DNA of 64,000 bases from Smithella sp. (GCA_049517435.1 JBEKRZ010000009.1:29925-93924), one strand, 5' to 3'; positions 1-64,000 are shown, counted from the first letter of the stretch. A program made the numbers and translations. Notes: generated from the sequence alone by a model not told the origin.

Positions 1-321
1 CGAAGGGGTAAGGTTGTATTTGATTATTTGTTCGATTTCAGCCACGGTTGACGGCCCTAAAATAACAATCGGCGCTTCGATGCCGCTTATCCTGAGCTGA
101 ACGCCTTCGTCGGCATTGGCCACTCCCAGCATTCGCGCGCCGTTTTTTAAGGCGATGTTGGAAATTTCTATGGCACCGTGCCCATAGGCATCGGCCTTGA
201 CGACCTGCATAAAATCAACTTGCGTCCCGATCAATCTTTTTATTTCTTTCAGATTACCAATAAAGTTATCAAGATCGACTTCGACCCAACTGCGATATTT
301 TTGTTCATTCTTTAATGACAT
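1..321 (-). CDS. alr: alanine racemase, N-terminal part (gene runs off the left edge)
   Basis: Absent from the ORF track because it has no stop in the window. Reverse translation from the ATG at 321..319 gives MSLKNEQKYRSWVEVDLDNFIGNLKEIKRLIGTQVDFMQVVKADAYGHGAIEISNIALKNGARMLGVANADEG... VKADAYGHG is the PLP-lysine motif of alanine racemases. Confidence 0.8.
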   Translation of the reverse strand, partial: MSLKNEQKYRSWVEVDLDNFIGNLKEIKRLIGTQVDFMQVVKADAYGHGAIEISNIALKNGARMLGVANADEGVQLRISGIEAPIVILGPSTVAEIEQIIKYNLTPS

Positions 322-701
322 ATATAATTAATCCAATAGATGATGGCTGTGGAACTGTTGAAAAACGCTCATACCCTGAAGGGCACGACGCGTCTGCTGT
401 GTTGCGCTGCAAACCGCACCGCTCGACGTATGTCTATATACGCCTCGCGATTCGGTTTTTTGCGCGCCTTGCATCTGAACATTTTTGAACAGCCCCGCTG
501 TTTCCTTATTATTTTGCTTCACGGTGTGCCTTTTCGCGTGGCTCTCAAACGCTCTTGGCCGAATATCTTTTACGATTATGCGGAAAGATTCTCAGGGTAT
601 AAATTTTTATCTCCAGCAAAATTGGCTGCTTTTGAGATAATATCAAATCGTTGATGAAAGTCAAGCCGTCTATGTTTTTCAGAAAAATCGGTAATTTATA
701 C

Positions 702-729
702 TTGAAAAAATTATTTTTTTGATTAGAAT
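702..729 (+). promoter_or_regulatory. sigma70-like promoter candidate for the 786..1136 gene
   Basis: TTGAAA (702-707), a 16-nt AT-rich spacer, then TAGAAT (724-729), about 55 nt upstream of the ATG at 786. A strong RBS GAGGAGG lies at 771-777. Confidence 0.4.
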
Positions 730-785
730 AGAAAAAATACTGGAGGGTGAATAGTTAAACCCCTCACAACGAGGAGGAAAAGCAA

Positions 786-1136
786 ATGTCGAAAGTAAAG
801 ACTGGAGATGTTCTGAGTTGTGAAGTATGCGGACTTGCCGTGATCGTGGACGAAGAGTGTGGTTGTGCCACGATTGACCTTATTTGCTGTGAAGAGCCGA
901 TGATCAATACGGGTGTGTCAAAAATAAAGCAAATACAGGCTGCAGCGGCGCCGAAAAAAAAGGCGGTCGTGAAAAAAGTAAAAGCGACAAAGAAAAAAAC
1001 ACCAGCGGCAAAAAAAGCAAAAGCGGTGGCAAAAAAGAAAGTGATCAAAAAGAAAGCTACTAAGAAAAAGGTTGTAAAAAAGACAGCGAAAAAACCTGTA
1101 AAAAAAGCCGCAAAAAAAACCACAAAAAAGAAATAA
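786..1136 (+). CDS. small protein with an N-terminal desulforedoxin-like Cys-rich domain fused to a histone H1-like Lys/Ala-rich tail
   Basis: The RBS GAGGAGG lies 8 nt upstream. Residues 7-39 (GDVLSCEVCGLAVIVDEECGCATIDLICCEEPM) follow the desulforedoxin / desulfoferrodoxin domain-I pattern GDVYKCELCG...LVCCGEDM (CxxC ... CC). The last ~65 aa contain 32 Lys in AKK/KKK repeats. Confidence 0.75.
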   Translation: MSKVKTGDVLSCEVCGLAVIVDEECGCATIDLICCEEPMINTGVSKIKQIQAAAAPKKKAVVKKVKATKKKTPAAKKAKAVAKKKVIKKKATKKKVVKKTAKKPVKKAAKKTTKKK

Positions 1137-1504
1137 TATGAACTCCTTCTACGGCAGGAGCCTGATGTTGCCTATATAACGTGAACTCTCGTGAGTGCAG
1201 CCTGCCCTCGACCTGACACGTGACCCCAAGTGACCTTCAGGTTATCGGGGGGTCGCGTACCTTCCCCGGTTGGAGCAGAGGAATTACAAGTCGCGGGATT
1301 AATTGTCTGAAAGTTAAATCTTCAATTTAATAGAGTTTCGCGATAGAAGAGGGACTCTATTAAATGTATATTTTTCGAAAATTGCCCATCTTATATAACC
1401 ATTTGCGCAAAAGCCAAGCCGGGAAACCCACCTGCGGCACGTATGTTCTAAGCTTGAAAAATTATGCGAATTCTGATTAATCTGTTTATCGAAGGATAAA
1501 CAAT

Positions 1505-4500
1505 ATGACAACGAACAATAGTCCGGATAAAAAAAACGAGGGATTGGGTTCGTCCGCTCTAAAAGTGAATTTGGAAAGGACAGCCGTAACCATAGAAATA
1601 CCGGAGCAATATGCGCCGCTGCTTGAGGTTGTGGCAGGTCATTACGGTTTGCAGAAAAAGACCCATGAACTGCTGATGGAGCTAAACCATCCTTTAGTTA
1701 ACTGGGAATATGTTCTGAAAGAGCTGAAATCCATTTCCATCGGCGATTTCTATATTTACAATAATCATCAAGATGGACGGTCCGCTCTTTCTATAATGCT
1801 GCGTATTTACTTCGACGTTATCAAATCGGCATCAAGTAGTGACGTCAAAGACAGCGCGATACACTATCTATTCGATTATATTGACACGATACTTACCCAG
1901 AGCAACGAATTTCTCCCGCGAAACTTATCCTTGTTTTCGGAGATCATCGAATCACTTATGAATATTGCGGCAGGCGATGAGATTATTTTCAAGAAATGTT
2001 CGACTTACCTCAAAAGAATCATCAAGAGCATTACAGAGAACAACATAGATATTCACGCGCCCCTGTTCGATAGTTTAGTCTACAGGATGTTTAAAGTTAC
2101 GTATCAATTCTGGCTAACCCAACCCGATCCCTTCGAGTGGTTTACCCAAGGAGGGGGAGAAACAGAGGAATCAATCAACGCGTACAGGCAATTCATTGGG
2201 CCCCTGAGCCACCAGCATCTCCAATTCCTGCTCGAAAATTTGGAGACCGTTCGCCCGGACACGCGGGAGGCAAGCGGGGATCAAATAAAAAGATACCTTG
2301 ATATGCCGGATTATTTTCAGATAGTAAACGGCTATTTGCTGGCCGCTGATCTATTGGAAAAGTCGGAAGCACATCAAGGCCGCCAGCACCTCGCGAAACT
2401 GGGCTTCTTATTTAACATAATGGATATTCCCAGTCTTGCCGATATCCATGCCAGCGCCTTGCGGGAAATCAACCATGCTCTAAACAATGTTTTCCAGGAA
2501 GAAAAAAAGGAAAACATGAACGACTTTGTGCGCAAGATATTCGGCTTTCTAAAAAAGAACAAATCCCAATATGAATTCAGCATGGCAATTTTTGATTGCA
2601 TTACGACGACGGCGAAGGAAGTTTTTGCGCAAAACAGCCATCCCCTCGTGGATACCTTTATCGATGAACTGATTGCTTACGGTTTTCAATATCCGGAGAT
2701 TAAAGGCTCAACCACGGAATGGCAGGTAAAAGTTAATCCCGCCCATATCAACAATATACGGTCGTGGCTTGAAATTATCGGGATGAAGCCCAGGTGGACA
2801 AAAAGGCTGATTTCAGCCTTGATCATCAATTTGAAAATCGGAGGGATTTTTGTTCGTGACACGGATCTCATCCAGAAAAACATTTCCGCGCTGCTCAATA
2901 CCGATATTGCGCCGGCGTACAGTCTCATAAAACAGCTCCTTAAAATTTTTCCGGTCTACTTCAGTGAAATTGGCGCCGAAGGCGAATTAAGGGATATCTC
3001 CACCAAAGTTGATGAGCTTTCTTCCCGGAACGACAAGCTTGTATATTTTTTCCGGAAGCAATCCCACGTTGAAAGCAACAGCCTGCTCGTGAAATTTATA
3101 GAGGATATTTTCCAATACTGGCGCTCTGGCGACAAGAAATTTCTCCACGTGCATATTCCCGATGAGGTATATGAGCAAGTTGTGAACCCCGGAGAATATT
3201 TCGACGGAATGCACAAAGCGTTTAAATATTTCTTTACTAAAATTAATAATGATCCCCGGAATTTTCTTGAATGGGACAAAGAAAGAGTGGGCAAAGAACT
3301 CCATCATATAAAAGGTCTTAATGACAGAGATCAGGAGCGGATCCAAATTATGATCCGGATTTACCAATTGATCTATAAAAAATACTATCCTCAACATATA
3401 GATTTATTGAAAGATTTGGAATCAGTCAATGCCTTTCCCCAAGCCGATATTGCATCTCTGAGACGCTCCTTGGAAATAAAGGATTATTACCGGAGCCTTA
3501 CGATTATCCTTAAATTTTTGTCAATATTGAAAGCAACAATTCTTTCTCCCCAAAAGACGCAGTTTTATGAAAACATATACTACAAAAGACACATTGCTGC
3601 GGGCATACCATCAATGTACGGAACCTACCATGAGAAGAAATTTGAGGCCATTGGTTTATCGTTGAGACTGGAAACCTTATCCACTATGCTTTTTGAGGAG
3701 TTGATTCAATCATTTAATCTCAAATTCATTACCAAACAAACCATTACAAAGATTCATAGATATCTTTGGCTCTACATCAGTGCCCTGGAAATTGAAGGTA
3801 TTTCTACAGAAGGTTTGGCGGCTAAAGTCAAATACGTGACGCACGCTTTGCCGGTCAAGCAGTTTTCCATAGACCAATACATAGACATCTTCCGTTTTAT
3901 CTCCAAAGATATTCAGGATATTGTTCATAATTATTACATTGACGCCCACAGTTTCAACTTGCCTGTTATTATAGGGCAGGTTTACCAGCAAAACGCTGAA
4001 GCTGATACAAAATCCGAGCAGAAAAAATATGAAAAATCCATCTATCAGCACTCGGAAAATTTTATCAGAGGGATGATATCTTCGGCCTTCGGCCTTCAGG
4101 TGTTGGACAATTTTGTTAATGCAGTCATTAAAACTCTTAACTCTGAGTCGGAAAAGTTTAAGGATAACAAACAGATTCTCAACGTCGTTATGGCCTACAA
4201 TTCGGAGTTGACAGTTTCATCCTTTTACAGAAAGAATAAAAGGTTGGATAATCAAATATTTCTCGGGAATAAGGGATATTTTCTCAAAGAGATGGTATCC
4301 TTTGGTTTTAATGTACCTCCCGGATTTATAATTACGACGGAAGTATTTAGAGGATATGATGCGGTCTATGGTTATAAGCATATCTTTAATGACCTTGCTG
4401 TCCGGGTAAACAAAGAGATAGTTGCGCTGGAGAAGATAACGGGCCGAAAATTTGGTGATCGACGCAATCCATTGCTTTTATCAGTACGAAGCGGCGCTAC

Positions 4501-5719
4501 GGTCTCCCTTCCCGGCATGATGAAATCTTTTTTAAATGTGGGCATCAACGAAACCATAGCGGAAAGTCTTAGCACAAAGGAAAACTTTCAGTGGGCGGCT
4601 TGGGACTCGTATCGCCGGTTTTTACAGTCATGGGGTATGTTCCAGGGGATGAATCGTAATTATTTCGATGCAATAATCGACGAATTCAAACAAAAACATG
4701 ACGTAGAAAGAAAGATAACGTTCCTTCCCGCCCAGATGAAACAGATTGCTCTTTCCTATAAGAAAGGAATAATGGACAATGGAATTGTGCTCAAAGATAA
4801 ACCTCTGGAACAGTTACGGCACGCCATCCTCCAGGTTTTTGACTCGTGGTATTCGGAACAGGCGGAAATCTATCGTCATCAGATGCATCTTTCCGATAAA
4901 TGGGGAACAGCCGTAATTATACAGGCGATGGTCTTTGGAAACCTTAATGAACACTCCGGATCAGGGGTTATTTTTACCCGCGAACCTAAAAGCACTTCAG
5001 CCGATGTGACCCTTTACGGGGATTTCATTTTTGGCGTTCAGGGAGACGATATTGTTTCCGGTCTGGTGGAGACGTATCCTATTTCGGAGCGGCAGCGCAT
5101 AGCGGAATGCAGATATTCAAAAATATCGCTAGAGGAAAAATTTCCGGAGATTTACGCTGAACTGGTGAGAATTTCCGAGATTCTTATTTATGAAAAAGGT
5201 TTCAACCATCAAGAGATTGAGTTTACTTTTGAAGGTCCAACCGGCGATAAATTGTATATACTGCAAACGCGGGATATGAATCCAATAAAGACAAAAAAAT
5301 GGAAGCGCTTTAAGGACAGCAATACATTGCAATCATACGTGCTGGGAACAGGTATAGGGGTGAGCGGAGGCGCTCTGTGCGGCAGAGCGGTCTATTCAGA
5401 ATCGGACATTAAACGTTTCCGTAAAGCTGAACCGGAAACGTCTCTCATTCTGGTGCGTCCCGATACTGTTCCGGATGACGTTGGAGTCCTGCTGCAAGTT
5501 GAAGGACTTCTGACTGCCAAAGGCGGTAGCACTTCACATGCCGCGGTAACAATCCCGCAACTCAACAAAGTCGGAGTTGTTGGTTTCAGTAAGCTCAAGG
5601 TTTATGAGACCGATGAATACGCAATTATAGAAGATCATAAAATTAAAGCGGGAGACTTCATCAGTATAGACGGTTGGAGCGGCACGGTCTATTCAGGACA
5701 ACATGAAAGCGAGGCTTAA
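1505..5719 (+). CDS. 1404-aa PPDK/PEP-synthase-related putative dikinase with a large novel N-terminal region, an ATP-grasp nucleotide-binding domain and a phospho-His swivel domain, but no PEP/pyruvate TIM-barrel domain
   Basis: This is one uninterrupted ORF. The C-terminal ~500 aa carry PPDK N-terminal motifs in order: GNKGYFLKEM, VPPGFIITTEVF, SVRSGATVSLPGMMKSFLNVG, WGTAVIIQAMVFGN, LYILQTRD and LLTAKGGSTSHAAV. The His codon is at 5537..5539. The ORF ends 59 aa after that His. Confidence 0.85.
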   Translation: MTTNNSPDKKNEGLGSSALKVNLERTAVTIEIPEQYAPLLEVVAGHYGLQKKTHELLMELNHPLVNWEYVLKELKSISIGDFYIYNNHQDGRSALSIMLRIYFDVIKSASSSDVKDSAIHYLFDYIDTILTQSNEFLPRNLSLFSEIIESLMNIAAGDEIIFKKCSTYLKRIIKSITENNIDIHAPLFDSLVYRMFKVTYQFWLTQPDPFEWFTQGGGETEESINAYRQFIGPLSHQHLQFLLENLETVRPDTREASGDQIKRYLDMPDYFQIVNGYLLAADLLEKSEAHQGRQHLAKLGFLFNIMDIPSLADIHASALREINHALNNVFQEEKKENMNDFVRKIFGFLKKNKSQYEFSMAIFDCITTTAKEVFAQNSHPLVDTFIDELIAYGFQYPEIKGSTTEWQVKVNPAHINNIRSWLEIIGMKPRWTKRLISALIINLKIGGIFVRDTDLIQKNISALLNTDIAPAYSLIKQLLKIFPVYFSEIGAEGELRDISTKVDELSSRNDKLVYFFRKQSHVESNSLLVKFIEDIFQYWRSGDKKFLHVHIPDEVYEQVVNPGEYFDGMHKAFKYFFTKINNDPRNFLEWDKERVGKELHHIKGLNDRDQERIQIMIRIYQLIYKKYYPQHIDLLKDLESVNAFPQADIASLRRSLEIKDYYRSLTIILKFLSILKATILSPQKTQFYENIYYKRHIAAGIPSMYGTYHEKKFEAIGLSLRLETLSTMLFEELIQSFNLKFITKQTITKIHRYLWLYISALEIEGISTEGLAAKVKYVTHALPVKQFSIDQYIDIFRFISKDIQDIVHNYYIDAHSFNLPVIIGQVYQQNAEADTKSEQKKYEKSIYQHSENFIRGMISSAFGLQVLDNFVNAVIKTLNSESEKFKDNKQILNVVMAYNSELTVSSFYRKNKRLDNQIFLGNKGYFLKEMVSFGFNVPPGFIITTEVFRGYDAVYGYKHIFNDLAVRVNKEIVALEKITGRKFGDRRNPLLLSVRSGATVSLPGMMKSFLNVGINETIAESLSTKENFQWAAWDSYRRFLQSWGMFQGMNRNYFDAIIDEFKQKHDVERKITFLPAQMKQIALSYKKGIMDNGIVLKDKPLEQLRHAILQVFDSWYSEQAEIYRHQMHLSDKWGTAVIIQAMVFGNLNEHSGSGVIFTREPKSTSADVTLYGDFIFGVQGDDIVSGLVETYPISERQRIAECRYSKISLEEKFPEIYAELVRISEILIYEKGFNHQEIEFTFEGPTGDKLYILQTRDMNPIKTKKWKRFKDSNTLQSYVLGTGIGVSGGALCGRAVYSESDIKRFRKAEPETSLILVRPDTVPDDVGVLLQVEGLLTAKGGSTSHAAVTIPQLNKVGVVGFSKLKVYETDEYAIIEDHKIKAGDFISIDGWSGTVYSGQHESEA

Positions 5720-5740
5720 TGATTGCGGAATATAAAAGTT

Positions 5741-5774
5741 TAACTCGCAGCCGCCGTTGGCGGCTGCGAGTTAA
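5741..5774. terminator. shared hairpin between convergent genes (probable bidirectional terminator)
   Basis: A perfect 15-bp stem TAACTCGCAGCCGCC / GGCGGCTGCGAGTTA encloses a GTTG loop, between the stop at 5719 (+) and the stop at 5797 (-). The flanking A/T runs are short. Confidence 0.55.
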
Positions 5775-5796
5775 AAACTAACCCTGGAACATTTTT

Positions 5797-7074
5797 TTAT
5801 AAAATGTTTTTATGAACGTAAACGGTCAGATCTCCCACCCTGTTTGTATAGCTTCCGTATTCATTGTCATACCAGCCGAATATTTTGGTATGGACAACAG
5901 GCACTTTCATTAACTTCTCGGGAAATGCCTTCATCAGTCCAGCGGGCAAGTTTGGAATATGAGAAATATCCAAATTAATAAAAGCGGTTCGTGTGTGATT
6001 AAACTGGCCCTCAATAATTACTGCCGCATCCACGCCGATAAGATCGGTGGGTACATTTTGTTCCATCGTAAATTTTATTAAGTGGTCAGGATTATTTTGG
6101 GCCGCTTTTTGGTAAATTTCGTTGACCATTTTTGTATTGATAGCCATCGCCACGCCTTGCTTGTTAATGCGCGTTTGAAAAGTAGCATTCAGAACGATCA
6201 AAGACATGGTACTGGTGGGCACTCTAATTGAATCCGCCATAAAACCGATGTGCTGTACCTCCGGAATTACCTCTACGAGGGCCTTGGCGGCGTTTGTGGA
6301 TGTCAGGATAATGTTATTCAGAATACTTCTGTTCTTTCTCAGGTCGTTTTCTCCTGCCTTGGGAACACTGTCCAATACGCTTTGAGAATTGGTAACCGCA
6401 TGAATGGTCGACATAGAGGCCGTAAGGATGGTGTTTGTTCCCTCATTTTCCAGAAGAGGCTTGATCATGTGGGCCAGTCCTGTAGTCGTGCAGGACGCAG
6501 CCGATATAAGCTGGTGTTTTTTTGGATCGAAAGCAGTATGGTTTATTCCATAAATCAAAGTAACAGCATCATCCGGCACTGACAATGCTTTGTTCTTTAT
6601 CTTGAAGGGGGAAGAGTTAATAACAACTTTTGCCCCGCCGTGTAGATGACCCCGAATAGAACCATTCTTGCTATCCGAAGCAATGGTTGGATCCTTGAAT
6701 TTTCCGGTGCAGTCCAGAACGATATCGACTCCGTATTGCCGCCAGGGAATATCAGTGGGATTTCTTGCTTCACGAAGCACTGTGACAGGTATGCCGTCAA
6801 TCAGCATCTTGCCTTTTTTTTCATCCGTAATCTGAATGAGGCGCTCTGATTTTATTCCATAGAGGAACCGGTGAAGCAACCCGTAGGTCGTATCTTTTTC
6901 AATCGCCTGGGCTATGGTATCCAGCCCCGTTCCCGCTTCCCGCCCCAGATTAACAACAATTTCCTTAAAATACTTTCTGCCGATATGGTGCCATAAAGTT
7001 AATTTTCCGATTCTTCCCAAACTGTTGATACCCAGTACCGGCGGTCTGTTTTCAAATACCTGAATTTTTGCCAT
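5797..7074 (-). CDS. divergent long-form glyceraldehyde-3-phosphate dehydrogenase family protein (425 aa)
   Basis: The RBS GGAGG lies 9 nt upstream. GAPDH hallmarks are present: GINSLGRIGK (NAD fold), SAASCTTTGLAHMIKPL (catalytic Cys), STIHAVT and WYDNEYGSY. It is about 90 aa longer than the canonical gap at 11213..12211 because of several insertions. Confidence 0.8.
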   Translation of the reverse strand: MAKIQVFENRPPVLGINSLGRIGKLTLWHHIGRKYFKEIVVNLGREAGTGLDTIAQAIEKDTTYGLLHRFLYGIKSERLIQITDEKKGKMLIDGIPVTVLREARNPTDIPWRQYGVDIVLDCTGKFKDPTIASDSKNGSIRGHLHGGAKVVINSSPFKIKNKALSVPDDAVTLIYGINHTAFDPKKHQLISAASCTTTGLAHMIKPLLENEGTNTILTASMSTIHAVTNSQSVLDSVPKAGENDLRKNRSILNNIILTSTNAAKALVEVIPEVQHIGFMADSIRVPTSTMSLIVLNATFQTRINKQGVAMAINTKMVNEIYQKAAQNNPDHLIKFTMEQNVPTDLIGVDAAVIIEGQFNHTRTAFINLDISHIPNLPAGLMKAFPEKLMKVPVVHTKIFGWYDNEYGSYTNRVGDLTVYVHKNIL

Positions 7075-7091
7075 TATAAAAATCCTCCTTT

Positions 7092-7310
7092 AAATGAGAC
7101 TCAAATATTTCGAACGTAGTGCAGTAATATTTGTTAGTCGAATCAATGACTCTCGCTGAAAACGAACAAAGTGAAGTTTGAAGCGTAAGAGGAATTGATC
7201 CCGCAAGCATAGCTTGACGGGATTATCCCCGAAGCGAAGCGAAGCGGGATCAGTGATCCAAGCTTCAGAAACCAAAATACACTGAAGCTTGTAAGTTGAA
7301 AAATCCCGTA
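7092..7310. repeat. mosaic intergenic hairpin-repeat block (copy R1)
   Basis: The block is a chain of short hairpin modules that are also seen at 9755-10005, 12282-12532, 20958-21240 and 33841-34083. Examples are AAATGAGACTC at the start, the hairpin 7102-7133 with loop GAACGTAGTGCA, GGGATTATCCCC...GGGAT, and CAAGCTTCAG(7259-7268)/CTGAAGCTTG(7282-7291). Confidence 0.8.
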
Positions 7311-7656
7311 AACAGGAAGTAATATGTCTATTGGTTTTTTCTTTGATTGATAAAAAAATGCAGGGACACCCTGCTGAAGTATGGTGAAGTTAACACTATT
7401 TAAATACGGTTTTGTGGTGACCGGGACCATAAAATATCTCCCTTAAAAGGTCACAATCTTTCTACAGGAAAGGCCGTTAAAAGTCAATAGCCGAAGTGTA
7501 AAGTATTCATCTGTCACCGTCTTATCGCTTATATAACTAATTTATTTTTAAGTATAAATGATTTATTTTACGGCTAGGACAATTTATTAATCAAAAGATG
7601 AAAAAAGCTTATTCACGCTTGCCCGAATTTCTTGCTCATATTGGGAATGTGGTGTA

Positions 7657-7983
7657 ATATTTGATTATACCAATTCGCTTGTAAGTTACCACCCTGAAGG
7701 TGGTAATTGCCGGTAAGGTAAAGATTTGATTTATTATGCGCTCCCCTCCCTGCGTGATGCGCATCCGGTCTTTGGCTAACTTTGTTGGCATAGCCTGCCC
7801 CGGCGCAGGCCGGGGTCGGCTTCCTCAACGTATAACTTGGAGGTCACGCGTGTAAAATACGCCTCGTTGCCTCTGCCTTGCCCCACTGGAGCGGGACAGT
7901 TCAACTAACGAATTCCAGTTTACTGCGTAACTGTAATTCGAGTTTCACTGCCGCCTCGTTATCCTTTGAAAGCGAAATGGTGT
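7657..7983. repeat. MITE-like mosaic element with imperfect terminal inverted repeats (long copy)
   Basis: The ends are ATACCAATTCGC (7657-7668) and GCGAAATGGTGT (7972-7983), whose reverse complement matches the left end at 10 of 12 positions. Internal blocks TCTTTGGCTAACTTTGTTGGC, CTTCCTCAACGTAT, AAATACGCCTCGTT and ATCCTTTGAAAGCGAAAT recur in the same order in the reverse complement of 59108-59211. The first ~50 nt recur at 12282. Confidence 0.7.
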
Positions 7984-8006
7984 TAGTCTGAAGGAAGGAG
8001 AATTAT

Positions 8007-8891
8007 ATGAGACTAAATTTATTGCGAACGGCGCTGGTATTATTTATTTTATTTACAGCTTCCGGTGTTTGGGCGGAAAGCTCCGTGTGGGTGGCAAAAT
8101 CTTCCAAGGGCAATGTTTATCTTGCCGGGTCTTTCCATATACTGAGGGCGTCTGATTATCCTCTGCCTGCCGAATTCCTTACAGCTTATAAGGACTCCCG
8201 TAAAATTATATTTGAAGTCCCGCCTGGCGAAACGGAAAGTCCGGAATATATGGGAAAGTTTTTAAGCTTGGCAATTTACAATGACGGCACGACTCTTAAA
8301 GAGCATATTACAACCGCGGCTTACGCCAAAGCGGAAAACTTCTGTAAAGAACGGAATTATCCGCTGGAGCAATACCAATTTTTTAAGCCGACTTTTTTTG
8401 TGATGACGCTTACAGTATCGGAAATGAACAAAATCGGCGCCGACCCCCAGAAAGGGATTGATTATTTCTTCAAAGATAAAGCTATGCAGGATGGAAAAGC
8501 GACCGGAAGTTTGGAAACGATGGATCAACAACTCGCTCTTCTTACTTCAATGGACGCGAGCTTGGGAAGCGACCAAATTCTTGAATCTATCGAGGAACTC
8601 AAACAAATTGAAGTAATGCTGGGTGAACTTCTGGCTGTCTGGAGAAAAGGAGATGAGGCCAAAATGGAAGAACTCTACATTAAAGACCTAAAGCTTTATT
8701 CCAAATTATATCAGACCCTGATTGTTGATCGAAATAATAAATGGGTGAGGAATATCGAAAGCTACCTCAATGGTTCGGGAAACACCATGGTGGTCGTTGG
8801 TGCTGCTCATCTTATCGGCGTGGACGGTTTGGTTAATTTGCTGCGCAAACGCGGTTACAAAGTGGTTAAATCGCAAGGGGGAGGCCGATGA
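8007..8891 (+). CDS. TraB/GumN family protein, secreted
   Basis: The RBS is GAAGGAGA. A signal peptide is present (MRLNLLRTALVLFILFTASGVWA). The family-typical N-terminal LAGSFHIL and C-terminal VVVGAAHLIGVDGLVNLLRKRGYKV are both present. Confidence 0.7.
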   Translation: MRLNLLRTALVLFILFTASGVWAESSVWVAKSSKGNVYLAGSFHILRASDYPLPAEFLTAYKDSRKIIFEVPPGETESPEYMGKFLSLAIYNDGTTLKEHITTAAYAKAENFCKERNYPLEQYQFFKPTFFVMTLTVSEMNKIGADPQKGIDYFFKDKAMQDGKATGSLETMDQQLALLTSMDASLGSDQILESIEELKQIEVMLGELLAVWRKGDEAKMEELYIKDLKLYSKLYQTLIVDRNNKWVRNIESYLNGSGNTMVVVGAAHLIGVDGLVNLLRKRGYKVVKSQGGGR

Positions 8892-8976
8892 TTCAAGAAG
8901 AACCTGTAGGTAATTATCTAAATCGCCCTGTAAATTCTAGTTCAAAGTACGGCGTTTCTGATGATTTGCGTTGAAA

Positions 8977-9732
8977 TTATTTTTTCCAGGAGATGTTTTT
9001 GATTATGCCAAGAAATCCATCCGCTTTTAAGGATGCTCCGCCCACCAGTGCGCCGTCGATATCTTCCATAGCAATTAAGTCGCCGATATTGTCTTTGGTG
9101 ACGCTGCCGCCATAAAGTATACGAATGTTGTCAGACGTACTGCCGTACAAATCTTTTAATATGCCCCGGATAAATTGGTGAACTTCTTCGGCCTCAATGG
9201 GTGTGGCTACTTTGCCAGTTCCTATCGCCCAGACCGGTTCGTAAGCAATGACGACATTATCAATTTTTTCCACGCCGATTAATCCCTGTTTTACTTGCCT
9301 GTCGATCACTGACCGGGTAATCCCTTTTACTCTTTCTTCGTCGGTTTCTCCCACGCACATGATGGGCGTCAATCCCGCGGTCAATGCTTTCTTGACTTTC
9401 AAATTCACATCTTGATCTTGTTCGTGAAAATATTTCCGGCGCTCGGAATGGCCGATAATCACGTAGGCGCAGCCGATATCTTTGAGCATACCCGGTGATA
9501 TCTCTCCCGTGAATGCTCCCTTGTCTTCGTAATACATGTTTTGCGCGGCCAGAGATACATTCGAGCCCTTGATGGTTTCACCAACACTGAACAAGGCGGT
9601 AAAAGGCGGCGCTATAACGACTTCTCCATTTTTAATGACAGCCGCGCCTTCCTTGACAGCTTTGGCCAAGGCAATTGATTCGGCAATAGTGTTGTGCATT
9701 TTCCAGTTACCGGCAACAATCCATTCTCTCAT
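8977..9732 (-). CDS. tpiA: triose-phosphate isomerase
   Basis: MREWIVAGNWKMHN..., IIGHSERR and AYEPVWAIGTG are present. I place the start at the ATG at 9732 (RBS AGGGAG upstream). The track start at 9795 lies inside the repeat block. Confidence 0.9.
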   Translation of the reverse strand: MREWIVAGNWKMHNTIAESIALAKAVKEGAAVIKNGEVVIAPPFTALFSVGETIKGSNVSLAAQNMYYEDKGAFTGEISPGMLKDIGCAYVIIGHSERRKYFHEQDQDVNLKVKKALTAGLTPIMCVGETDEERVKGITRSVIDRQVKQGLIGVEKIDNVVIAYEPVWAIGTGKVATPIEAEEVHQFIRGILKDLYGSTSDNIRILYGGSVTKDNIGDLIAMEDIDGALVGGASLKADGFLGIIKNISWKK

Positions 9733-9754
9733 TTTTTTCTCCCTTATTGTGAAA

Positions 9755-10005
9755 CTCCAATTTAATGAGACCCAAGCTTCAGAAACAGAGTGCATAACCT
9801 AAAGGTCATCTGCGACTGAAGCTTGCAGGTCGTAGTGAGTCCCAAAGTTCAGAAGCGTAGCGCACTGAAATTTATTGGACGAACTATCAAATAGCCAAAG
9901 GCTATTTGAAATTATCCCACGTGCGAAGCTAAGTGGGACTATATATGAGACTCCAACTTCAAAAGTGCAGCTTGCTGCGAAATGTTTCCAAAGCTTGCTT
10001 TGGGT
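9755..10005. repeat. mosaic hairpin-repeat block filling the pgk-tpiA spacer (copy R3)
   Basis: It starts ACTCCAATTTAATGAGAC and ends TTCCAAAGCTTGCTTTGGGTT, the same termini as 33841-34083. It contains hairpins CAAGCTTCAG(9772-9781)/CTGAAGCTTG(9815-9824), 9845-9872 (loop AAGCGTAGCGCA), AAATAGCC-AAA-GGCTATTT (9901-9919) and TCCCAC...GTGGGA (9927-9950). Confidence 0.85.
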
Positions 10006-11193
10006 TTATACCCGTGATTTTTCCAGCGCGGCAATTCCGGGCAGGGTTTTTCCTTCCAGCAATTCCAGAAATGCGCCGCCGCCGGTGGAGATATAAGACA
10101 TCTTCGCGCTCTGACCGGCTTTATGAATGGCCGTATCCGTGTCACCGCCGCCGATAATTGAAAGCGCCCCGGAATTCGCTACGGCAACAGCCAGCGCAAA
10201 AGTTCCTTTGCTGAAAGGAGCAAGTTCAAACATGCCCAGAGGGCCGTTCCAGACGATAGTTTTAACACCTTGTAGAGCGTCGGAGAATAAAGAAATTGTT
10301 GCCGGTCCGATATCCAATCCTATCTCATCTTCAGGAATTTCTTTTATGCCGCAGACTTTTACTTCAGCATCAGCCGTTGGACTTTTGGCAATCACGGCAT
10401 CCACCGGCAATAAAAACTGCACATTTTTCTGCTTGGCTTTATCGGTAATCTTTCGCGCCAACTCCAGCATATCGGGCTCGCACAGCGATTTGCCGATGCC
10501 GTAACCCGCCGCTTTTAAGAAAGTGAAGGCCATGCCGCCGCCGACAATAAATTTATCCACTTTTTCGATGAGATTTTCCAGTACGCCGATTTTATCGGAA
10601 ACCTTTGCTCCGCCGATAATGGCGCAAAGCGGCCGCGCCGGATTTCCCATGGCCTTGTTAAAATATTCGATTTCATTTTTCAGCAGGAAACCAGCGGCGC
10701 ATGTTTTTACAAATTCCGTGATTGCCGAATTTGACGCAGCCGCTCTATGCGAAACGGCAAAGGCGTCATCAATATATATATCGCAAAGAGAGGCGAGTAT
10801 TTTGGCAAATTCCGGATCGTTTTTGTCTTCTCCCGGATAAAATCTCAGGTTTTCCAGAAGGACAATATCTCCGGCTTTCATGCTGTTGACGGTTTGAACG
10901 GCTTTTTCTCCCACACAATCATCGATAAATACTATATCTTTTTTCAGAAGGCCGGAAAGAATTTTCACTACCGGTTTAAGAGACATTTCATCAACTCTTT
11001 TGCCTTTCGGTCTGCCCAGATGAGAAGCGATAATTAATTTCGCTCCTTTTTCCAGCGCATAATTTATGGTTGGAATGTGCGCCCGCACACGTGTATCGTC
11101 TGTGACATTGCCAGACTTATCCATGGGTACATTGAAATCCACCCGCAGAAAAACTTTTTTATCCTTCATCTCTATTTGATCTATGTACTTCAT
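10006..11193 (-). CDS. pgk: phosphoglycerate kinase
   Basis: This 395-aa ORF has the typical PGK N-terminus (KVFLRVDFNVP, ASHLGRPKG) and C-terminal STGGGAFLE. Confidence 0.95.
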   Translation of the reverse strand: MKYIDQIEMKDKKVFLRVDFNVPMDKSGNVTDDTRVRAHIPTINYALEKGAKLIIASHLGRPKGKRVDEMSLKPVVKILSGLLKKDIVFIDDCVGEKAVQTVNSMKAGDIVLLENLRFYPGEDKNDPEFAKILASLCDIYIDDAFAVSHRAAASNSAITEFVKTCAAGFLLKNEIEYFNKAMGNPARPLCAIIGGAKVSDKIGVLENLIEKVDKFIVGGGMAFTFLKAAGYGIGKSLCEPDMLELARKITDKAKQKNVQFLLPVDAVIAKSPTADAEVKVCGIKEIPEDEIGLDIGPATISLFSDALQGVKTIVWNGPLGMFELAPFSKGTFALAVAVANSGALSIIGGGDTDTAIHKAGQSAKMSYISTGGGAFLELLEGKTLPGIAALEKSRV

Positions 11194-11212
11194 CTTCCCT
11201 TCTTTACCTTTT

Positions 11213-12211
11213 CTATTTCATTATAAAAGAGATTAGCTCCAGCATCCTGTTGGAAAAACCCCATTCATTGTCATACCAGGAGAGCACCTTGACCATCTTG
11301 CCGCCGATGACATATGTATTCGGCATATCAACGATGGAGGAGTGTTTGTTGTCATTGAAATCGCGGGAAACCAGTTCCTCTTCCGAACACATAAGAATCC
11401 CTTTCATGGCTCCTTTTGCATATTCTCTGAACTTGGCGTTAATTTCATCCCTGTTCGTACTCTTCGAGAGCGTTGCTACAAAATCGACGAGAGAAACATT
11501 AGGCACAGGCACACGGATAGCCAGTCCATCGAGTTTTCCCTTCATTTCCGGTATAACTTCCGCGATAGCCTTGGCGGCTCCGGTTGTGGTAGGTATCATG
11601 GAAAGGGCGGCGGCGCGGGCCCTTCTCAAATCCTTGTGCGGCTCATCCTGAACAACCTGATCGTTGGTATATGCATGAATTGTCGTCATCAGACCGTATT
11701 CAACGCCGAATTCCTCATGCAGTATTTTGACAATCGGCGCGAGGCAATTTGTGGTGCATGATCCCATGGAAATAATATTATGCTTGGTCTTGTCGTAATC
11801 CTCCTGATTGACACCGAGGACAAACGTGATATCCGGATTTTTAGCCGGAGCGGAAATGACGACTTTTTTTGCTCCCGCCTCAAGATGTTTTCCGGCGCCA
11901 GCCTTGTCCGTGAATCTGCCGGTGCTTTCCATGACAACATCGATATCCAGGTCTTTCCAGGGCAGGGTTTCCGGTTCCCTGATGGAGGATGTTTTAATTT
12001 CCTTGCCGTCCACGATTATGGAGTTATTTCCGACCTTTACTTCGGCATCCAGCGTTCCATGAGTTGAATCATATTTAAGCAGATGAGCCAGAGTTTTCGC
12101 ATCGGCAAGATCATTAACTGCCACGAATTCCACATCTTTGTTTTTGTATCCGGCTCTAAACACAAGCCGGCCAATTCTTCCAAATCCGTTAATAGCAATT
12201 TTTACTGGCAT
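11213..12211 (-). CDS. gap: glyceraldehyde-3-phosphate dehydrogenase (canonical type I)
   Basis: INGFGRIGR, SCTTNCLAP and WYDNEWGFS are present. The RBS is AAGGAGG. It is the first gene of a gap-pgk-tpiA arrangement on the minus strand. Confidence 0.95.
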   Translation of the reverse strand: MPVKIAINGFGRIGRLVFRAGYKNKDVEFVAVNDLADAKTLAHLLKYDSTHGTLDAEVKVGNNSIIVDGKEIKTSSIREPETLPWKDLDIDVVMESTGRFTDKAGAGKHLEAGAKKVVISAPAKNPDITFVLGVNQEDYDKTKHNIISMGSCTTNCLAPIVKILHEEFGVEYGLMTTIHAYTNDQVVQDEPHKDLRRARAAALSMIPTTTGAAKAIAEVIPEMKGKLDGLAIRVPVPNVSLVDFVATLSKSTNRDEINAKFREYAKGAMKGILMCSEEELVSRDFNDNKHSSIVDMPNTYVIGGKMVKVLSWYDNEWGFSNRMLELISFIMK

Positions 12212-12281
12212 ATCAACCTCCTTATCTGTTAAATATTTCTAATCAAAAGAGGTTTTTTTGTCAACCTGTTTTGTCGTCCTG

Positions 12282-12532
12282 ATACCAATCCGCTTGCAAG
12301 TTGCCACCTTGCCGGTAAACAATTCTACCGATAAATCAACAATCATGGTGAATGAAATATTCTGATGATTTGCGATGGAAATAATTGATCTGCCGCTCTT
12401 GGATAATTTGACTAACGCTTTAATGAGCCTTGATTTTCCGAAACGTAGTGCTCGGAAAATCTTAGAGCGAATTATCCCGCCACCTTCAGGTGGCAGGGAC
12501 AAACTTCACTTCGTTTCTGAAGATTGGATCTC
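12282..12532. repeat. composite repeat block (copy R4) with a truncated MITE-like 5' end plus hairpin modules
   Basis: ATACCAATCCGCTTGCAAGTTGCCACC...TTGCCGGTAA (12282-) matches the start of the 7657 element. The hairpin 12432-12461 has loop AACGTAGTGC. GAATTATCCCGCCACCTTCAGGTGGCAGGGA follows, then a truncated ...CTTCGTTTCTGAAG...CTCATTAA end. Confidence 0.7.
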
Positions 12533-12533
12533 A

Positions 12534-12572
12534 TTAAAAAACCCCGGGAGGTTACCCGCCCTCCCGGGGTTT
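12534..12572 (-). terminator. rho-independent terminator of the porin gene
   Basis: On the minus strand, CCCCGGGAGG / CCTCCCGGGG forms a 10-bp GC stem that is followed by TTTTTT. It lies 45 nt after the stop at 12617. Confidence 0.7.
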
Positions 12573-12616
12573 AGTCTAAAGGTTAAACCCGGCATACGCC
12601 GGGGCAAGCCACTCTC

Positions 12617-14065
12617 TTAGAAGCTGAGAGTAAGTTTGTTGATGAGGATGAAATCATCAGAAACTTGGTTAAGGCCACCAGAATTTACACCCTTGAAGTA
12701 ATCACCGGTGAAGAGATAACCGGCACCCAGCATATAGGACAGGTTGTTGGTGATCTTATATGTGCCGGTAAGATCAACTTCTGTACCATAAGTGTTGCCG
12801 ACATAATTAAGAGGTTTCTGGTCGGCCGTCGCGTACGCAAGAGACATCATGATGTCCCACTGCGGAGTGGGTTTCACACCAACTTTGCCTTGGAAAAACC
12901 AGGCATTGGACATCTGATTGTCGATGGCGCCAGCGGCATCGGTTCCGACCGGACCTGCCCAATAGCCCATTGTTTCGGTGTTGAACATAATCAAGCAGGG
13001 ATTCCAATCCGCACCGCCGGTATTAATGCCGCCTTCGATTGTGCCGCCCGTGCCGTTTACATTGCTTGAATCGGGTTTGTCACCGGAGAGGTAAGCAAAA
13101 GTACCGCCCACGTAAGCCGGCCCTAAATTAACAGTGGCGTCAACGAAAACGCTCAGAGCGTTGATAGTAATATTACCGCCGACTAAAGCACTGTTAAACG
13201 GACTTCCATAACGAGTACCCTCCCATTTCCTTGCATCGCCAAAATAATACAACGCTTCCGCCTGCAGAGCCACAGGTCCGATCTTGGCTTTAACAAAAGG
13301 GTCTAAGGCATAAACGTTTGTCAGGTAAGGACCATTATAAGAACCCCTATTGGTCGCGTCACGGTCATAAAGGAAAAGAAGACCGGCTTCGCCATGTACA
13401 TTGTTGCCCTTGAAATTATAAATACCGGCTACGCGGTAAGAATCATAATCTCTATCGGTTACGATTGAATTGTACCAGACACCATTGCTCCAGGAATTAT
13501 AGGTGACAGAGCTGTAGCTGCTGTCCACTCTTTTGGCATAACCGAGGAAACCGGTAAATGGTCCGCTCTGAATAAAATACTGAATCTGGCCGTCATAGAG
13601 CATGTTTCCCTGATCAGCAAAAGATGTTCCGAATACGTAATCCGGCAGATAACCGACTTTGAAAAGACCGATAGGTGAAGTGTACTCAAGATAGACCTGG
13701 TTGAAAACGATGTTTTCACTTTCTGCTCTTGTTCCTGCAGAGAAGTTAGTCTCATCTGCCTGGTTTGATTGCCAAGTATTGGACCTGGCACCGCCCCAGA
13801 TTCTTTCCATAGCGTCAAAACTGGTGACCAGTTTCAGGCAGGGAGATACAATAAAATCCGTCCCCACGCGCAGTCTCTGATAGAAGAAAGCTGAGCTTAT
13901 ATTTGCATGAGACTCGTATGGATTAGCTTTCATTAAATCAACTTTATCTACATACAAACCGCCGACGAAATACTCGCCGCTAACTTTAACGTCAACCGCA
14001 AAGGCTGACACACTGAAGGCCATGACCAGCCCCAGTGACAACAAAATTAACCAAAATCTCTTCAT
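12617..14065 (-). CDS. outer-membrane beta-barrel porin
   Basis: A signal peptide is present (MKRFWLILLSLGLVMAFSVSAFA). The composition is rich in alternating Gly, Tyr and aromatic residues, and the C-terminus is ...KLTLSF with a terminal Phe. Confidence 0.75.
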   Translation of the reverse strand: MKRFWLILLSLGLVMAFSVSAFAVDVKVSGEYFVGGLYVDKVDLMKANPYESHANISSAFFYQRLRVGTDFIVSPCLKLVTSFDAMERIWGGARSNTWQSNQADETNFSAGTRAESENIVFNQVYLEYTSPIGLFKVGYLPDYVFGTSFADQGNMLYDGQIQYFIQSGPFTGFLGYAKRVDSSYSSVTYNSWSNGVWYNSIVTDRDYDSYRVAGIYNFKGNNVHGEAGLLFLYDRDATNRGSYNGPYLTNVYALDPFVKAKIGPVALQAEALYYFGDARKWEGTRYGSPFNSALVGGNITINALSVFVDATVNLGPAYVGGTFAYLSGDKPDSSNVNGTGGTIEGGINTGGADWNPCLIMFNTETMGYWAGPVGTDAAGAIDNQMSNAWFFQGKVGVKPTPQWDIMMSLAYATADQKPLNYVGNTYGTEVDLTGTYKITNNLSYMLGAGYLFTGDYFKGVNSGGLNQVSDDFILINKLTLSF

Positions 14066-14692
14066 TTTATTTCCTCCATGATAAAGAGTTAATAATTTCC
14101 GCCTTCAGAAAACGGGTATTTTCTAAAAGCGACTCCAAACACACTGATATTTCGCACTGCACAGGAATTGTTTTCTGTGAAAAACGTGCAAAATATATTT
14201 AGTTAAGAATAACATCAGTTAAAAAGCTTGTCAAGATAATTGTGAACCTTCTGTAAGATGTAATAATGCCGGTAAATAACGGCAATATCTCACGAACCAA
14301 TTGCAAAACTCGCTGGATATCATTCCCGCGAAGAGATTGTGTTGTATAGCAAAAAACGTCATTTTATATCCTCCGCTGGCGCAAAATCAGGGCTAATTTT
14401 TGAGTTTGAGGGGGACACACAAAGATTTAATGGTGGAACAAGTGATAATTTAAAGCTCTCCATTCCGGGGAAAAATTAAGATACACGGTATTTTTAAATA
14501 TTTCTTGACATCAAAGCGATCTTAGGATAGGGGAATTGCAAAGCAGATGTGACTTGCGGTCAAGATATGACTTTTGTTCAGAAAACACCATATATATAAT
14601 TAGTTATGGTAATTGTGTTGTCAGTATTAATACGTTAGAAAAGCGTTTAAAATCATAAAAAAATTTTAAAATTAGGGAGGTAGAAGTTAATC

Positions 14693-16666
14693 ATGGCTGA
14701 TGCAAAAAAAGTTCAATTAAAGGATATCTATCCGGTTCCGGAAAAGATAAAAAAGATGGCCTACATAAGCGGCAGAAAAGCTTATGATGAGTTGTGGAAA
14801 AAATCGGTCGAGAAGCCGGAAGAGTTCTGGGCGGAAATAGCCGGACAGTATGTGGAATGGTTCAAGAAGTGGGACAAAGTAATGGATTACAACTTTGACA
14901 TTAAGAAGGGTCCCATCTACGTTAAGTTCTTCGAAGGCGGTAAGCTGAATGTTTCTTATAACTGCCTCGATAAAAACTTGAAAACCCGCGGCAATAAGGT
15001 TGCCATTCAGTGGGAAGGCAATGAGCCCGGTGAACAAAAGTCATTTACCTATAAGATGCTGCACGAAGAAGTCTGCAAGTTCGCCAACGTTCTGAAAGCC
15101 AACGGTATTAAGAAGGGCGACCGCGTAGTTCTTTATATGCCGATGGTTCCCGAACTGGCAATCGCGATGCTGGCCTGTACCCGCATCGGCGCCATTCATG
15201 GTATAGTTTTCGGCGGTTTCAGCGCCGACGCTTTAAGAGACAGAATTGTCAATTGCGATGCGAAATTACTGGTTGTTTGTGACGGAACTTTCCGCGGAGC
15301 CAAAGCAGTTCCCCAAAAAGCGACCGCCGATGACGCATTAAAATCATGTCCGTCTGTTAAGACAGTAATCGTTGTCAACAGAGTTGGTGATAAAATTAAA
15401 TGTGAATTGACTGCCGGCCGTGACAAATGGTGGCATGAAGAAATGGCTAAGGTTGATGCCAAGTGCGAACCGGAATGGATGGATGCTGAAGATCCTCTGT
15501 TTATCCTTTATACATCCGGCTCCACCGGACAGCCTAAAGGCGTTATGCACACTACCGGCGGTTATCTGGTTTATGTGTCCTACACGCATAAAATAATTTT
15601 CGATTATCATGAAGATGATATTTTCTGGTGCACAGCCGACATCGGTTGGGTAACCGGTCACAGCTATATTGTTTACGGGCCTCTCTGCAACGGCGCGACA
15701 TCCGTAATGTTTGAAGGCGTTCCCAATTATCCGACCTACAGCCGCTTCTGGCAGACCGTCGAGAAATACAAGGTTAACATTTTCTATACCGCTCCAACAG
15801 CTATCCGCGCGATTGCTAAAGAAGGCGACGACTTTGTAAAGAAAGCCGATATCTCTTCTCTGCGTATTCTGGGAACCGTCGGTGAGCCGATAAACCCCGA
15901 AGCCTGGAACTGGTATTATAATGTTATCGGCCGCGGCGAATGCCCCATCGTGGATACCTGGTGGCAGACTGAAACAGGCGGTATTTTGATTACTCCGCTG
16001 CCCGGCGCTATTGATATCAAACCCGGTATGGCTACCCTGCCTTTCTTCGGCGTGCAGCCCGTTCTTGTAGATGATGAAGGAAAAGAATTTACCGATACAG
16101 TGGCCAGCGGCGCACTGTGTATCAAGGTACCATGGCCCGGCATTATGAGAGGCGTATATGGCGATCCCAAGAGATTCCAGGAAACCTATTTCGAACAGTT
16201 CCCCGGCTACTATGTGACCGGTGACGGCTGCCGCCGCGATAAAGACGGTTATTATCAGATTACCGGCCGTATCGACGACGTTATCAATGTTTCCGGTCAC
16301 CGCATGGGAACAGCAGAAGTTGAAAGCGCTCTGGTTGCTCATAAGAGCGTTGCCGAAGCAGCAGTTGTCGGTATGCCGCATGACATCAAGGGTCAGGGCA
16401 TTTACGCTTACGTAACCTTGAAGACCGGCGTGGAAAAAACGGATGCATTGAAGAAGGAATTAATCGCTCATGTCCGCACAGTCATTGGGCCCATTGCTGC
16501 CCCCGATAAGATTCAGTGGGCCGATGGTCTTCCCAAAACACGCAGCGGCAAGATCATGAGAAGAATTTTGAAAAAGGTCGCAGCCAATCTGCTCAACGAA
16601 CTGGGTGATACCAGCACGCTGGCCGATCCGTCGGTTGTTGACGATATCGTAAAAAACAAGCAGTAA
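14693..16666 (+). CDS. acs: acetyl-CoA synthetase (AMP-forming)
   Basis: This 657-aa ORF has [40 protein letters not shown] and [10 protein letters not shown]. The RBS is GGGAGG. Confidence 0.95.
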
Positions 16667-16670
16667 AATA

Positions 16671-16708
16671 AAGTCCGATTCTCATTAAAAGGGAATCGGA
16701 CTTTTTTA
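16671..16708 (+). terminator. rho-independent terminator after acs
   Basis: AAGTCCGATTC ... GAATCGGACTT forms an 11-bp stem followed by a T-run. Confidence 0.8.
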
Positions 16709-16788
16709 TAAAACCTACAAAGAAAAAATAAAAATGCAAGTCTATCTTTTTCCGAAGAATGACATGCAGAAGAAGGAGGTTGGACAAA

Positions 16789-17559
16789 GTGAACATTATC
16801 GCATGTGTAAAACAAGTACCGGATACGGAAGCCCAGATCAAGGTCAAAGCTGACGGATCAGGGATAGAAGATGGCCAGATCAAGTGGGTCATGAATCCTT
16901 ATGACGAGTACGGTGTGGAAGAAGCTCTGAAATTGAAAGAGAAAAACGGCGGGGACGTAACAATTGTTTCCGTAGGACCGGCGCGGGCAATGGAAACAAT
17001 CAGAACGGCTCTGGCGATGGGCGCGGATAAAGGCATTCATATCTGTGATCCCGCTCTGGATAACGCCGACGCTTTTGTCACGGCGTCAGCTTTAGCTGCC
17101 GCTATTAAAGGATTGCCCCATGACATTATTTTCTGCGGACAGCGCGCCATTGACGATGACTCCGGCCAGGTCGGAGCAATGCTGGCCGAGCTTCTGGGAA
17201 TCCCCCAGCTGACTCTGGTCACCAAACTCGATTACGCCGGATCTTCCGTGAAAGTAATCCGGCCGATTGAAGGAGCACAGCTCTCAATAGAAACCAGCTT
17301 ACCCTGCGTAGTAACGGCGCAAAAAGGTCTCAACGAACCCCGCTACGCGTCGCTTCCCGGAATTATGAAAGCCAAGAAGAAACCAGTGGACGTGAAAAAT
17401 GCGGCGGCTTTGGGAATTGCCACAGATGTGAAAGCCAAAGTAGCCAAAGTAGTTCCGCCTCCCGCCAGAGCGGCAGGGAAAATAATCTGCGGTGATGATG
17501 CAGCGCAGAAGGCGGCGGAATTGGCCCGGTGTCTCAGGGAAGAAGCTAAAGTTATTTAA
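16789..17559 (+). CDS. etfB: electron transfer flavoprotein, beta subunit
   Basis: VNIIACVKQVPD... is the usual EtfB N-terminus. I prefer the GTG start at 16789, with AGGAGG 9 nt upstream. The track ATG at 16759 would add 10 atypical residues. Confidence 0.9.
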   Translation: MNIIACVKQVPDTEAQIKVKADGSGIEDGQIKWVMNPYDEYGVEEALKLKEKNGGDVTIVSVGPARAMETIRTALAMGADKGIHICDPALDNADAFVTASALAAAIKGLPHDIIFCGQRAIDDDSGQVGAMLAELLGIPQLTLVTKLDYAGSSVKVIRPIEGAQLSIETSLPCVVTAQKGLNEPRYASLPGIMKAKKKPVDVKNAAALGIATDVKAKVAKVVPPPARAAGKIICGDDAAQKAAELARCLREEAKVI

Positions 17560-17582
17560 TTTAAAAGCGGAGGAATTGAAAA

Positions 17583-18554
17583 ATGGCAAAAGGAGTATTT
17601 GTAATTGCGGAACAGAGAGACGGCGCCCTGCGTAAAGTAAGTTTTGAGCTTGCTTCCGCAGCCAAAAAACTGGCTGATCAGACAGGAGATGAAGTCAGCG
17701 CCATTCTGCTTGGTTCAGGTATAGAAGGTTTGGCTGCCGAATTGGGTAAATTCGGTGTGGATAAAGTTTTTGTCGGCGACAATGCGGCTTTGGAACCATA
17801 CGTTACCGAAGCGCACGCTCAGGTCGTTGCCAAAATATTAAAAGATAATGATGCGGCAATCGCACTGTTTGGTGCGTCAGTTCAGGGCAAAGATCTTTCC
17901 GCTCGCGTGGCCGCTAAACTGGCTGGTGGTCTGGCCACGGACTGCACGGATGTGAAGATTGACGGAGGCAAACTGGTTGCCACCCGTCCTATGTACGCCG
18001 GCAAGTGCTTCGGCGAAGTGGTATTCAACAGCACCCCGGCAATGGCATCGCTTCGTCCCAACGTGTTTGCGGCTGTGGAAAACGCCAAAGCCGGCGCGGT
18101 AACAAAAGTGGATGTGACTGTTGACGGTATCAAGAGCAAGGTTCTGGAAGTACAGAAAGATACCAGTGGCAAGGTTGACTTGACCGAAGCCAACATCATT
18201 GTTTCCGGCGGACGCGGCATGAAGGGTCCGGATGAATACAAGATTCTGGAAGAGCTGGCTGACGTGCTCAAAGGCACGGTCGGTGCTTCCCGCGCAGCGG
18301 TTGATGCCGGATGGCGTCCACAGAAAGATCAGGTCGGACAGACCGGAAAAGTTGTGTCTCCGAATCTGTATATCGCCTGTGGTATTTCCGGAGCGATTCA
18401 GCATCTGGCCGGCATGAGCTCGTCTAAATGCATCGTGGCCATTAATAAGGATGCGGAAGCTCCCATCTTTACGAAAGCCGATTTTGGTGTAGTGGATGAT
18501 CTTTTCAAGGTCGTTCCCGAATTGACCAATGCCTGCAAAAAGTTGATGGCTTAA
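17583..18554 (+). CDS. etfA: electron transfer flavoprotein, alpha subunit
   Basis: This 323-aa ORF has the FAD-binding C-terminal region (VSGGRGM, LYIACGISGAIQHLAGM). Confidence 0.9.
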   Translation: MAKGVFVIAEQRDGALRKVSFELASAAKKLADQTGDEVSAILLGSGIEGLAAELGKFGVDKVFVGDNAALEPYVTEAHAQVVAKILKDNDAAIALFGASVQGKDLSARVAAKLAGGLATDCTDVKIDGGKLVATRPMYAGKCFGEVVFNSTPAMASLRPNVFAAVENAKAGAVTKVDVTVDGIKSKVLEVQKDTSGKVDLTEANIIVSGGRGMKGPDEYKILEELADVLKGTVGASRAAVDAGWRPQKDQVGQTGKVVSPNLYIACGISGAIQHLAGMSSSKCIVAINKDAEAPIFTKADFGVVDDLFKVVPELTNACKKLMA

Positions 18555-18570
18555 AAATTTATTTTTAAAA

Positions 18571-18612
18571 AGCTTCCGGTAGCAATGTAATAATTCACCG
18601 CTACCGGAAGCT
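18571..18612 (+). promoter_or_regulatory. strong intercistronic hairpin between etfA and the Fe-S oxidoreductase gene
   Basis: A perfect 13-bp stem AGCTTCCGGTAGC / GCTACCGGAAGCT encloses a 16-nt loop. No T-run follows, so this is not a classical terminator. Confidence 0.5.
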
Positions 18613-18733
18613 GAATATAAACAAATTAACATTCAAGCATCTGCGTAAAAAATTTTATATTCAAGTCAATAAAGACTTGAGGGAAAAATTAATTTAAAAG
18701 TATATCAAAAACCCTCAATATTTCGGAGGATAA

Positions 18734-20884
18734 ATGGAACATACAAGCCCAATAGGAATAGGAAATGAAGGTCGTGAAGTTTTCTGGAACGCTCAAGGGT
18801 TTGAGCCGTTTCTTTTTCTTTTTACGGCCATAGCAATGGCAATATTCGCTTACGGTGTTTACCGCCGCTGGCAGTTATGGAAAGCGATGGGCAAAGAAGA
18901 AATCCGCTGGGATCAGCTTCCCCTGAGACTGAAATCTTTGTTCGTTAACGGTTTCCTTCAGCTTAAAACATGGAGAGACGTTTATCCGGGAATTATGCAC
19001 GGCCTTATCTTTTTTGGTTTTTTTGTTTTGATTTTCGGAGCCGCTTTCGATGCCGGTGAATTCCACATTACGGAACCTTTGTTTGGTTGGTCGTTTTTAC
19101 GCGGCAAATTTTACATATGGTTTTCCTTTTTGATGGATTTATTCGGCCTGCTGGTGTTCATCGGAGTGCTAATGGCAATTGTACGCAGATACATTATCAA
19201 ACCGGATCGTCTCGGTTATAAGGGTAAACCCGATAATACCGCCGATGACGCCATCGCTCTTTTACTGATTGCCGGCATCATCATCACCGGATTTTTAATT
19301 GAATCTTTACGTATCTACGTTACCAATCCTCCATGGGAAACCTGTTCGTTTGTCGGTTGGGCTCTTGCTCAAACTTATATCGGCGGACTGAATCTTGAAA
19401 CCGCAAGGATGTTGCACAAGATAACCTGGTGGACGCATACCTTTCTAGCTCTTGGTTTTATCGCTTACATTCCGTATTCAAGGCTTCTGCACATAATTAC
19501 TACGCCGGCCAATCATTTCCTTATGTCTCTGAAACCGACCGGATACATTGAGCCGATTCGTGATTTTGAAACGGCGGAATCCTTTGGTGTATCCAAACTG
19601 GAAGAGTTTACCTGGAAACAGATTTTTGATTCCGACGCCTGCACGAAATGCGGACGCTGTCAGGATGGATGCCCGGCTTATCTTTCCGGCAAACATCTAT
19701 CTCCCAAAAAGTTGGTTCAGGATCTTAAGACATATTGGTTGGAAAAAGCACCGCTTGCGGCTACTAAAGCCGTTATTCCCGCCGCGGAAGGCGCGGAAGC
19801 ACCAGTTCCTGCTGCTGAGGCTGCGGAAGGCGCAGCTCCGGAGAAAGCAATGGTTGGAGAAGTTATAAGCCTGCATGAACTGTGGGATTGCACCAATTGT
19901 ATGTACTGTATGGAAAACTGCTCCTCTTCCATTGAACATGTGCCAAAGATCATCGATATGCGCCGCTATAAAGTTCTGACCGAGGCGGATTTCGCTCCGG
20001 AACTACAACTGACTTACCGCAACATGGAGAATAATTCCAATCCGTGGGGTATCGGAGCTCATATGCGCGCCGACTGGGCCAAGGAAGTTGGCGTGAAAAC
20101 TCTGGCGGAGGATCCCAACGTTGAATATCTTTTCTATGTCGGTTGTTCAGGATCTTTTGATGACCGCGGCAAGAAAATCTCCGTCGCCTTTGCCAGAATT
20201 CTGCAAGCGGCAGGTGTCAGCTTCGGCATCCTGGGAACTGAAGAAGGCTGTTGCGGCGATTCGGCTATGCGCGGCGGTAATGAATACCTCTTCCAGTCGC
20301 AGGCTCAAGCCAATATCGAGATAATGAACGGCTACGGCGTAAAGAAAATCATCGCCATCTGCCCGCACGGTTATAACTGTATTAAGAAAGATTACCCCAA
20401 CTTCGGCGGCAATTATGAAGTTTACCATCATACGGAAATTATCGCCGACTTAATCGCCAAAGGTAAGATTAACCTTACCAAGTCACTGGATGGGACATTC
20501 ACTTATCATGATTCCTGTTTCCTCGGCCGTTATAACCAAGTTTATGCTCAGCCGCGCAGTATTTTAAACGCTATTCCCGGGATGAAACTCGCGGAAATGG
20601 AAAGAAATCTGTCCAAGAGTTTCTGCTGCGGCGCCGGCGGAGCCAGAATGTGGATGGAAGAAGATGTCGGTGATCGCATCAATAACATGCGTACCGACCA
20701 GGCTATAGCAACGAATGCCAGCACGGTGGCTGTCGGCTGTCCGTTCTGCCTGACCATGATTTCGGACGGAATCAAAGACAGACAGCAAACGGAAAAAATG
20801 GTCGCTTTGGATATTGCTGAAATCGTTGTTAAAGCAATGGGAATTGAAGAAATCAAAGCTCCCGTTGATACTTGCGCAACCTAA
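18734..20884 (+). CDS. membrane-bound Fe-S oxidoreductase (multi-TM N-terminal domain, 2x[4Fe-4S] ferredoxin motifs and two HdrD/GlpC-type CCG domains), the ETF:(methyl)menaquinone oxidoreductase type
   Basis: The N-terminal ~270 aa are hydrophobic helices. CTKCGRCQDGCP and CTNCMYCMENCS are present. The CCG motifs are EGCCGDS and SFCCGAGGA. The gene lies directly downstream of etfBA. Confidence 0.85.
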   Translation: MEHTSPIGIGNEGREVFWNAQGFEPFLFLFTAIAMAIFAYGVYRRWQLWKAMGKEEIRWDQLPLRLKSLFVNGFLQLKTWRDVYPGIMHGLIFFGFFVLIFGAAFDAGEFHITEPLFGWSFLRGKFYIWFSFLMDLFGLLVFIGVLMAIVRRYIIKPDRLGYKGKPDNTADDAIALLLIAGIIITGFLIESLRIYVTNPPWETCSFVGWALAQTYIGGLNLETARMLHKITWWTHTFLALGFIAYIPYSRLLHIITTPANHFLMSLKPTGYIEPIRDFETAESFGVSKLEEFTWKQIFDSDACTKCGRCQDGCPAYLSGKHLSPKKLVQDLKTYWLEKAPLAATKAVIPAAEGAEAPVPAAEAAEGAAPEKAMVGEVISLHELWDCTNCMYCMENCSSSIEHVPKIIDMRRYKVLTEADFAPELQLTYRNMENNSNPWGIGAHMRADWAKEVGVKTLAEDPNVEYLFYVGCSGSFDDRGKKISVAFARILQAAGVSFGILGTEEGCCGDSAMRGGNEYLFQSQAQANIEIMNGYGVKKIIAICPHGYNCIKKDYPNFGGNYEVYHHTEIIADLIAKGKINLTKSLDGTFTYHDSCFLGRYNQVYAQPRSILNAIPGMKLAEMERNLSKSFCCGAGGARMWMEEDVGDRINNMRTDQAIATNASTVAVGCPFCLTMISDGIKDRQQTEKMVALDIAEIVVKAMGIEEIKAPVDTCAT

Positions 20885-20913
20885 GTAATTATTTCCAATA
20901 GATTAATAAAAAA

Positions 20914-20946
20914 AGCCCGATCTGAATGAAGATTGGGCTTTTTTTG
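20914..20946 (+). terminator. rho-independent terminator
   Basis: AGCCCGATC / GATTGGGCT forms a stem with one G-U pair, followed by TTTTTTT. Confidence 0.8.
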
Positions 20947-20957
20947 TAAAAAATCAC

Positions 20958-21240
20958 GGATATTCAACCCCGTTTATGCGGGATAATTATCCAATAGCCT
21001 TTGGCAGGATATCCCTATGTGCTACGCACAAGGGATAGTTCGTCCAACAAATTTCAGTGCGCTGCGCTTCTGAAACTTGGGACTCACTAATTCGACTAAC
21101 GCTTCGAGCCTATAGTGACCTTTAGGTTATTCCCTTTGTTAGTTTTACCACGGCGCTACGCGCCTGGCATAATTCGTCCAGCAAGCTTCAGTTTACTTCG
21201 TTTCTGAAGCTTGGGACTCATTTTCAGCGAGTCTCATTAA
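20958..21240. repeat. mosaic hairpin-repeat block (copy R5), mostly inverted relative to 9755-10005
   Basis: Segment 21036-21088 is about 90% identical to the reverse complement of 9838-9893. It contains CAAGCTTCAG(21182-21191)/CTGAAGCTTG(21204-21213) and ends GAGTCTCATTAA, the reverse complement of TTAATGAGACTC. Confidence 0.85.
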
Positions 21241-21315
21241 AAATTTGTTTTAATTTTTCTCGCAACAGAGTATAAGGCTTTTTATAAGAAAATAAGAAAG
21301 GGAGGGTAGTAAATA

Positions 21316-23004
21316 ATGGCAGCAAATATCAGTTATGAAAGTAAGCCCTGGTTGAAATCCTACGAAAAAGGTGTTCCTGAAAGCATCAAGTACGAAGAAC
21401 TCACCATGCCGGACTATCTTGAAAAATCGGCAAAAGACTTTCCCGATGAAACAGCGATGGTGTTTGTCGGCTATAAGCTGACATACCGCCAGTTCAAGGA
21501 TCAGGTGGATCGATTCGCCACCTGCCTCACGGAATTCGGCATCAAGAAAGGGGATGCGGTATCGATTCTCTTGCCCAATAGTATTCCCTGCGTTGTTGCC
21601 TACTATTCTATTCTAAAGATAGGCGCCATCGTTGTCATGAATAATCCCCTCTATTCGGATCCGGAGTTGGAACATCAGTTCAAGGATTCTGATTCCAAAG
21701 TCCTCATTACTCTTGATGCCCTCGGCAATCGCATGATCGATTTGCGGCCCAAGACGAAGATCAAGCAGATCGTTTACATGGGCATCGGTGACTTCCTGAA
21801 TCCGATTAAAAGGTTTCTCGGGAAGAAGTTAAAAAAATTCCCCTTCGCTGATGTGAAGGCCACCCCGGACGTCTATCGTTGGATGGATTGCATTGCAAAG
21901 TACCAGCCCAACCCGCCGAAAGTAAAACTCACTTTCGACGATATTGCCATGTACCAGTATACAGGTGGAACCACAGGCGTCTCCAAGGGGGTTATCCTGA
22001 CCCATGGGAATCTCAGCAAGCAGGTCCAGCAAATTTCCGCCTGGTTTCCAACGTTCGGCAGGGGAAAAGAAACCATGCTGGGCGCCCTGCCATATTTTCA
22101 TGTATTCGGACTTTCCTGTTCGATGAACCTGACCGTGTATAATGGGTGGAATCAGATTCTGGTTCCCAAACCGCAGCCGGAGCCTCTGCTGGAGGTGATT
22201 CGGGAATACAAACCGACCTTCACGCCGTTGGTCCCGACTATGTACATAGGCATGATGAACCATCCCGATCTGAAGAAAACGGACATGAGTTGTATAAAGG
22301 GAGCTTTTTCCGGGAGTGCGCCACTACCCGTCGAAGTCATTCATGAATTCCAAAAACTCACTGGGACCTTCATCTCCGAAGGTTTCGGCATGACGGAAAC
22401 ATGTCCCGTGACACACACCAATCCATTCAACGGAAAGCAGAAGGTTGGCAGTGTTGGCCTTCCCATATCCGATACCCTGTCCCGGATAGTCGATCTTGAT
22501 GATGGTGTGACGGACATACCCATCGGTAAACCCGGTGAGCTGATCGTCAAGGGACCTCAGGTGATGAAGGGCTACAAAGGGATGGCCGATGAAACAGCCA
22601 ACGTCCTGAAGGATGGCTGGATGTATACGGGAGACATCGCCACAATGGATGAAGACGGCTATTTCTTTATCGTCGACAGGAAGAAGGACATGATCATCTC
22701 TGGCGGCTTCAACGTCTATCCCCGTGATATCGACGAGGTCTATTATGGCAATCCCAAAGTTGAAGAGTGTTGCTCCATCGGTATTCCCGATGCGAAACGC
22801 GGAGAGAATGTGAAACTATTTGTCGTCCTCAAGGAAGGCCAGATGGCTACGGCGCAGGAAATGATTGAATATGGCAAGGCTCATCTGGCTGCCTATAAGT
22901 TGCCTTCAGAAGTTGAATTCCGCAAGGAACTGCCCAAGACCACCGTGGGTAAAATATTGCGCAAGGAATTGCGGGCAGAGGAATTAAAGAAAAGAAAAGG
23001 TTAA
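21316..23004 (+). CDS. fadD: long-chain-fatty-acid--CoA ligase
   Basis: This 562-aa ORF has YTGGTTGVSKG, GYGMTE-like FGMTET, YTGDIATMDEDGYFFIVDRKKD and the C-terminal KTTVGKILRKEL. Confidence 0.85.
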   Translation: MAANISYESKPWLKSYEKGVPESIKYEELTMPDYLEKSAKDFPDETAMVFVGYKLTYRQFKDQVDRFATCLTEFGIKKGDAVSILLPNSIPCVVAYYSILKIGAIVVMNNPLYSDPELEHQFKDSDSKVLITLDALGNRMIDLRPKTKIKQIVYMGIGDFLNPIKRFLGKKLKKFPFADVKATPDVYRWMDCIAKYQPNPPKVKLTFDDIAMYQYTGGTTGVSKGVILTHGNLSKQVQQISAWFPTFGRGKETMLGALPYFHVFGLSCSMNLTVYNGWNQILVPKPQPEPLLEVIREYKPTFTPLVPTMYIGMMNHPDLKKTDMSCIKGAFSGSAPLPVEVIHEFQKLTGTFISEGFGMTETCPVTHTNPFNGKQKVGSVGLPISDTLSRIVDLDDGVTDIPIGKPGELIVKGPQVMKGYKGMADETANVLKDGWMYTGDIATMDEDGYFFIVDRKKDMIISGGFNVYPRDIDEVYYGNPKVEECCSIGIPDAKRGENVKLFVVLKEGQMATAQEMIEYGKAHLAAYKLPSEVEFRKELPKTTVGKILRKELRAEELKKRKG

Positions 23005-23015
23005 TAAAACGGGAG

Positions 23016-23050
23016 TACGGAGAAGTTAAGTATCGCTTCTCCGTATTTTT
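23016..23050 (+). terminator. rho-independent terminator or attenuator between fadD and the crotonase gene
   Basis: TACGGAGAAG / CTTCTCCGTA forms a 10-bp stem followed by TTTTT. The next gene starts 19 nt later. Confidence 0.7.
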
Positions 23051-23068
23051 ATAAGAAAGAAAGGGATA

Positions 23069-23851
23069 ATGGAATACAAAAACATTCTTTTTAACGTTGA
23101 AGAAGAAATAGCGACCATAACGTTTAACAGACCTAAAGTTTTAAACGCCATGAATTTCGAAGTGCTGACGGAAATTCTCGACGCGGTTACAATCTGCGAA
23201 AAAAGCGATAACATTAAAGTACTTATTTTAACCGGAGCTGGAGACAAGGCTTTTGTAGCCGGAGCGGATATTTCCCGGATGCAAAATTCCACATCAGTGG
23301 AAATTATCCCATTAATGGAACTGGGTCATCGCACTTTAAGGCTGATCGAAACCATGCCGAAACCTTCTATCGCCGCTGTCAACGGCTTTGCACTGGGCGG
23401 CGGAACGGAAATCGCGCTGGCGTGCGATATCAGATTCGCGTCAGAGAAAGCAATTTTCGGGCAACCGGAGATTTTAATAGGTCTTATTCCCGGCTGGGGC
23501 GGCACCCAGCGTTTGCCGCGTTTGGTGGGAATGGGCGTAGCCAAAGAAATGATTTTAAGCGGCGTTCAGGTTAATGCTCAGAGGGCTTATGAGATTGGTC
23601 TGGTCAATAAGGTATTTGCGCCGGATAATCTTCTGGAAGAGACCAGAAAATTCGCCCGGAAACTGACAAAGCTTCCGTCATTCGCCCTGAAGATGGCCAA
23701 GGACGCAATCAATTACGGATTTGATCTACCGCTGGACAACGCCAACAAGCTGGAAGTAAGCTGTGTTGTGCAGTGTTTCAGCACTCAGGATCAAAAAGAA
23801 GGTATGAAGGCGTTTCTGGAAAAAAGAAAACCGACATTCACAGGAAAATAA
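23069..23851 (+). CDS. enoyl-CoA hydratase (crotonase family)
   Basis: This 260-aa ORF has ITFNRPKVLNA, GAGDKAFVAGADI and ALGGGTEIALACDIR. Confidence 0.9.
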   Translation: MEYKNILFNVEEEIATITFNRPKVLNAMNFEVLTEILDAVTICEKSDNIKVLILTGAGDKAFVAGADISRMQNSTSVEIIPLMELGHRTLRLIETMPKPSIAAVNGFALGGGTEIALACDIRFASEKAIFGQPEILIGLIPGWGGTQRLPRLVGMGVAKEMILSGVQVNAQRAYEIGLVNKVFAPDNLLEETRKFARKLTKLPSFALKMAKDAINYGFDLPLDNANKLEVSCVVQCFSTQDQKEGMKAFLEKRKPTFTGK

Positions 23852-23858
23852 ACGTTCA

Positions 23859-23903
23859 ATGTTCTACGTTCAAAGAAATTGTTCCAAACATAACGTAGAA
23901 CAT
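23859..23903. promoter_or_regulatory. 12-bp perfect inverted repeat (terminator-like or operator-like) downstream of the crotonase gene
   Basis: ATGTTCTACGTT (23859-23870) and AACGTAGAACAT (23892-23903) are separated by 21 nt. They are embedded in further GTTC/GAAC words, and TTTTT follows at 23922-23926. Confidence 0.5.
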
Positions 23904-24073
23904 AGAAGGTAGAACGTGGAACTTTTTAAATCCATTGTGTGTCCTGAACTATTCTTGACTTGACAGATAGTGTACAATCGAGATGTGCCTTGACAATTGT
24001 TTCTTTCACCTCATTAGTTTCAGTTATGGGCAGTTGTCAGAATTGAGGATTACCATTTGAACTATTCTTGACG

Positions 24074-25828
24074 TTATGATTCAGGACAAATCCTGTCTCT
24101 ACCGTTCTTCTTCGCCTGGTACATGAGTTGGTCTACTCGGTGAACAAACGCCTTCATCTCTTCCTTCGGCTTGTACTGCGCCAGACCGATGCTTACTGTC
24201 ACATAGACCTCTTGACCCAATGCCAGGGAAAAATTCTCTTTCCTTAATTCCGTTTGGATTCTTTTAGCGGTTACAATTCCCTCCTCGCTTGAGGTCGTAG
24301 GCAGCATGATCGTAAATTCCTCGCCACCGTAACGATAGGCGGAATCGATCTCGCGCAGGCTTCGTTTTATTACATGACCAAGTCGCAATAACACATAATC
24401 CCCCTGAACATGGCCGTATTTGTCGTTAAAATTTTTAAACTTGTCGAGATCCAACAGCAAAAGGGTCAAAGGCTGTCCATAGCGGTTCGACCGCTCTATT
24501 TCTCTTTCCAACTGAGCGTAAAAATGCCGGGAATTGTAAAGCTGCGTGAGGTCGTCGATTATGCTCAGGTCACGGTATCTTTGTTCGCTTTCCCGCAAAG
24601 CCTCTTCCGCTCGCTTGCGCTCGGTGATGTCGCGGTAATTAATAATTATATATTCAACAACATTATTGTTTATCTGGTTGCTTCCCACAGCTTCGAGCGT
24701 ACGCCAACTTCCATCCTTATGACGAAGACGCAATTCACCCTTTATAACAGGGTAGTTTGTATCCTTGGACAAAATATTGAATACGTCAACTAAAGCCTTA
24801 ATGTCATCAGGATGAACAATCTCAAATCCATAGGCACCAATCCTTTCTTCAGGTTTGAATCCCAAAACACTCTCAATCGCTGGATTTACATAGGTGATAG
24901 CCCCTTCCAGATTAACGAGAACAATCATATCTGAAGAGTGCTCTACGAAAGCCCGGAAACGCTGTTCCTCGTCGCGTAATTTTTTCTCCGCTCGTTTGCG
25001 GTCGGTAATATCCCTACCTTCGCCTAGTATGGATAGAGGGTTTCCATTATCGTCACGGATGAAACTAAGTGTGGATTCAATCCATAAAGTCCGGCCATCT
25101 TTACATCGGCATTCAAGTTCCAGTAAAGTCTCTAAGTAAGGAACTGTTAAAATCGTCTCCATTCTTATTAAAAAAGTATCCATTACGATTTTATAAGATG
25201 TTGCCGTGAGGAGTTTATCCAACGGGAGTTGTTGCAGTTCCTTCAGTGTGTATCCCAGTAACTTCTCCCCAGAAGGGCTGATATATGTCCATTGTAAGTT
25301 TAGATCCATGAGCCACACGTAGTCTTTCATGTGGTATGCAAGCAGACGGTATTGGGTTTCTCTTTGTTTTAGCAAATCCTCCGCCTGCTTACGCTCGGTG
25401 ATGTCGTGTGCAATTCCTCTAAACCCTTTTGGTCTACCTGATGAATCTTTTAGTAGCGATATAGATCCTTCAATATATCTTTTAATTCCATTTTTTCTAA
25501 TAATCTGCTGGCCGAATTCCCTGTTGGGTTCCCCTGTTTTGTAAATTTTATTATACGCTTGAAAAACTTTTTTAAACTCCTCTTTTTCTGTGTACTGCCG
25601 GTTATTCATACCCATCAATTCTTCTCTGGGGTAACCAAGGACTCGGCAAAGGGTATCGTTGAAAAAGGTGAGGTTGCCAGCAAGATCAACTTCAAAATAA
25701 CCTTCTTCGATGTTTTCCAGAATAGTTTTATATCTTTCTTCGCTATGGCGCAGCGTTTCTTCCGCCTTCTTTCGTTTTTTGGCAGTATCCGATGACTTAA
25801 CTTTGTTTGTTTTTTCGTTTTTCTTCAT
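24074..25828 (-). CDS. PAS/PAC-repeat diguanylate cyclase (GGDEF)
   Basis: This 584-aa ORF has three PAS-like repeats, each followed by DITERK/DITDRK. The C-terminal GGDEF domain carries RYGGEEF. Confidence 0.9.
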   Translation of the reverse strand: MKKNEKTNKVKSSDTAKKRKKAEETLRHSEERYKTILENIEEGYFEVDLAGNLTFFNDTLCRVLGYPREELMGMNNRQYTEKEEFKKVFQAYNKIYKTGEPNREFGQQIIRKNGIKRYIEGSISLLKDSSGRPKGFRGIAHDITERKQAEDLLKQRETQYRLLAYHMKDYVWLMDLNLQWTYISPSGEKLLGYTLKELQQLPLDKLLTATSYKIVMDTFLIRMETILTVPYLETLLELECRCKDGRTLWIESTLSFIRDDNGNPLSILGEGRDITDRKRAEKKLRDEEQRFRAFVEHSSDMIVLVNLEGAITYVNPAIESVLGFKPEERIGAYGFEIVHPDDIKALVDVFNILSKDTNYPVIKGELRLRHKDGSWRTLEAVGSNQINNNVVEYIIINYRDITERKRAEEALRESEQRYRDLSIIDDLTQLYNSRHFYAQLEREIERSNRYGQPLTLLLLDLDKFKNFNDKYGHVQGDYVLLRLGHVIKRSLREIDSAYRYGGEEFTIMLPTTSSEEGIVTAKRIQTELRKENFSLALGQEVYVTVSIGLAQYKPKEEMKAFVHRVDQLMYQAKKNGRDRICPES

Positions 25829-26024
25829 TTTATAAAAATATATGAAGAATTATTTTGTGTCAAAGGAAATATTGACCACGAAATGGGGGCGTGGAATATA
25901 TTTATTACGGATTGAAGCCTTGCATACTCAACGAGGATGACGATCTGTTTCTTGCAGGAAGTTATCGATTATCTTTACACTCACTGTCAGGTCAAATTCT
26001 GTTTAGGGCACATTATGAAATTTA

Positions 26025-27668
26025 TTAATTCCCAGTGGACACTATTTCTATCAGTGACGGATCATACTCTTGTGGTTTCTCATACCCCAGAAGATTCAGG
26101 AGAGTCGCCGCCACATTGGACAGACCTTTTTTTTGAATATCCGCCATGTGATATTCTCCCTGATACAAGGGATCATAGATTATAAAGGGAACCGGATTCA
26201 GGGAATGCGCAGTCTTTACAGATTTTACGCCCTTTCTGTCTATAGTGAACATCTCATCCGCGTTGCCATGGTCCGCAGTGATAACGGCAATGCCTCCGAT
26301 CTCCTTTACGACAGCCAGCAGCGCTCCAACGCATTTATCCACTGTCTCCACCGCAATAATGGCTGCATCCATCATACCTGTATGCCCGACCATATCACCG
26401 TTCGGAAAATTGAGCCTTCCGAATCTGTAATCGCCGCTCTTCAGCAGGTCTATAACCGTATCTGTTATCTCTTTGGCTTTCATCCGAGGGGCGCGGTCAA
26501 ACTCAATCCTGTCGGAAGGTATCTCCACATATTTCTCCAGTGATTCATCGATATAACCGGAACGGTTGCCATTCCAGAAGTAAGTAACATGGCCGAATTT
26601 TTGGGTCTCAGATACGGCAAAGGTTTTTACCTTTTCAGCGCAAAGGTACTCGCTGATTACGCGATCGATAGCCGGAGGTTGCACAAGAAAATGGGGAGGT
26701 ATATGGGCATCTCCGTCATACTCCATCATTCCCGCATAAAATATATCCGGAAGAGGTCCCCTGTCGAATTCAGAGAATTTCTTCTCGGTAAATGCCCTTG
26801 ATATCTCAATGGCGCGGTCACCCCGGAAATTGAAAAAGATCACAGCATCCCCATCTTTGATCGTCCCATTGGGCATGCCCGAATCATCGGTGATAACAAA
26901 AGCGGGCAGATACTGATCCGTTGCCTTCGGATCTTCCTTGTAAAATGTTTTAACTGCATCAGAAGCGGATTGAAACTTCCTGCCTTTTCCCAGGACATGA
27001 GCCTCCCATCCCCTTTTAACGATATTCCAGTCTGCATTGTACCTATCCATTGTTACCTTCATGCGTCCGCCGCCTGAGGCTATGGCGTAATCAAGGCCTT
27101 TTTCCTCTGAGATCTTTTTCAGTTTTTCTTCTGTAGGAATAATATAATCAAGGGCCGTCCTCTCTCCCACATCCCTTCCGTCAAGAAGGGCATGGACCCT
27201 GACCCTCTTGAAATTCAGCTCGGCGCATTTGTCGATCATTATGAATAGCTGTTCAATATGTGAATGGACATTCCCGTCCGATAATAGCCCGATAAAATGG
27301 ACCGTCCCGCCCTTTTCAGTGCGCTTTACAATAGTGTCCCATACTGCGGACTGAAAGATCCTTCCCGTTTTGAGCGCCGTGTTTACAAGGCGGGCGCCCT
27401 GATCAAAGACCCTACCTGCCCCCATGGCATTGTGCCCTACCTCGCTGTTTCCCATATCATCATCTGATGGCAGTCCGACTGCTGTACCGTGGGCATTCAG
27501 TTGCGTGTATAGCTTCGATTTGAACAGTTGATCGAGGTTGGGTGTATCGGCTCTATAGACCGCATTCGTTTCATCTGCTTTGCCTATGCCTACGCCGTCC
27601 ATGATAATCAACAACAGGGGGCCTTTCCGGCCATGAAATGATTTTAATTTATTGAGACTTAATGACAT
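26025..27668 (-). CDS. gpmI: 2,3-bisphosphoglycerate-independent phosphoglycerate mutase
   Basis: This 547-aa ORF has LLIIMDGVG, MGNSEVGHNAMGAGR, LLSDGNVHSH and ITADHGNAD. Confidence 0.9.
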   Translation of the reverse strand: MSLSLNKLKSFHGRKGPLLLIIMDGVGIGKADETNAVYRADTPNLDQLFKSKLYTQLNAHGTAVGLPSDDDMGNSEVGHNAMGAGRVFDQGARLVNTALKTGRIFQSAVWDTIVKRTEKGGTVHFIGLLSDGNVHSHIEQLFIMIDKCAELNFKRVRVHALLDGRDVGERTALDYIIPTEEKLKKISEEKGLDYAIASGGGRMKVTMDRYNADWNIVKRGWEAHVLGKGRKFQSASDAVKTFYKEDPKATDQYLPAFVITDDSGMPNGTIKDGDAVIFFNFRGDRAIEISRAFTEKKFSEFDRGPLPDIFYAGMMEYDGDAHIPPHFLVQPPAIDRVISEYLCAEKVKTFAVSETQKFGHVTYFWNGNRSGYIDESLEKYVEIPSDRIEFDRAPRMKAKEITDTVIDLLKSGDYRFGRLNFPNGDMVGHTGMMDAAIIAVETVDKCVGALLAVVKEIGGIAVITADHGNADEMFTIDRKGVKSVKTAHSLNPVPFIIYDPLYQGEYHMADIQKKGLSNVAATLLNLLGYEKPQEYDPSLIEIVSTGN

Positions 27669-27748
27669 TGATATGCTCCTTGGTTATTTATACCAGCTGA
27701 AATTTTTCAGAGATTTCTTTATAGATAAAAGTTGATATCCAGTCAAGA

Positions 27749-27780
27749 AAAGAGATGTTGCGGTAAAGAGATGTCACGGT
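27749..27780. promoter_or_regulatory. tandem 16-nt direct repeat upstream of gpmI
   Basis: AAGAGATGTTGCGGTA (27749-27764) is followed immediately by AAGAGATGTCACGGTA (27765-27780), matching at 14 of 16 positions. The pair lies 81-112 nt upstream of the gpmI start. Confidence 0.4.
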
Positions 27781-27870
27781 AAAATAACCGCTGTCTCATA
27801 TAAAATTATTGGAAAATATGTTAATATAGCTTGAGATATAAATAAGATAAACTGTCATTTCAGCCACAAA

Positions 27871-27960
27871 ATGTGGGGTGTATGGAGGATCTTCTATAAC
27901 TTAAAAGAAGCAAAAGCACTAATTGAAAAATGGCGATTGGAATACAGCTATTTTAGAGGG
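27871..27960 (+). pseudogene. remnant of the C-terminal end of an IS3-family-type transposase
   Basis: Translation gives ...RIFYNLKEAKALIEKWRLEYSYFRG. This resembles the conserved F(Y)xLxEAxxxIExWRxxYN(xxRPH) tail of DDE transposases but breaks off before RPH. There is no upstream catalytic domain. Confidence 0.45.
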
Positions 27961-28194
27961 TACTCTTTTATTTCTTTCTTCCTGTTATCCACACATCGTC
28001 AACCGTGACTAAAATGCGTGACTTCAAATGATAATCATTAATCATATTTTTCTAAAATTATGATGGTGATAATGTAGCTCAATGGAACGGCTGATGGAAG
28101 TTGGATAAATTAACTATTTTTTACATTGACATAATCATGAAAATAAGCCAAATTTCTTCCATTAAATTCAAAATCTTACTTACAAGGAGATCAA

Positions 28195-29172
28195 ATGAAA
28201 AAACATATATTTATTTTCTTGTGTGGAACGATAATGCTTTATAGCGGTTGTGCAACGGTTTCGACTCCCATTCAACAAACTGAAGCACCCGTTTCCAAAC
28301 AACAGCAAGTTAAAGCACAAACTGTAGCACAAACTGTAGCACAAACCCCTATCACTAAACAGTATAAGCGCAAAGTTGCCATTGCAAGATTTTCAAATGA
28401 GTCTAATTATGGTCGATCTCTTATGACTGACCAAGATTATGATCGAATTGGCAAACAAGCTTCCGATATGTTAATGGCTAAGCTCATAAAATCAAATAAG
28501 TTCATTGTGTTTGAGCGTACAGATCTTTCAAAAATTATAAAAGAACAATCCATAAGTGGTAATGCAAATCTTATCGGTGTTGACGCTTTAATAATCGGTT
28601 CTGTGACAGAATTTGGACGTTCATTGGGCGGGAAAGTTGGCTTTCTGTCTAGCACTAAACTTCAAACAGCACGAGCAAAGGTTGAAACTAGATTAGTAGA
28701 CGTTAAAACAGGACAAGCATTTTTTTCTTCAGCGGGAGTTGGTGAAGCTAATACTGAAAGTGGAGAAGTTGCTGGATTTGGTAGTCGTGCTGATTATGAT
28801 GCCACTCTTAACGATCGTGCTATATCTGCAGCAATTTCGGATATGCTAGACAAAATTGTTTCATCTTTAGAAGAGCGTCCATGGAAAACTGATATACTTG
28901 AAATAAAAGGTGCAGAAGTTTTTATAAGTGGTGGGCAGAAGCAAGGTATTAAGATTGGTGATACTTTACAAGTAATGGAACAAGGTGCAGCTGTTAAAAG
29001 CAAACAAACAGGTTTCACGATGAATCTTCCTCCTAAAAAAATTGCTGAAATAAAAGTTTCTGAATTTTTTGGTAATAATGAAAACGACGAAGGATCAGTA
29101 TGTCAGATTATATCAGGAACAATTAATGCTTCAAATAATGATAAGCTATTTGTTGAAGAGGTGAAAAAATGA
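28195..29172 (+). CDS. CsgG/HfaB-family lipoprotein
   Basis: The lipobox is LYSGC. The CsgG-like core reads KRKVAIARFSNESNYG...ASDMLMAKLIKSNKFIVFERTDLSKIIKEQ...IIGSVTEFG. The RBS is AAGGAG. Confidence 0.8.
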   Translation: MKKHIFIFLCGTIMLYSGCATVSTPIQQTEAPVSKQQQVKAQTVAQTVAQTPITKQYKRKVAIARFSNESNYGRSLMTDQDYDRIGKQASDMLMAKLIKSNKFIVFERTDLSKIIKEQSISGNANLIGVDALIIGSVTEFGRSLGGKVGFLSSTKLQTARAKVETRLVDVKTGQAFFSSAGVGEANTESGEVAGFGSRADYDATLNDRAISAAISDMLDKIVSSLEERPWKTDILEIKGAEVFISGGQKQGIKIGDTLQVMEQGAAVKSKQTGFTMNLPPKKIAEIKVSEFFGNNENDEGSVCQIISGTINASNNDKLFVEEVKK

Positions 29173-29465
29173 GATTTTTTTATATTATAGTACTTATTAT
29201 GACGATCATTGGTTGTTCTATGCCAGCAACTACTGTGAGAAGTGTTGATTCTAGACCAAGCATAGCAATTAAAGGAGCTTCATCTACAGCTGAACTTCTT
29301 GTGGATGACCTCAAAATGGGAAAAGCTGAAACATTCAATGGAGAACCTCAAACGCTTACACTTGAACCAGGGACTCATAAAATATCAATTATTGATAACG
29401 GCACTATTATATATGAGCAGAAAATTTTTGTTGAAAGCGAATTAAAAACAATTACTGTACACTAA
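29169..29465 (+). CDS. small lipoprotein with a PEGA-like beta-sandwich
   Basis: An ATGA overlap links it to the upstream stop. The lipobox is IIGC. LLVDDLKMGKAE...LTLEPGTHKISIIDNG...IFVESELKTITV resembles the PEGA-domain pattern. Confidence 0.6.
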   Translation: MRFFYIIVLIMTIIGCSMPATTVRSVDSRPSIAIKGASSTAELLVDDLKMGKAETFNGEPQTLTLEPGTHKISIIDNGTIIYEQKIFVESELKTITVH

Positions 29466-29475
29466 AGGATTGAAC

Positions 29476-29883
29476 GTGAAAATTACGAACTATTGTATAA
29501 TTGCAGTAACTATTTTAATGATAACAGGATGTGCTCATACTCAGTATTCATGGAAAAATTACGACCAAAAACTTTATAATCATTATAAAAATCCAGCAAC
29601 ATATGATCAGTTCGTTGAAGACCTTAAAGACATCATGGAAAAAGGTGAAACTAGTGGAAAAATTCCGCCTGGAATATACGCAGAGTATGGATATGTTCTT
29701 TATGAAAAAGGTAATTTTCCTGAAGCTATAAAGTATTTCAAAAAAGAACAGGATAAGTGGCCTGAATCAAACATCATTATGACAAAAATGATCAACAATG
29801 CACAGAAAAAAACTGCTCAATCAGAAAAACAAAAAGAATCTTTGACGAGCGATACAAATCAAGTTAAAGAGGTGGCGAAATGA
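29476..29883 (+). CDS. DUF4810-like TPR-type lipoprotein
   Basis: The lipobox is ITGC. YSWKNYDQKLYNHYKNPATYDQF...PPGIYAEYGYVLYEKGNFPEAIKYFKKEQDKWPES matches my recollection of DUF4810. I prefer the GTG at 29476, with AAGGA 6 nt upstream. The track uses TTG at 29470. Confidence 0.65.
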   Translation: MKITNYCIIAVTILMITGCAHTQYSWKNYDQKLYNHYKNPATYDQFVEDLKDIMEKGETSGKIPPGIYAEYGYVLYEKGNFPEAIKYFKKEQDKWPESNIIMTKMINNAQKKTAQSEKQKESLTSDTNQVKEVAK

Positions 29884-30515
29884 TAAGACGTTTTTTGATT
29901 ATTATTCTAGTTATTTCGCTTTTAGGATGTGTAACTACAAAACCTTATGATTTCTCAAAGTTCAATGCTGCCAAACCAAAATCAATATTGATTGTTCCTA
30001 TAGTAAATCGTAGTGTTGAGGTAACAGCACCCGATTATTGCCTGTCCACTATTACAATTCCTTTGGCTGAGAGAGGTTATTATGTATTTCCCGTTAATAT
30101 GGTAAAACGTCTGCTAGAGGATGATGGATTATCTGATGCCGACCTTGTACATCATGCATCAGTTGAAAAACTTGCGAACCTTTTTGGAGCCGATGCAGTT
30201 CTCTATGTAACTATTAACCAATGGGATGCAAAATACATGGTTTTGAGTTCTCAAGTAACTGTAGATTTATCGTATGTAATTAAAGATGGAAAAACTGGAG
30301 ATTCTCTCTGGGAACACAATGAAAAAATGGTCTATGTTCCTCAGAATCAAAATACTGGAAATCCTATAGCCACTTTGGTTGTAATGGCGGTAAATGCCGC
30401 GGTAACCAAAGCTGCACCAAATTATATTCCTTTAGCACGTCAAGCCAACAACAAAGCTTTCGCATTTCATAATGGACAGGGTATCCCACCTGGACCATAT
30501 GCGATCGACAAGTAA
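29880..30515 (+). CDS. DUF799 (GNA1162-like) lipoprotein
   Basis: An ATGA overlap links it to the upstream stop. The lipobox is LLGC. ILIVPIVNRSVEVTAPDYCLSTITIPLAERGYYVFPVNMVKRLLEDDGL matches the DUF799 pattern. Confidence 0.7.
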   Translation: MIRRFLIIILVISLLGCVTTKPYDFSKFNAAKPKSILIVPIVNRSVEVTAPDYCLSTITIPLAERGYYVFPVNMVKRLLEDDGLSDADLVHHASVEKLANLFGADAVLYVTINQWDAKYMVLSSQVTVDLSYVIKDGKTGDSLWEHNEKMVYVPQNQNTGNPIATLVVMAVNAAVTKAAPNYIPLARQANNKAFAFHNGQGIPPGPYAIDK

Positions 30516-30667
30516 CGTATATTCAAAGAAAGATAATTTGAATAATGCACCTAATCAGCAGTGAGCTACTTATGTTCAGAGGCTTTTTAGGTGTTTTGTT
30601 GATCGAATATTTCAAACGCAAGTCGTCAAAATATTCATTCTCAATACTTGTTTCTTTGTGTAATAAA

Positions 30668-30699
30668 CAAAAAAGGGTGGAAAAATCCACCCCTTTTTA
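30668..30699. terminator. bidirectional rho-independent terminator
   Basis: The sequence AAAA-GGGTGGA-AAAA-TCCACCC-C-TTTTT lies between the convergent DUF799 gene and the thiolase gene. Confidence 0.8.
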
Positions 30700-30715
30700 C
30701 TTAGATGAAATTGTT

Positions 30716-32005
30716 TTAAGTCCTTTCCAATACCATAGACAATCCCTGACCGCCGCCGATACAAAGGGAAGCCAGTCCGCGTTTTAAATTTTTCTTTTTC
30801 ATCTGCATGGCCAACGTATAGGTAATACGGGCGCCCGAACAGCCGATGGGATGACCAATAGAAACCGCGCCGCCGTTGAGATTGCATTTTTCCACATCAA
30901 CTTCCAGCTCTTTCATACAAGCCAGCGCCTGTGAGGCAAAGGCTTCATTGAGTTCAAAAAGATCAATATCCTTTACGGTCAGATTCAGTTGTTTGAAAAG
31001 TTTACGTGTTGCCGGAATGGGTCCTAAGCCCATGTAAGCGGGATCAACACCGCCGCTGGCGAAGCCCTTGATCTTGGCCAGTGGTTCAAGTTTAAGCTCT
31101 TTGGCTTTTTCAGCGCTCATAACAATTACCGCTGCGGCGCCATCGTTGATGCCGGAAGCGTTTCCCGCCGTCACGGTGCCATCTTTTTTAAATACAGTGG
31201 CCAGTTTGCCCATCTTTTCCAGCGACGTATCCATAGGACGTTCATCTACATTGAAGATTTTAGGATCGCCTTTTTTCTGCGGAATGACAACAGAGACTAT
31301 TTCATCGGCCACTTCGCCGGAGGCGTTCGCTGCGCGCGCTCTCTGGTGGCTTCTCAAAGAAAATTCGTCTTGTTCCTGACGGGAAATTTTGTAAAGAGCC
31401 GCGATGTTTTCCGCTGTTACGCCCATGTGATAACCATTAAATATCTCATAAAGGCCGTCATAAACCATTAAATCGGTGATCTGACTATACGGCATGCTCA
31501 TGCGATAGCCCCAGCGGGCTCCGGGCAATACAAATGGCGCATTGCTCATATTTTCCATCCCGCCGGCAACAATAATTTCGGCATTGCCGGTTTGGATGGC
31601 CTGTGCCGCCAGCGCGATAGCTTTCATCCCCGAAGCGCATATTTTATTTACGGTAAAAGCGTTGGTTTCTTCCGGAAGACCGGCGTAAATGGAAGCTTGA
31701 CGGGCGACGTTTTGACCTTGTCCCCCCTGTAAAACATTGCCCATGATTACTTCATCTATATAGACAGGCTTAAGGGATTCATCATAATCGTAATATTTTT
31801 TGTTTATTGCCGTTATTTCAAAATTACCTAAAGCAGCTGGCCGGCAGCTTTTCGAAAAATCATCAATTGACGGCCTCAACCCCGCACGTTTCAGCGTTTC
31901 TTTGATAACCAAAGCTCCAATATCAACGGCGTTTACACCTTTCAGCGATCCGCCGAATTCACCTACTGCAGTTCTGGAACCGTTTACAATTACTACTTCT
32001 TTCAT
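30716..32005 (-). CDS. acetyl-CoA C-acetyltransferase (thiolase)
   Basis: This 429-aa ORF has [11 protein letters not shown] (active-site Cys), [20 protein letters not shown] and CIGGGQG. Confidence 0.9.
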
Positions 32006-32143
32006 CTCTAACTCCTTTCCAATATCAAAATATTTTTAAGCCAATTTTCTGTCACATTGTTTACGTGAGTATTGGGATTTCTTACAATTTAATCAGGTCC
32101 GCGAATTTTGAAATTGATTTAGCACAATTTTTTCTAAAATGCA

Positions 32144-33004
32144 TCAAGCGGGTTTACGAGCTACAATCCACATGTTGTCACTGGTAGGGAAACGATCCCA
32201 TATGTTGAACCGGACAATCTGGAATCCTGTATCCCTGATGATTTTGCCAAGGGTTTCCGGCGTCCAGTAATTAACATGGTCAGGATACCGGAACCCGCAC
32301 CATTTTTGTCCCATGACGATGCGATTAAGACAACCATAATTAGGTACCTTAATAATGATATTGGCGCCGGATCGCAAGATTCGCAGAATTTTCTGAAGAA
32401 CCTCACGGGGCGCGGATTCATGTTCTAAATAGGCGGACATGATTGCAGCGCTAAAGAAATCGTTCTCAAATGTATCTAATCCACAAAGGGCGTTGCCGCA
32501 AAAAACACGGCCTCCGCGAGACTTAGCTATTTGTTGAGCCCTGCCGGAAAGATGTTTTGATACTTCAACGCCGAAGGGAGTATATTTTTGATCGAGGCGG
32601 GACATCACTTCTCCTCCTCCGCATCCAATATCGATTATCGGTCCGGCAGGAAAGTACTGCTTTACCAGGTCTATGAGCTTATCCCGGCGAATCAGCCTGT
32701 CCTTGTAACGCTCGATAACCCGCACACCTCGCCGCAGGGCTGATTCCTTTTTCTTTTTCTCCTGGGATACTTGATGAGATGTTTTTTCCCAGGCGAAGGT
32801 TTCCTCAAGATCTTCATAGGCAGGAGGATTTTCCAGATAAACCAACCGGCACTGTGCGCACATTTTTATGATCCATGGATCCTTTGAATATATCGAAGGT
32901 TTTATATCTTTATTTTCATTGCCACATAGAGGACATGACCGATAAATACCATTATTGGCTATGGATTCTGCTTGTTGAACCATCTTTTCCCCGTCACCAT
33001 TCAT
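32144..33004 (-). CDS. class I SAM-dependent methyltransferase with an N-terminal Cys4 zinc-ribbon
   Basis: CPLCG...CAQC lies at the N-terminus. The SAM motif is IIDIGCGGGE. Confidence 0.7.
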   Translation of the reverse strand: MNGDGEKMVQQAESIANNGIYRSCPLCGNENKDIKPSIYSKDPWIIKMCAQCRLVYLENPPAYEDLEETFAWEKTSHQVSQEKKKKESALRRGVRVIERYKDRLIRRDKLIDLVKQYFPAGPIIDIGCGGGEVMSRLDQKYTPFGVEVSKHLSGRAQQIAKSRGGRVFCGNALCGLDTFENDFFSAAIMSAYLEHESAPREVLQKILRILRSGANIIIKVPNYGCLNRIVMGQKWCGFRYPDHVNYWTPETLGKIIRDTGFQIVRFNIWDRFPTSDNMWIVARKPA

Positions 33005-33221
33005 ATGCGGATAAGTTTAGAAAACTCTTACACAACTAGTCATGGGTTTCAACCTTTTTTCTTATACTAATTCGCTTTTTTGGAGGTTATTTTTTGCTTG
33101 CCTCCGCTGTTTTTTTATTCTATACTCCCGCCACTGTTGCAAATATAGATAACTAACATGCGTCAGTTATCACAAAGTCAACATTAATGAGATGATTTAC
33201 GAAAATTAGAAGGAGGAAAAA

Positions 33222-33767
33222 ATGAAGAAAGTAATTGCTGTAGTTTTTCTTGTTTTATTGTTGGGTACCTTTACGTCTTATGCGGCTGGATTAAAAGTGG
33301 GGGACAAAATAGGTGACTTCAAACTGAGTGCTGCTCTTGATGATAAGGAATATACCCTCAGTTCACCGGAATACGCAGGCAGAGTCGTTTATATCGTATA
33401 TGCCAGCTCGAGCTCAGCAGATGATAATGATCATGTAACTGAGGCAATAAAAGCCGACAAGGATATCGACCGTCTGAAAAAAGAAAATAAGTACGTTGGA
33501 TTGGGTATAGGAAACGAGAAGGACAGCGGGGTGCCTAATTTTATGATTAAGATAATCGCCAAGCGCAAGCAGAAGAGTTCCGGCGCCATCGTCATGCTCG
33601 ATCCGGATTTTATATACGGCAACCTCGTGGGGGCTCCGCACACAATCGCCACATCAATCCTCGTTGACAAGAACCGAATTGTTCGTTACGTTTATTCAGG
33701 TAAAACTCCGATGGGGAATATTCCCCCACTTATCGATTTAATAAAGAAATATGCACAAGAAAATTAA
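33222..33767 (+). CDS. secreted YtfJ-like (thioredoxin-fold-like) protein
   Basis: A signal peptide is present (MKKVIAVVFLVLLLGTFTSYA). The layout resembles YtfJ/HI0045 family proteins (GRVVYIVYASSSSADDND..TEAIK ... ILVDKNRIVRYVYSG). This assignment is from memory only. Confidence 0.45.
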   Translation: MKKVIAVVFLVLLLGTFTSYAAGLKVGDKIGDFKLSAALDDKEYTLSSPEYAGRVVYIVYASSSSADDNDHVTEAIKADKDIDRLKKENKYVGLGIGNEKDSGVPNFMIKIIAKRKQKSSGAIVMLDPDFIYGNLVGAPHTIATSILVDKNRIVRYVYSGKTPMGNIPPLIDLIKKYAQEN

Positions 33768-33788
33768 ATTGCCATTCATTTAGCAATA

Positions 33789-33834
33789 TCCCCCCTCGAT
33801 TTCCCAAATAGGATTCGAGGGGGGAATATTTTAT
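33789..33834 (+). terminator. rho-independent terminator
   Basis: TCCCCCCTCGA / TCGAGGGGGGA forms an 11-bp stem followed by a T-rich tract. Confidence 0.7.
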
Positions 33835-33840
33835 TGTAAT

Positions 33841-34083
33841 ACTCCAATTTAATGAGACTAGCTGAAAACGAACGCAGTGAAATTTGAAGCGTTAGTCGTA
33901 ATGAGGCTTAAACTTCAAAAGCAAAGCACATTGAAGTTTTTTAGCCGAATTATCCAATAGCCTTTGGCTATTGGAAATTATCCCAGGAATGAAGTGACGT
34001 GGGGTTATTCCGTATAAAAAAGTATAATATCCGGAATTCCCAGCAACTTGCTGCGGAGTAGTTTTCCAAAGCTTGCTTTGAGG
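33841..34083. repeat. mosaic hairpin-repeat block (copy R6), same termini as 9755-10005
   Basis: It starts ACTCCAATTTAATGAGAC and ends TTCCAAAGCTTGCTTTGAGGTT. It contains TCCAATAGCC-TTT-GGCTATTGGA (33953-33975) followed by AATTATCCCA, as in R3 but with the loop inverted. Confidence 0.85.
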
Positions 34084-34114
34084 TTCATGCCAATAATTTA
34101 AGGTGAAGCCGCTC

Positions 34115-34960
34115 ATGGGCAATATTATTGACGGGAATAAAATAGCGCAGGATATTCGTAATGAAGTGCGCCAAAGCGCTATTTCGCTCAAAGAGCAAAA
34201 GGGAATTGTCCCGGGTCTGGCAGTTGTACTTGTAGGCGAAGACTCTGCCTCGCAAGTCTATGTGGGAAGAAAAGCCAAGGCGTGCGCGGAAGTTGGTTTT
34301 TTCTCCCGCGAGTATAAGCTTCCCGCCGAAACAGATGAAGAAAAGCTGCTCAAGATTATCAGAAAATTAAACAGAGATAAACTTATTCACGGCATTTTGG
34401 TCCAGCTTCCCCTGCCCAAACATATTTCCACTGAAAAGATCATTGCTGCCATCGATCCACACAAAGACGTGGACGGTTTTCATCCCTACAATGTGGGTGG
34501 CCTTGTAACCGGCTCGCCGCTGTTCATTCCCTGCACGCCCCAAGGCATCATGGAATTAATTGCCCGAACCGGTATCGATCTGAAAGGTAAAGAAGCAGTT
34601 GTGGTCGGACGCAGCAATATTGTCGGGAAGCCAATTGCTCTATTACTTTTGGCCCAACATGCCACTGTTACTATTTGTCACTCAAGGACAAAAAACTTAC
34701 CCGTTGTTACCCGCCGGGCTGATATTTTGATTGCAGCCGTCGGTAAAGCTCATATGATTAAGGCGGATATGGTTAAAGATGGTGTGATAGTAATTGATGT
34801 TGGTGTAAATCGTTTGGAAAATGGCAAGCTGGCGGGAGATGTCGATTTCAACGAGGTTGCTCCCAAAGCATCCTATATCACACCGGTTCCCGGAGGTGTC
34901 GGTCCAATGACCATTGCCATGCTGATGAAAAACACGCTCGACGCGGCGAGAATTTTTTAG
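34115..34960 (+). CDS. folD: bifunctional methylenetetrahydrofolate dehydrogenase/cyclohydrolase
   Basis: MGNIIDGNKIAQDIR..., YVGRKAKACAEVG, GRSNIVGKPIALLL and PVPGGVGPMT are present. I prefer the ATG at 34115, with AAGGTG 9 nt upstream. The track uses GTG at 34103. Confidence 0.9.
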   Translation: MGNIIDGNKIAQDIRNEVRQSAISLKEQKGIVPGLAVVLVGEDSASQVYVGRKAKACAEVGFFSREYKLPAETDEEKLLKIIRKLNRDKLIHGILVQLPLPKHISTEKIIAAIDPHKDVDGFHPYNVGGLVTGSPLFIPCTPQGIMELIARTGIDLKGKEAVVVGRSNIVGKPIALLLLAQHATVTICHSRTKNLPVVTRRADILIAAVGKAHMIKADMVKDGVIVIDVGVNRLENGKLAGDVDFNEVAPKASYITPVPGGVGPMTIAMLMKNTLDAARIF

Positions 34961-35124
34961 TGACAGAGATTCGAAATGACATTTTCATTTGGTAAACATC
35001 TTGATTCCGCACAGATGGTATCAATTTGCTATTTGGATATTTAAAAAATGCGATGTCGCTTACATTTATAAGTATGCATACGCGAATTATGACTGTATTT
35101 AGCAAAGTTTAATTTAGATAAGAC

Positions 35125-35808
35125 ATGAGAATTAATTTTATTCAAGATATTATAGATAAGATAAGAGGAAAAAAACATTATGTGAGACCCGTGAAACCAG
35201 ATGGTTTCTTTGGTCAATATGGCGAAGATGCTGTCCTAAATAAATTGTTAAACAATAAAACTAACGGTTTCTATATTGATGTTGGCGCTAATCATCCAAC
35301 AGAACTTAGCAATACTTATTACTTCTACCTTAAAGGATGGAGAGGAATAAATATAGAAGCCAATCCTTTATTGATTTCGAATTTCAATGAAGTGCGTCCT
35401 GAGGATATAAACTTAAATTTAGGTGCGGCAGACGTGTCGTCTGATATGACTTTTTATGTGCTTTCTGCGAATACTGTAAGTTCTTTTAGCGAAAAATCCG
35501 CGAAAGAGAACTGCAAAAATCATAACTGTACAATAGTTGATAAGATTAAGGTTAAAACAGACACTCTTGAAAATATAATAAATCATTACGCCCCGGATAA
35601 ACATATAGATTTTATGTCCGTAGATGTTGAAGGATTTGATATACAGGCTTTGAAAGGAAATGACTGGAATAAATATAGACCAGATTTCCTCATGGTTGAA
35701 ACTAACGGAAAAAAAATGACAAAACTGAATCGTTTAATTGATAAAATCGATTATAAACTCATTTACGACAACGGAACCAATAGTATATATAAAAACGTCA
35801 GACTTTAA
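35125..35808 (+). CDS. FkbM-family methyltransferase
   Basis: FYIDVGANHPTELSNTY and DFMSVDVEGFDIQALKG are typical Methyltransf_21/FkbM motifs. Confidence 0.75.
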   Translation: MRINFIQDIIDKIRGKKHYVRPVKPDGFFGQYGEDAVLNKLLNNKTNGFYIDVGANHPTELSNTYYFYLKGWRGINIEANPLLISNFNEVRPEDINLNLGAADVSSDMTFYVLSANTVSSFSEKSAKENCKNHNCTIVDKIKVKTDTLENIINHYAPDKHIDFMSVDVEGFDIQALKGNDWNKYRPDFLMVETNGKKMTKLNRLIDKIDYKLIYDNGTNSIYKNVRL

Positions 35809-36166
35809 TTTTGAATTATATTTGTTGTCTAAGCAACTTCAGTTTAAAATAATTGGTGTGGAATATATGGACAAATTAGATATATAGAAGTGAACTGCAT
35901 CTGATACTTGTACCAAATTTCAAGTTAGAGTTCAGCCATTTTTTAATAATTACTAATTGAAATGTTGTGTGAATTGGCAAAATAATAAAACAACAGTATA
36001 TAAAAAACATCTATAGTCGGTCTTTACACCTGATGTCAAGAAAGCTTCATCCTATGACAGCTTAATATAGCCTCTGAAAGAATACCAATCCCCCTGTTAG
36101 TTCAAATCTATTTTGACAATGATTCCTTGCAAGCCCTTTATTCATGCCGATTTCTTAAAGGGGTTC

Positions 36167-36202
36167 TTGGTATTGATATTGGTATTGGTATTGGTATAAG
36201 TA
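36167..36202. repeat. hexanucleotide tandem repeat (TTGGTA)n, about 5-6 units
   Basis: The units read TTGGTA TTGATA TTGGTA TTGGTA TTGGTA TAAGTA. The repeat lies in the convergent intergenic region 35809-36282. Confidence 0.8.
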
Positions 36203-36282
36203 TGTACTTATTCTAGATAGGACTTTGGCGGCACCATTTTATCGTCCTTGCTAAGGATAAAACATTTACCATTATAATAAAA

Positions 36283-37929
36283 TTATGTTCCTTCCATTGC
36301 TATAGGTTTAGCCAATGGTTCCATTTCTGTAATAGGAAGGCCAAATGCTATTTTGGGATATGTGTTTACAAGAGGATTAATCATAACTTGAAGGAGAAAG
36401 GGGGTCTGCGGATCTTTCCACATTTGTTTAAGCCCGGATATTACATCTTTCGGTTTATCAATCGTAAGGGCTTGTATCCCGTATGCTTGGGCTATCTTCG
36501 AAAAATCAGGCGCCGAGTATCCCCAATAGGTGGACTGATAACGCTTATTAAAATAACTTTCCTGGAACTGCCTTACCATACCGTAGCACTCATTATTTAT
36601 AACAACTATTTTAATAGGTAAATTGTTTTTAATTATGGTTTCAAGTTCCTGGATGTTGAGTTGGAAACCGCCATCGCCGGCTACTAAGACTACAGGCTGC
36701 CCCGGGTAAGCCAAGCTTGCACCAAGCGATGCAGGGAGAGCAAAACCCATAGAAGCCATACCGCCGGATGTAATGAATCTTTGATCGGCGCCTAATTCAA
36801 GCGATTGGGCTGCCCACATTTGATGTTGGCCTATGTCTACAACGAATGCCGCCGCTAAATTTGATTTCTTTGATAGCAGATGCATAAATTTATTGGGATT
36901 AATCCCCGTGATTCCCTTTAATTCTGAAATATCAGGCCAAGATTGTTTTAGGTTTATAATTTTTTTCAACCAGTCACTATGATCCGGCAGCTTGTATTGC
37001 GCTGAAATTTCCGCAGTCATAGCCAGGAAAGGTTGGATATGAGCCAGTATCGTTCTACATCCTTTTATACGATTATTTATTTCTCCCTCTTCACAATCTA
37101 TGTGGTATATTATTTTATCGTTCTTGAAAGCCTTTGTATCAGCGCCAGTTTGTCTTATATCGAGGCGGCTGCCTATTACCAGTAAAAAATCAGAACTCCC
37201 TATCGCCTTATTCGCCCAACGGTTACCATAGGTTCCGATCATGCCTAAACGTAAATGATGATCATAGGGTAAAATATCTACAGCCATCAGAGAATTAACA
37301 ACAGGGATCTTGACCTTTTCAACAAAGTTCCGGAATAGTTCACTGGCACGGGCTGAATGTATTCCTCCTCCTGCTAAAATCAGCGGGCGTTTTGCCGAAG
37401 ATAGTTTCTTTAACAATTCTATAATAAATTTTTTATTCGGACTTTTTATTACGGGAGAAGATAAACGAACAGGCATAGGACTATCAATCTCAGATCCCTG
37501 AACATCCATAGGTATATCAATTAACACGGGACCTGGTCTATCTGACAAGGAGACATTGTAGGCTCTTTCCAGAATATCAGGAACTTCTCTCGGCGAATTT
37601 ACACGCCAGGCCGCTTTGGTAATGGGATGGGCAATAGATACTATATCGGTTTCTTGAAAACCCTGTTGCCGTATAGGTTTATTTCTCTTCTTTTCGTGAG
37701 TATTGACTTGACCTGTAATAAAAATGGCCGGAGTTGAATCAAAATAGCAGGTGCCGATTCCGGTAAGTAAATTAATCGCGCCTGGTCCGCTTGTTGCCAT
37801 TGCTACCCCTGGCCGGCCCGTAACACGGGCCAAAGCATCAGCGGCAAAGGCTGCTGATTGCTCGTGATGACAACTAACAAGATTAATTTCACCCTGCCGG
37901 TGTATAGCATCTAGGAGATGAGTTATCAT
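36283..37929 (-). CDS. thiamine-diphosphate-dependent acetolactate-synthase-like enzyme (YerE-like candidate); the true 5' end is probably near 38004-38010
   Basis: The ThDP motif is GDGGFQLNIQELETI...NN. The first ATG (37929) cuts off about 25 conserved N-terminal residues, and the in-frame upstream sequence reads WKINVAEYIAAFLNAQKINFVFEVAGG. There is no ATG, GTG or TTG upstream, only ATT at 38004. Confidence 0.8.
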   Translation of the reverse strand: MITHLLDAIHRQGEINLVSCHHEQSAAFAADALARVTGRPGVAMATSGPGAINLLTGIGTCYFDSTPAIFITGQVNTHEKKRNKPIRQQGFQETDIVSIAHPITKAAWRVNSPREVPDILERAYNVSLSDRPGPVLIDIPMDVQGSEIDSPMPVRLSSPVIKSPNKKFIIELLKKLSSAKRPLILAGGGIHSARASELFRNFVEKVKIPVVNSLMAVDILPYDHHLRLGMIGTYGNRWANKAIGSSDFLLVIGSRLDIRQTGADTKAFKNDKIIYHIDCEEGEINNRIKGCRTILAHIQPFLAMTAEISAQYKLPDHSDWLKKIINLKQSWPDISELKGITGINPNKFMHLLSKKSNLAAAFVVDIGQHQMWAAQSLELGADQRFITSGGMASMGFALPASLGASLAYPGQPVVLVAGDGGFQLNIQELETIIKNNLPIKIVVINNECYGMVRQFQESYFNKRYQSTYWGYSAPDFSKIAQAYGIQALTIDKPKDVISGLKQMWKDPQTPFLLQVMINPLVNTYPKIAFGLPITEMEPLAKPIAMEGT

Positions 37930-38040
37930 TCCGCCGGCAACTTCAAAGACAAAATTAATTTTTTGGGCGTTTAAAAAAGCGGCTATATATTCTGCTACGT
38001 TAATTTTCCACCTCGTTTTTCTATTCCATAAATTATTGCT

Positions 38041-38820
38041 TTACCAAATCTTCCATGCGGCCTGGCCTGAGTCCCACATCTGATTCAACATCTCATATTC
38101 TCGGTAGGTATCCATGCCTATCCAGAAGCCGTTATGCTGGAAGGCCATCAATTGACCATCGGAGGCTAGTTTTTCCATGGGAGCGCGTTCCAATATACAT
38201 TCAGGATCAAGATAACGGAATACTTCGCGGTTAAAGACAAAGAAACCGCCGTTGATCCACTCTGCCTGAACCTTTTCGCGGAAACTTCTCACCTTGCCAT
38301 TGTCCAACAGATCTAAAACACCGTATCGCGAGGGAGCTCTGGTTGCCGTAAGGGTGGCAATCTTTCCGTGGGATTTGTGAAATGAGGTGAGGTTCTTCAG
38401 ATCCACGTCGGCAAGACCATCGCCATAAGTAACCATAAAGGATTCTGTATCAATATAGGGTTCGATGCGTTTTACCCTGCCCCCCGTCATGGTGTGTAAA
38501 CCTGTATCCACCAGAGTGATTTCGAAGTCCTGTTCCGTATGGTTGCTCTGGAAAGAGACGCGGTTTTTCTTTCCTAAGTAGATAGTGAAATCATTACTGA
38601 TGGCTTCGTAATTCAAAAAGTAGTCCTTGATGATGCCGCCCTTATATCCAAGGCAAAGTATAAAACGGCGGAAACCGTAATGAGCATATATTTTCATGAT
38701 ATGCCAGACGATAGGTTTGCCGCCCACTTCCACCATTGGTTTGGGCTTGAATTCCGTTTCTTCGCGAAGCCGTGTTCCCATACCACCGCAGAGAATGACC
38801 ACAGGGATGTTACTCTTCAT
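38041..38820 (-). CDS. rfbF: glucose-1-phosphate cytidylyltransferase
   Basis: VILCGGMGTRLREETEFKPKPMVEVGGKPIVWHIMKIYAHYG..., LTATRAPSRYG, INGGFFVF and a C-terminal AAWKIW are close to Salmonella RfbF as I recall it. Confidence 0.9.
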   Translation of the reverse strand: MKSNIPVVILCGGMGTRLREETEFKPKPMVEVGGKPIVWHIMKIYAHYGFRRFILCLGYKGGIIKDYFLNYEAISNDFTIYLGKKNRVSFQSNHTEQDFEITLVDTGLHTMTGGRVKRIEPYIDTESFMVTYGDGLADVDLKNLTSFHKSHGKIATLTATRAPSRYGVLDLLDNGKVRSFREKVQAEWINGGFFVFNREVFRYLDPECILERAPMEKLASDGQLMAFQHNGFWIGMDTYREYEMLNQMWDSGQAAWKIW

Positions 38821-39127
38821 AAAGACTCCTTAAAGATTTCTTATTTTACTCCCAATCGTCTAGCCTGACGGATTAAGGTTTTACGCCTTTGCTTATTAAA
38901 TATTGGGATATTCCTTTGAGCATAACAGCGGCCGCGCAATATAATAATTGTGCCTTAAAGGAATATTTTAACCTAATTATAAAAATATTAACAGACAGAT
39001 AACCTATTGTCAACCTGTCTCCTGAATCTCAGATGTTTGTGGGCAAGCCATTTCCGGTTGTCTGTGCAAGCTGCCATCAAGAGACACTGTAGGATGCATT
39101 ACGAAATAACAGCCTGTGCATTTAAAC

Positions 39128-39154
39128 TTGACAGGCAAGATCGCGTACTATAAG
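39128..39154 (+). promoter_or_regulatory. sigma70-like promoter candidate for the radical SAM gene
   Basis: TTGACA (39128-39133), a 15-nt spacer, then TATAAG (39149-39154). The spacer is shorter than optimal. Confidence 0.3.
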
Positions 39155-39196
39155 TTTCCAGAAACACAAACAAAAAGGAAGTTCTTTTCAAAAAAT

Positions 39197-40699
39197 ATGA
39201 AAATAATTCTTATCACTGCATCTTTTGAAGATGAACAAAGATCTACCGAAATACAGGACAATTCACATTATCCAATAGGTCTTGGGTATCTACATTCTTT
39301 TATCGAAAGCAAGGGGCATGATGTAAAAACATTATTCTTAAATGATTATGAGCCTCAAGAGTGTATTAATATTTCAATCAGGAGTATAGAAGATATTAAT
39401 CCTGATGTAGTTGGGTTTCAAATCCTGACAGGTAACAGAGTCTGTAGTTTTAGATTAATAGAAATTATACACAACAAATATTCTAACATAAAAATAGTAA
39501 TAGGTGGGATTCATGTATCTGTAATGTACGAACAGATTCTTAATAAATATCCCTTTTTAACAGCCGTTCTTGGAGAAGGAGAAATAACTTTTTCTGAATT
39601 AATTAATGGCGGGAAGAACATAGAAGATATAGACGGAATAGCCTTTAATCATAACGGCAGAATAGTTAAAACCAAAGATAGAGCACTAATAGAAAATCTT
39701 GATGAACTACCATTTCCCAAACATGAAATCTTTTTTAACGAGTTTAGAAGGTGCGGGTGTCTTCTCACGAGCAGGGGTTGTCCGTTTTCATGCACTTTTT
39801 GCTGCATATGTACAATATCAAAAAGGAAAATTCGTTATAGATCTGTAAATAATGTTGTTGATGAAATTGAATATATGACAAAAAAATTTCACGGAATGTC
39901 GTCTGTGTGGATACATGATGATTCTTTGTTCCTGAATAATGACCGAGTAATTGAATTATGCAACGAGATAGTAAACAGAGGAATAAAAATTGAATTTATT
40001 TGTAGTGGCAGAATGAAGCCTTTGAATAAGCAGATGGTTACTGCGCTGGAAAAGGCTGGCTTTACCCACGTCTTGTTTGGTCTAGAAAGTGGTGCCAAAG
40101 AAATATTAAAAACATCAAAGAAAGCAATTACAAAAGAAGATGCAATTAATGCCATTGAATTATTTTCAAAATCTTCGATCAGGGTTACTATTTTTCTAAT
40201 CATAGGCCTGCCAGGTGAAACCATTGAAACCGTAAAAGAAACTATAGCGTTGGTTCAAACCCTTCAAAGGATAAAATATATTTGGTTTGGAGATGTTATG
40301 GGCAAATTGTTTATTTATCCTGGCGCCGAGGTTTATGAAATTGCAAAAGCAAAAGGTTTTATAGATGACAGTTATTGGTTAACAGATAAGAACATTCCTT
40401 TTTATGCGGCGGAACATTCAATAGAAAAATTACTTGAATTTGAAGATATGATGATAAATCATTTGTCTATGTATCGAATATTTACGTCTGCAGGATTTGA
40501 TGCACAGAAAAAAATGATTTATCTGATATTTAAAGATAAATTTTTTAGAAGAAAGTTCATCAATCAATTTTTTAATATTGTTCTGCCAAGAAATAGAATT
40601 AATCAAATAAAAAAGTCTCTAGGGTTAGACAGGAAGACAAGGAAAGCACGAGCGGCTTTTATAAAGAATCTAATTGGATTGAACTCTACACCCCAATAG
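39197..40699 (+). CDS. B12-binding-domain radical SAM protein (class B rSAM)
   Basis: A Rossmann-like B12-binding region lies at the N-terminus (MKIILITASFED...VVGFQILTG...IVIGGIH). The radical SAM motif is SRGCPFSCTFCC. I prefer the ATG at 39197. The track GTG at 39116 adds 27 residues unlike the family. Confidence 0.8.
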   Translation: MKIILITASFEDEQRSTEIQDNSHYPIGLGYLHSFIESKGHDVKTLFLNDYEPQECINISIRSIEDINPDVVGFQILTGNRVCSFRLIEIIHNKYSNIKIVIGGIHVSVMYEQILNKYPFLTAVLGEGEITFSELINGGKNIEDIDGIAFNHNGRIVKTKDRALIENLDELPFPKHEIFFNEFRRCGCLLTSRGCPFSCTFCCICTISKRKIRYRSVNNVVDEIEYMTKKFHGMSSVWIHDDSLFLNNDRVIELCNEIVNRGIKIEFICSGRMKPLNKQMVTALEKAGFTHVLFGLESGAKEILKTSKKAITKEDAINAIELFSKSSIRVTIFLIIGLPGETIETVKETIALVQTLQRIKYIWFGDVMGKLFIYPGAEVYEIAKAKGFIDDSYWLTDKNIPFYAAEHSIEKLLEFEDMMINHLSMYRIFTSAGFDAQKKMIYLIFKDKFFRRKFINQFFNIVLPRNRINQIKKSLGLDRKTRKARAAFIKNLIGLNSTPQ

Positions 40700-40836
40700 T
40701 GTGACGATAAAAAAGGCCGTGCGTACGAGATGTGCGCAGATTGAAAAAAAGTAACAGTTTAGTCCTTTAGTTCGACCGTCAAAAAGTAATAACTTACCGA
40801 ATTGGCGGTATAAAGCGCCGAATAATCGACAAATTT

Positions 40837-41961
40837 ATGAAAATTGCCATCTGCAACGACATCAGCCAGTTTCATTTCGATCGACTCCGTGATCGTAACT
40901 GGTCTCAGCAATTTCTTGGATCGGCATGGGTTACTAGTCTCTACGAACGCCAAGCGGAAATGGGGATTGAGCTGGCATCTGGAGATGTAGCGGTACAGCG
41001 GGTGAAGTCGGGACAGTGGCGAGCAACCGATGTGTACGTGGTTCAAGAAATGGATGATCCCCATGGTCGGAAACTGTGCCAACTTGGTGCTGTTCCATCC
41101 GTTCTCACGATGTTCGAGACCCCACTCGTAGCATATCGCAGTGTTGATCGTCTTATGCGACTAGGCGTAAAGTTCCCCCACTGCATAGGACCGCGGGCAA
41201 TCTTTGAGCGTGCTCCGGCACAGCGACAATCTCGCCACTGGCAGCTTTCGTTTCCGAGCTACTGGCGCAATCAATTGCCCACGCCGATTCCGTGGTCTCA
41301 ACGTAAACACGCCGTACTGGTAGCGGCCAACAAGTATTGGTGCGAACGCAAATGGGCGCGGGTAAGCAATACCAAGGATGCGCTTCGAGTTTTACGGCAT
41401 GGACTTCGAAAGCAACTCTCCCCGACCTACCAGTTCTGTAAGCGGTTGCAATTGCATGATGCGCGACTCGATCTGCTTCAAGTTCTTGGCTTAAGTGAAA
41501 AGGTAGATGTATTTGGGCGCGGTTGGAACGACACGGGGAATCTACCACTATATCAAGCGGAGAAACTCGCCACAATTCGTTCAGTGTTTCAGGGACCATG
41601 CGACGACAAGCACGAACTCTTGAGCCGCTACAAATTCACTATTGCATTTGAGAACACTGCATATCCAGGCTATGTGACCGAAAAAGTGATCGACGCAATT
41701 GTGGCTGCATCTGTGCCCGTGTATCTGGGCGCTCCAGATATTGTTCAGCAATTGCCTGCTGAAACGTTTATCGATGCGCGAGCACTTAGCTCTCCGGAAG
41801 CGATTTCTTCGTGCATGGAGCAGATGACTGAGTCCGAAGCGGTGGCGATGATAGAAGCGGGCCAGAAGTTCTTACGATCATCGCAAGGTCAACGACATAC
41901 CTATGAGGGCTTCGGTGAGTGGATCGTGTCGCTTGTAAGCGGAAAGGAGTTGAGCGAATGA
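40837..41961 (+). CDS. GT10-family alpha-1,3/4-fucosyltransferase-like glycosyltransferase
   Basis: FTIAFENTAYPGYVTEKVIDAIVAASVPVYLG matches the GT10 signature FxxxFENxxxxGYVTEKxxDA...P(I/V)Y.G. Confidence 0.75.
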   Translation: MKIAICNDISQFHFDRLRDRNWSQQFLGSAWVTSLYERQAEMGIELASGDVAVQRVKSGQWRATDVYVVQEMDDPHGRKLCQLGAVPSVLTMFETPLVAYRSVDRLMRLGVKFPHCIGPRAIFERAPAQRQSRHWQLSFPSYWRNQLPTPIPWSQRKHAVLVAANKYWCERKWARVSNTKDALRVLRHGLRKQLSPTYQFCKRLQLHDARLDLLQVLGLSEKVDVFGRGWNDTGNLPLYQAEKLATIRSVFQGPCDDKHELLSRYKFTIAFENTAYPGYVTEKVIDAIVAASVPVYLGAPDIVQQLPAETFIDARALSSPEAISSCMEQMTESEAVAMIEAGQKFLRSSQGQRHTYEGFGEWIVSLVSGKELSE

Positions 41962-42944
41962 GCGAGAATAATCCCATCGGCATTGAGATTCTGGTGCTCA
42001 CATACAACCGTGCGCCACTCATCGGAGCAACACTCGAATCGTTGCTAGCGCAGGTGCAACCAGCTTCCCGCATTTGCGTGCTCGACAATGGAAGCACTGA
42101 TGACACAGAGAAAGTTGTGAGATCCTTTACGGCGCGCGGCGTCGAACTTGTTTGTCGGAACTCAAATGATCCGCGTGCCTGTTGGCCGGAGCTTCAAACC
42201 ATGGCTCACGGACCATGGACCATGCTATTCCATGATGATGATCTGCTGCATCCAAACTATTTGCGCGATGTGTCTGCGGTACTCGCCCATGAACCACATG
42301 CCACGGTGGCCGTGTCGGCCATGCGTGTGTGCCAATATCCAGAGCGCGTAGTATGGTGGAAAGTTCGCGGAAGCCGTTATCGCATACTGACGGGGCGACA
42401 ATTGGCCGCACGTTTGTACGGAGGGTTCCCAATGCCATTCTGCTCGGCAATCTACCGGACTGATGTGCTGCAGCGAGGTAACTTCCGGTATGAAACATAC
42501 GGCAAGATCTTTGATCGTCCGTTCGTGGTCGAGGCGGCGAGGGCAGGTATCGCGGTGGTCATGCTAGATCCGTATGTGAAGTACAGAGTCCATGCAAGTC
42601 AGGACAGCGCAGACCAATCCACCGGACCGTTTCTTCCAGAAGTCTTCGCGCACCAACGCTACTACCGCAAAGTACTGGGGGAGAGATTGAGCGACTTCCC
42701 CGGACGCATTTTTCTGCGCCGAAATTACCGTAATTTGCTGGGGGAGCTTACTCGACTGAATCGGAATGCCCGAGTGCCCATTACGCAAGATGCGTTCTTT
42801 CATGACGCTATCGAGGCGGGAGCGGCGTCAACCTGGTCACTCCGCTGCGGCAAGTTTTATGCCGCTCTGACTCAAATACCAAGGCGGATCGAGCGAGGAT
42901 TTAAATCATTTGTTCGCAGGGACAGCTGTAACCACAACCGTTAG
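41958..42944 (+). CDS. GT2-family glycosyltransferase
   Basis: An ATGA overlap links it to the upstream stop. IEILVLTYNRAPLIGATLESLLAQ...ICVLDNGSTDDTEKVV and a DDD motif are present. Confidence 0.8.
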   Translation: MSENNPIGIEILVLTYNRAPLIGATLESLLAQVQPASRICVLDNGSTDDTEKVVRSFTARGVELVCRNSNDPRACWPELQTMAHGPWTMLFHDDDLLHPNYLRDVSAVLAHEPHATVAVSAMRVCQYPERVVWWKVRGSRYRILTGRQLAARLYGGFPMPFCSAIYRTDVLQRGNFRYETYGKIFDRPFVVEAARAGIAVVMLDPYVKYRVHASQDSADQSTGPFLPEVFAHQRYYRKVLGERLSDFPGRIFLRRNYRNLLGELTRLNRNARVPITQDAFFHDAIEAGAASTWSLRCGKFYAALTQIPRRIERGFKSFVRRDSCNHNR

Positions 42945-42992
42945 CCAACTGCAAACATTGCCCACGTCAATTCTTTATAAATATAAATTTCA

Positions 42993-43802
42993 TCACTTCA
43001 TGATTTGAAAAGAACAAAGCGAGTGAATTGGTGCTTCCGCTTCACGATCTTTTTCCCCAAACCATTGTTTGGGAATGATGACCAGTGCATCAGGATTGAG
43101 TGCTGCGGCAGTCAAGCTGAAGGTGCTGTTGGAACAGATCAGGATGCGGGCATATCGCATGATCCGATGTGAGGTATATGGGTCAATGTTATCTAAAAAT
43201 GATGTTGTCTTAAAATGGGGTGAAACCGCGTCTCGGAAACCAGATTCAATAGGCGAATCCGACAGAATCACAGCATGGTTAATCAATCCAGAGAATTTCC
43301 TGACCAGGCCAATAAACTCTCCATCCGAGATTAAATGGCTAGCCACATTGACGTAATCGCCGCGCCGTATGTGTATACAAAGAAAGCCGCCCAAAACCTC
43401 TTCGGGCAAGATGCCACCGACCCCGGCAACATTCTTAAAAACTGCCCGAATATTGGGTTGGGCAAGCGCCTTGAGGCCAAGCTCCAACATGATTGGCCCA
43501 TCTCGCAAAATATCGGCATTTCGCTTGTTGAGTTCAGGCGCTTTATCAAAAGATGTTTGGGGTAATCCGAATTGTTCCAGTTGCCAAAACCAATGTGTGA
43601 GTTGTCCTGCTTTCCCGATCTCGGCCATTCTTGCTTCAGTATTGAAATATGACAAGTCGGCAAATACAGGGTGCCCGGCATTCTTCATCGAAAAATAAAC
43701 GGCCGCCTGTATGATTTGGGTGCCCATGCCACCGGCAAAAACCACAACCGTAGGCAATTTTTTGTCAGCAGGGGAACACCGGAAGAATTTCATGATATTC
43801 AT
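42993..43802 (-). CDS. GT11-family alpha-1,2-fucosyl/colitosyl-transferase-like glycosyltransferase
   Basis: AGGMGTQIIQAAVYF corresponds to GGLGNQMFQYA, and CIHIRRGDYV is the GT11 HxRRGDY motif. Confidence 0.75.
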   Translation of the reverse strand: MNIMKFFRCSPADKKLPTVVVFAGGMGTQIIQAAVYFSMKNAGHPVFADLSYFNTEARMAEIGKAGQLTHWFWQLEQFGLPQTSFDKAPELNKRNADILRDGPIMLELGLKALAQPNIRAVFKNVAGVGGILPEEVLGGFLCIHIRRGDYVNVASHLISDGEFIGLVRKFSGLINHAVILSDSPIESGFRDAVSPHFKTTSFLDNIDPYTSHRIMRYARILICSNSTFSLTAAALNPDALVIIPKQWFGEKDREAEAPIHSLCSFQIMK

Positions 43803-43838
43803 AATCTTTGAGATCTCAATATATTACATTACTCAACG

Positions 43839-45011
43839 CTAGGCATACAGACAACTTGAAATCGTTTCCATATCCATTTCCGACAGCTCTGGATAATTGC
43901 CGCAATAGAAACCGTTATCATGCAAGAAATCGGTTCCTGGGAGAGGATAGCATTCCTTCACATATTTTCTGTAGAAGGGCTGGCGCTGTATGTTGCCCGC
44001 AATCATTGACCTGATTTCTATACCTGCGCCCGCGAAGCGCGCAAGATACTGCTCTCGCAGTTCCGGCGTTTTACAAACAACCGGAAAAGCAAAGGTGGAA
44101 AGCGTTGTGATATGGTCGTGTTTCAAAATGACCATATCATCATTTCCCATCATGAGCTTTTCCAGCCACAGGTAGTTCTTTTCCCGGCGTTGGATATTCT
44201 CCTCCAGAAATTGCATTTGATACTGCCCCAGGAATCCGGTGATTTCCGTAGGCCGCATATTGAACCCGAGGTCATAAAATGTATATTTGGCCTCGAATTC
44301 TGAGTTGATATCAAATTTTTTCCGCCATTTGTGCTGTTGCTGTGCGGTAAGGTTTCTGTCCCATCCGTTTGCGCGCACGATGCGCAGCATTTCAGCGAGT
44401 TCCTGGTCATCGGTGCAAACCATTCCGCCCTCAATAGTGGACATGTGGTGTGCTACAAAAAATGAGAAGCTCGCCCCTACGCCGAAATTACCGGCTTTCC
44501 CGGAGGGGAGTGTCGTTCCCAGCGCTTCGCAGTTATCCTCGATTAGGATAATATTCCTTTCTTGGCAAATGGATTTGACCTGGTCTATATTTCCCGTAAA
44601 CCCCAATGCGTTGGTCAGGAACAATGCCTGCATGTTTGTTTCACCCAGACGCTCCTCAAGGTTGCTGGACATCACGTTCAAGGTAAAAATGTCGCAATCT
44701 ATGGCAACCGGGATCAATCCCATTTGTATGATGGGCATGGTATTGGTGGACCACGTCAATGCGGAAAAACCCACGCGATCTCCCTCGCTCAATCTGCCAA
44801 GATTCCTGAGCGCTTGCAGCATGGCAAGGTTGGCGCTGCCGCCGCTATTGAATAGGACGGATTCCTTGCGCCCCTGATAATTAGCAAACTTGCGCTCGAA
44901 TTTCAGGCATTCTGCATCCATGCTCAACTGTCCGGCTTGCAGAATGAATTCCGCCAATGCCTTTCTGGTTTCATACTCATTCAGGAAAGCATTCTTCATC
45001 AAGGGGATCAT
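43839..45011 (-). CDS. colD: ColD-like PLP/PMP-dependent sugar 3-dehydratase (GDP-4-keto-6-deoxy-D-mannose 3-dehydratase type) of the DegT/DnrJ/EryC1 family
   Basis: NSGGSANLAM, LTWSTN, ILIEDNCEALGTT, SFSFFVAHHMSTIEGGMVCTDDQE and VRANGWDRNL are present. His188-His189 (codons 44450..44445) sit where aminotransferases have H-K. The 390-aa size fits ColD rather than the ~437-aa CDP-sugar E1. Confidence 0.7.
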   Translation of the reverse strand: MIPLMKNAFLNEYETRKALAEFILQAGQLSMDAECLKFERKFANYQGRKESVLFNSGGSANLAMLQALRNLGRLSEGDRVGFSALTWSTNTMPIIQMGLIPVAIDCDIFTLNVMSSNLEERLGETNMQALFLTNALGFTGNIDQVKSICQERNIILIEDNCEALGTTLPSGKAGNFGVGASFSFFVAHHMSTIEGGMVCTDDQELAEMLRIVRANGWDRNLTAQQQHKWRKKFDINSEFEAKYTFYDLGFNMRPTEITGFLGQYQMQFLEENIQRREKNYLWLEKLMMGNDDMVILKHDHITTLSTFAFPVVCKTPELREQYLARFAGAGIEIRSMIAGNIQRQPFYRKYVKECYPLPGTDFLHDNGFYCGNYPELSEMDMETISSCLYA

Positions 45012-45949
45012 GCTGGTTCCTTTAACCGTTTATAAATTTCTATCATTTGCTCTATTCCGGCCTGCAAGGTTATCTCCGGCTTGAAGCCCAAGGCTTCCAT
45101 GCGGCTCACATCCATACATTTTTTTAACATGCCATCCGGTTTCGAATTATCCCAGAAAATCTTCCCGCTATAACCCGTCAAACCAGCCACCATGCCAGCC
45201 AGTTCTTTGATACTGATATCAAGGCCGGTTCCAATGTTTATGAATTGATAATCGTCATAATTCTCAAGCATGAAGAGAATCGCACGCGCCATATCATCCA
45301 CATGCATGAACTCCCGCCGCGCAATGCCTGTACCCCATAGCGTAATAGAGGGAACATTTTCCGCCGAGGCATCCACAAAACGTTTCACCAATGCCGACAA
45401 GACATGCGAATGCTTTAAATCGAACGAGTCATTGGGGCCATACAAATTGCAAGGCATCAGGCTGATGCTGCTAAACCCATACTGCTTCTTGAGGCCCTCA
45501 AGCAATTTGATTCCCGCAATTTTTGCTATGGCATACCCTTCGTTGGTCGGCTCCGGCTTGCCGTTAAGAAGATATTCTTCTTTCATCGGTTGCGGGCACT
45601 CTTTAGGATAAATGCAAGAACTGCCCAAAAACACGAATTTATTGACGCCATGCTTCAGCGAAGCCGTCATCACATTATTCTGTATCTGCAAATTATCCAG
45701 TAGGAATGTGGCGGGATTATCAATATTGGCCTGAATGCCACCCACCTTGGCAGCGCACAGGATGACAATCTCGGGCTTTTCCCTTTCAAAGAACCGTACA
45801 ACCGCCATTTGATCGGTAAGATTGAGTTCTTTGCTCCCCACCGTAAGCAAATTCGTGAAACCTTGTTGCTGCAATAGCCGCATGGTTGCGGAACCTACCA
45901 TACCCTGGTGACCGGCAAGAAATGTTCTTATTCGTCTATTTAATATCAC
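45008..45949 (-). CDS. GDP-L-fucose synthase family epimerase/reductase (Fcl/ColC type)
   Basis: GHQGMVGSA, AAKVGGIQAN, GSSCIYPK and YAIAKIAG (YxxxK) are present. Its stop overlaps the ColD-like start by 4 nt. Confidence 0.8.
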   Translation of the reverse strand: MILNRRIRTFLAGHQGMVGSATMRLLQQQGFTNLLTVGSKELNLTDQMAVVRFFEREKPEIVILCAAKVGGIQANIDNPATFLLDNLQIQNNVMTASLKHGVNKFVFLGSSCIYPKECPQPMKEEYLLNGKPEPTNEGYAIAKIAGIKLLEGLKKQYGFSSISLMPCNLYGPNDSFDLKHSHVLSALVKRFVDASAENVPSITLWGTGIARREFMHVDDMARAILFMLENYDDYQFINIGTGLDISIKELAGMVAGLTGYSGKIFWDNSKPDGMLKKCMDVSRMEALGFKPEITLQAGIEQMIEIYKRLKEPA

Positions 45950-45976
45950 TATTTGTTCCTGCTAATCAAGTCTAAA

Positions 45977-46858
45977 TTATTCATACCAGCATCTCGGAAG
46001 ATGATAGTCTTTCTTATTGGGATTGTTCGGCCTGTCTAACTTGTGCGGAAATGTCAATGTTGGTTGTCTACTTGAGATTCTGTCTTTTCTTAAAAATGTG
46101 AACTCCATAGTTTGTGGAATTACGAACATTTTATAGATTGTTGTTTTCCCGGCGTTATTGGGGTGTATGTGAACTATTTCAAAATCTTTTAATAATTTTC
46201 TAAAGGTGAGATTGATAAGGTCAAAACCAGATTTGACGATAATGGCCTCTAATCGATGAAATTCAATCACTAAGATTCGAAATTTCCTAAGAGTTTCCCT
46301 ACTGGTATCAAATATAACCTCGTATTCGGCACCTTCAATATCCATTTGTAAAATGAAATCATTTTGGTTGGGAGATTTCCTGTTCACCCAATTTTCCAAA
46401 GTTATATGTATAGAATCTTCCATTTGGCCTAAGTATTTTTTTTCGAAATCAAATAGTTTATTTTGAATAGGTGGCGCTTCTACAGAATAATCGGCTAAAA
46501 AACATTTAATCCCTCTATTCGCAAATTCAAGCTCAAAATTTGCAACTCCGCATACACCAGATGAAAAACAGCAATTGATATTGTTTAAATCGTCAGGAAC
46601 AAGATAGCCGCCATCACCGTCACCACCAATACGAACGAGGTTGTGGTTTGTTGTTATTGGTTTAAGCAATGAAATAAAATCCCTTACTATGGCCACATCC
46701 GTTGTTTTACAAAGCAGTTTATTTTGATTTAAAAGCAAAGATTTTAGATAATTTCCTACGAAATTAGACATAACACATTTATTCCTCGATGTAATATTTA
46801 GACCGTTGCCTATGTACAGAATTTTTGAGCAACGCGCTCTAAACCTTATCTTTTTCAC
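45977..46858 (-). CDS. FkbM-like methyltransferase-family protein (start uncertain)
   Basis: LVRIGGDGDGGYLVPDD and FILQMDIEGAEYEVI resemble FkbM/Methyltransf_21 motifs. An alternative start is the ATG at 46771. Confidence 0.5.
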   Translation of the reverse strand: MKKIRFRARCSKILYIGNGLNITSRNKCVMSNFVGNYLKSLLLNQNKLLCKTTDVAIVRDFISLLKPITTNHNLVRIGGDGDGGYLVPDDLNNINCCFSSGVCGVANFELEFANRGIKCFLADYSVEAPPIQNKLFDFEKKYLGQMEDSIHITLENWVNRKSPNQNDFILQMDIEGAEYEVIFDTSRETLRKFRILVIEFHRLEAIIVKSGFDLINLTFRKLLKDFEIVHIHPNNAGKTTIYKMFVIPQTMEFTFLRKDRISSRQPTLTFPHKLDRPNNPNKKDYHLPRCWYE

Positions 46859-46974
46859 TTCCGTGATATTTTAGCAACGTGCAAATAATTCTGCAATCTT
46901 GGCATCACCTGAAGTTTTTCATAACTTCGTTTCTTCTGCTTTGTTTTAAACCCTGCCATCTTTGGTTTCTAATA

Positions 46975-48105
46975 TCAACTTCGCTTTTCTTTCAGTATAT
47001 TTTCATATATGGCTGCGTATTTTTTTGTTACATCGTCCCAAGTATTCTGAGTTGCTGTTTTATAGGCAGCTTCAACCAACGGCCTGCGAATATTTTCATC
47101 TAGCAGGAGAGCTATCTTTGCCGAGATATAATCAGTGTCAGATGTATCATTAATAATAAAGCCGTTGTTATTTTCTTGCACGATATCTTTAGCTCCGACA
47201 TTATTGCTGATAATTACAGGCAAGCCGGCTGCCATCGCCTCAAGGACAACATTGCCGAATGTATCGAACTTAGAGAGCATAATATAAAGATCACTGGCTA
47301 AATACATTTTGATTATTTTTTCTTTATTTACCGGACCGGTAAAAATTACATCAGAGATGATTTGAGCTTCTTGGGCCATTTTCGTATATTTTTTTATATT
47401 TCCTTTGCCGGCGACTATCAGTTTGAATTTATGATTTTGTGCTTTTAATTTAGCTAGAGAAAATAAAATTTCATCAAGTCCTTTAATCTCAAAATTCATC
47501 GAAACGAATAAGATTACCGGATCAGCAATGTTAATTCTTAATTCACGGCGGATAGTGTTACGCACAGAATCTTTATCCTGCCGCGCGTAATCATTTAAAT
47601 CCACACCGGGGTTAATAACAGCAACTTTATCGGGGTTGATATTGTATTCCTGTAAAAAAATATCTTTAGTCAGACTGGAGACGGCGATAAATTTTTTACA
47701 ATTACCTTTATAAACAAGTTCTTTTTCCACCCATGCGGTGGCCAGATCATAAAGACTCATCTTTTTACGGCGGATATTATGAACCCAGTAGCGGTGAGGA
47801 ATGCCGTGCATAGTGAAAATGTCGGCCGCGAAAATTCTTTCGTGGCTGTGTACGAGAGAAAAATTGTTGCGATTTATCTGGCGCTGGGCAAAATAAGCAA
47901 AACTGAGAGTAGTTAGAGATTTGGGGAATGAAAAAATGGGAATTCTATGAAATCTTATCGCGGTGGATGACGTCTGCCAGCGATTGGCCAATACATGAAA
48001 ATCAAAATCTGTTTGGTTGGCAAGCCGGTCGGTCAATTCGGCGGCGGTTTGTTCGGCTCCGCCGAGCAAACCATACTTTGGTATAACAACTGCTACTTTA
48101 TGCAT
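46975..48105 (-). CDS. GT4-family (group 1) glycosyltransferase
   Basis: MHKVAVVIPKYGLLGGAE... and DTFGNVVLEAMAAGLPVIISNNVGAKDIV (EX7E region) are present. I prefer the ATG at 48105. The track start at 48168 adds 21 atypical residues. Confidence 0.8.
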   Translation of the reverse strand: MHKVAVVIPKYGLLGGAEQTAAELTDRLANQTDFDFHVLANRWQTSSTAIRFHRIPIFSFPKSLTTLSFAYFAQRQINRNNFSLVHSHERIFAADIFTMHGIPHRYWVHNIRRKKMSLYDLATAWVEKELVYKGNCKKFIAVSSLTKDIFLQEYNINPDKVAVINPGVDLNDYARQDKDSVRNTIRRELRINIADPVILFVSMNFEIKGLDEILFSLAKLKAQNHKFKLIVAGKGNIKKYTKMAQEAQIISDVIFTGPVNKEKIIKMYLASDLYIMLSKFDTFGNVVLEAMAAGLPVIISNNVGAKDIVQENNNGFIINDTSDTDYISAKIALLLDENIRRPLVEAAYKTATQNTWDDVTKKYAAIYENILKEKRS

Positions 48106-48222
48106 AAATCCTGAAGCTCTTCTTTTTTTGAATGGATTAACTTTAACACAGAAAGAAGAAAAAATCATGTTTTAATAACTCCACATATATGGTATCAACT
48201 GCACCGGAAATGGATATGAATT

Positions 48223-48984
48223 ATGAAAAGATACTACAATTTGTTCAAGACTTTTAAAAACTGGCGGATATATATTGCTTATAAATACGGACTTGCCGAG
48301 ACGGAGCTTCTGGTATTTGAGACGCGCAATGGCGTGATTGTGGAAGTTCCCTTCAGACTTCTCCAAACTTTTAAATAAATTTTTATGGATGAATGTTACC
48401 TTGCCGGTTTGGAACACTCCATTCCCTCCGGTGCGACTGTAATTGATATTGGAGCCAATGCCGGTTATTTTACCATGTTTGTCGTCTCGTGTTTTGACGA
48501 TGCCCGGGTATTTTCTTTTGAACCAGTGCCGATCAATTATGCTCAATTGGAACGCCACCGCAATCTGAACCGTTCCAAACCGATAAAATGTTTTCCGAAA
48601 GCCGTGGCCGAACAAGCAGGAGAGATCATCCTTTCCTTTGATTCCAGTGATTCTTTTACCACCAGCGCTACAATCTTTAAACAAACTGACCAGAAGACAG
48701 AGTCAATCAAAGTTTCTTGCCTGACCCTTGGGCAAATAATGGATGAAAACGGCATTAACAAATGTGACCTCCTGAAAATGGATTGTGAAGGAGCAGAATA
48801 CGATATTCTATATAATTGTCCCCCGGATTATCTGCAACGAATAGATCAGATTGCCATGGAAGTCCATAGCTGAGGGCAAAAGAACAAAAACATTGAAGCT
48901 ATGGAAGCTTTCTTAAGAAAACAAGGATTTCTCACGCGTCGGAGGCCCGTCGGTATGCTGTGGGCCTGGCGTAAATCAAAATAA
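48223..48984 (+). pseudogene. FkbM-family methyltransferase interrupted by two in-frame stop codons
   Basis: One reading frame gives MKRYYNLFKTFKNWRIYIAYKYGLAETELLVFETRNGVIVEVPFRLLQTFK-TAA(48376)-IFMDECYLAGLEHSIPSGATVIDIGANAGYF...DLLKMDCEGAEYDIL...IAMEVHS-TGA(48871)-GQKNKNIEAMEAFLRKQGFLTRRRPVGMLWAWRKSK-TAA(48982). All three pieces look like consecutive parts of one FkbM protein. Confidence 0.7.
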
Positions 48985-49361
48985 ACAATTATTTCAGAAA
49001 TGGTCTTATGACGACTGGATGAATTCCTGTGTCTGTCACTGTTTTTCGAGATTCCACAAAGAATAAATTGCTTCACCGGCAATAACAATCATAGAAATGT
49101 TTTCAAACCTCTTTTGTAAACTAAAGAGATTAACAAGTAATAAAATAATCAGATATTCCAATTTTCCTTAAATGATTATGATGTTCTTAATGTTTTCTTG
49201 TTTTATATTTAAGACGGCTTCAAGTATTTTTATAATTTGCACTATTAAATAAATTCGTTTATTTTATAGTTGTTAAATAGGCAAATAAATTATAAATTAA
49301 CTTGATAAAAAATATGTTAGAAACAAAATAATTAATAAGGCTGTTTTCTGAGGAGAGATAT

Positions 49362-50168
49362 TTGGAAAAAGTTCCTCTTTCCATAGCTATAATAACAAAG
49401 AATGAAGAAGGGAATATTCGATCTTGTCTGCAGAGTATTTCTTTTGCCGGCCAGATTGTTGTTGTTGACTCAGGCAGTTCTGATAAAACACTGGAAATTG
49501 CCGCTACATTTGGTTGTGAAATATATCGGGAAGAGTGGCTGGGTTTCGGTCCGCAGAAACAATCAGCGATTGAAAAGTGTCGCCATCCCTGGATATTAGT
49601 GCTTGATGCCGACGAGCGTATTCCTCCCGACACTGCGGATATCATAAAAAAAATTGTAACTGACTCTAATATAAAAGAAGCAGGATTCAGCTTTCCTCGC
49701 AAGAATTATTTTCAAGGGCGATGGATCAAGCATGCCGGTTGGTGGCCTGATCGAATTGTTCGTTTATTCCGCAAAGAAATAGGCCGAATGACCGCGGCAA
49801 TCGTCCACGAATCTGTGGAAGTTCAGGGAATGGTCGGGGCATTGGATGCGGCCATTGATCATTATACGGAGAGCCGGTTAAGCAAAATCATTCAAAAAAT
49901 TGATAAATATTCAACTTTGGGCGCCGAAGCCGCCTTTCGGGAAGGAAAGATCTCTTCAACCGGCGGTGCCTTTATGCGCGCTTTTTTCACTTTTGTTCAG
50001 GATTATTTCTTTCGTCTGGGTGTTTTGGACGGCATGCCCGGGTTAACGCTGGCTGTTACTGATTCAGTTAATAAATTTTTCAAATATGCGAAATTGAACG
50101 AACTTACAAAAATAAACCGTGGCGGTGGAGCACCTCCGGCAGGAGCTGGCGGCTCCTTTCCAAAATAG
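49362..50168 (+). CDS. GT2-family glycosyltransferase (LPS-core type)
   Basis: It uses a TTG start with GAGGAG upstream. LSIAIITKNEEGNIRSCLQSISFAGQIVVVDSGSSDKTLEIA and LDADE are present. Confidence 0.8.
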   Translation: MEKVPLSIAIITKNEEGNIRSCLQSISFAGQIVVVDSGSSDKTLEIAATFGCEIYREEWLGFGPQKQSAIEKCRHPWILVLDADERIPPDTADIIKKIVTDSNIKEAGFSFPRKNYFQGRWIKHAGWWPDRIVRLFRKEIGRMTAAIVHESVEVQGMVGALDAAIDHYTESRLSKIIQKIDKYSTLGAEAAFREGKISSTGGAFMRAFFTFVQDYFFRLGVLDGMPGLTLAVTDSVNKFFKYAKLNELTKINRGGGAPPAGAGGSFPK

Positions 50169-50242
50169 ACATCCCGCGGATTGCAGAACGCATTCAATCC
50201 CCGGCGGTAGAAGAGGATGTTCTGCGGCGAGGTAAATGATCT

Positions 50243-51187
50243 ATGAATAAGCGCTATGGTAAACAACCGGCTGATAGAATTGATATATCGCTAATTATTA
50301 TCAACTGGAATACAAAAGACCTCCTGAGAAACTGCCTGAACTCAGTATATCAAACAGTCCATAATCTGCTCTTTGAGATAATCGTTGTTGATAATGCCTC
50401 ATCTGATGGCTCTATTGTTATGCTGGAGAAGGAATTTCCTTTCGTCATCAGAATTGTCAATGAAGAAAATAAAGGCTTTGGCGCGGCTAATAATCAGGCG
50501 CTGGCGATAATAAAAGGCAAGTACGCCCTTTTATTAAATACTGATACTGTATTAATGTCCGAAGCGGTAAACAAATTATGGAATTTTTGTGAGGCAAATG
50601 ACAAGGCCGCAATTGTGTGCGGGCAGCTGTTGAATGCCGATGGCACAAAACAAAACTCTATTGCCTCATTTCCCAGTTTACTTACGCTTGCCGCCAACAC
50701 TTCGCTTCTGGAATATTTATTTCCCGGCCGGTATCCCAGTAAAAGATACAAACACACAGCTCCTATTGAAGTCGATTCGGCTATCGGCGCCTGCATGATG
50801 ATCAGAAAAAAAGCTTTGGATGAAGCGGGCGCTTTTGACGAACGTTACTTCTTCTTTTTTGAAGAAACTGATTTGGCTTACACAATGAGCCTTAAAGGTT
50901 GGAAAATTTATCAGGTACCAGATGCTTTTGTCTATCATTTACAGGGACAAAGTATTGGACACAATATAAGCTCACGAATTGAATTTTACCGCTCACGATA
51001 TCAATTTTTAAGAAAATGGCACGGGCCTCTTTATTGCTATTTGGCCGACGGCATAATTTTTTTGCGGTTATTGATCAACGAAGTTTTTAGCGCTATATTT
51101 GCCGCCTTGACTTTAGGTTTGAACAAAAAGTTGCGGCATAAATTGGTCATTTATTCTGAATTAATCCATTGGCATTTTCAAAAATAA
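50243..51187 (+). CDS. GT2-family glycosyltransferase
   Basis: ISLIIINWNTKDLLRNCLNSV...EIIVVDNASSDGS, NKGFGAANN and a C-terminal TM segment are present. Confidence 0.8.
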   Translation: MNKRYGKQPADRIDISLIIINWNTKDLLRNCLNSVYQTVHNLLFEIIVVDNASSDGSIVMLEKEFPFVIRIVNEENKGFGAANNQALAIIKGKYALLLNTDTVLMSEAVNKLWNFCEANDKAAIVCGQLLNADGTKQNSIASFPSLLTLAANTSLLEYLFPGRYPSKRYKHTAPIEVDSAIGACMMIRKKALDEAGAFDERYFFFFEETDLAYTMSLKGWKIYQVPDAFVYHLQGQSIGHNISSRIEFYRSRYQFLRKWHGPLYCYLADGIIFLRLLINEVFSAIFAALTLGLNKKLRHKLVIYSELIHWHFQK

Positions 51188-51384
51188 TAATTGCCCGCAA
51201 AACAAAAACAAGGGCACTAATCCATTGACAGCATGGCATGGTTTTAGTAATAATCAGCAGTCCCTTCGATAAGTTATATTCATTTAATTAATGTAACTGA
51301 GAGGGCGGAGCTATAAGTAATGTATCTCCAGTCAAAGAATAATGTTTAGCTTAAAATACATTGAACCAGGAGGTAGATAAATTG

Positions 51385-52137
51385 ATGGAAGAAGTTTATA
51401 CTATTTTCAAGGGATTTCTTGATCCCCTTTTTATTGTTTTTGTTTTGCTCTTTATATCGTTCATTCTTTTCTTACTTAACTGCAAGAAAAAAAATGGCGC
51501 ATTGATTTTGTTGCTATCTATTGTTTTAATTTATGGCGCAAGCATTGCTCCCGTGGCCAATTATCTTTGCTATTATTTGGAAAAGGACTATATTAATAAC
51601 CCGACTATTGGAGATAAAAATATTGATGCTATCGTCGTATTAGGTTATGGCACGAAAGACATCAATGCCTTAAAAAAAACTTTTAATACAGGAATAGAAT
51701 CTCTCCGGTTGCTTCATGCTGTTGTGGTTTATAATAAAACGAGCGCAAAGTATTTTGTTTGTTCCGGCAAAGGATATGGTAAAGTATCAGAAGCGGAAGT
51801 AATGGCGAGATTGGCGGAAAAATTAGGAGTTCCCAAAGAAAAAATCAGAATCGAGCCCAATTCAAAAAACACCGAAGAGAATGCCAGCGAGGTTAATAAA
51901 ATAGTTGTCAATAAAAATGTCAATATCGGTCTTGTCACTTCGGCTTTCCACATGGAGAGGAGCGAGCGGGAATTCAAAAAATATTTTAACAATGTAGTGC
52001 CGCTGCCCGCTCATTATTTATATTCATCGCCTACAGGAAATGTCGTTATTAAATATATGCCGCAGTCAGAAGAGCTTTATAAAACTTCCATTGCTTTAAA
52101 AGAAATTGTTGGGCAATTATGGCACAGATTGAAATAA
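51385..52137 (+). CDS. DUF218 (YdcF/ElyC/SanA-like) membrane-anchored protein
   Basis: An N-terminal TM pair is present, with IVVLGYG...GLVTSAFHMERS as in DUF218. I prefer the ATG at 51385, with AGGAGG 11 nt upstream. Confidence 0.7.
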   Translation: MEEVYTIFKGFLDPLFIVFVLLFISFILFLLNCKKKNGALILLLSIVLIYGASIAPVANYLCYYLEKDYINNPTIGDKNIDAIVVLGYGTKDINALKKTFNTGIESLRLLHAVVVYNKTSAKYFVCSGKGYGKVSEAEVMARLAEKLGVPKEKIRIEPNSKNTEENASEVNKIVVNKNVNIGLVTSAFHMERSEREFKKYFNNVVPLPAHYLYSSPTGNVVIKYMPQSEELYKTSIALKEIVGQLWHRLK

Positions 52138-52194
52138 TTATAAAGAAACGTCAAATTGGTTGTGAACAATGGTTAGTGGTGCGAAAGTCTCAAA

Positions 52195-53271
52195 ATGTTT
52201 ATTTCCGCTCAGCATAAAATAAATATTCCCGTCAGGAAAATATTAGTTATTCAACTAGGCGATATCGGCGATGTCGTCTGGGCAATTCCGGCATTTTGGT
52301 CTCTGAAAGCCGCATTTCCACAAGCCGGCCTTTCGGTGCTGGTGAGAAATCCCAATGGAGATCTGCTTTTAGACGATCCTCATGTAGATAAGATATTTCA
52401 AGTCGATCAACAAAGTGTATTCAGGGGATTGCAGTTGTTAAAAAATCTACGCCGGGAAAAATTTGATTTGCTTTTTGACCTGCGCGCTGATGATCGCGGG
52501 GCTTTTATTTCTTTCGTAAGCGGCGCAAGAATGAGAGCAGCGCTGTACTATCACGGGTTATTTTGGCGCAACAGGGCATTTACTCACCTTGTTGATCCGC
52601 CTCCCGTAAAAGAAAAAATATTGGGAGCGGCCGAGCAATCTCTCAAAATTATTCGTGCATTCGCAATCAAAGAAACAATTTCCACTCCGCAAATATTTGT
52701 CTTCGAAAAATTGAAAGGTAAAATATCTGCATTGTTAACCGAAGAAAAAGTCGAAACAAAACATGGTTGGATCAGTATCAATCCTTTCTCGCGTTGGCCG
52801 TATAAGGAATGGGATATGGATAAGTGGCGGCAGATTGCTTTATTTATCGGGCAAAAATATAAAATGCCGACGATAATCACCGGTTCGGCAGCGGAGAAAA
52901 AGCGAGCCGATGCCTTAGTCGCTACAAGTCTTTTTCCAATATATAATATGGCCGGTAAAACCACACTTCGCGAAGTGGCGGCTCTTTTGCAAATGAGCCG
53001 CCTGCATATTGGTGTGGATAGCGCGGCGCCGCATATTGCCGCGGCAGTCGGCACTCCAACAATTACAATCTATGGACCTTCTGATTGGCGCGACTGGGCG
53101 CCGCCGGGAGATAAAAATAAAGTTGTTCTGCCGGATATGGATTGTTCGCCCTGTTATAAAAAGGGTTGTGATGGAAACGGACGAAGCAAGTGTCTTGACA
53201 ATTTATCTGTTTCTAAAGTACAGGATTCCATAGAAACGATGCTGAATAATTTGGTGTTTAAAAAATCTTGA
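52195..53271 (+). CDS. GT9-family glycosyltransferase (heptosyltransferase-like)
   Basis: ILVIQLGDIGDVVWAIPAFWSLKAAFPQAGLSVLV, LLQMSRLHIGVDSAAPHIAAAVGTPTITIYGPS and DCSPCYKKGC are present. Confidence 0.8.
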   Translation: MFISAQHKINIPVRKILVIQLGDIGDVVWAIPAFWSLKAAFPQAGLSVLVRNPNGDLLLDDPHVDKIFQVDQQSVFRGLQLLKNLRREKFDLLFDLRADDRGAFISFVSGARMRAALYYHGLFWRNRAFTHLVDPPPVKEKILGAAEQSLKIIRAFAIKETISTPQIFVFEKLKGKISALLTEEKVETKHGWISINPFSRWPYKEWDMDKWRQIALFIGQKYKMPTIITGSAAEKKRADALVATSLFPIYNMAGKTTLREVAALLQMSRLHIGVDSAAPHIAAAVGTPTITIYGPSDWRDWAPPGDKNKVVLPDMDCSPCYKKGCDGNGRSKCLDNLSVSKVQDSIETMLNNLVFKKS

Positions 53272-53343
53272 TTAGGCTTTTCAAAATACCTTTATCCGCA
53301 TATTTACAGGAATAGAGATTACCACACATAAGGGGTAGGTTTA

Positions 53344-54081
53344 ATGGAAAGGCGCACTTTCAAAAGGTTATCAATTGTTGTGCCGGTTTACAACGAAAGT
53401 CGATATCTCGAAACTGTCATCAGCAAAGTGATTGCACAACCACTTCCTAGCGGTCTCGAACGAGAATTGATTCTGGTTAACGACGCTTCGCAAGATGATA
53501 CCTGGGATGTCATGCGATTATTACCGGATAAATTTCCGTCAATTCGGTTTCAATTAATTAATAAGCCGGTAAATGAAGGAAAGGGAGCGGCTTTAAGGGA
53601 CGGCTTTGCCAAAATCACAGGAGATATTGTGATTATCCAGGATGCCGATTTCGAGTATGATCCGGCAGATTATCTGAAGCTCTTGCAGCCTATTCTAGAC
53701 GATAAAGCCGATGTTGTTTACGGCAGCCGCTTTATTGGCGAGCCGCATCGCGTGATGTATTTCTGGCATCAAGTCGCCAATGACGTGTTAAATCTTTTTT
53801 CCAATATGCTAACTAATTTGAATCTTACAGATATGGAAGTATGTTATAAAGTTTTTATACGCGATGTTGTAGATCAAATCAAAATCAAGAGCCCACGGTT
53901 CGGAGTTGAACCGGAAATAACAGCTAAGATTGCCCGCATGCGTCTCAATGGCAAGCGGGTGCGTGTTTATGAAACTGGTATTTCTTATGCCGGACGAACC
54001 TATGAGGAAGGCAAAAAAATTGGCTGGAAGGATGCTGTATCGGCAATCATCCAGATTATCCGTTTCCGCTTTATGGATTAA
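53344..54081 (+). CDS. GT2-family polyprenyl-phosphate glycosyltransferase-like protein
   Basis: LSIVVPVYNESRYLETVI, LVNDASQDDT, KGAALRDG and IQDADFEYDP are present. Confidence 0.8.
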   Translation: MERRTFKRLSIVVPVYNESRYLETVISKVIAQPLPSGLERELILVNDASQDDTWDVMRLLPDKFPSIRFQLINKPVNEGKGAALRDGFAKITGDIVIIQDADFEYDPADYLKLLQPILDDKADVVYGSRFIGEPHRVMYFWHQVANDVLNLFSNMLTNLNLTDMEVCYKVFIRDVVDQIKIKSPRFGVEPEITAKIARMRLNGKRVRVYETGISYAGRTYEEGKKIGWKDAVSAIIQIIRFRFMD

Positions 54082-54442
54082 ATGTTTATCAAGTCCTTAT
54101 AGTATTTTTGAACAAGTCTAGTTGCGTTATTGCAAAAGGAATAATATCATTACAGCATTAGCTCGCTACCAAATTCAAGGTTATGTGGTCTTCTTACATA
54201 TGTTTTTAATACCGCTTGTTTTCCTGTCTAAAAATAAAAAATCATATCAAATTTAATATCTAAATATTCTTGGTTTTTATACCGGGAAAAAACAAGGTAA
54301 GATATTAAAATAATTTATTATTTTAATATAGTTGCATTTAAAGGCATTTATACAATTTTATCTTGACAATAAGCATAGTCTTATGCCGATATAACGGCAT
54401 AAAAATTTACTGTATTAATCAAGGAGGTTGAAAAGCGAAGTC

Positions 54443-57208
54443 ATGGCTAAATATGTTTACTCTTTCTCGGAAGGATATGGAAAAAGCAAGAATCTTTTAG
54501 GAGGCAAGGGCGTTGGACTTGCGGAAATGGCGCATCTTAAAATTCCTATTCCTCCTGGTTTTACTATTACAACGGAAGTTTGCACGGCTTTCTATGAGAA
54601 TAAAGGCCGTTATCTTCAAGGATTAAAAGAACAGGTTTTAAAAGCGCTGCAAAAGATGGAGAAGGATTCGGGGATGAAATTCGGTGATCAGAAAAATCCT
54701 CTGCTTTGTTCAGCCCGTTCCGGAGCTCGCAGCAGTATGCCCGGCATGATGGAAACAGTTCTGAATATCGGTCTTACCTCCAAGACTATTGTTGGAATGA
54801 TTGAAAAAACAAAAAACGCCCGCTTCGTTTGGGATTCTTACCGTCGTTTAATTCAGATGTATTCGGATGTTGTTATGGAAAAGGCCGAAGGCATCGAACC
54901 GGCCGAGGGCATGGGTGTGCGCCAGCAGCTGGAGCGGGAACTGGCGGCTATGAAAGCACGCCGCAATGCGAAAACGGATGTTGATCTTACGGAGCAGGAC
55001 CTTGCCGACCTTGCTGAAATTTACAAAGCCAAAGTCCAAGCTGTTATCGGCAAACCATTCCCCGATGATGCCAATGAGCAGTTATGGGGCGCGATTGGCG
55101 CTGTCTTTAAAAGCTGGAATGGTAAACGTGCTGTTTCTTACCGCAGAATCGAAGGCATTCCCGATGATTGGGGCACTGCGGTCAATGTGCAGGCGATGGT
55201 ATTCGGCAACATGGGCGATAATTCGGCCACTGGTGTAGCCTTCACCCGTAATCCGGCCACTGGCGAAAACAAATTTTACGGCGAGTGGCTGCCCAATGCG
55301 CAGGGCGAAGATGTTGTCGCGGGAATCCGCACGCCCAATCCGATAAATGAAGAAACCCGCCAGGTAGACGATACCGAAGGACATCCCAGCTTGGAAAAAG
55401 CCATGCCTAAAGCCTACGCTCAGATTAAGGGTATTCGCAATAAGCTGGAAGCTCACTTCAAGGATATGCAGGATCTTGAATTTACCATTCAGGACGGCCG
55501 TGTCTGGATGCTTCAGACACGCAACGGCAAACGCAACGGTCCCGCCGCTGTTCGCATGGCCGTAGAAATGTACAAAAAGAAAATGATCAGCGCCGCAGAA
55601 GCGGTCTCTAGAGTAACACCTGCCCAGTTCGATGAAATGCTTCATCCGATGGTTGATCCGAAGGCTGAAGCGTCGGGAGATTTTCTGGTGAAAGGTCTGC
55701 CTGCCGGTCCCGGCGGAGCCGTTGGACAGGTTGTATTCACGGCGGAAGATGCTGTGAATTTGAAGAAAGAAGGCAAGAATGTAATTCTAGTACGTGAGGA
55801 GACTAATCCCGAAGATGTCGAAGGTATGCGCGCGGCTCAGGGTATTCTTACGGCGCGCGGCGGCATGACCTCGCACGCCGCTCTTGTGGCCCGTGGCTGG
55901 GGCAAGTGCTGTATTGTCGGCGCCGGCGCCCTGCACGTTGATATGCAACAAAAGACAATGACAGTTGCCGGAAAAACAGTACGCGAAGGTGAAATTATTA
56001 CACTCAATGGAACCAAGGGACGCGCCTATAGGGGAGCCTTGCCGATGATCAGTGGCGCCGAGGATGATAAAAATTTCGCGACTTTCATGAAACTCTGCGA
56101 TTCTATACGGCGTCTGAAAATCCGCACAAACGCCGAAACACCGAAGGATGCCGCCAAGGCCGTTCAGTTCGGCGCTGAAGGCATAGGCCTGTTCCGCACC
56201 GAGCATATGTTCTACGGCGAGAACAGCGAAAAGCCGTTGTTCTATCTGCGCAAGATGATTCTCTCCGATAATTTGGACCAGCGTCGCGCGGCATTGAATG
56301 ATCTATTCCCGTTTGTTAAAAACGACATTAAAAAGACAATGGAAGTCATGGCCGGAAGACCGGTGACCATTCGCCTTTTGGATCCGCCTCTGCATGAATT
56401 CGTGCCGGAGAATCCAGAAGAACGTCAGCGTCTTGCTGAAAGCTTGGGCATTTCAATAGAAAAACTCAACAGCCGGGCGGAAAATCTGCACGAGACAAAT
56501 CCGATGATGGGACATCGCGGTGTGCGTCTGGGCATTACCTATCCCGAAGTAAGCGAAATGCAGATTCGCGCCATTCTTGAAGGAGCGGCGGAGCTTATAA
56601 AGGAAGGCAAAAAAGCGCTTCCCGAAATCATGATTCCGGTCGTCTGCGATGTGGCCGAATTTAAAAATCAGGCGGATATAGTCAAGAAGGTTTATCCTGA
56701 AATTTGCTCCAAATATGGCCTTAAGAAAATACCGTATATGGTGGGAACAATGATTGAGATTCCCCGTGCAGCTCTGCTTGCTGATAAGATTGCCAAAGAA
56801 GCGGAATTTTTCAGCTACGGAACAAACGACCTCACTCAGATGACCTACGGCTTCAGCCGCGACGATGTCGGTGCGTTTGTGCCCGAATACGTGGAAAAGA
56901 AAATTATTCCGGTTGATCCCTTCCAGATTCTCGATCAGGACGGTGTCGGCCAGTTAATCGAATTTGGCATTGAGCGGGGACGCAAAGCCCGCAAGGATTT
57001 AAAGGTTGGTATCTGCGGTGAACATGGCGGCGAGCCTTCCAGTGTTATGTTCTGTCACCGCGTGGGCATGAATTATGTTAGTTGTTCGCCCTATCGTGTT
57101 CCGATAGCTCGTCTGGCTGCCGCTCAGGCCGTGGTAAACGAGAAGAAGAGTTCGCCAAAGCCAAAGGCAAAAGCAAAGCCGAAGGCAAAGGCGAAGCCAC
57201 GCAAATAA
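54443..57208 (+). CDS. ppdK: pyruvate, phosphate dikinase with a C-terminal Lys/Ala/Pro-rich tail
   Basis: MAKYVYSFSEG, GGKGVGLAEM, ARSGARSSMPGMMETVLNIG, TARGGMTSHAALVARG, GLFRTEHMF, SYGTNDLTQ and SCSPYRVP are present. The tail KKSSPKPKAKAKPKAKAKPRK lies at 57136-57205. I prefer the ATG at 54443 over the track TTG at 54428. Confidence 0.95.
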   Translation: MAKYVYSFSEGYGKSKNLLGGKGVGLAEMAHLKIPIPPGFTITTEVCTAFYENKGRYLQGLKEQVLKALQKMEKDSGMKFGDQKNPLLCSARSGARSSMPGMMETVLNIGLTSKTIVGMIEKTKNARFVWDSYRRLIQMYSDVVMEKAEGIEPAEGMGVRQQLERELAAMKARRNAKTDVDLTEQDLADLAEIYKAKVQAVIGKPFPDDANEQLWGAIGAVFKSWNGKRAVSYRRIEGIPDDWGTAVNVQAMVFGNMGDNSATGVAFTRNPATGENKFYGEWLPNAQGEDVVAGIRTPNPINEETRQVDDTEGHPSLEKAMPKAYAQIKGIRNKLEAHFKDMQDLEFTIQDGRVWMLQTRNGKRNGPAAVRMAVEMYKKKMISAAEAVSRVTPAQFDEMLHPMVDPKAEASGDFLVKGLPAGPGGAVGQVVFTAEDAVNLKKEGKNVILVREETNPEDVEGMRAAQGILTARGGMTSHAALVARGWGKCCIVGAGALHVDMQQKTMTVAGKTVREGEIITLNGTKGRAYRGALPMISGAEDDKNFATFMKLCDSIRRLKIRTNAETPKDAAKAVQFGAEGIGLFRTEHMFYGENSEKPLFYLRKMILSDNLDQRRAALNDLFPFVKNDIKKTMEVMAGRPVTIRLLDPPLHEFVPENPEERQRLAESLGISIEKLNSRAENLHETNPMMGHRGVRLGITYPEVSEMQIRAILEGAAELIKEGKKALPEIMIPVVCDVAEFKNQADIVKKVYPEICSKYGLKKIPYMVGTMIEIPRAALLADKIAKEAEFFSYGTNDLTQMTYGFSRDDVGAFVPEYVEKKIIPVDPFQILDQDGVGQLIEFGIERGRKARKDLKVGICGEHGGEPSSVMFCHRVGMNYVSCSPYRVPIARLAAAQAVVNEKKSSPKPKAKAKPKAKAKPRK

Positions 57209-57237
57209 TTAATCGGAAATAAAGGAAATATTATTTT

Positions 57238-59025
57238 ATGGAAATAGTTGTAAAAAATGAAAAGTTGAAAAATTGGGTTAAAGAAGTTGCTCAGATGTGC
57301 ACGCCCGATACGGTGTATTGGTGTGACGGTTCCAAAAAGGAATATAATCACCTGATGTCGCAGATGGAAAAAAGCGGCATGGCTATAAAACTGAAGAAAA
57401 GAAGAAACAGCTTTTTGTTTCGTTCCGATCCTTCCGATGTCGCGCGAGTGGAGAACAGAACCTATATCAGTACTCCCTCGCAGATTGAAGCGGGTCCTAC
57501 AAATAATTGGGTCGCGCCTGATGAATTGAAAGCGACAATGAAAGACCTTTATAAGGGATGTATGAAGGGACGAACAATGTACGTGATTCCCTTCTCCATG
57601 GGGCCGATTCAATCGCCGATTGCCAAAATCGGTATAGAAATAACCGACAGCCCCTACGTCGTCTGCAATATGCACATCATGACCCGCGTGGGGAAAAAAG
57701 TTCTCCGGAAACTGGGTAAAAAAGGAGAGTTCATTCCCTGTCTGCATTCCATCGGCGCTCCGCTTATGGAAGGCCAGAAGGATGTTTCCTGGCCCTGCGC
57801 GCCTATAGAGAAAAAATATATCAGTCATTTTCCGGATGAAAATCTTATCTGGTCTTACGGTTCCGGTTATGGAGGCAACGCGCTTTTAGGCAAGAAATGT
57901 CTTGCCCTGCGTATTGCCTCGGCTATGGCCAAACGGGAGGGCTGGATGGCGGAGCATATGCTAATCCTGAGACTGACCAATCCGGAAGGCAAACAGTATC
58001 ATCTTGCCGCTGCCTTTCCGTCGGCATGCGGCAAGACCAATCTGGCTATGTTGCAGCCGACAATCGAAGGTTGGAAGTGTGAATGCGTCGGCGACGATAT
58101 CGCGTGGATGAAAATCGGACCAGACGGACGGCTTCATGCGATCAACCCCGAAGCAGGATTTTTCGGTGTGGCGCCGGGTACGTCTTATGATTCCAATCCC
58201 ATGGCGATGGACACCATAAAGAAAAATGTCATTTTTACCAACTGTGCGCTGACCGACAAAGGCGACATCTGGTGGGAAGGAATGGATGGTAAACCGCCCA
58301 AACACTCCATTGACTGGAAAGGACGTGATTGGCCCACTGAGAATAAGGAAGTAGCGGCTCATGCCAATGCGCGCTTTACCGTACCCGCCTCTCAGTGCCC
58401 CGTTATCTGCCCGGACTGGGAAAAACCGGAAGGCGTTCCCATTGATATTTTTGTTTTCGGCGGACGCCGCGCGGGTGTTGTTCCTCTGGTTAATGAGGCC
58501 TATAGTTTTGATCACGGTGTTTTTCTCGGCGCGACCGCTTCATCGGAAACAACTGCCGCAAACATTGGCGCGGTAGGGAATCTGAGGCGCGATCCTTTTG
58601 CGATGCAGCCTTTCTGCGGATATAACATGGGTGATTATTTCCAGCACTGGTTGGATATGGGCGATAAGCTCCAAGATAAAGCCCCTAGAATTTTTTATGT
58701 AAACTGGTTCCGTAAAACACCGGATGGCCGATGGCTCTGGCCCGGTTTCGGAGAAAATAGTCGCGTATTGAAATGGATGTGTGAACGGATAGAAGGAAAG
58801 GCCGATGCGGTCAAAACTCCCATCGGACTGTTGCCTGAGGCTCACGGCCTCAATATGCAGGGGCTCTCCATTGACGAGCAGGATATCAAAGCTCTGTTTC
58901 ACGTTGACGCTGAAGCGTGGAGGGCGGAGATTCCCGATATTGAAAAACACTTTGCTCAGTTCGGGGATCGTCTTCCCGAAAGACTGAAAAAACAATTCGA
59001 AGCGCTTAAAGAAAGACTTAAGTAG
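57238..59025 (+). CDS. pckG: phosphoenolpyruvate carboxykinase (GTP)
   Basis: This 595-aa ORF has [22 protein letters not shown] and NWFRK. Confidence 0.95.
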
Positions 59026-59037
59026 GTCTAACGAGAA

Positions 59038-59070
59038 AGCCGGGGCAATACTGTTGCTCCGGCTTTTTTT
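59038..59070 (+). terminator. rho-independent terminator after pckG
   Basis: AGCCGGGGCAA / TTGCTCCGGCT forms an 11-bp stem with one G-U pair, followed by TTTTTTT. Confidence 0.85.
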
Positions 59071-59107
59071 ATTTATGATAGCAAATTTACGTTAAACATT
59101 GTTTATC

Positions 59108-59211
59108 ATACCAATTTCGATTTCAAAGGATAACGAGGCGTATTTATACATACGTTGAGGAAGACGACGACGCAGCCAACAAAGTTAGCCAAAGAAAGCG
59201 CGAATTGGTAT
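59108..59211. repeat. short MITE-like copy (inverted) of the 7657-7983 element
   Basis: The termini are ATACCAATTTCGA (59108-59120) and CGAATTGGTAT (59201-59211). The reverse complement contains the five blocks shared with 7657-7983 in the same order but lacks the intervening hairpin modules. The right end overlaps the stop codon of the crotonase gene. Confidence 0.7.
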
Positions 59212-59927
59212 CAGAAAAGTCTCGCCTTTCCGACAAAATCCTGAAATCCTTCCCTCTCTAATTTACAAGCCTCATCAAAGGAAACAGCATTCTGTTTTTC
59301 GATCAGGGCTTTCACCTGCAACATGATGCCGTAATTGACCGCGCAAATGTCCTGGGCAATCTGTTTGGCCCGGGGCAGCAGCTCCGCTGGAGGCACCACT
59401 TCGTTGACAAGCCCGCACCGGAGCGCATCCTGAGCGGACAGAGGCTTGCAAGTAAACGACAACTGTTTGGCCATTCGTTGGCCGACCGAGTGCTGGAGTA
59501 ACTGGGTCATCCCCCAACCCGGGTGGATGCCGACCTTCGCGTGTGAATCGGTGAATCGTGCGTTATCCGAGGCGATGAGAAAATCGCATTGCATGGCCAG
59601 CTCGAATCCACCGGTGATGGTATTGCCGTTGATAGCCCCGATGATGGGTTTATTGCAGGAATCGAAGACATCCGGCATGTCTTTTCCGTCGCCCCGCGGA
59701 TCAAGAAGATTATCCTTGCCGATGACACCAAGATCGATGCCGGAACAAAACGACTTGCCGTTGCCGGTAAGGATCGCCACTTTTATATCGCTGTTGCGCG
59801 CCACTTCATCGATTGCGTTGTAAAGATTTATGAGCAGGTCCTGACAAATGGAATTGTGCCTTTCCGGCCTGTTCAGGGTAATCAGAGCAATCGGGCCTTC
59901 TACTTCCAACAATACGGTTTTTTCCAT
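59211..59927 (-). CDS. enoyl-CoA hydratase/isomerase family protein
   Basis: MEKTVLLEVEGPIALITLNRPERHN, GNGKSFCSGIDL and ITGGFELAMQCDFLIAS are present. I prefer the ATG at 59927, with AAGGAG upstream. The track start at 60059 adds 44 atypical residues. Confidence 0.85.
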   Translation of the reverse strand: MEKTVLLEVEGPIALITLNRPERHNSICQDLLINLYNAIDEVARNSDIKVAILTGNGKSFCSGIDLGVIGKDNLLDPRGDGKDMPDVFDSCNKPIIGAINGNTITGGFELAMQCDFLIASDNARFTDSHAKVGIHPGWGMTQLLQHSVGQRMAKQLSFTCKPLSAQDALRCGLVNEVVPPAELLPRAKQIAQDICAVNYGIMLQVKALIEKQNAVSFDEACKLEREGFQDFVGKARLF

Positions 59928-60119
59928 GATATGACTCCTTTTGCAGGGAATAAAAACTTTCTTTTTCGTGAAAGGAGTATAGGTAAATTGCAATTGTCTG
60001 TCAATCATGGATATGATACCCAAAATCAATCTATGGGGTATAATATCCATGATTGACATAAAAAACAGTTCTTCATATACTTTTTTTCATTAGAGGCAAT
60101 ATCTTATCAAACCGAAATA

Positions 60120-61091
60120 ATGGCCGGAGAATATCCTATGAGTATAAAGCGGTCTTATTCAGGCATACTCAAACGAATCATGTCCAGGCGTTGTACTTCG
60201 CTGAGGCTCTATCGTTCGCGGCTAATACAAAGCGGGGTGCAAGAAGATAACGCCATGAGTCTCACTTGGCTTGGCGCTGCCGGGGTGTTGGTATCGGACG
60301 GTTTGACCGGCATCTTAATCGATCCTTATGTCAGCCGCTTCGGATTTATCAAAATAGCCATGGGCTTACCCCTGCAACCGGATAAGACTTTGGTGAAACG
60401 CTGGATGGCGCGTCTTGAGAAAGTCTGCGTTGGGGTTGTGGCCGTCAGCCATTCTCACTTTGATCATTGTCTTGATGCACCTTATTTCGCCGTGGAATCA
60501 GGCGCATTTCTGATAGGTTCCGAGAGCACTCTCAATGCGGGACGGGGTGCCTCTTTAGCAGAGGATCGCCTCAAAGCGGTAAAGACCGATCAGGCCATCA
60601 CCGTGGGGGCATTTAATCTCCAGTTTATTGAAAGCCGTCATGGGCCGGCCTTTTTGGGGAGAGTGCCATATCCCGGGACTATTGATAAACCGCTCGTCCC
60701 GCCGCAGGCGGCCAGAGACTATAAACTGGGGCAGACCTACGCCATTCTGATTTCACACCCGGCCGGTACGATCCTGCACCATGGCAGCGCCGGATTTGTA
60801 TCCGGCATGTATGAAGGGATAACGGCGGATGTTGTTTTGCTGGGTATTGTCGGTCGGGGTGACACTGAGACGTACTTGAAAAATATACCCATTAAGCTTG
60901 AGGCTAAACTTGTTATTCCCATCCATTTCGATAATTTCTTTGTGCCGCTCGAAAAGGGTTTGAGAATCTTGACAACAGCTAATTTCAGGGAATTCTGCGC
61001 CGTGGCAGACAGGCATCGCGACAGTTTTGAACTCAAGACATTATCACTGGGCGAGAAGACGGCGATTTTTCTGACAAAGATAGCGCTTTAA
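60120..61091 (+). CDS. MBL-fold metallo-hydrolase (start uncertain)
   Basis: VAVSHSHFDHCLD is the HxHxDH motif. Alternative starts are at 60138 and 60255 (MSLTWLGAAGVLV...). Confidence 0.7.
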   Translation: MAGEYPMSIKRSYSGILKRIMSRRCTSLRLYRSRLIQSGVQEDNAMSLTWLGAAGVLVSDGLTGILIDPYVSRFGFIKIAMGLPLQPDKTLVKRWMARLEKVCVGVVAVSHSHFDHCLDAPYFAVESGAFLIGSESTLNAGRGASLAEDRLKAVKTDQAITVGAFNLQFIESRHGPAFLGRVPYPGTIDKPLVPPQAARDYKLGQTYAILISHPAGTILHHGSAGFVSGMYEGITADVVLLGIVGRGDTETYLKNIPIKLEAKLVIPIHFDNFFVPLEKGLRILTTANFREFCAVADRHRDSFELKTLSLGEKTAIFLTKIAL

Positions 61092-61110
61092 TTTAGAATT
61101 ATAATTAGAA

Positions 61111-63093
61111 TCAAAGATTCACCCGAACCGGCAGAATAACCGTTGTGATGCCCTCCCACTGCAGGCGTCTCTGGATGGCGTTGGCCGTCTCGTTGTGGAA
61201 AATTCTCTGGAAAGGATGCTCTTGGCGGAAAACAAGTTTCCCCGTAAAAACTGACGATTTAGGAAATTCCTGGACAATAGCCTGACAGAGGTTGGTCGCC
61301 GTCTCGACGACATCTGTTCCTAAATCCATGCGATAATCAGCGGCATATCCATAGGAACGGGCCAGCTTGACGTACTTCGCGAGTTGCTCCGCGATTGACG
61401 ACTTCAGGGCTTCAATCTCCGATGCTCCCTTAAAGGTACCAGAATCAATTTCCGCCACGGATACAAAAATAAAATTGCGATAGAGTTTGGGAAATTCCTT
61501 AAAGACGGAAAGCCAGGAGTGCAGGCCGAAGCCGTTATAACCGCTTACCAGAATAATGGCCGTCCGTTCATTCGGATTAGTTGGCTCCTCATTAGGAACG
61601 TTCCCGGAAGGAAGTGACGAAAGGATTTCCTCAAGCTGACGCACGCCTTGCCGCACTTTCAGGTAATGGCTCCGGATCAGATAGCACAATCCAATCAGAG
61701 CTGACGTGATTGCCAGCGTGACCCATCCTCCTTCACCAAACTTTTCATAAATTGTTACGATCAAGATAGTCAAACAGAGAATTAAGCCAATGAGATGAAT
61801 AATGATGTGCCTTGCCCAAGCATTGTCCTTATGCCGGTTCTGGAAGAAGAACTTTGCCATGCCGAATTGAGACAGAGAGAAAGTAAGAAAAACGTTGATG
61901 GAATACATAACAACGAGGGCCGATACCGAGCCATGAGTATAGAAAAGAACGGCCAGGGAAGCCGCTCCCATAAGGAGAACGCCGTTCTGCATGGTGAGGC
62001 GTTCCGACAATGCTGAAAAACGCCGGGGAAGCCAGGAATCAACGGCCATATTGGCCATAACCCTTGGTCCATCAACGAAGCCGGCCTGAGCAGCAAGGAC
62101 TAAGAGAGCACCTTCCGAAAAAAGAGTGATAAAAGCCAAAGTACCGCCCAATGGCCAGCCGTTGAATGTCCGATCTGCCAGGATGGCATTCATAGTTCTG
62201 CCCTCTATTGGTTTAATGGAAAACAAGGCATAACAAAAAAGAAGGCCGGCAGCGGTGACAGCAAGTGATACAGCCAGATATACCATGGTGCGTTTACCCG
62301 TTTGCACTTTTGGCTCCCGCATGACATTCATGGCGTTGGAAACGGCCTCGATTCCCGTATAAGTCCCACCGCCCATGGAGAAAGCCCGCAAAAAAATCGC
62401 CATGATTCCTATAAAGCCAATTGTCGAGAGATCTTGACTCGCGCTTCCGTGGTATTTTTCCCAAACTGGTCCTATGTCGCCCAGATGTGTTCCCAATCCA
62501 TAGCCGATGAGGAGAATATGGGTAACAATAAAAATGATGAATATGGGCGCGAGAAAAGTGATGGACTCCTTCACCCCGCGAAGATTCATAAAAACGAGTA
62601 GGAAAATCAATCCCACGACGAAGGTCATCTTATAATGCAAAAAGGCGTGGGGAAGGAAACTGAAGATGGCATCCCCGCAGGAGGCAAGAGAAATGGCGAT
62701 AGTCAAAACATAATCCACCAGCAAGGCCGATCCTGAAATAACACCTGCCTGACTGCTGATGGTATGGGTGGCGACTATATACCCGCCGCCGCCGTAGGGA
62801 AAATTTTCAATGATGCGGGAATAGGCGTAGGCAATAATGAACACTGTGAACGCTGTGGCAATAGCAATAAAGATGGCCAGGTAGGTATGGGGTCCCAGAG
62901 CCTTGAAAGCTTCTTCCGGCCCATAGGATGATGATGATAAACCATCAGCGCCCAGACCGATCCACGCCAGAATAGGGATTAAGGAAATTTTGTGAAAAAG
63001 AGACGGCTCATTAATATTGCGCGGCGCACCGATAAAACGATGTTTCATGCGCTCAAAAAAAGATTCTTGCGGCTTGTTATCAGGTATATTCAT
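61111..63093 (-). CDS. APC-superfamily permease with a ~200-aa C-terminal cytoplasmic domain (KimA-like architecture)
   Basis: There are about 12 hydrophobic segments, with GADGLSSSSYGPEE near TM1. The soluble tail starts around ...RSHYLKVRQGVRQLEE. Confidence 0.7.
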   Translation of the reverse strand: MNIPDNKPQESFFERMKHRFIGAPRNINEPSLFHKISLIPILAWIGLGADGLSSSSYGPEEAFKALGPHTYLAIFIAIATAFTVFIIAYAYSRIIENFPYGGGGYIVATHTISSQAGVISGSALLVDYVLTIAISLASCGDAIFSFLPHAFLHYKMTFVVGLIFLLVFMNLRGVKESITFLAPIFIIFIVTHILLIGYGLGTHLGDIGPVWEKYHGSASQDLSTIGFIGIMAIFLRAFSMGGGTYTGIEAVSNAMNVMREPKVQTGKRTMVYLAVSLAVTAAGLLFCYALFSIKPIEGRTMNAILADRTFNGWPLGGTLAFITLFSEGALLVLAAQAGFVDGPRVMANMAVDSWLPRRFSALSERLTMQNGVLLMGAASLAVLFYTHGSVSALVVMYSINVFLTFSLSQFGMAKFFFQNRHKDNAWARHIIIHLIGLILCLTILIVTIYEKFGEGGWVTLAITSALIGLCYLIRSHYLKVRQGVRQLEEILSSLPSGNVPNEEPTNPNERTAIILVSGYNGFGLHSWLSVFKEFPKLYRNFIFVSVAEIDSGTFKGASEIEALKSSIAEQLAKYVKLARSYGYAADYRMDLGTDVVETATNLCQAIVQEFPKSSVFTGKLVFRQEHPFQRIFHNETANAIQRRLQWEGITTVILPVRVNL

Positions 63094-63437
63094 GTGCTAG
63101 AATTATCTTTATGAACGCCATTGGCAGCGTATCCGCAAAGGACACCATTCTTGTTATTCAACTGAGTTCCCTTTTCGTCGTATATGCCGATCGCAAAGTG
63201 CCGAGCGACGATCTGCAAATGGACGGTCTTGCAATCCGCTCTCCTGATCTGAATCGGTTTGCACATACTCGGCAATCCTTCTTCATTGCTGCCTTTGATA
63301 TCAAGCTCGTATTTCCCCTGTTCCACATCGATTGTACTGGTTTTCAGGGGCAGTACGGTACTCCGGTCTTGATCATTGAGTAAAATCGTATAATCGTCGT
63401 TGCGGCTGAGATTCGAAAAAATGATTTTTGATGCCAT
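63090..63437 (-). CDS. hypothetical 115-aa protein, translationally coupled to the permease
   Basis: Its TGA overlaps the permease ATG (ATGA at 63093..63090). I recognise no motif. There is no convincing alternative explanation for the ORF. Confidence 0.5.
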   Translation of the reverse strand: MASKIIFSNLSRNDDYTILLNDQDRSTVLPLKTSTIDVEQGKYELDIKGSNEEGLPSMCKPIQIRRADCKTVHLQIVARHFAIGIYDEKGTQLNNKNGVLCGYAANGVHKDNSST

Positions 63438-63752
63438 AATATTCTGTGAATACGGCTCCTTAACAGTTTTTTTCTAATCGTTAATTGGTGCTTTTACTCT
63501 GCTTCAAGGGTAATTGCAAGGAATTTGATATAGCAAAAGTATATGGCCGGGCACTGCCGCTATTAATATATTCCCAATAGCAAACCATTCTGAAAAATCT
63601 CCATAGACAAACTAAAAATTTGGTTTATAATAAATATTATTTTTTATCTAAGTTAAGCAATCAAGCATGGTGCCCGACAAATTGTTGCATGTTATTGCAA
63701 ATTTTATGGACATAATGACAACAAAAAAATACTAACATTAGGAGAATAATAT

Positions 63753-64000
63753 ATGATGAAGATGACACGAAATATTGCCATATTACTTATTATACTTACG
63801 ACAGTGTTCTTTGTTTTGGCATGTGCAGGAGGGTCAAAAGAATTGCTCAATGAAGATTATAAAAAAATGAGTGACGAAAATATCCTTCGCTATTACTACC
63901 GCCTCAATGATGAAATTGAACGTCAGGAGAAACAGTCCGGTCCGCAATTTGGTATTGGAATTGGCAGTTTTGGCCACGGAGTTGGGGGTGGCGCCAGCGT
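63753..64000 (+). CDS. lipoprotein, N-terminal part (runs off the right edge)
   Basis: The RBS AGGAG is at 63740. MMKMTRNIAILLIILTTVFFVLACAGGSK carries the lipobox VLAC. The ORF is still open at 64000. Confidence 0.6.
   Translation, partial: MMKMTRNIAILLIILTTVFFVLACAGGSKELLNEDYKKMSDENILRYYYRLNDEIERQEKQSGPQFGIGIGSFGHGVGGGAS

Follow-up and report, generated by a model that had tools for sequence, protein, structure and literature searches.

Pyruvate phosphate dikinase (PPDK, EC 2.7.9.1) unites a nucleotide-binding ATP-grasp domain, a phospho-His swivel domain and the TIM barrel that binds PEP/pyruvate (PEP-utilizers_C, PF02896). A pairing of a kinase with a GAPDH-fold, Cys-dependent dehydrogenase around an acyl phosphate is classical, as in PGK/GAPDH, Ask/Asd, ArgB/ArgC and ProB/ProA. 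The Mycobacterium tuberculosis VadK protein (Rv1127c), a PPDK that ends after the His domain, autophosphorylates at the equivalent His and regulates enzymes of the methylcitrate cycle (PMC13400623).

The 64,000-nucleotide stretch of Smithella sp. DNA analyzed here (the window) encodes a genuine PPDK (54428..57208, 926 aa, with all three Pfam domains) and a second, much larger protein, termed X. When compared with PPDK (the window's own and that of C. symbiosum, 1KBL), the ATP-grasp and phospho-His swivel domains of X are homologous, occur in the same order and keep the checked catalytic residues, but in place of the TIM barrel X has an unrelated, helical N-terminal domain of 905 aa, and its His domain is C-terminal on one linker. 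X and VadK both have a PPDK-derived ATP-grasp and His domain and have lost the PEP domain, whereas VadK (~490 aa) is devoid of the ~900-aa conserved extra domain and the GAPDH linkage of X. The rifampin phosphotransferase and the PpsA-like kinases (phenylphosphate synthase, hydroxyphenylethanone kinase, PigC/HapC) follow the same logic of ATP-grasp, acceptor domain and C-terminal swivelling His; they belong, however, to the PEP-synthase branch and have a central acceptor domain, whereas X belongs to the PPDK branch and its putative acceptor domain is N-terminal, with an unrelated fold.

Results

A sequence-only reading of the window had proposed an ORF of 1404 aa at 1505..5719 whose C-terminal ~500 aa are a PPDK-type ATP-grasp plus swivel. 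The ORF and its C-terminal modules (aa ~915-1404) are present, and the resemblance is well beyond what chance would give. The start codon is supported by conservation of M1 and the N-terminus in alignments and by a GAAGGA sequence 9 nt upstream, and full-length homologues span 1349-1540 aa. The features of the gene are as follows:

1505..5719, + strand: gene X, a 1404-aa three-module dikinase-like protein, ATG start
1505..2641, + strand: aa 1-379, helical, poorly conserved accessory region
2642..4219, + strand: aa 380-905, N-terminal domain core, conserved and apparently of novel fold, putative acceptor/catalytic domain
2843..3079, + strand: aa 447-525, motifs GGxFxxDTDLFQ, FPVYFxEIGAEGxLRD and FLRKQxHVESN
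3566..3631, + strand: aa 688-709, beta-hairpin bearing IYxKRHIAxGIPSMYGxY
4220..5275, + strand: aa 906-1257, PPDK-type ATP-grasp nucleotide-binding domain
5276..5341, + strand: aa 1258-1279, short linker, ~30 aa less than in the window's PPDK (BLASTP alignment gap)
5342..5716, + strand: aa 1280-1404, phospho-His swivel (PEP-utilizers mobile) domain, ending with the protein
5537..5539, + strand: His1345, predicted phospho-carrier, codon CAT, within GGSTSHAAV

Pfam searches placed PPDK_N (PF01326) at aa 965-1189 (E 1.6e-31) and the PEP-utilizers mobile domain (PF00391) at aa 1314-1393 (E 8e-13) of X, and no PEP-utilizers_C match was found anywhere in the protein. The ORF stops 59 aa past His1345, so that the earlier inference of a missing TIM barrel was borne out. 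In BLASTP, aa 906-1404 aligned with residues 17-536 of the window's PPDK (31% identity, E 3e-70), and the six motif pairs that had been quoted between the two proteins all align as quoted. The alignment with C. symbiosum PPDK (E 1e-71) does not extend beyond PPDK residue ~512, where the His domain ends. The ATP-grasp of X aligns with residues 17-338 of the PDB PPDK and positions 13-335 of TIGR01828, and its swivel domain with PPDK 389-512. C. symbiosum PPDK residues K22, R92, G101, D321/E323, Q335, R337 and T-S-H455 correspond to K923, R995, G1004, E1237/E1239, Q1254, R1256 and T1343-S-H1345 of X. These PPDK-equivalent catalytic residues are kept in 39-41 of 41 distant family members, with His at the 1345 position in 40/41, and the degeneration that would have refuted the sequence-only reading is not observed. 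In one small lineage (P0156, P0459), Tyr replaces His and Gly replaces Arg, yet the N-terminal core is intact.

As judged from these alignments, the dikinase module of X is intact and close to PPDK, with every checked ATP-grasp, Mg and His residue conserved family-wide. Because homology, domain order and catalytic residues are shared with PPDK, a swivelling phospho-His and an ATP + Pi ↔ AMP + PPi half-reaction would be expected in X. That a PPDK module truncated in this way can work follows from the autophosphorylation of VadK (PMC13400623).

Assignment of X to a described family was also considered. Identity as a PPDK was rejected: the ATP-grasp and the swivel domain with its T-S-H motif are there, but the barrel is absent and the TIGR01828 score (372 bits) is below the 843-bit cut-off. 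The score of X was also below cut-off with the VadK-type model NF004531 (299 bits vs. 456; proteins of ~490-534 aa, X having 905 additional N-terminal residues) and with the rifampin phosphotransferase model NF041857 (39.6 bits vs. 999), and far below the cut-offs of the PEP-synthase models. The residues that VadK-type, ATP/Mg-dependent autophosphorylation of the swivel His would need are nevertheless all found in X. An alpha-glucan, water dikinase was rejected, as X has no CBM match and its order is ATP-grasp then His, not His then nucleotide-binding. PTS Enzyme I membership was rejected, since X shares only PF00391, lacks PF02896 and PF05524, and has an ATP-grasp instead.

Residues 1 to ~900 had been described as unrecognised and largely helical. 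This description was upheld, as no match to aa 1-905 was found in Pfam, NCBIfam or PDB sequences, and AlphaFold2 predicted a nearly all-helical region (~45 helices) with one beta-hairpin (DSSP strands 688-695 and 702-709). The core (aa ~380-905) was modelled with a pLDDT of 93 and a pTM of 0.91, and Foldseek returned no structural neighbour for it in the PDB (best E 0.08, TM ≤ 0.29), so that no characterised domain was matched by sequence or fold. The confidently predicted fold of the core is apparently new and includes a clear candidate active site.

Conservation differs along the N-terminal region. Among distant members, aa 381-730 show 39% identity vs. 45% for the ATP-grasp; aa 1-379 show only ~19-22% identity, and this region is missing in some relatives, which are ~200 aa shorter. 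The core contains ~20 invariant charged/polar residues (Asp/Glu/Arg/Lys/His/Ser/Tyr), among them D452, R496, D503, R517, K518 and H521 in the aa 447-525 segment and K694, H696 and S703 in the hairpin. Residues of this kind suit a putative site for a metal and an anionic substrate rather than a scaffold. In a survey of homologues, the N-terminal region and the dikinase module were always fused and never found apart. Given this constant fusion and its own invariant charged residues, the N-terminal domain may be the acceptor/catalytic domain served by the swivelling phospho-His.

The architecture is fixed and widespread: the family comprises 597 clusters at 50% identity, and its members occur in no fewer than 585 species genomes from Desulfobacterota (Syntrophales, Desulfobacterales and others), Nitrospirota, Acidobacteriota, Riflebacteria and Myxococcota. 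It is conserved in length, with ~40% identity over 1400 aa between phyla. We found no published characterisation of the family. Public labels of its members read "pyruvate, phosphate dikinase" or "PEP/pyruvate-binding domain-containing protein"; by domain content these labels are wrong, and metabolic reconstructions of syntrophs and sulfate reducers will be distorted by them.

The survey of gene neighbourhoods, which had been suggested together with that of distribution, revealed a linkage to GAPDH. In the window, the relevant neighbours of X are:

5739..5775, no strand assigned: hairpin with a 17-bp stem between convergent X and gapL, resembling a bidirectional terminator
5797..7074, - strand: gapL, partner gene, a divergent "long" GAPDH of 425 aa (Pfam Gp_dh_N and Gp_dh_C)
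8977..12211, - strand: canonical gap (11213-12211), pgk (10006-11193) and tpi (8977-9795) operon near X

A GAPDH-family gene, usually the 425-aa long form, lies ≤ 2 kb from X in 46/57 informative loci and, reciprocally, X is present at 26/35 informative GapL loci. Three different arrangements of the two genes occur across phyla. X lies inside a gap-pgk-tpi operon in other lineages (gap-X-gapL-pgk-tpi-secG and X-gapL-pgk-tpi-secG were seen); in Myxococcota, X-gapL is a tight two-gene operon in otherwise unrelated contexts; and in Syntrophales, including the window, the genes are convergent and not co-transcribed. The pairing is strong, but it is not obligate, because gapL is also found where X is missing, serving as the usual GAPDH in gapL-GNAT-pgk-tpi operons, and no GAPDH is found nearby in 11/57 X loci.

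Residues C149, H176, T179, R231 and T208 of GapL are kept in 56/56 long forms. Asp32, which specifies NAD in GAPDHs, is replaced in all 56 and is Asp in 17/17 short forms. GapL also has ~90 extra residues in surface-type insertions. GapL fits a type I phosphorylating GAPDH (TIGR01534) only in part: it has the catalytic and phosphate-site residues, but not Asp32, and its score (289 bits) is below the 367-bit equivalog cut-off. Since the catalytic and phosphate-site residues are kept and Asp32 is lost, GapL should still handle G3P/1,3-BPG, and its coenzyme is probably NADP(H).

Discussion

From the observed domain anatomy, residue conservation, absence of a fold match and gene linkage, we infer that X is an active dikinase of PPDK descent and that its novel domain transfers phosphate to a C3 metabolite linked to GAPDH, and we assign to this reading a probability of ~0.45. 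The phosphotransfer, the AMP/PPi stoichiometry, the acceptor and the direction of flux are all inferred. The earlier view of X as dikinase-like with a novel acceptor domain is supported, and has withstood every check made here, by the intact residues, the unmatched N-terminal region and its constant fusion. The ATP-grasp would use ATP, probably with Pi and with formation of AMP and PPi as in PPDK, to phosphorylate His1345. On its single short linker, the phospho-His domain would then swing to the N-terminal core, which would provide a second active site where PPDK has its barrel. The acceptor would most likely be a three-carbon intermediate common to X and GAPDH, and is probably connected with GAPDH and the lower part of glycolysis/gluconeogenesis.

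The favoured reaction, also inferred, is 3-phosphoglycerate + ATP + Pi ↔ 1,3-bisphosphoglycerate + AMP + PPi, with the acyl phosphate being passed to, or taken from, the co-encoded GapL. By textbook free energies, this reaction would stand at ~+4 kJ/mol, vs. ~+19 kJ/mol for phosphoglycerate kinase (PGK) in the same direction. It is possible, although in our view doubtful, that X and GapL constitute an unrecognised PGK bypass, in which X would be a PPi-linked "3-phosphoglycerate, phosphate dikinase" of new fold that channels its product to a dedicated NADP(H)-type GAPDH. Such a two-ATP-equivalent bypass, comparable to that of pyruvate kinase by PPDK or PEP synthase, may be useful for low-energy, gluconeogenic, AMP- and PPi-rich anaerobes. 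The host of the window has this lifestyle and is a syntrophic fatty-acid oxidiser, as read from the AMP-forming ligases, EtfAB and PPDK encoded there. The X-gapL pair resembles PGK-GAPDH, Ask-Asd, ArgB-ArgC and ProB-ProA, but the known acyl-phosphate kinases are ADP-forming and of a fold unrelated to X; the analogy is functional only, and acyl-phosphate formation by X has not been shown.

Several observations count against a C3-metabolite dikinase. Biochemical evidence is lacking, and neither a ligand nor a pocket has been inspected. PGK is present, at times in the very operon of X, so that X is not needed for 1,3-BPG. The non-obligate pairing, the convergent genes of Syntrophales and the lineage that lost His and Arg with an intact core also have to be accommodated, and the sensor domains and several of the gene neighbours described below fit regulation or another substrate equally well.

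The main rival, unlikely but not to be neglected, is a VadK-like regulatory kinase: X would autophosphorylate at His1345 and control GapL or other gap-operon enzymes by phosphorylation or phosphorylation-dependent binding, with the N-terminal domain as a platform for target binding and signal integration. The interaction of autophosphorylating VadK with metabolic enzymes (PMC13400623), a hemerythrin sensor domain fused to X in a Myxococcota subfamily, PAS histidine-kinase, GGDEF, RapZ/PTS-Ntr or GNAT neighbours at some loci and the surface-type insertions of GapL are consistent with it. The only whole-chain Foldseek matches of X are to solenoid/karyopherin-like proteins, which are typical interaction scaffolds, but these matches are insignificant (TM ≤ 0.19). 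VadK, moreover, works without a 900-aa extra domain, the many invariant charged residues of the core are conserved across phyla like those of an enzyme active site, and a protein devoted to regulation would not usually show the identity that X shows between phyla.

We consider it equally improbable that X is a dikinase for another small molecule or polymer, namely glycerate, glyceraldehyde, dihydroxyacetone, pyruvate (with a non-homologous PEP-forming domain) or a glycogen-type glucan (as a bacterial counterpart of glucan, water dikinase). The argument from anatomy is identical, and the PEP-utilizer superfamily is known to phosphorylate acceptors as different as rifampin, phenols and glucans. 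In L064, L083, L084, L081 and L052, a glgA gene (GT5 glycogen synthase) immediately precedes gap-X, and in Acidobacteriota an ALDH gene lies directly upstream. Linkage to GAPDH, however, is far above that to glgA (4/57) or ALDH (5/57), no carbohydrate-binding module was detected in X by Pfam search, the window already encodes a genuine PPDK, and GapL retains the residues for a phosphorylated C3 substrate.

Very unlikely is an ATP-driven analogue of PTS Enzyme I, in which phosphorylated X would donate to an EIIA-type protein, NPr or HPr of PTS-Ntr and couple the cascade to ATP/AMP/PPi instead of PEP/pyruvate. The His domains are homologous, and in L048, L069, L079 and L054 X directly follows lptB-rpoN-hpf-ptsN-rapZ-EIIA(Man)-GNAT on the same strand, but this context is confined to ~4 loci of two lineages, no HPr/NPr ORF adjoins X there, and the 900-aa domain and GAPDH linkage are left unexplained. 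Only the P0156/P0459 replacements speak for a relic without catalysis, in which a decayed PPDK would be joined to a structural protein. This reading is most improbable, since essentially every other member of the large and length-conserved family, across five phyla, retains the catalytic residues.

Lower glycolysis/gluconeogenesis is regarded as fully known, and the presence of X inside gap-pgk-tpi operons, in a family found in hundreds of species of anaerobes, implies that a reaction, or a layer of control, has been missed there. Structural and enzymological work would be well directed at the N-terminal core. The location of X next to a special GAPDH in many anaerobes suggests that a phosphorylation step in central sugar metabolism has gone unnoticed. 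If the favoured reaction is true, the glycolysis/gluconeogenesis core of sulfate reducers, syntrophs and other low-energy anaerobes would contain a reaction not described before, and this would show by what means organisms short of energy but rich in AMP and PPi drive carbon uphill at PGK/GAPDH.

The dikinase module of X

X, a 1404-aa PPDK-derived dikinase-like protein, is encoded by one uninterrupted ORF of 1404 codons (1505..5719, + strand), as the sequence-only reading had proposed, with a ribosome-binding site (GAAGGA) 9 nt 5′ of the start. Pfam detected PPDK_N at aa 965-1189 (E 1.6e-31) and the PEP-utilizers mobile domain at aa 1314-1393 (E 8e-13), and gave no PEP-utilizers_C match, in agreement with the earlier claim that the PEP-binding domain is absent. 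The NCBIfam PPDK equivalog TIGR01828 aligned over model positions 13-335 only (372 bits; cut-off 843). The top solved-structure matches were C. symbiosum PPDK (E 1e-71), with aa 918-1402 of X aligned to PPDK 17-512. Residues 17-536 of the three-domain PPDK encoded in the window (54428..57208) aligned with aa 906-1404 of X (31% identity, E 3e-70), and all the motif pairs previously read by eye between these two proteins fell into register. The linker between ATP-grasp and His domain is ∼30 aa shorter in X than in PPDK. The predicted catalytic His1345 is indeed a CAT codon (5537-5539), followed by 59 residues; the protein and its His domain end together.

C. symbiosum K22, R92, G101, D321/E323, Q335 and R337, which are catalytic residues according to the PPDK literature, correspond to K923, R995, G1004, E1237/E1239, Q1254 and R1256 of X, and T453-S-H455 aligns with T1343-S-H1345. 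The catalytic positions are not degenerate: they are kept in 39-41 of 41 full-length relatives with a mutual identity of only 26-56%, and a separate subfamily from Myxococcota keeps them in ∼35/37 full-length proteins. The ATP-grasp and swivel His of X are of the intact PPDK type and, as far as sequence can tell, the module looks functional.

The N-terminal region

The sequence-only reading recognised nothing in the first ∼900 residues, and aa 1-905 remained without a match to a characterised domain in Pfam, NCBIfam, PDB sequence or fold searches. For this region Pfam, queried with the whole of X and with three pieces, returned only sub-threshold noise (RsbR_N, E 0.01-0.04; Methyltransf_7; Rota_NS53), NCBIfam gave no match, and a 39-sequence profile found none below E 0.1 among all PDB sequences. 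The AlphaFold2 model of aa 1-905 (61-sequence alignment) was confident (pLDDT 88, pTM 0.82) and consisted of ∼45 helices and one β-hairpin, which bears out the largely helical character suspected earlier. The conserved aa 380-905 (N-core), modelled separately, reached pLDDT 93 and pTM 0.91. Foldseek against the PDB gave no match at E ≤ 1e-3 with either model: the whole region retrieved only karyopherin-type solenoids with TM ≤ 0.19, which is noise, and the best E with the N-core alone was 0.08 (TM ≤ 0.29).

Among distant members, identity was 39% over aa 381-730, 45% in the ATP-grasp and 40% in the His domain, and just 19-26% over aa 1-380 and 731-905. Invariant or nearly so in the N-core are H414, D452, D454, E492, R496, D503, D510, R517, K518, H521, E523, K626, Y627, E689, K694, R695, H696, S703, Y705, Y708, E710, R721, E851, R855 and D868. 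Motifs holding such residues are GGxFxxDTDLFQ, FPVYFxEIGAEGxLRD, FLRKQxHVESN and IYxKRHIAxGIPSMYGxY, the last of which is the β-hairpin. We infer, without having inspected coordinates, that these acidic, basic and His/Ser/Tyr residues resemble a catalytic site for a metal and an anionic substrate. Residues 1-905 are clearly not a spacer; they provide a third domain that is novel to the databases searched, is co-conserved with the module (ATP-grasp plus phospho-His domain) and carries active-site-like invariants.

Distribution and relatives of the X family

With aa 1-905 as query, HMMER searched the full set of 1.84 billion representatives and recovered 597 clusters (E ≤ 1e-3), of which 203 reached E ≤ 1e-30. 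Members of full length have 1335-1540 aa. All distant relatives checked combine the N-domain with PPDK_N and the mobile His domain, and some are missing the first ∼200 aa. One member of the family, WP_051408801.1, comes from the cultured Syntrophorhabdus aromaticivorans. Searching one genome for each GTDB species confirmed at least 585 loci. Among the loci listed, hosts are Syntrophales/Smithella, Syntrophorhabdia, Desulfobacterales, Desulfobulbia, Syntrophobacterales, Thermodesulfobacteriales, Thermodesulfovibrionales, Acidobacteriota/Aminicenantes, Riflebacteria and Myxococcota. Stand-alone N-domain proteins were discarded, as the "short" matches of 830-861 aa look like truncated gene calls. 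An 830-aa protein without Pfam match on a Syntrophales chromosome (L001, 2325-4817, + strand) proved unrelated to the N-domain (BLASTP E 0.2).

A Myxococcota subfamily, represented in L165-L167, has an additional N-terminal hemerythrin domain (∼150 aa), and in it X and gapL, the gene of a divergent "long" GAPDH, make a two-gene operon (gaps of 46 and 21 nt) in otherwise unrelated contexts. In P0156 and P0459, two related members of this subfamily, the catalytic His is replaced by Tyr and the R92 equivalent by Gly, with all N-core invariants retained; they may be a pseudo-dikinase offshoot. The idea that hemerythrin-fused proteins are dead enzymes whose N-domain has an independent role was rejected: the His→Tyr change occurs only in these two proteins, and ∼35 others retain all the catalytic residues. 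P0132 has an aberrant C-terminus that looks frameshifted.

Database names of the family ("pyruvate, phosphate dikinase", "PEP-utilizing enzyme", "PEP/pyruvate-binding domain-containing protein") are misleading because the PEP domain is absent, and literature searches found no publication on it. X is predicted to work like the PEP-utilizer/dikinase superfamily, yet it fails membership of each named family. It lacks the PF02896 barrel of PPDK and is under the equivalog cut-off; compared with VadK, the truncated PPDK of Mycobacterium tuberculosis (Rv1127c), it carries an additional 905 aa and is again under the cut-off. It lies on a different branch from RPH/PpsA-like enzymes, with a different domain order; it has no carbohydrate-binding module and the reverse domain order relative to GWD; and it has an ATP-grasp instead of the PEP-binding barrel of Enzyme I. 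What is new in X is the joining of a known phosphotransfer machine to a new acceptor domain, apparently of new fold, together with a specific, previously unseen genomic partnership.

Linkage of X to GAPDH

Two features adjoin the 3′ end of X:

5797..7074, − strand: gapL, 425-aa GAPDH-family gene, convergent with X
5739-5775: hairpin with a perfect 17-bp stem between X and gapL, bordered by T-runs on both strands

The hairpin resembles a bidirectional terminator used by both genes. A further 3 kb along is a canonical gap-pgk-tpi operon, and between gapL and its tpi end is a gene for a TraB/PrgY/GumN family protein (8007-8891, + strand), whose cluster (c16) recurs in six loci. A 95-aa ORF 5′ of gapL (7143..7430) was set aside: its composition looks spurious, and it had no matches. 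No riboswitch or leader RNA was found 5′ of X (Rfam, E ≤ 1, window 1..8000).

When all flanking ORFs of 84 related loci were clustered, GAPDH was the sole widely shared neighbour, lying <2 kb away in 46/57 loci with enough flank and <500 nt away in 37. Its arrangement was as follows:

Syntrophales, Syntrophorhabdia, Acidobacteriota: long GAPDH convergent with X
Desulfobacterales, Thermodesulfovibrionales and others: long GAPDH directly 3′ of X, same strand, 24-378 nt
Desulfobulbia, Myxococcota: canonical ∼335-aa gap directly 5′ of X, same strand, 59-250 nt
L048: ptsN-rapZ-EIIA(Man)-GNAT-gap-X-gapL-pgk-tpi-secG
L050 and L065: X-gapL-pgk-tpi-secG

Since the arrangement varies by lineage, the linkage is not merely inherited synteny. 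Reciprocally, X was present in 26/35 informative metagenome loci retrieved via long GAPDH, nearly always as the next gene upstream in the same orientation. The nine X-less loci are gapL-GNAT-pgk-tpi operons; GapL therefore works as a GAPDH of glycolysis/gluconeogenesis and has no strict need of X. X is tightly linked to GAPDH and the gap-pgk-tpi operon across several phyla, and we hold a functional tie to GAPDH and the lower EMP pathway to be very probable.

Weaker, lineage-restricted neighbours are glgA, ALDH, an rpoN-ptsN-rapZ-EIIA(Man) cluster and sensor kinases. A GT5 glycogen/starch synthase (∼530 aa) adjoins gap-X in several loci of Desulfobulbia, Myxococcota and Desulfobacterales (L064, L083, L084, L081, L052, L057). 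The gene immediately 5′ of X in Acidobacteriota L043, L044 and L047, in the same orientation, belongs to the aldehyde dehydrogenase family (∼530-570 aa) and might encode a GapN-like non-phosphorylating G3P dehydrogenase. An lptB-rpoN-hpf-ptsN-rapZ-EIIA(Man) cluster leads straight into a co-oriented GNAT-(gap)-X and has no HPr/NPr ORF; HPr and Enzyme I occupy this position in some Desulfuromonadia. GNAT, a small acetyltransferase, recurs in gap operons as gapL-GNAT-pgk-tpi or GNAT-(gap)-X, which may hint that glycolytic enzymes are controlled by acetylation.

rpoN-ptsN cluster before X: L048 156-1905; L069 4486-9369; L079; L054
GNAT in gap operons: L048 1902-2342; L069 9448-10107; L139 8213-8668; L118, L128, L132

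GapL is a type-I GAPDH relative with ∼90 residues of insertions (289 bits; equivalog cut-off 367), and no long-form GAPDH was found among solved structures. C149, H176, T179, R231, T208, R194 and R197 are present in 56/56 long GAPDHs, R195 is Lys in 53 of them, and Asp32, which keeps out the 2′-phosphate of NADP, is lost in all 56 and retained in 17/17 neighbouring short GAPDHs. From these residues and GAPDH enzymology it follows that GapL should have remained a phosphorylating enzyme for G3P/1,3-BPG and is likely to accept NADP(H), which points to an anabolic role.

Proposed reaction and alternatives

We put at roughly three in four the probability that X is an active dikinase whose acceptor domain is novel. 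VadK, truncated in a similar way, has been shown to autophosphorylate (PMC13400623), and by inference from it X would do so on His1345. The C-terminal His domain would then ferry the phosphate to the N-core, where the acceptor may be a metabolite that GAPDH also handles.

The most economical candidate would be 3-phosphoglycerate, whose product, 1,3-bisphosphoglycerate, would pass to GapL. To our knowledge, pairing of a kinase with a GAPDH-fold reductase is universal for acyl phosphates (PGK/GAPDH, Ask/Asd, ArgB/ArgC, ProB/ProA). Textbook free energies are −49 (1,3-BPG), −46 (ATP → AMP + PPi) and −19 kJ/mol (PPi). From these values 3-PG + ATP + Pi → 1,3-BPG + AMP + PPi is ∼+4 kJ/mol under standard conditions, or ∼−15 kJ/mol with PPi hydrolysis; PGK in the same direction is ∼+19 kJ/mol. 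This specific reaction remains a tentative proposal, possible rather than probable.

Somewhat less likely still is a VadK-like regulatory kinase that targets GapL or gap-operon enzymes, for which the hemerythrin fusion and signalling-type neighbour genes speak, but the N-core is conserved in an enzyme-like fashion. We give no more credit to another acceptor (e.g., glycerate, glyceraldehyde, DHA, pyruvate or glycogen): the glgA and ALDH neighbours that speak for it are far rarer than GAPDH. An ATP-driven Enzyme-I analogue serving PTS-Ntr is very unlikely; the idea rests on the placement of X after ptsN-rapZ-EIIA(Man) in two lineages, and HPr is absent nearby. A non-catalytic relic is contradicted by conservation in all but the one small His→Tyr lineage, and hardly deserves to be retained.

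The gene content of the window is compatible with the proposed action of X on 3-PG in gluconeogenesis: it includes AMP-forming acetyl- and acyl-CoA ligases, EtfAB with a membrane FeS oxidoreductase, β-oxidation enzymes, iPGM and PPDK. The host is a Smithella-like syntroph.

14693-23851 and 26025-32005: gene set typical of a fatty-acid-oxidising syntroph (AMP-forming acetyl-CoA synthetase, EtfB/EtfA, membrane FeS/CCG oxidoreductase, acyl-CoA ligase, enoyl-CoA hydratase, iPGM, thiolase)

Two other proteins of the window were recorded. One (786-1136, + strand; 116 aa) has a Cys-rich N-terminus (CEVCG...ECGC...LICC), then a long Lys/Ala-rich, histone-tail-like C-terminus, and no match in Pfam or NCBIfam. 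The other (12617-14065, − strand; 482 aa) has weak N-terminal similarity to the Desulfovibrio-type homotrimeric outer-membrane porin NF033939 (57 bits, under cut-off).

If true, the 3-PG reaction would aid gluconeogenesis at low energy charge and, reversed, would recover ATP from AMP and PPi. The X family is widespread in environmentally important anaerobes, mis-annotated, placed at the core of central metabolism and directly testable.
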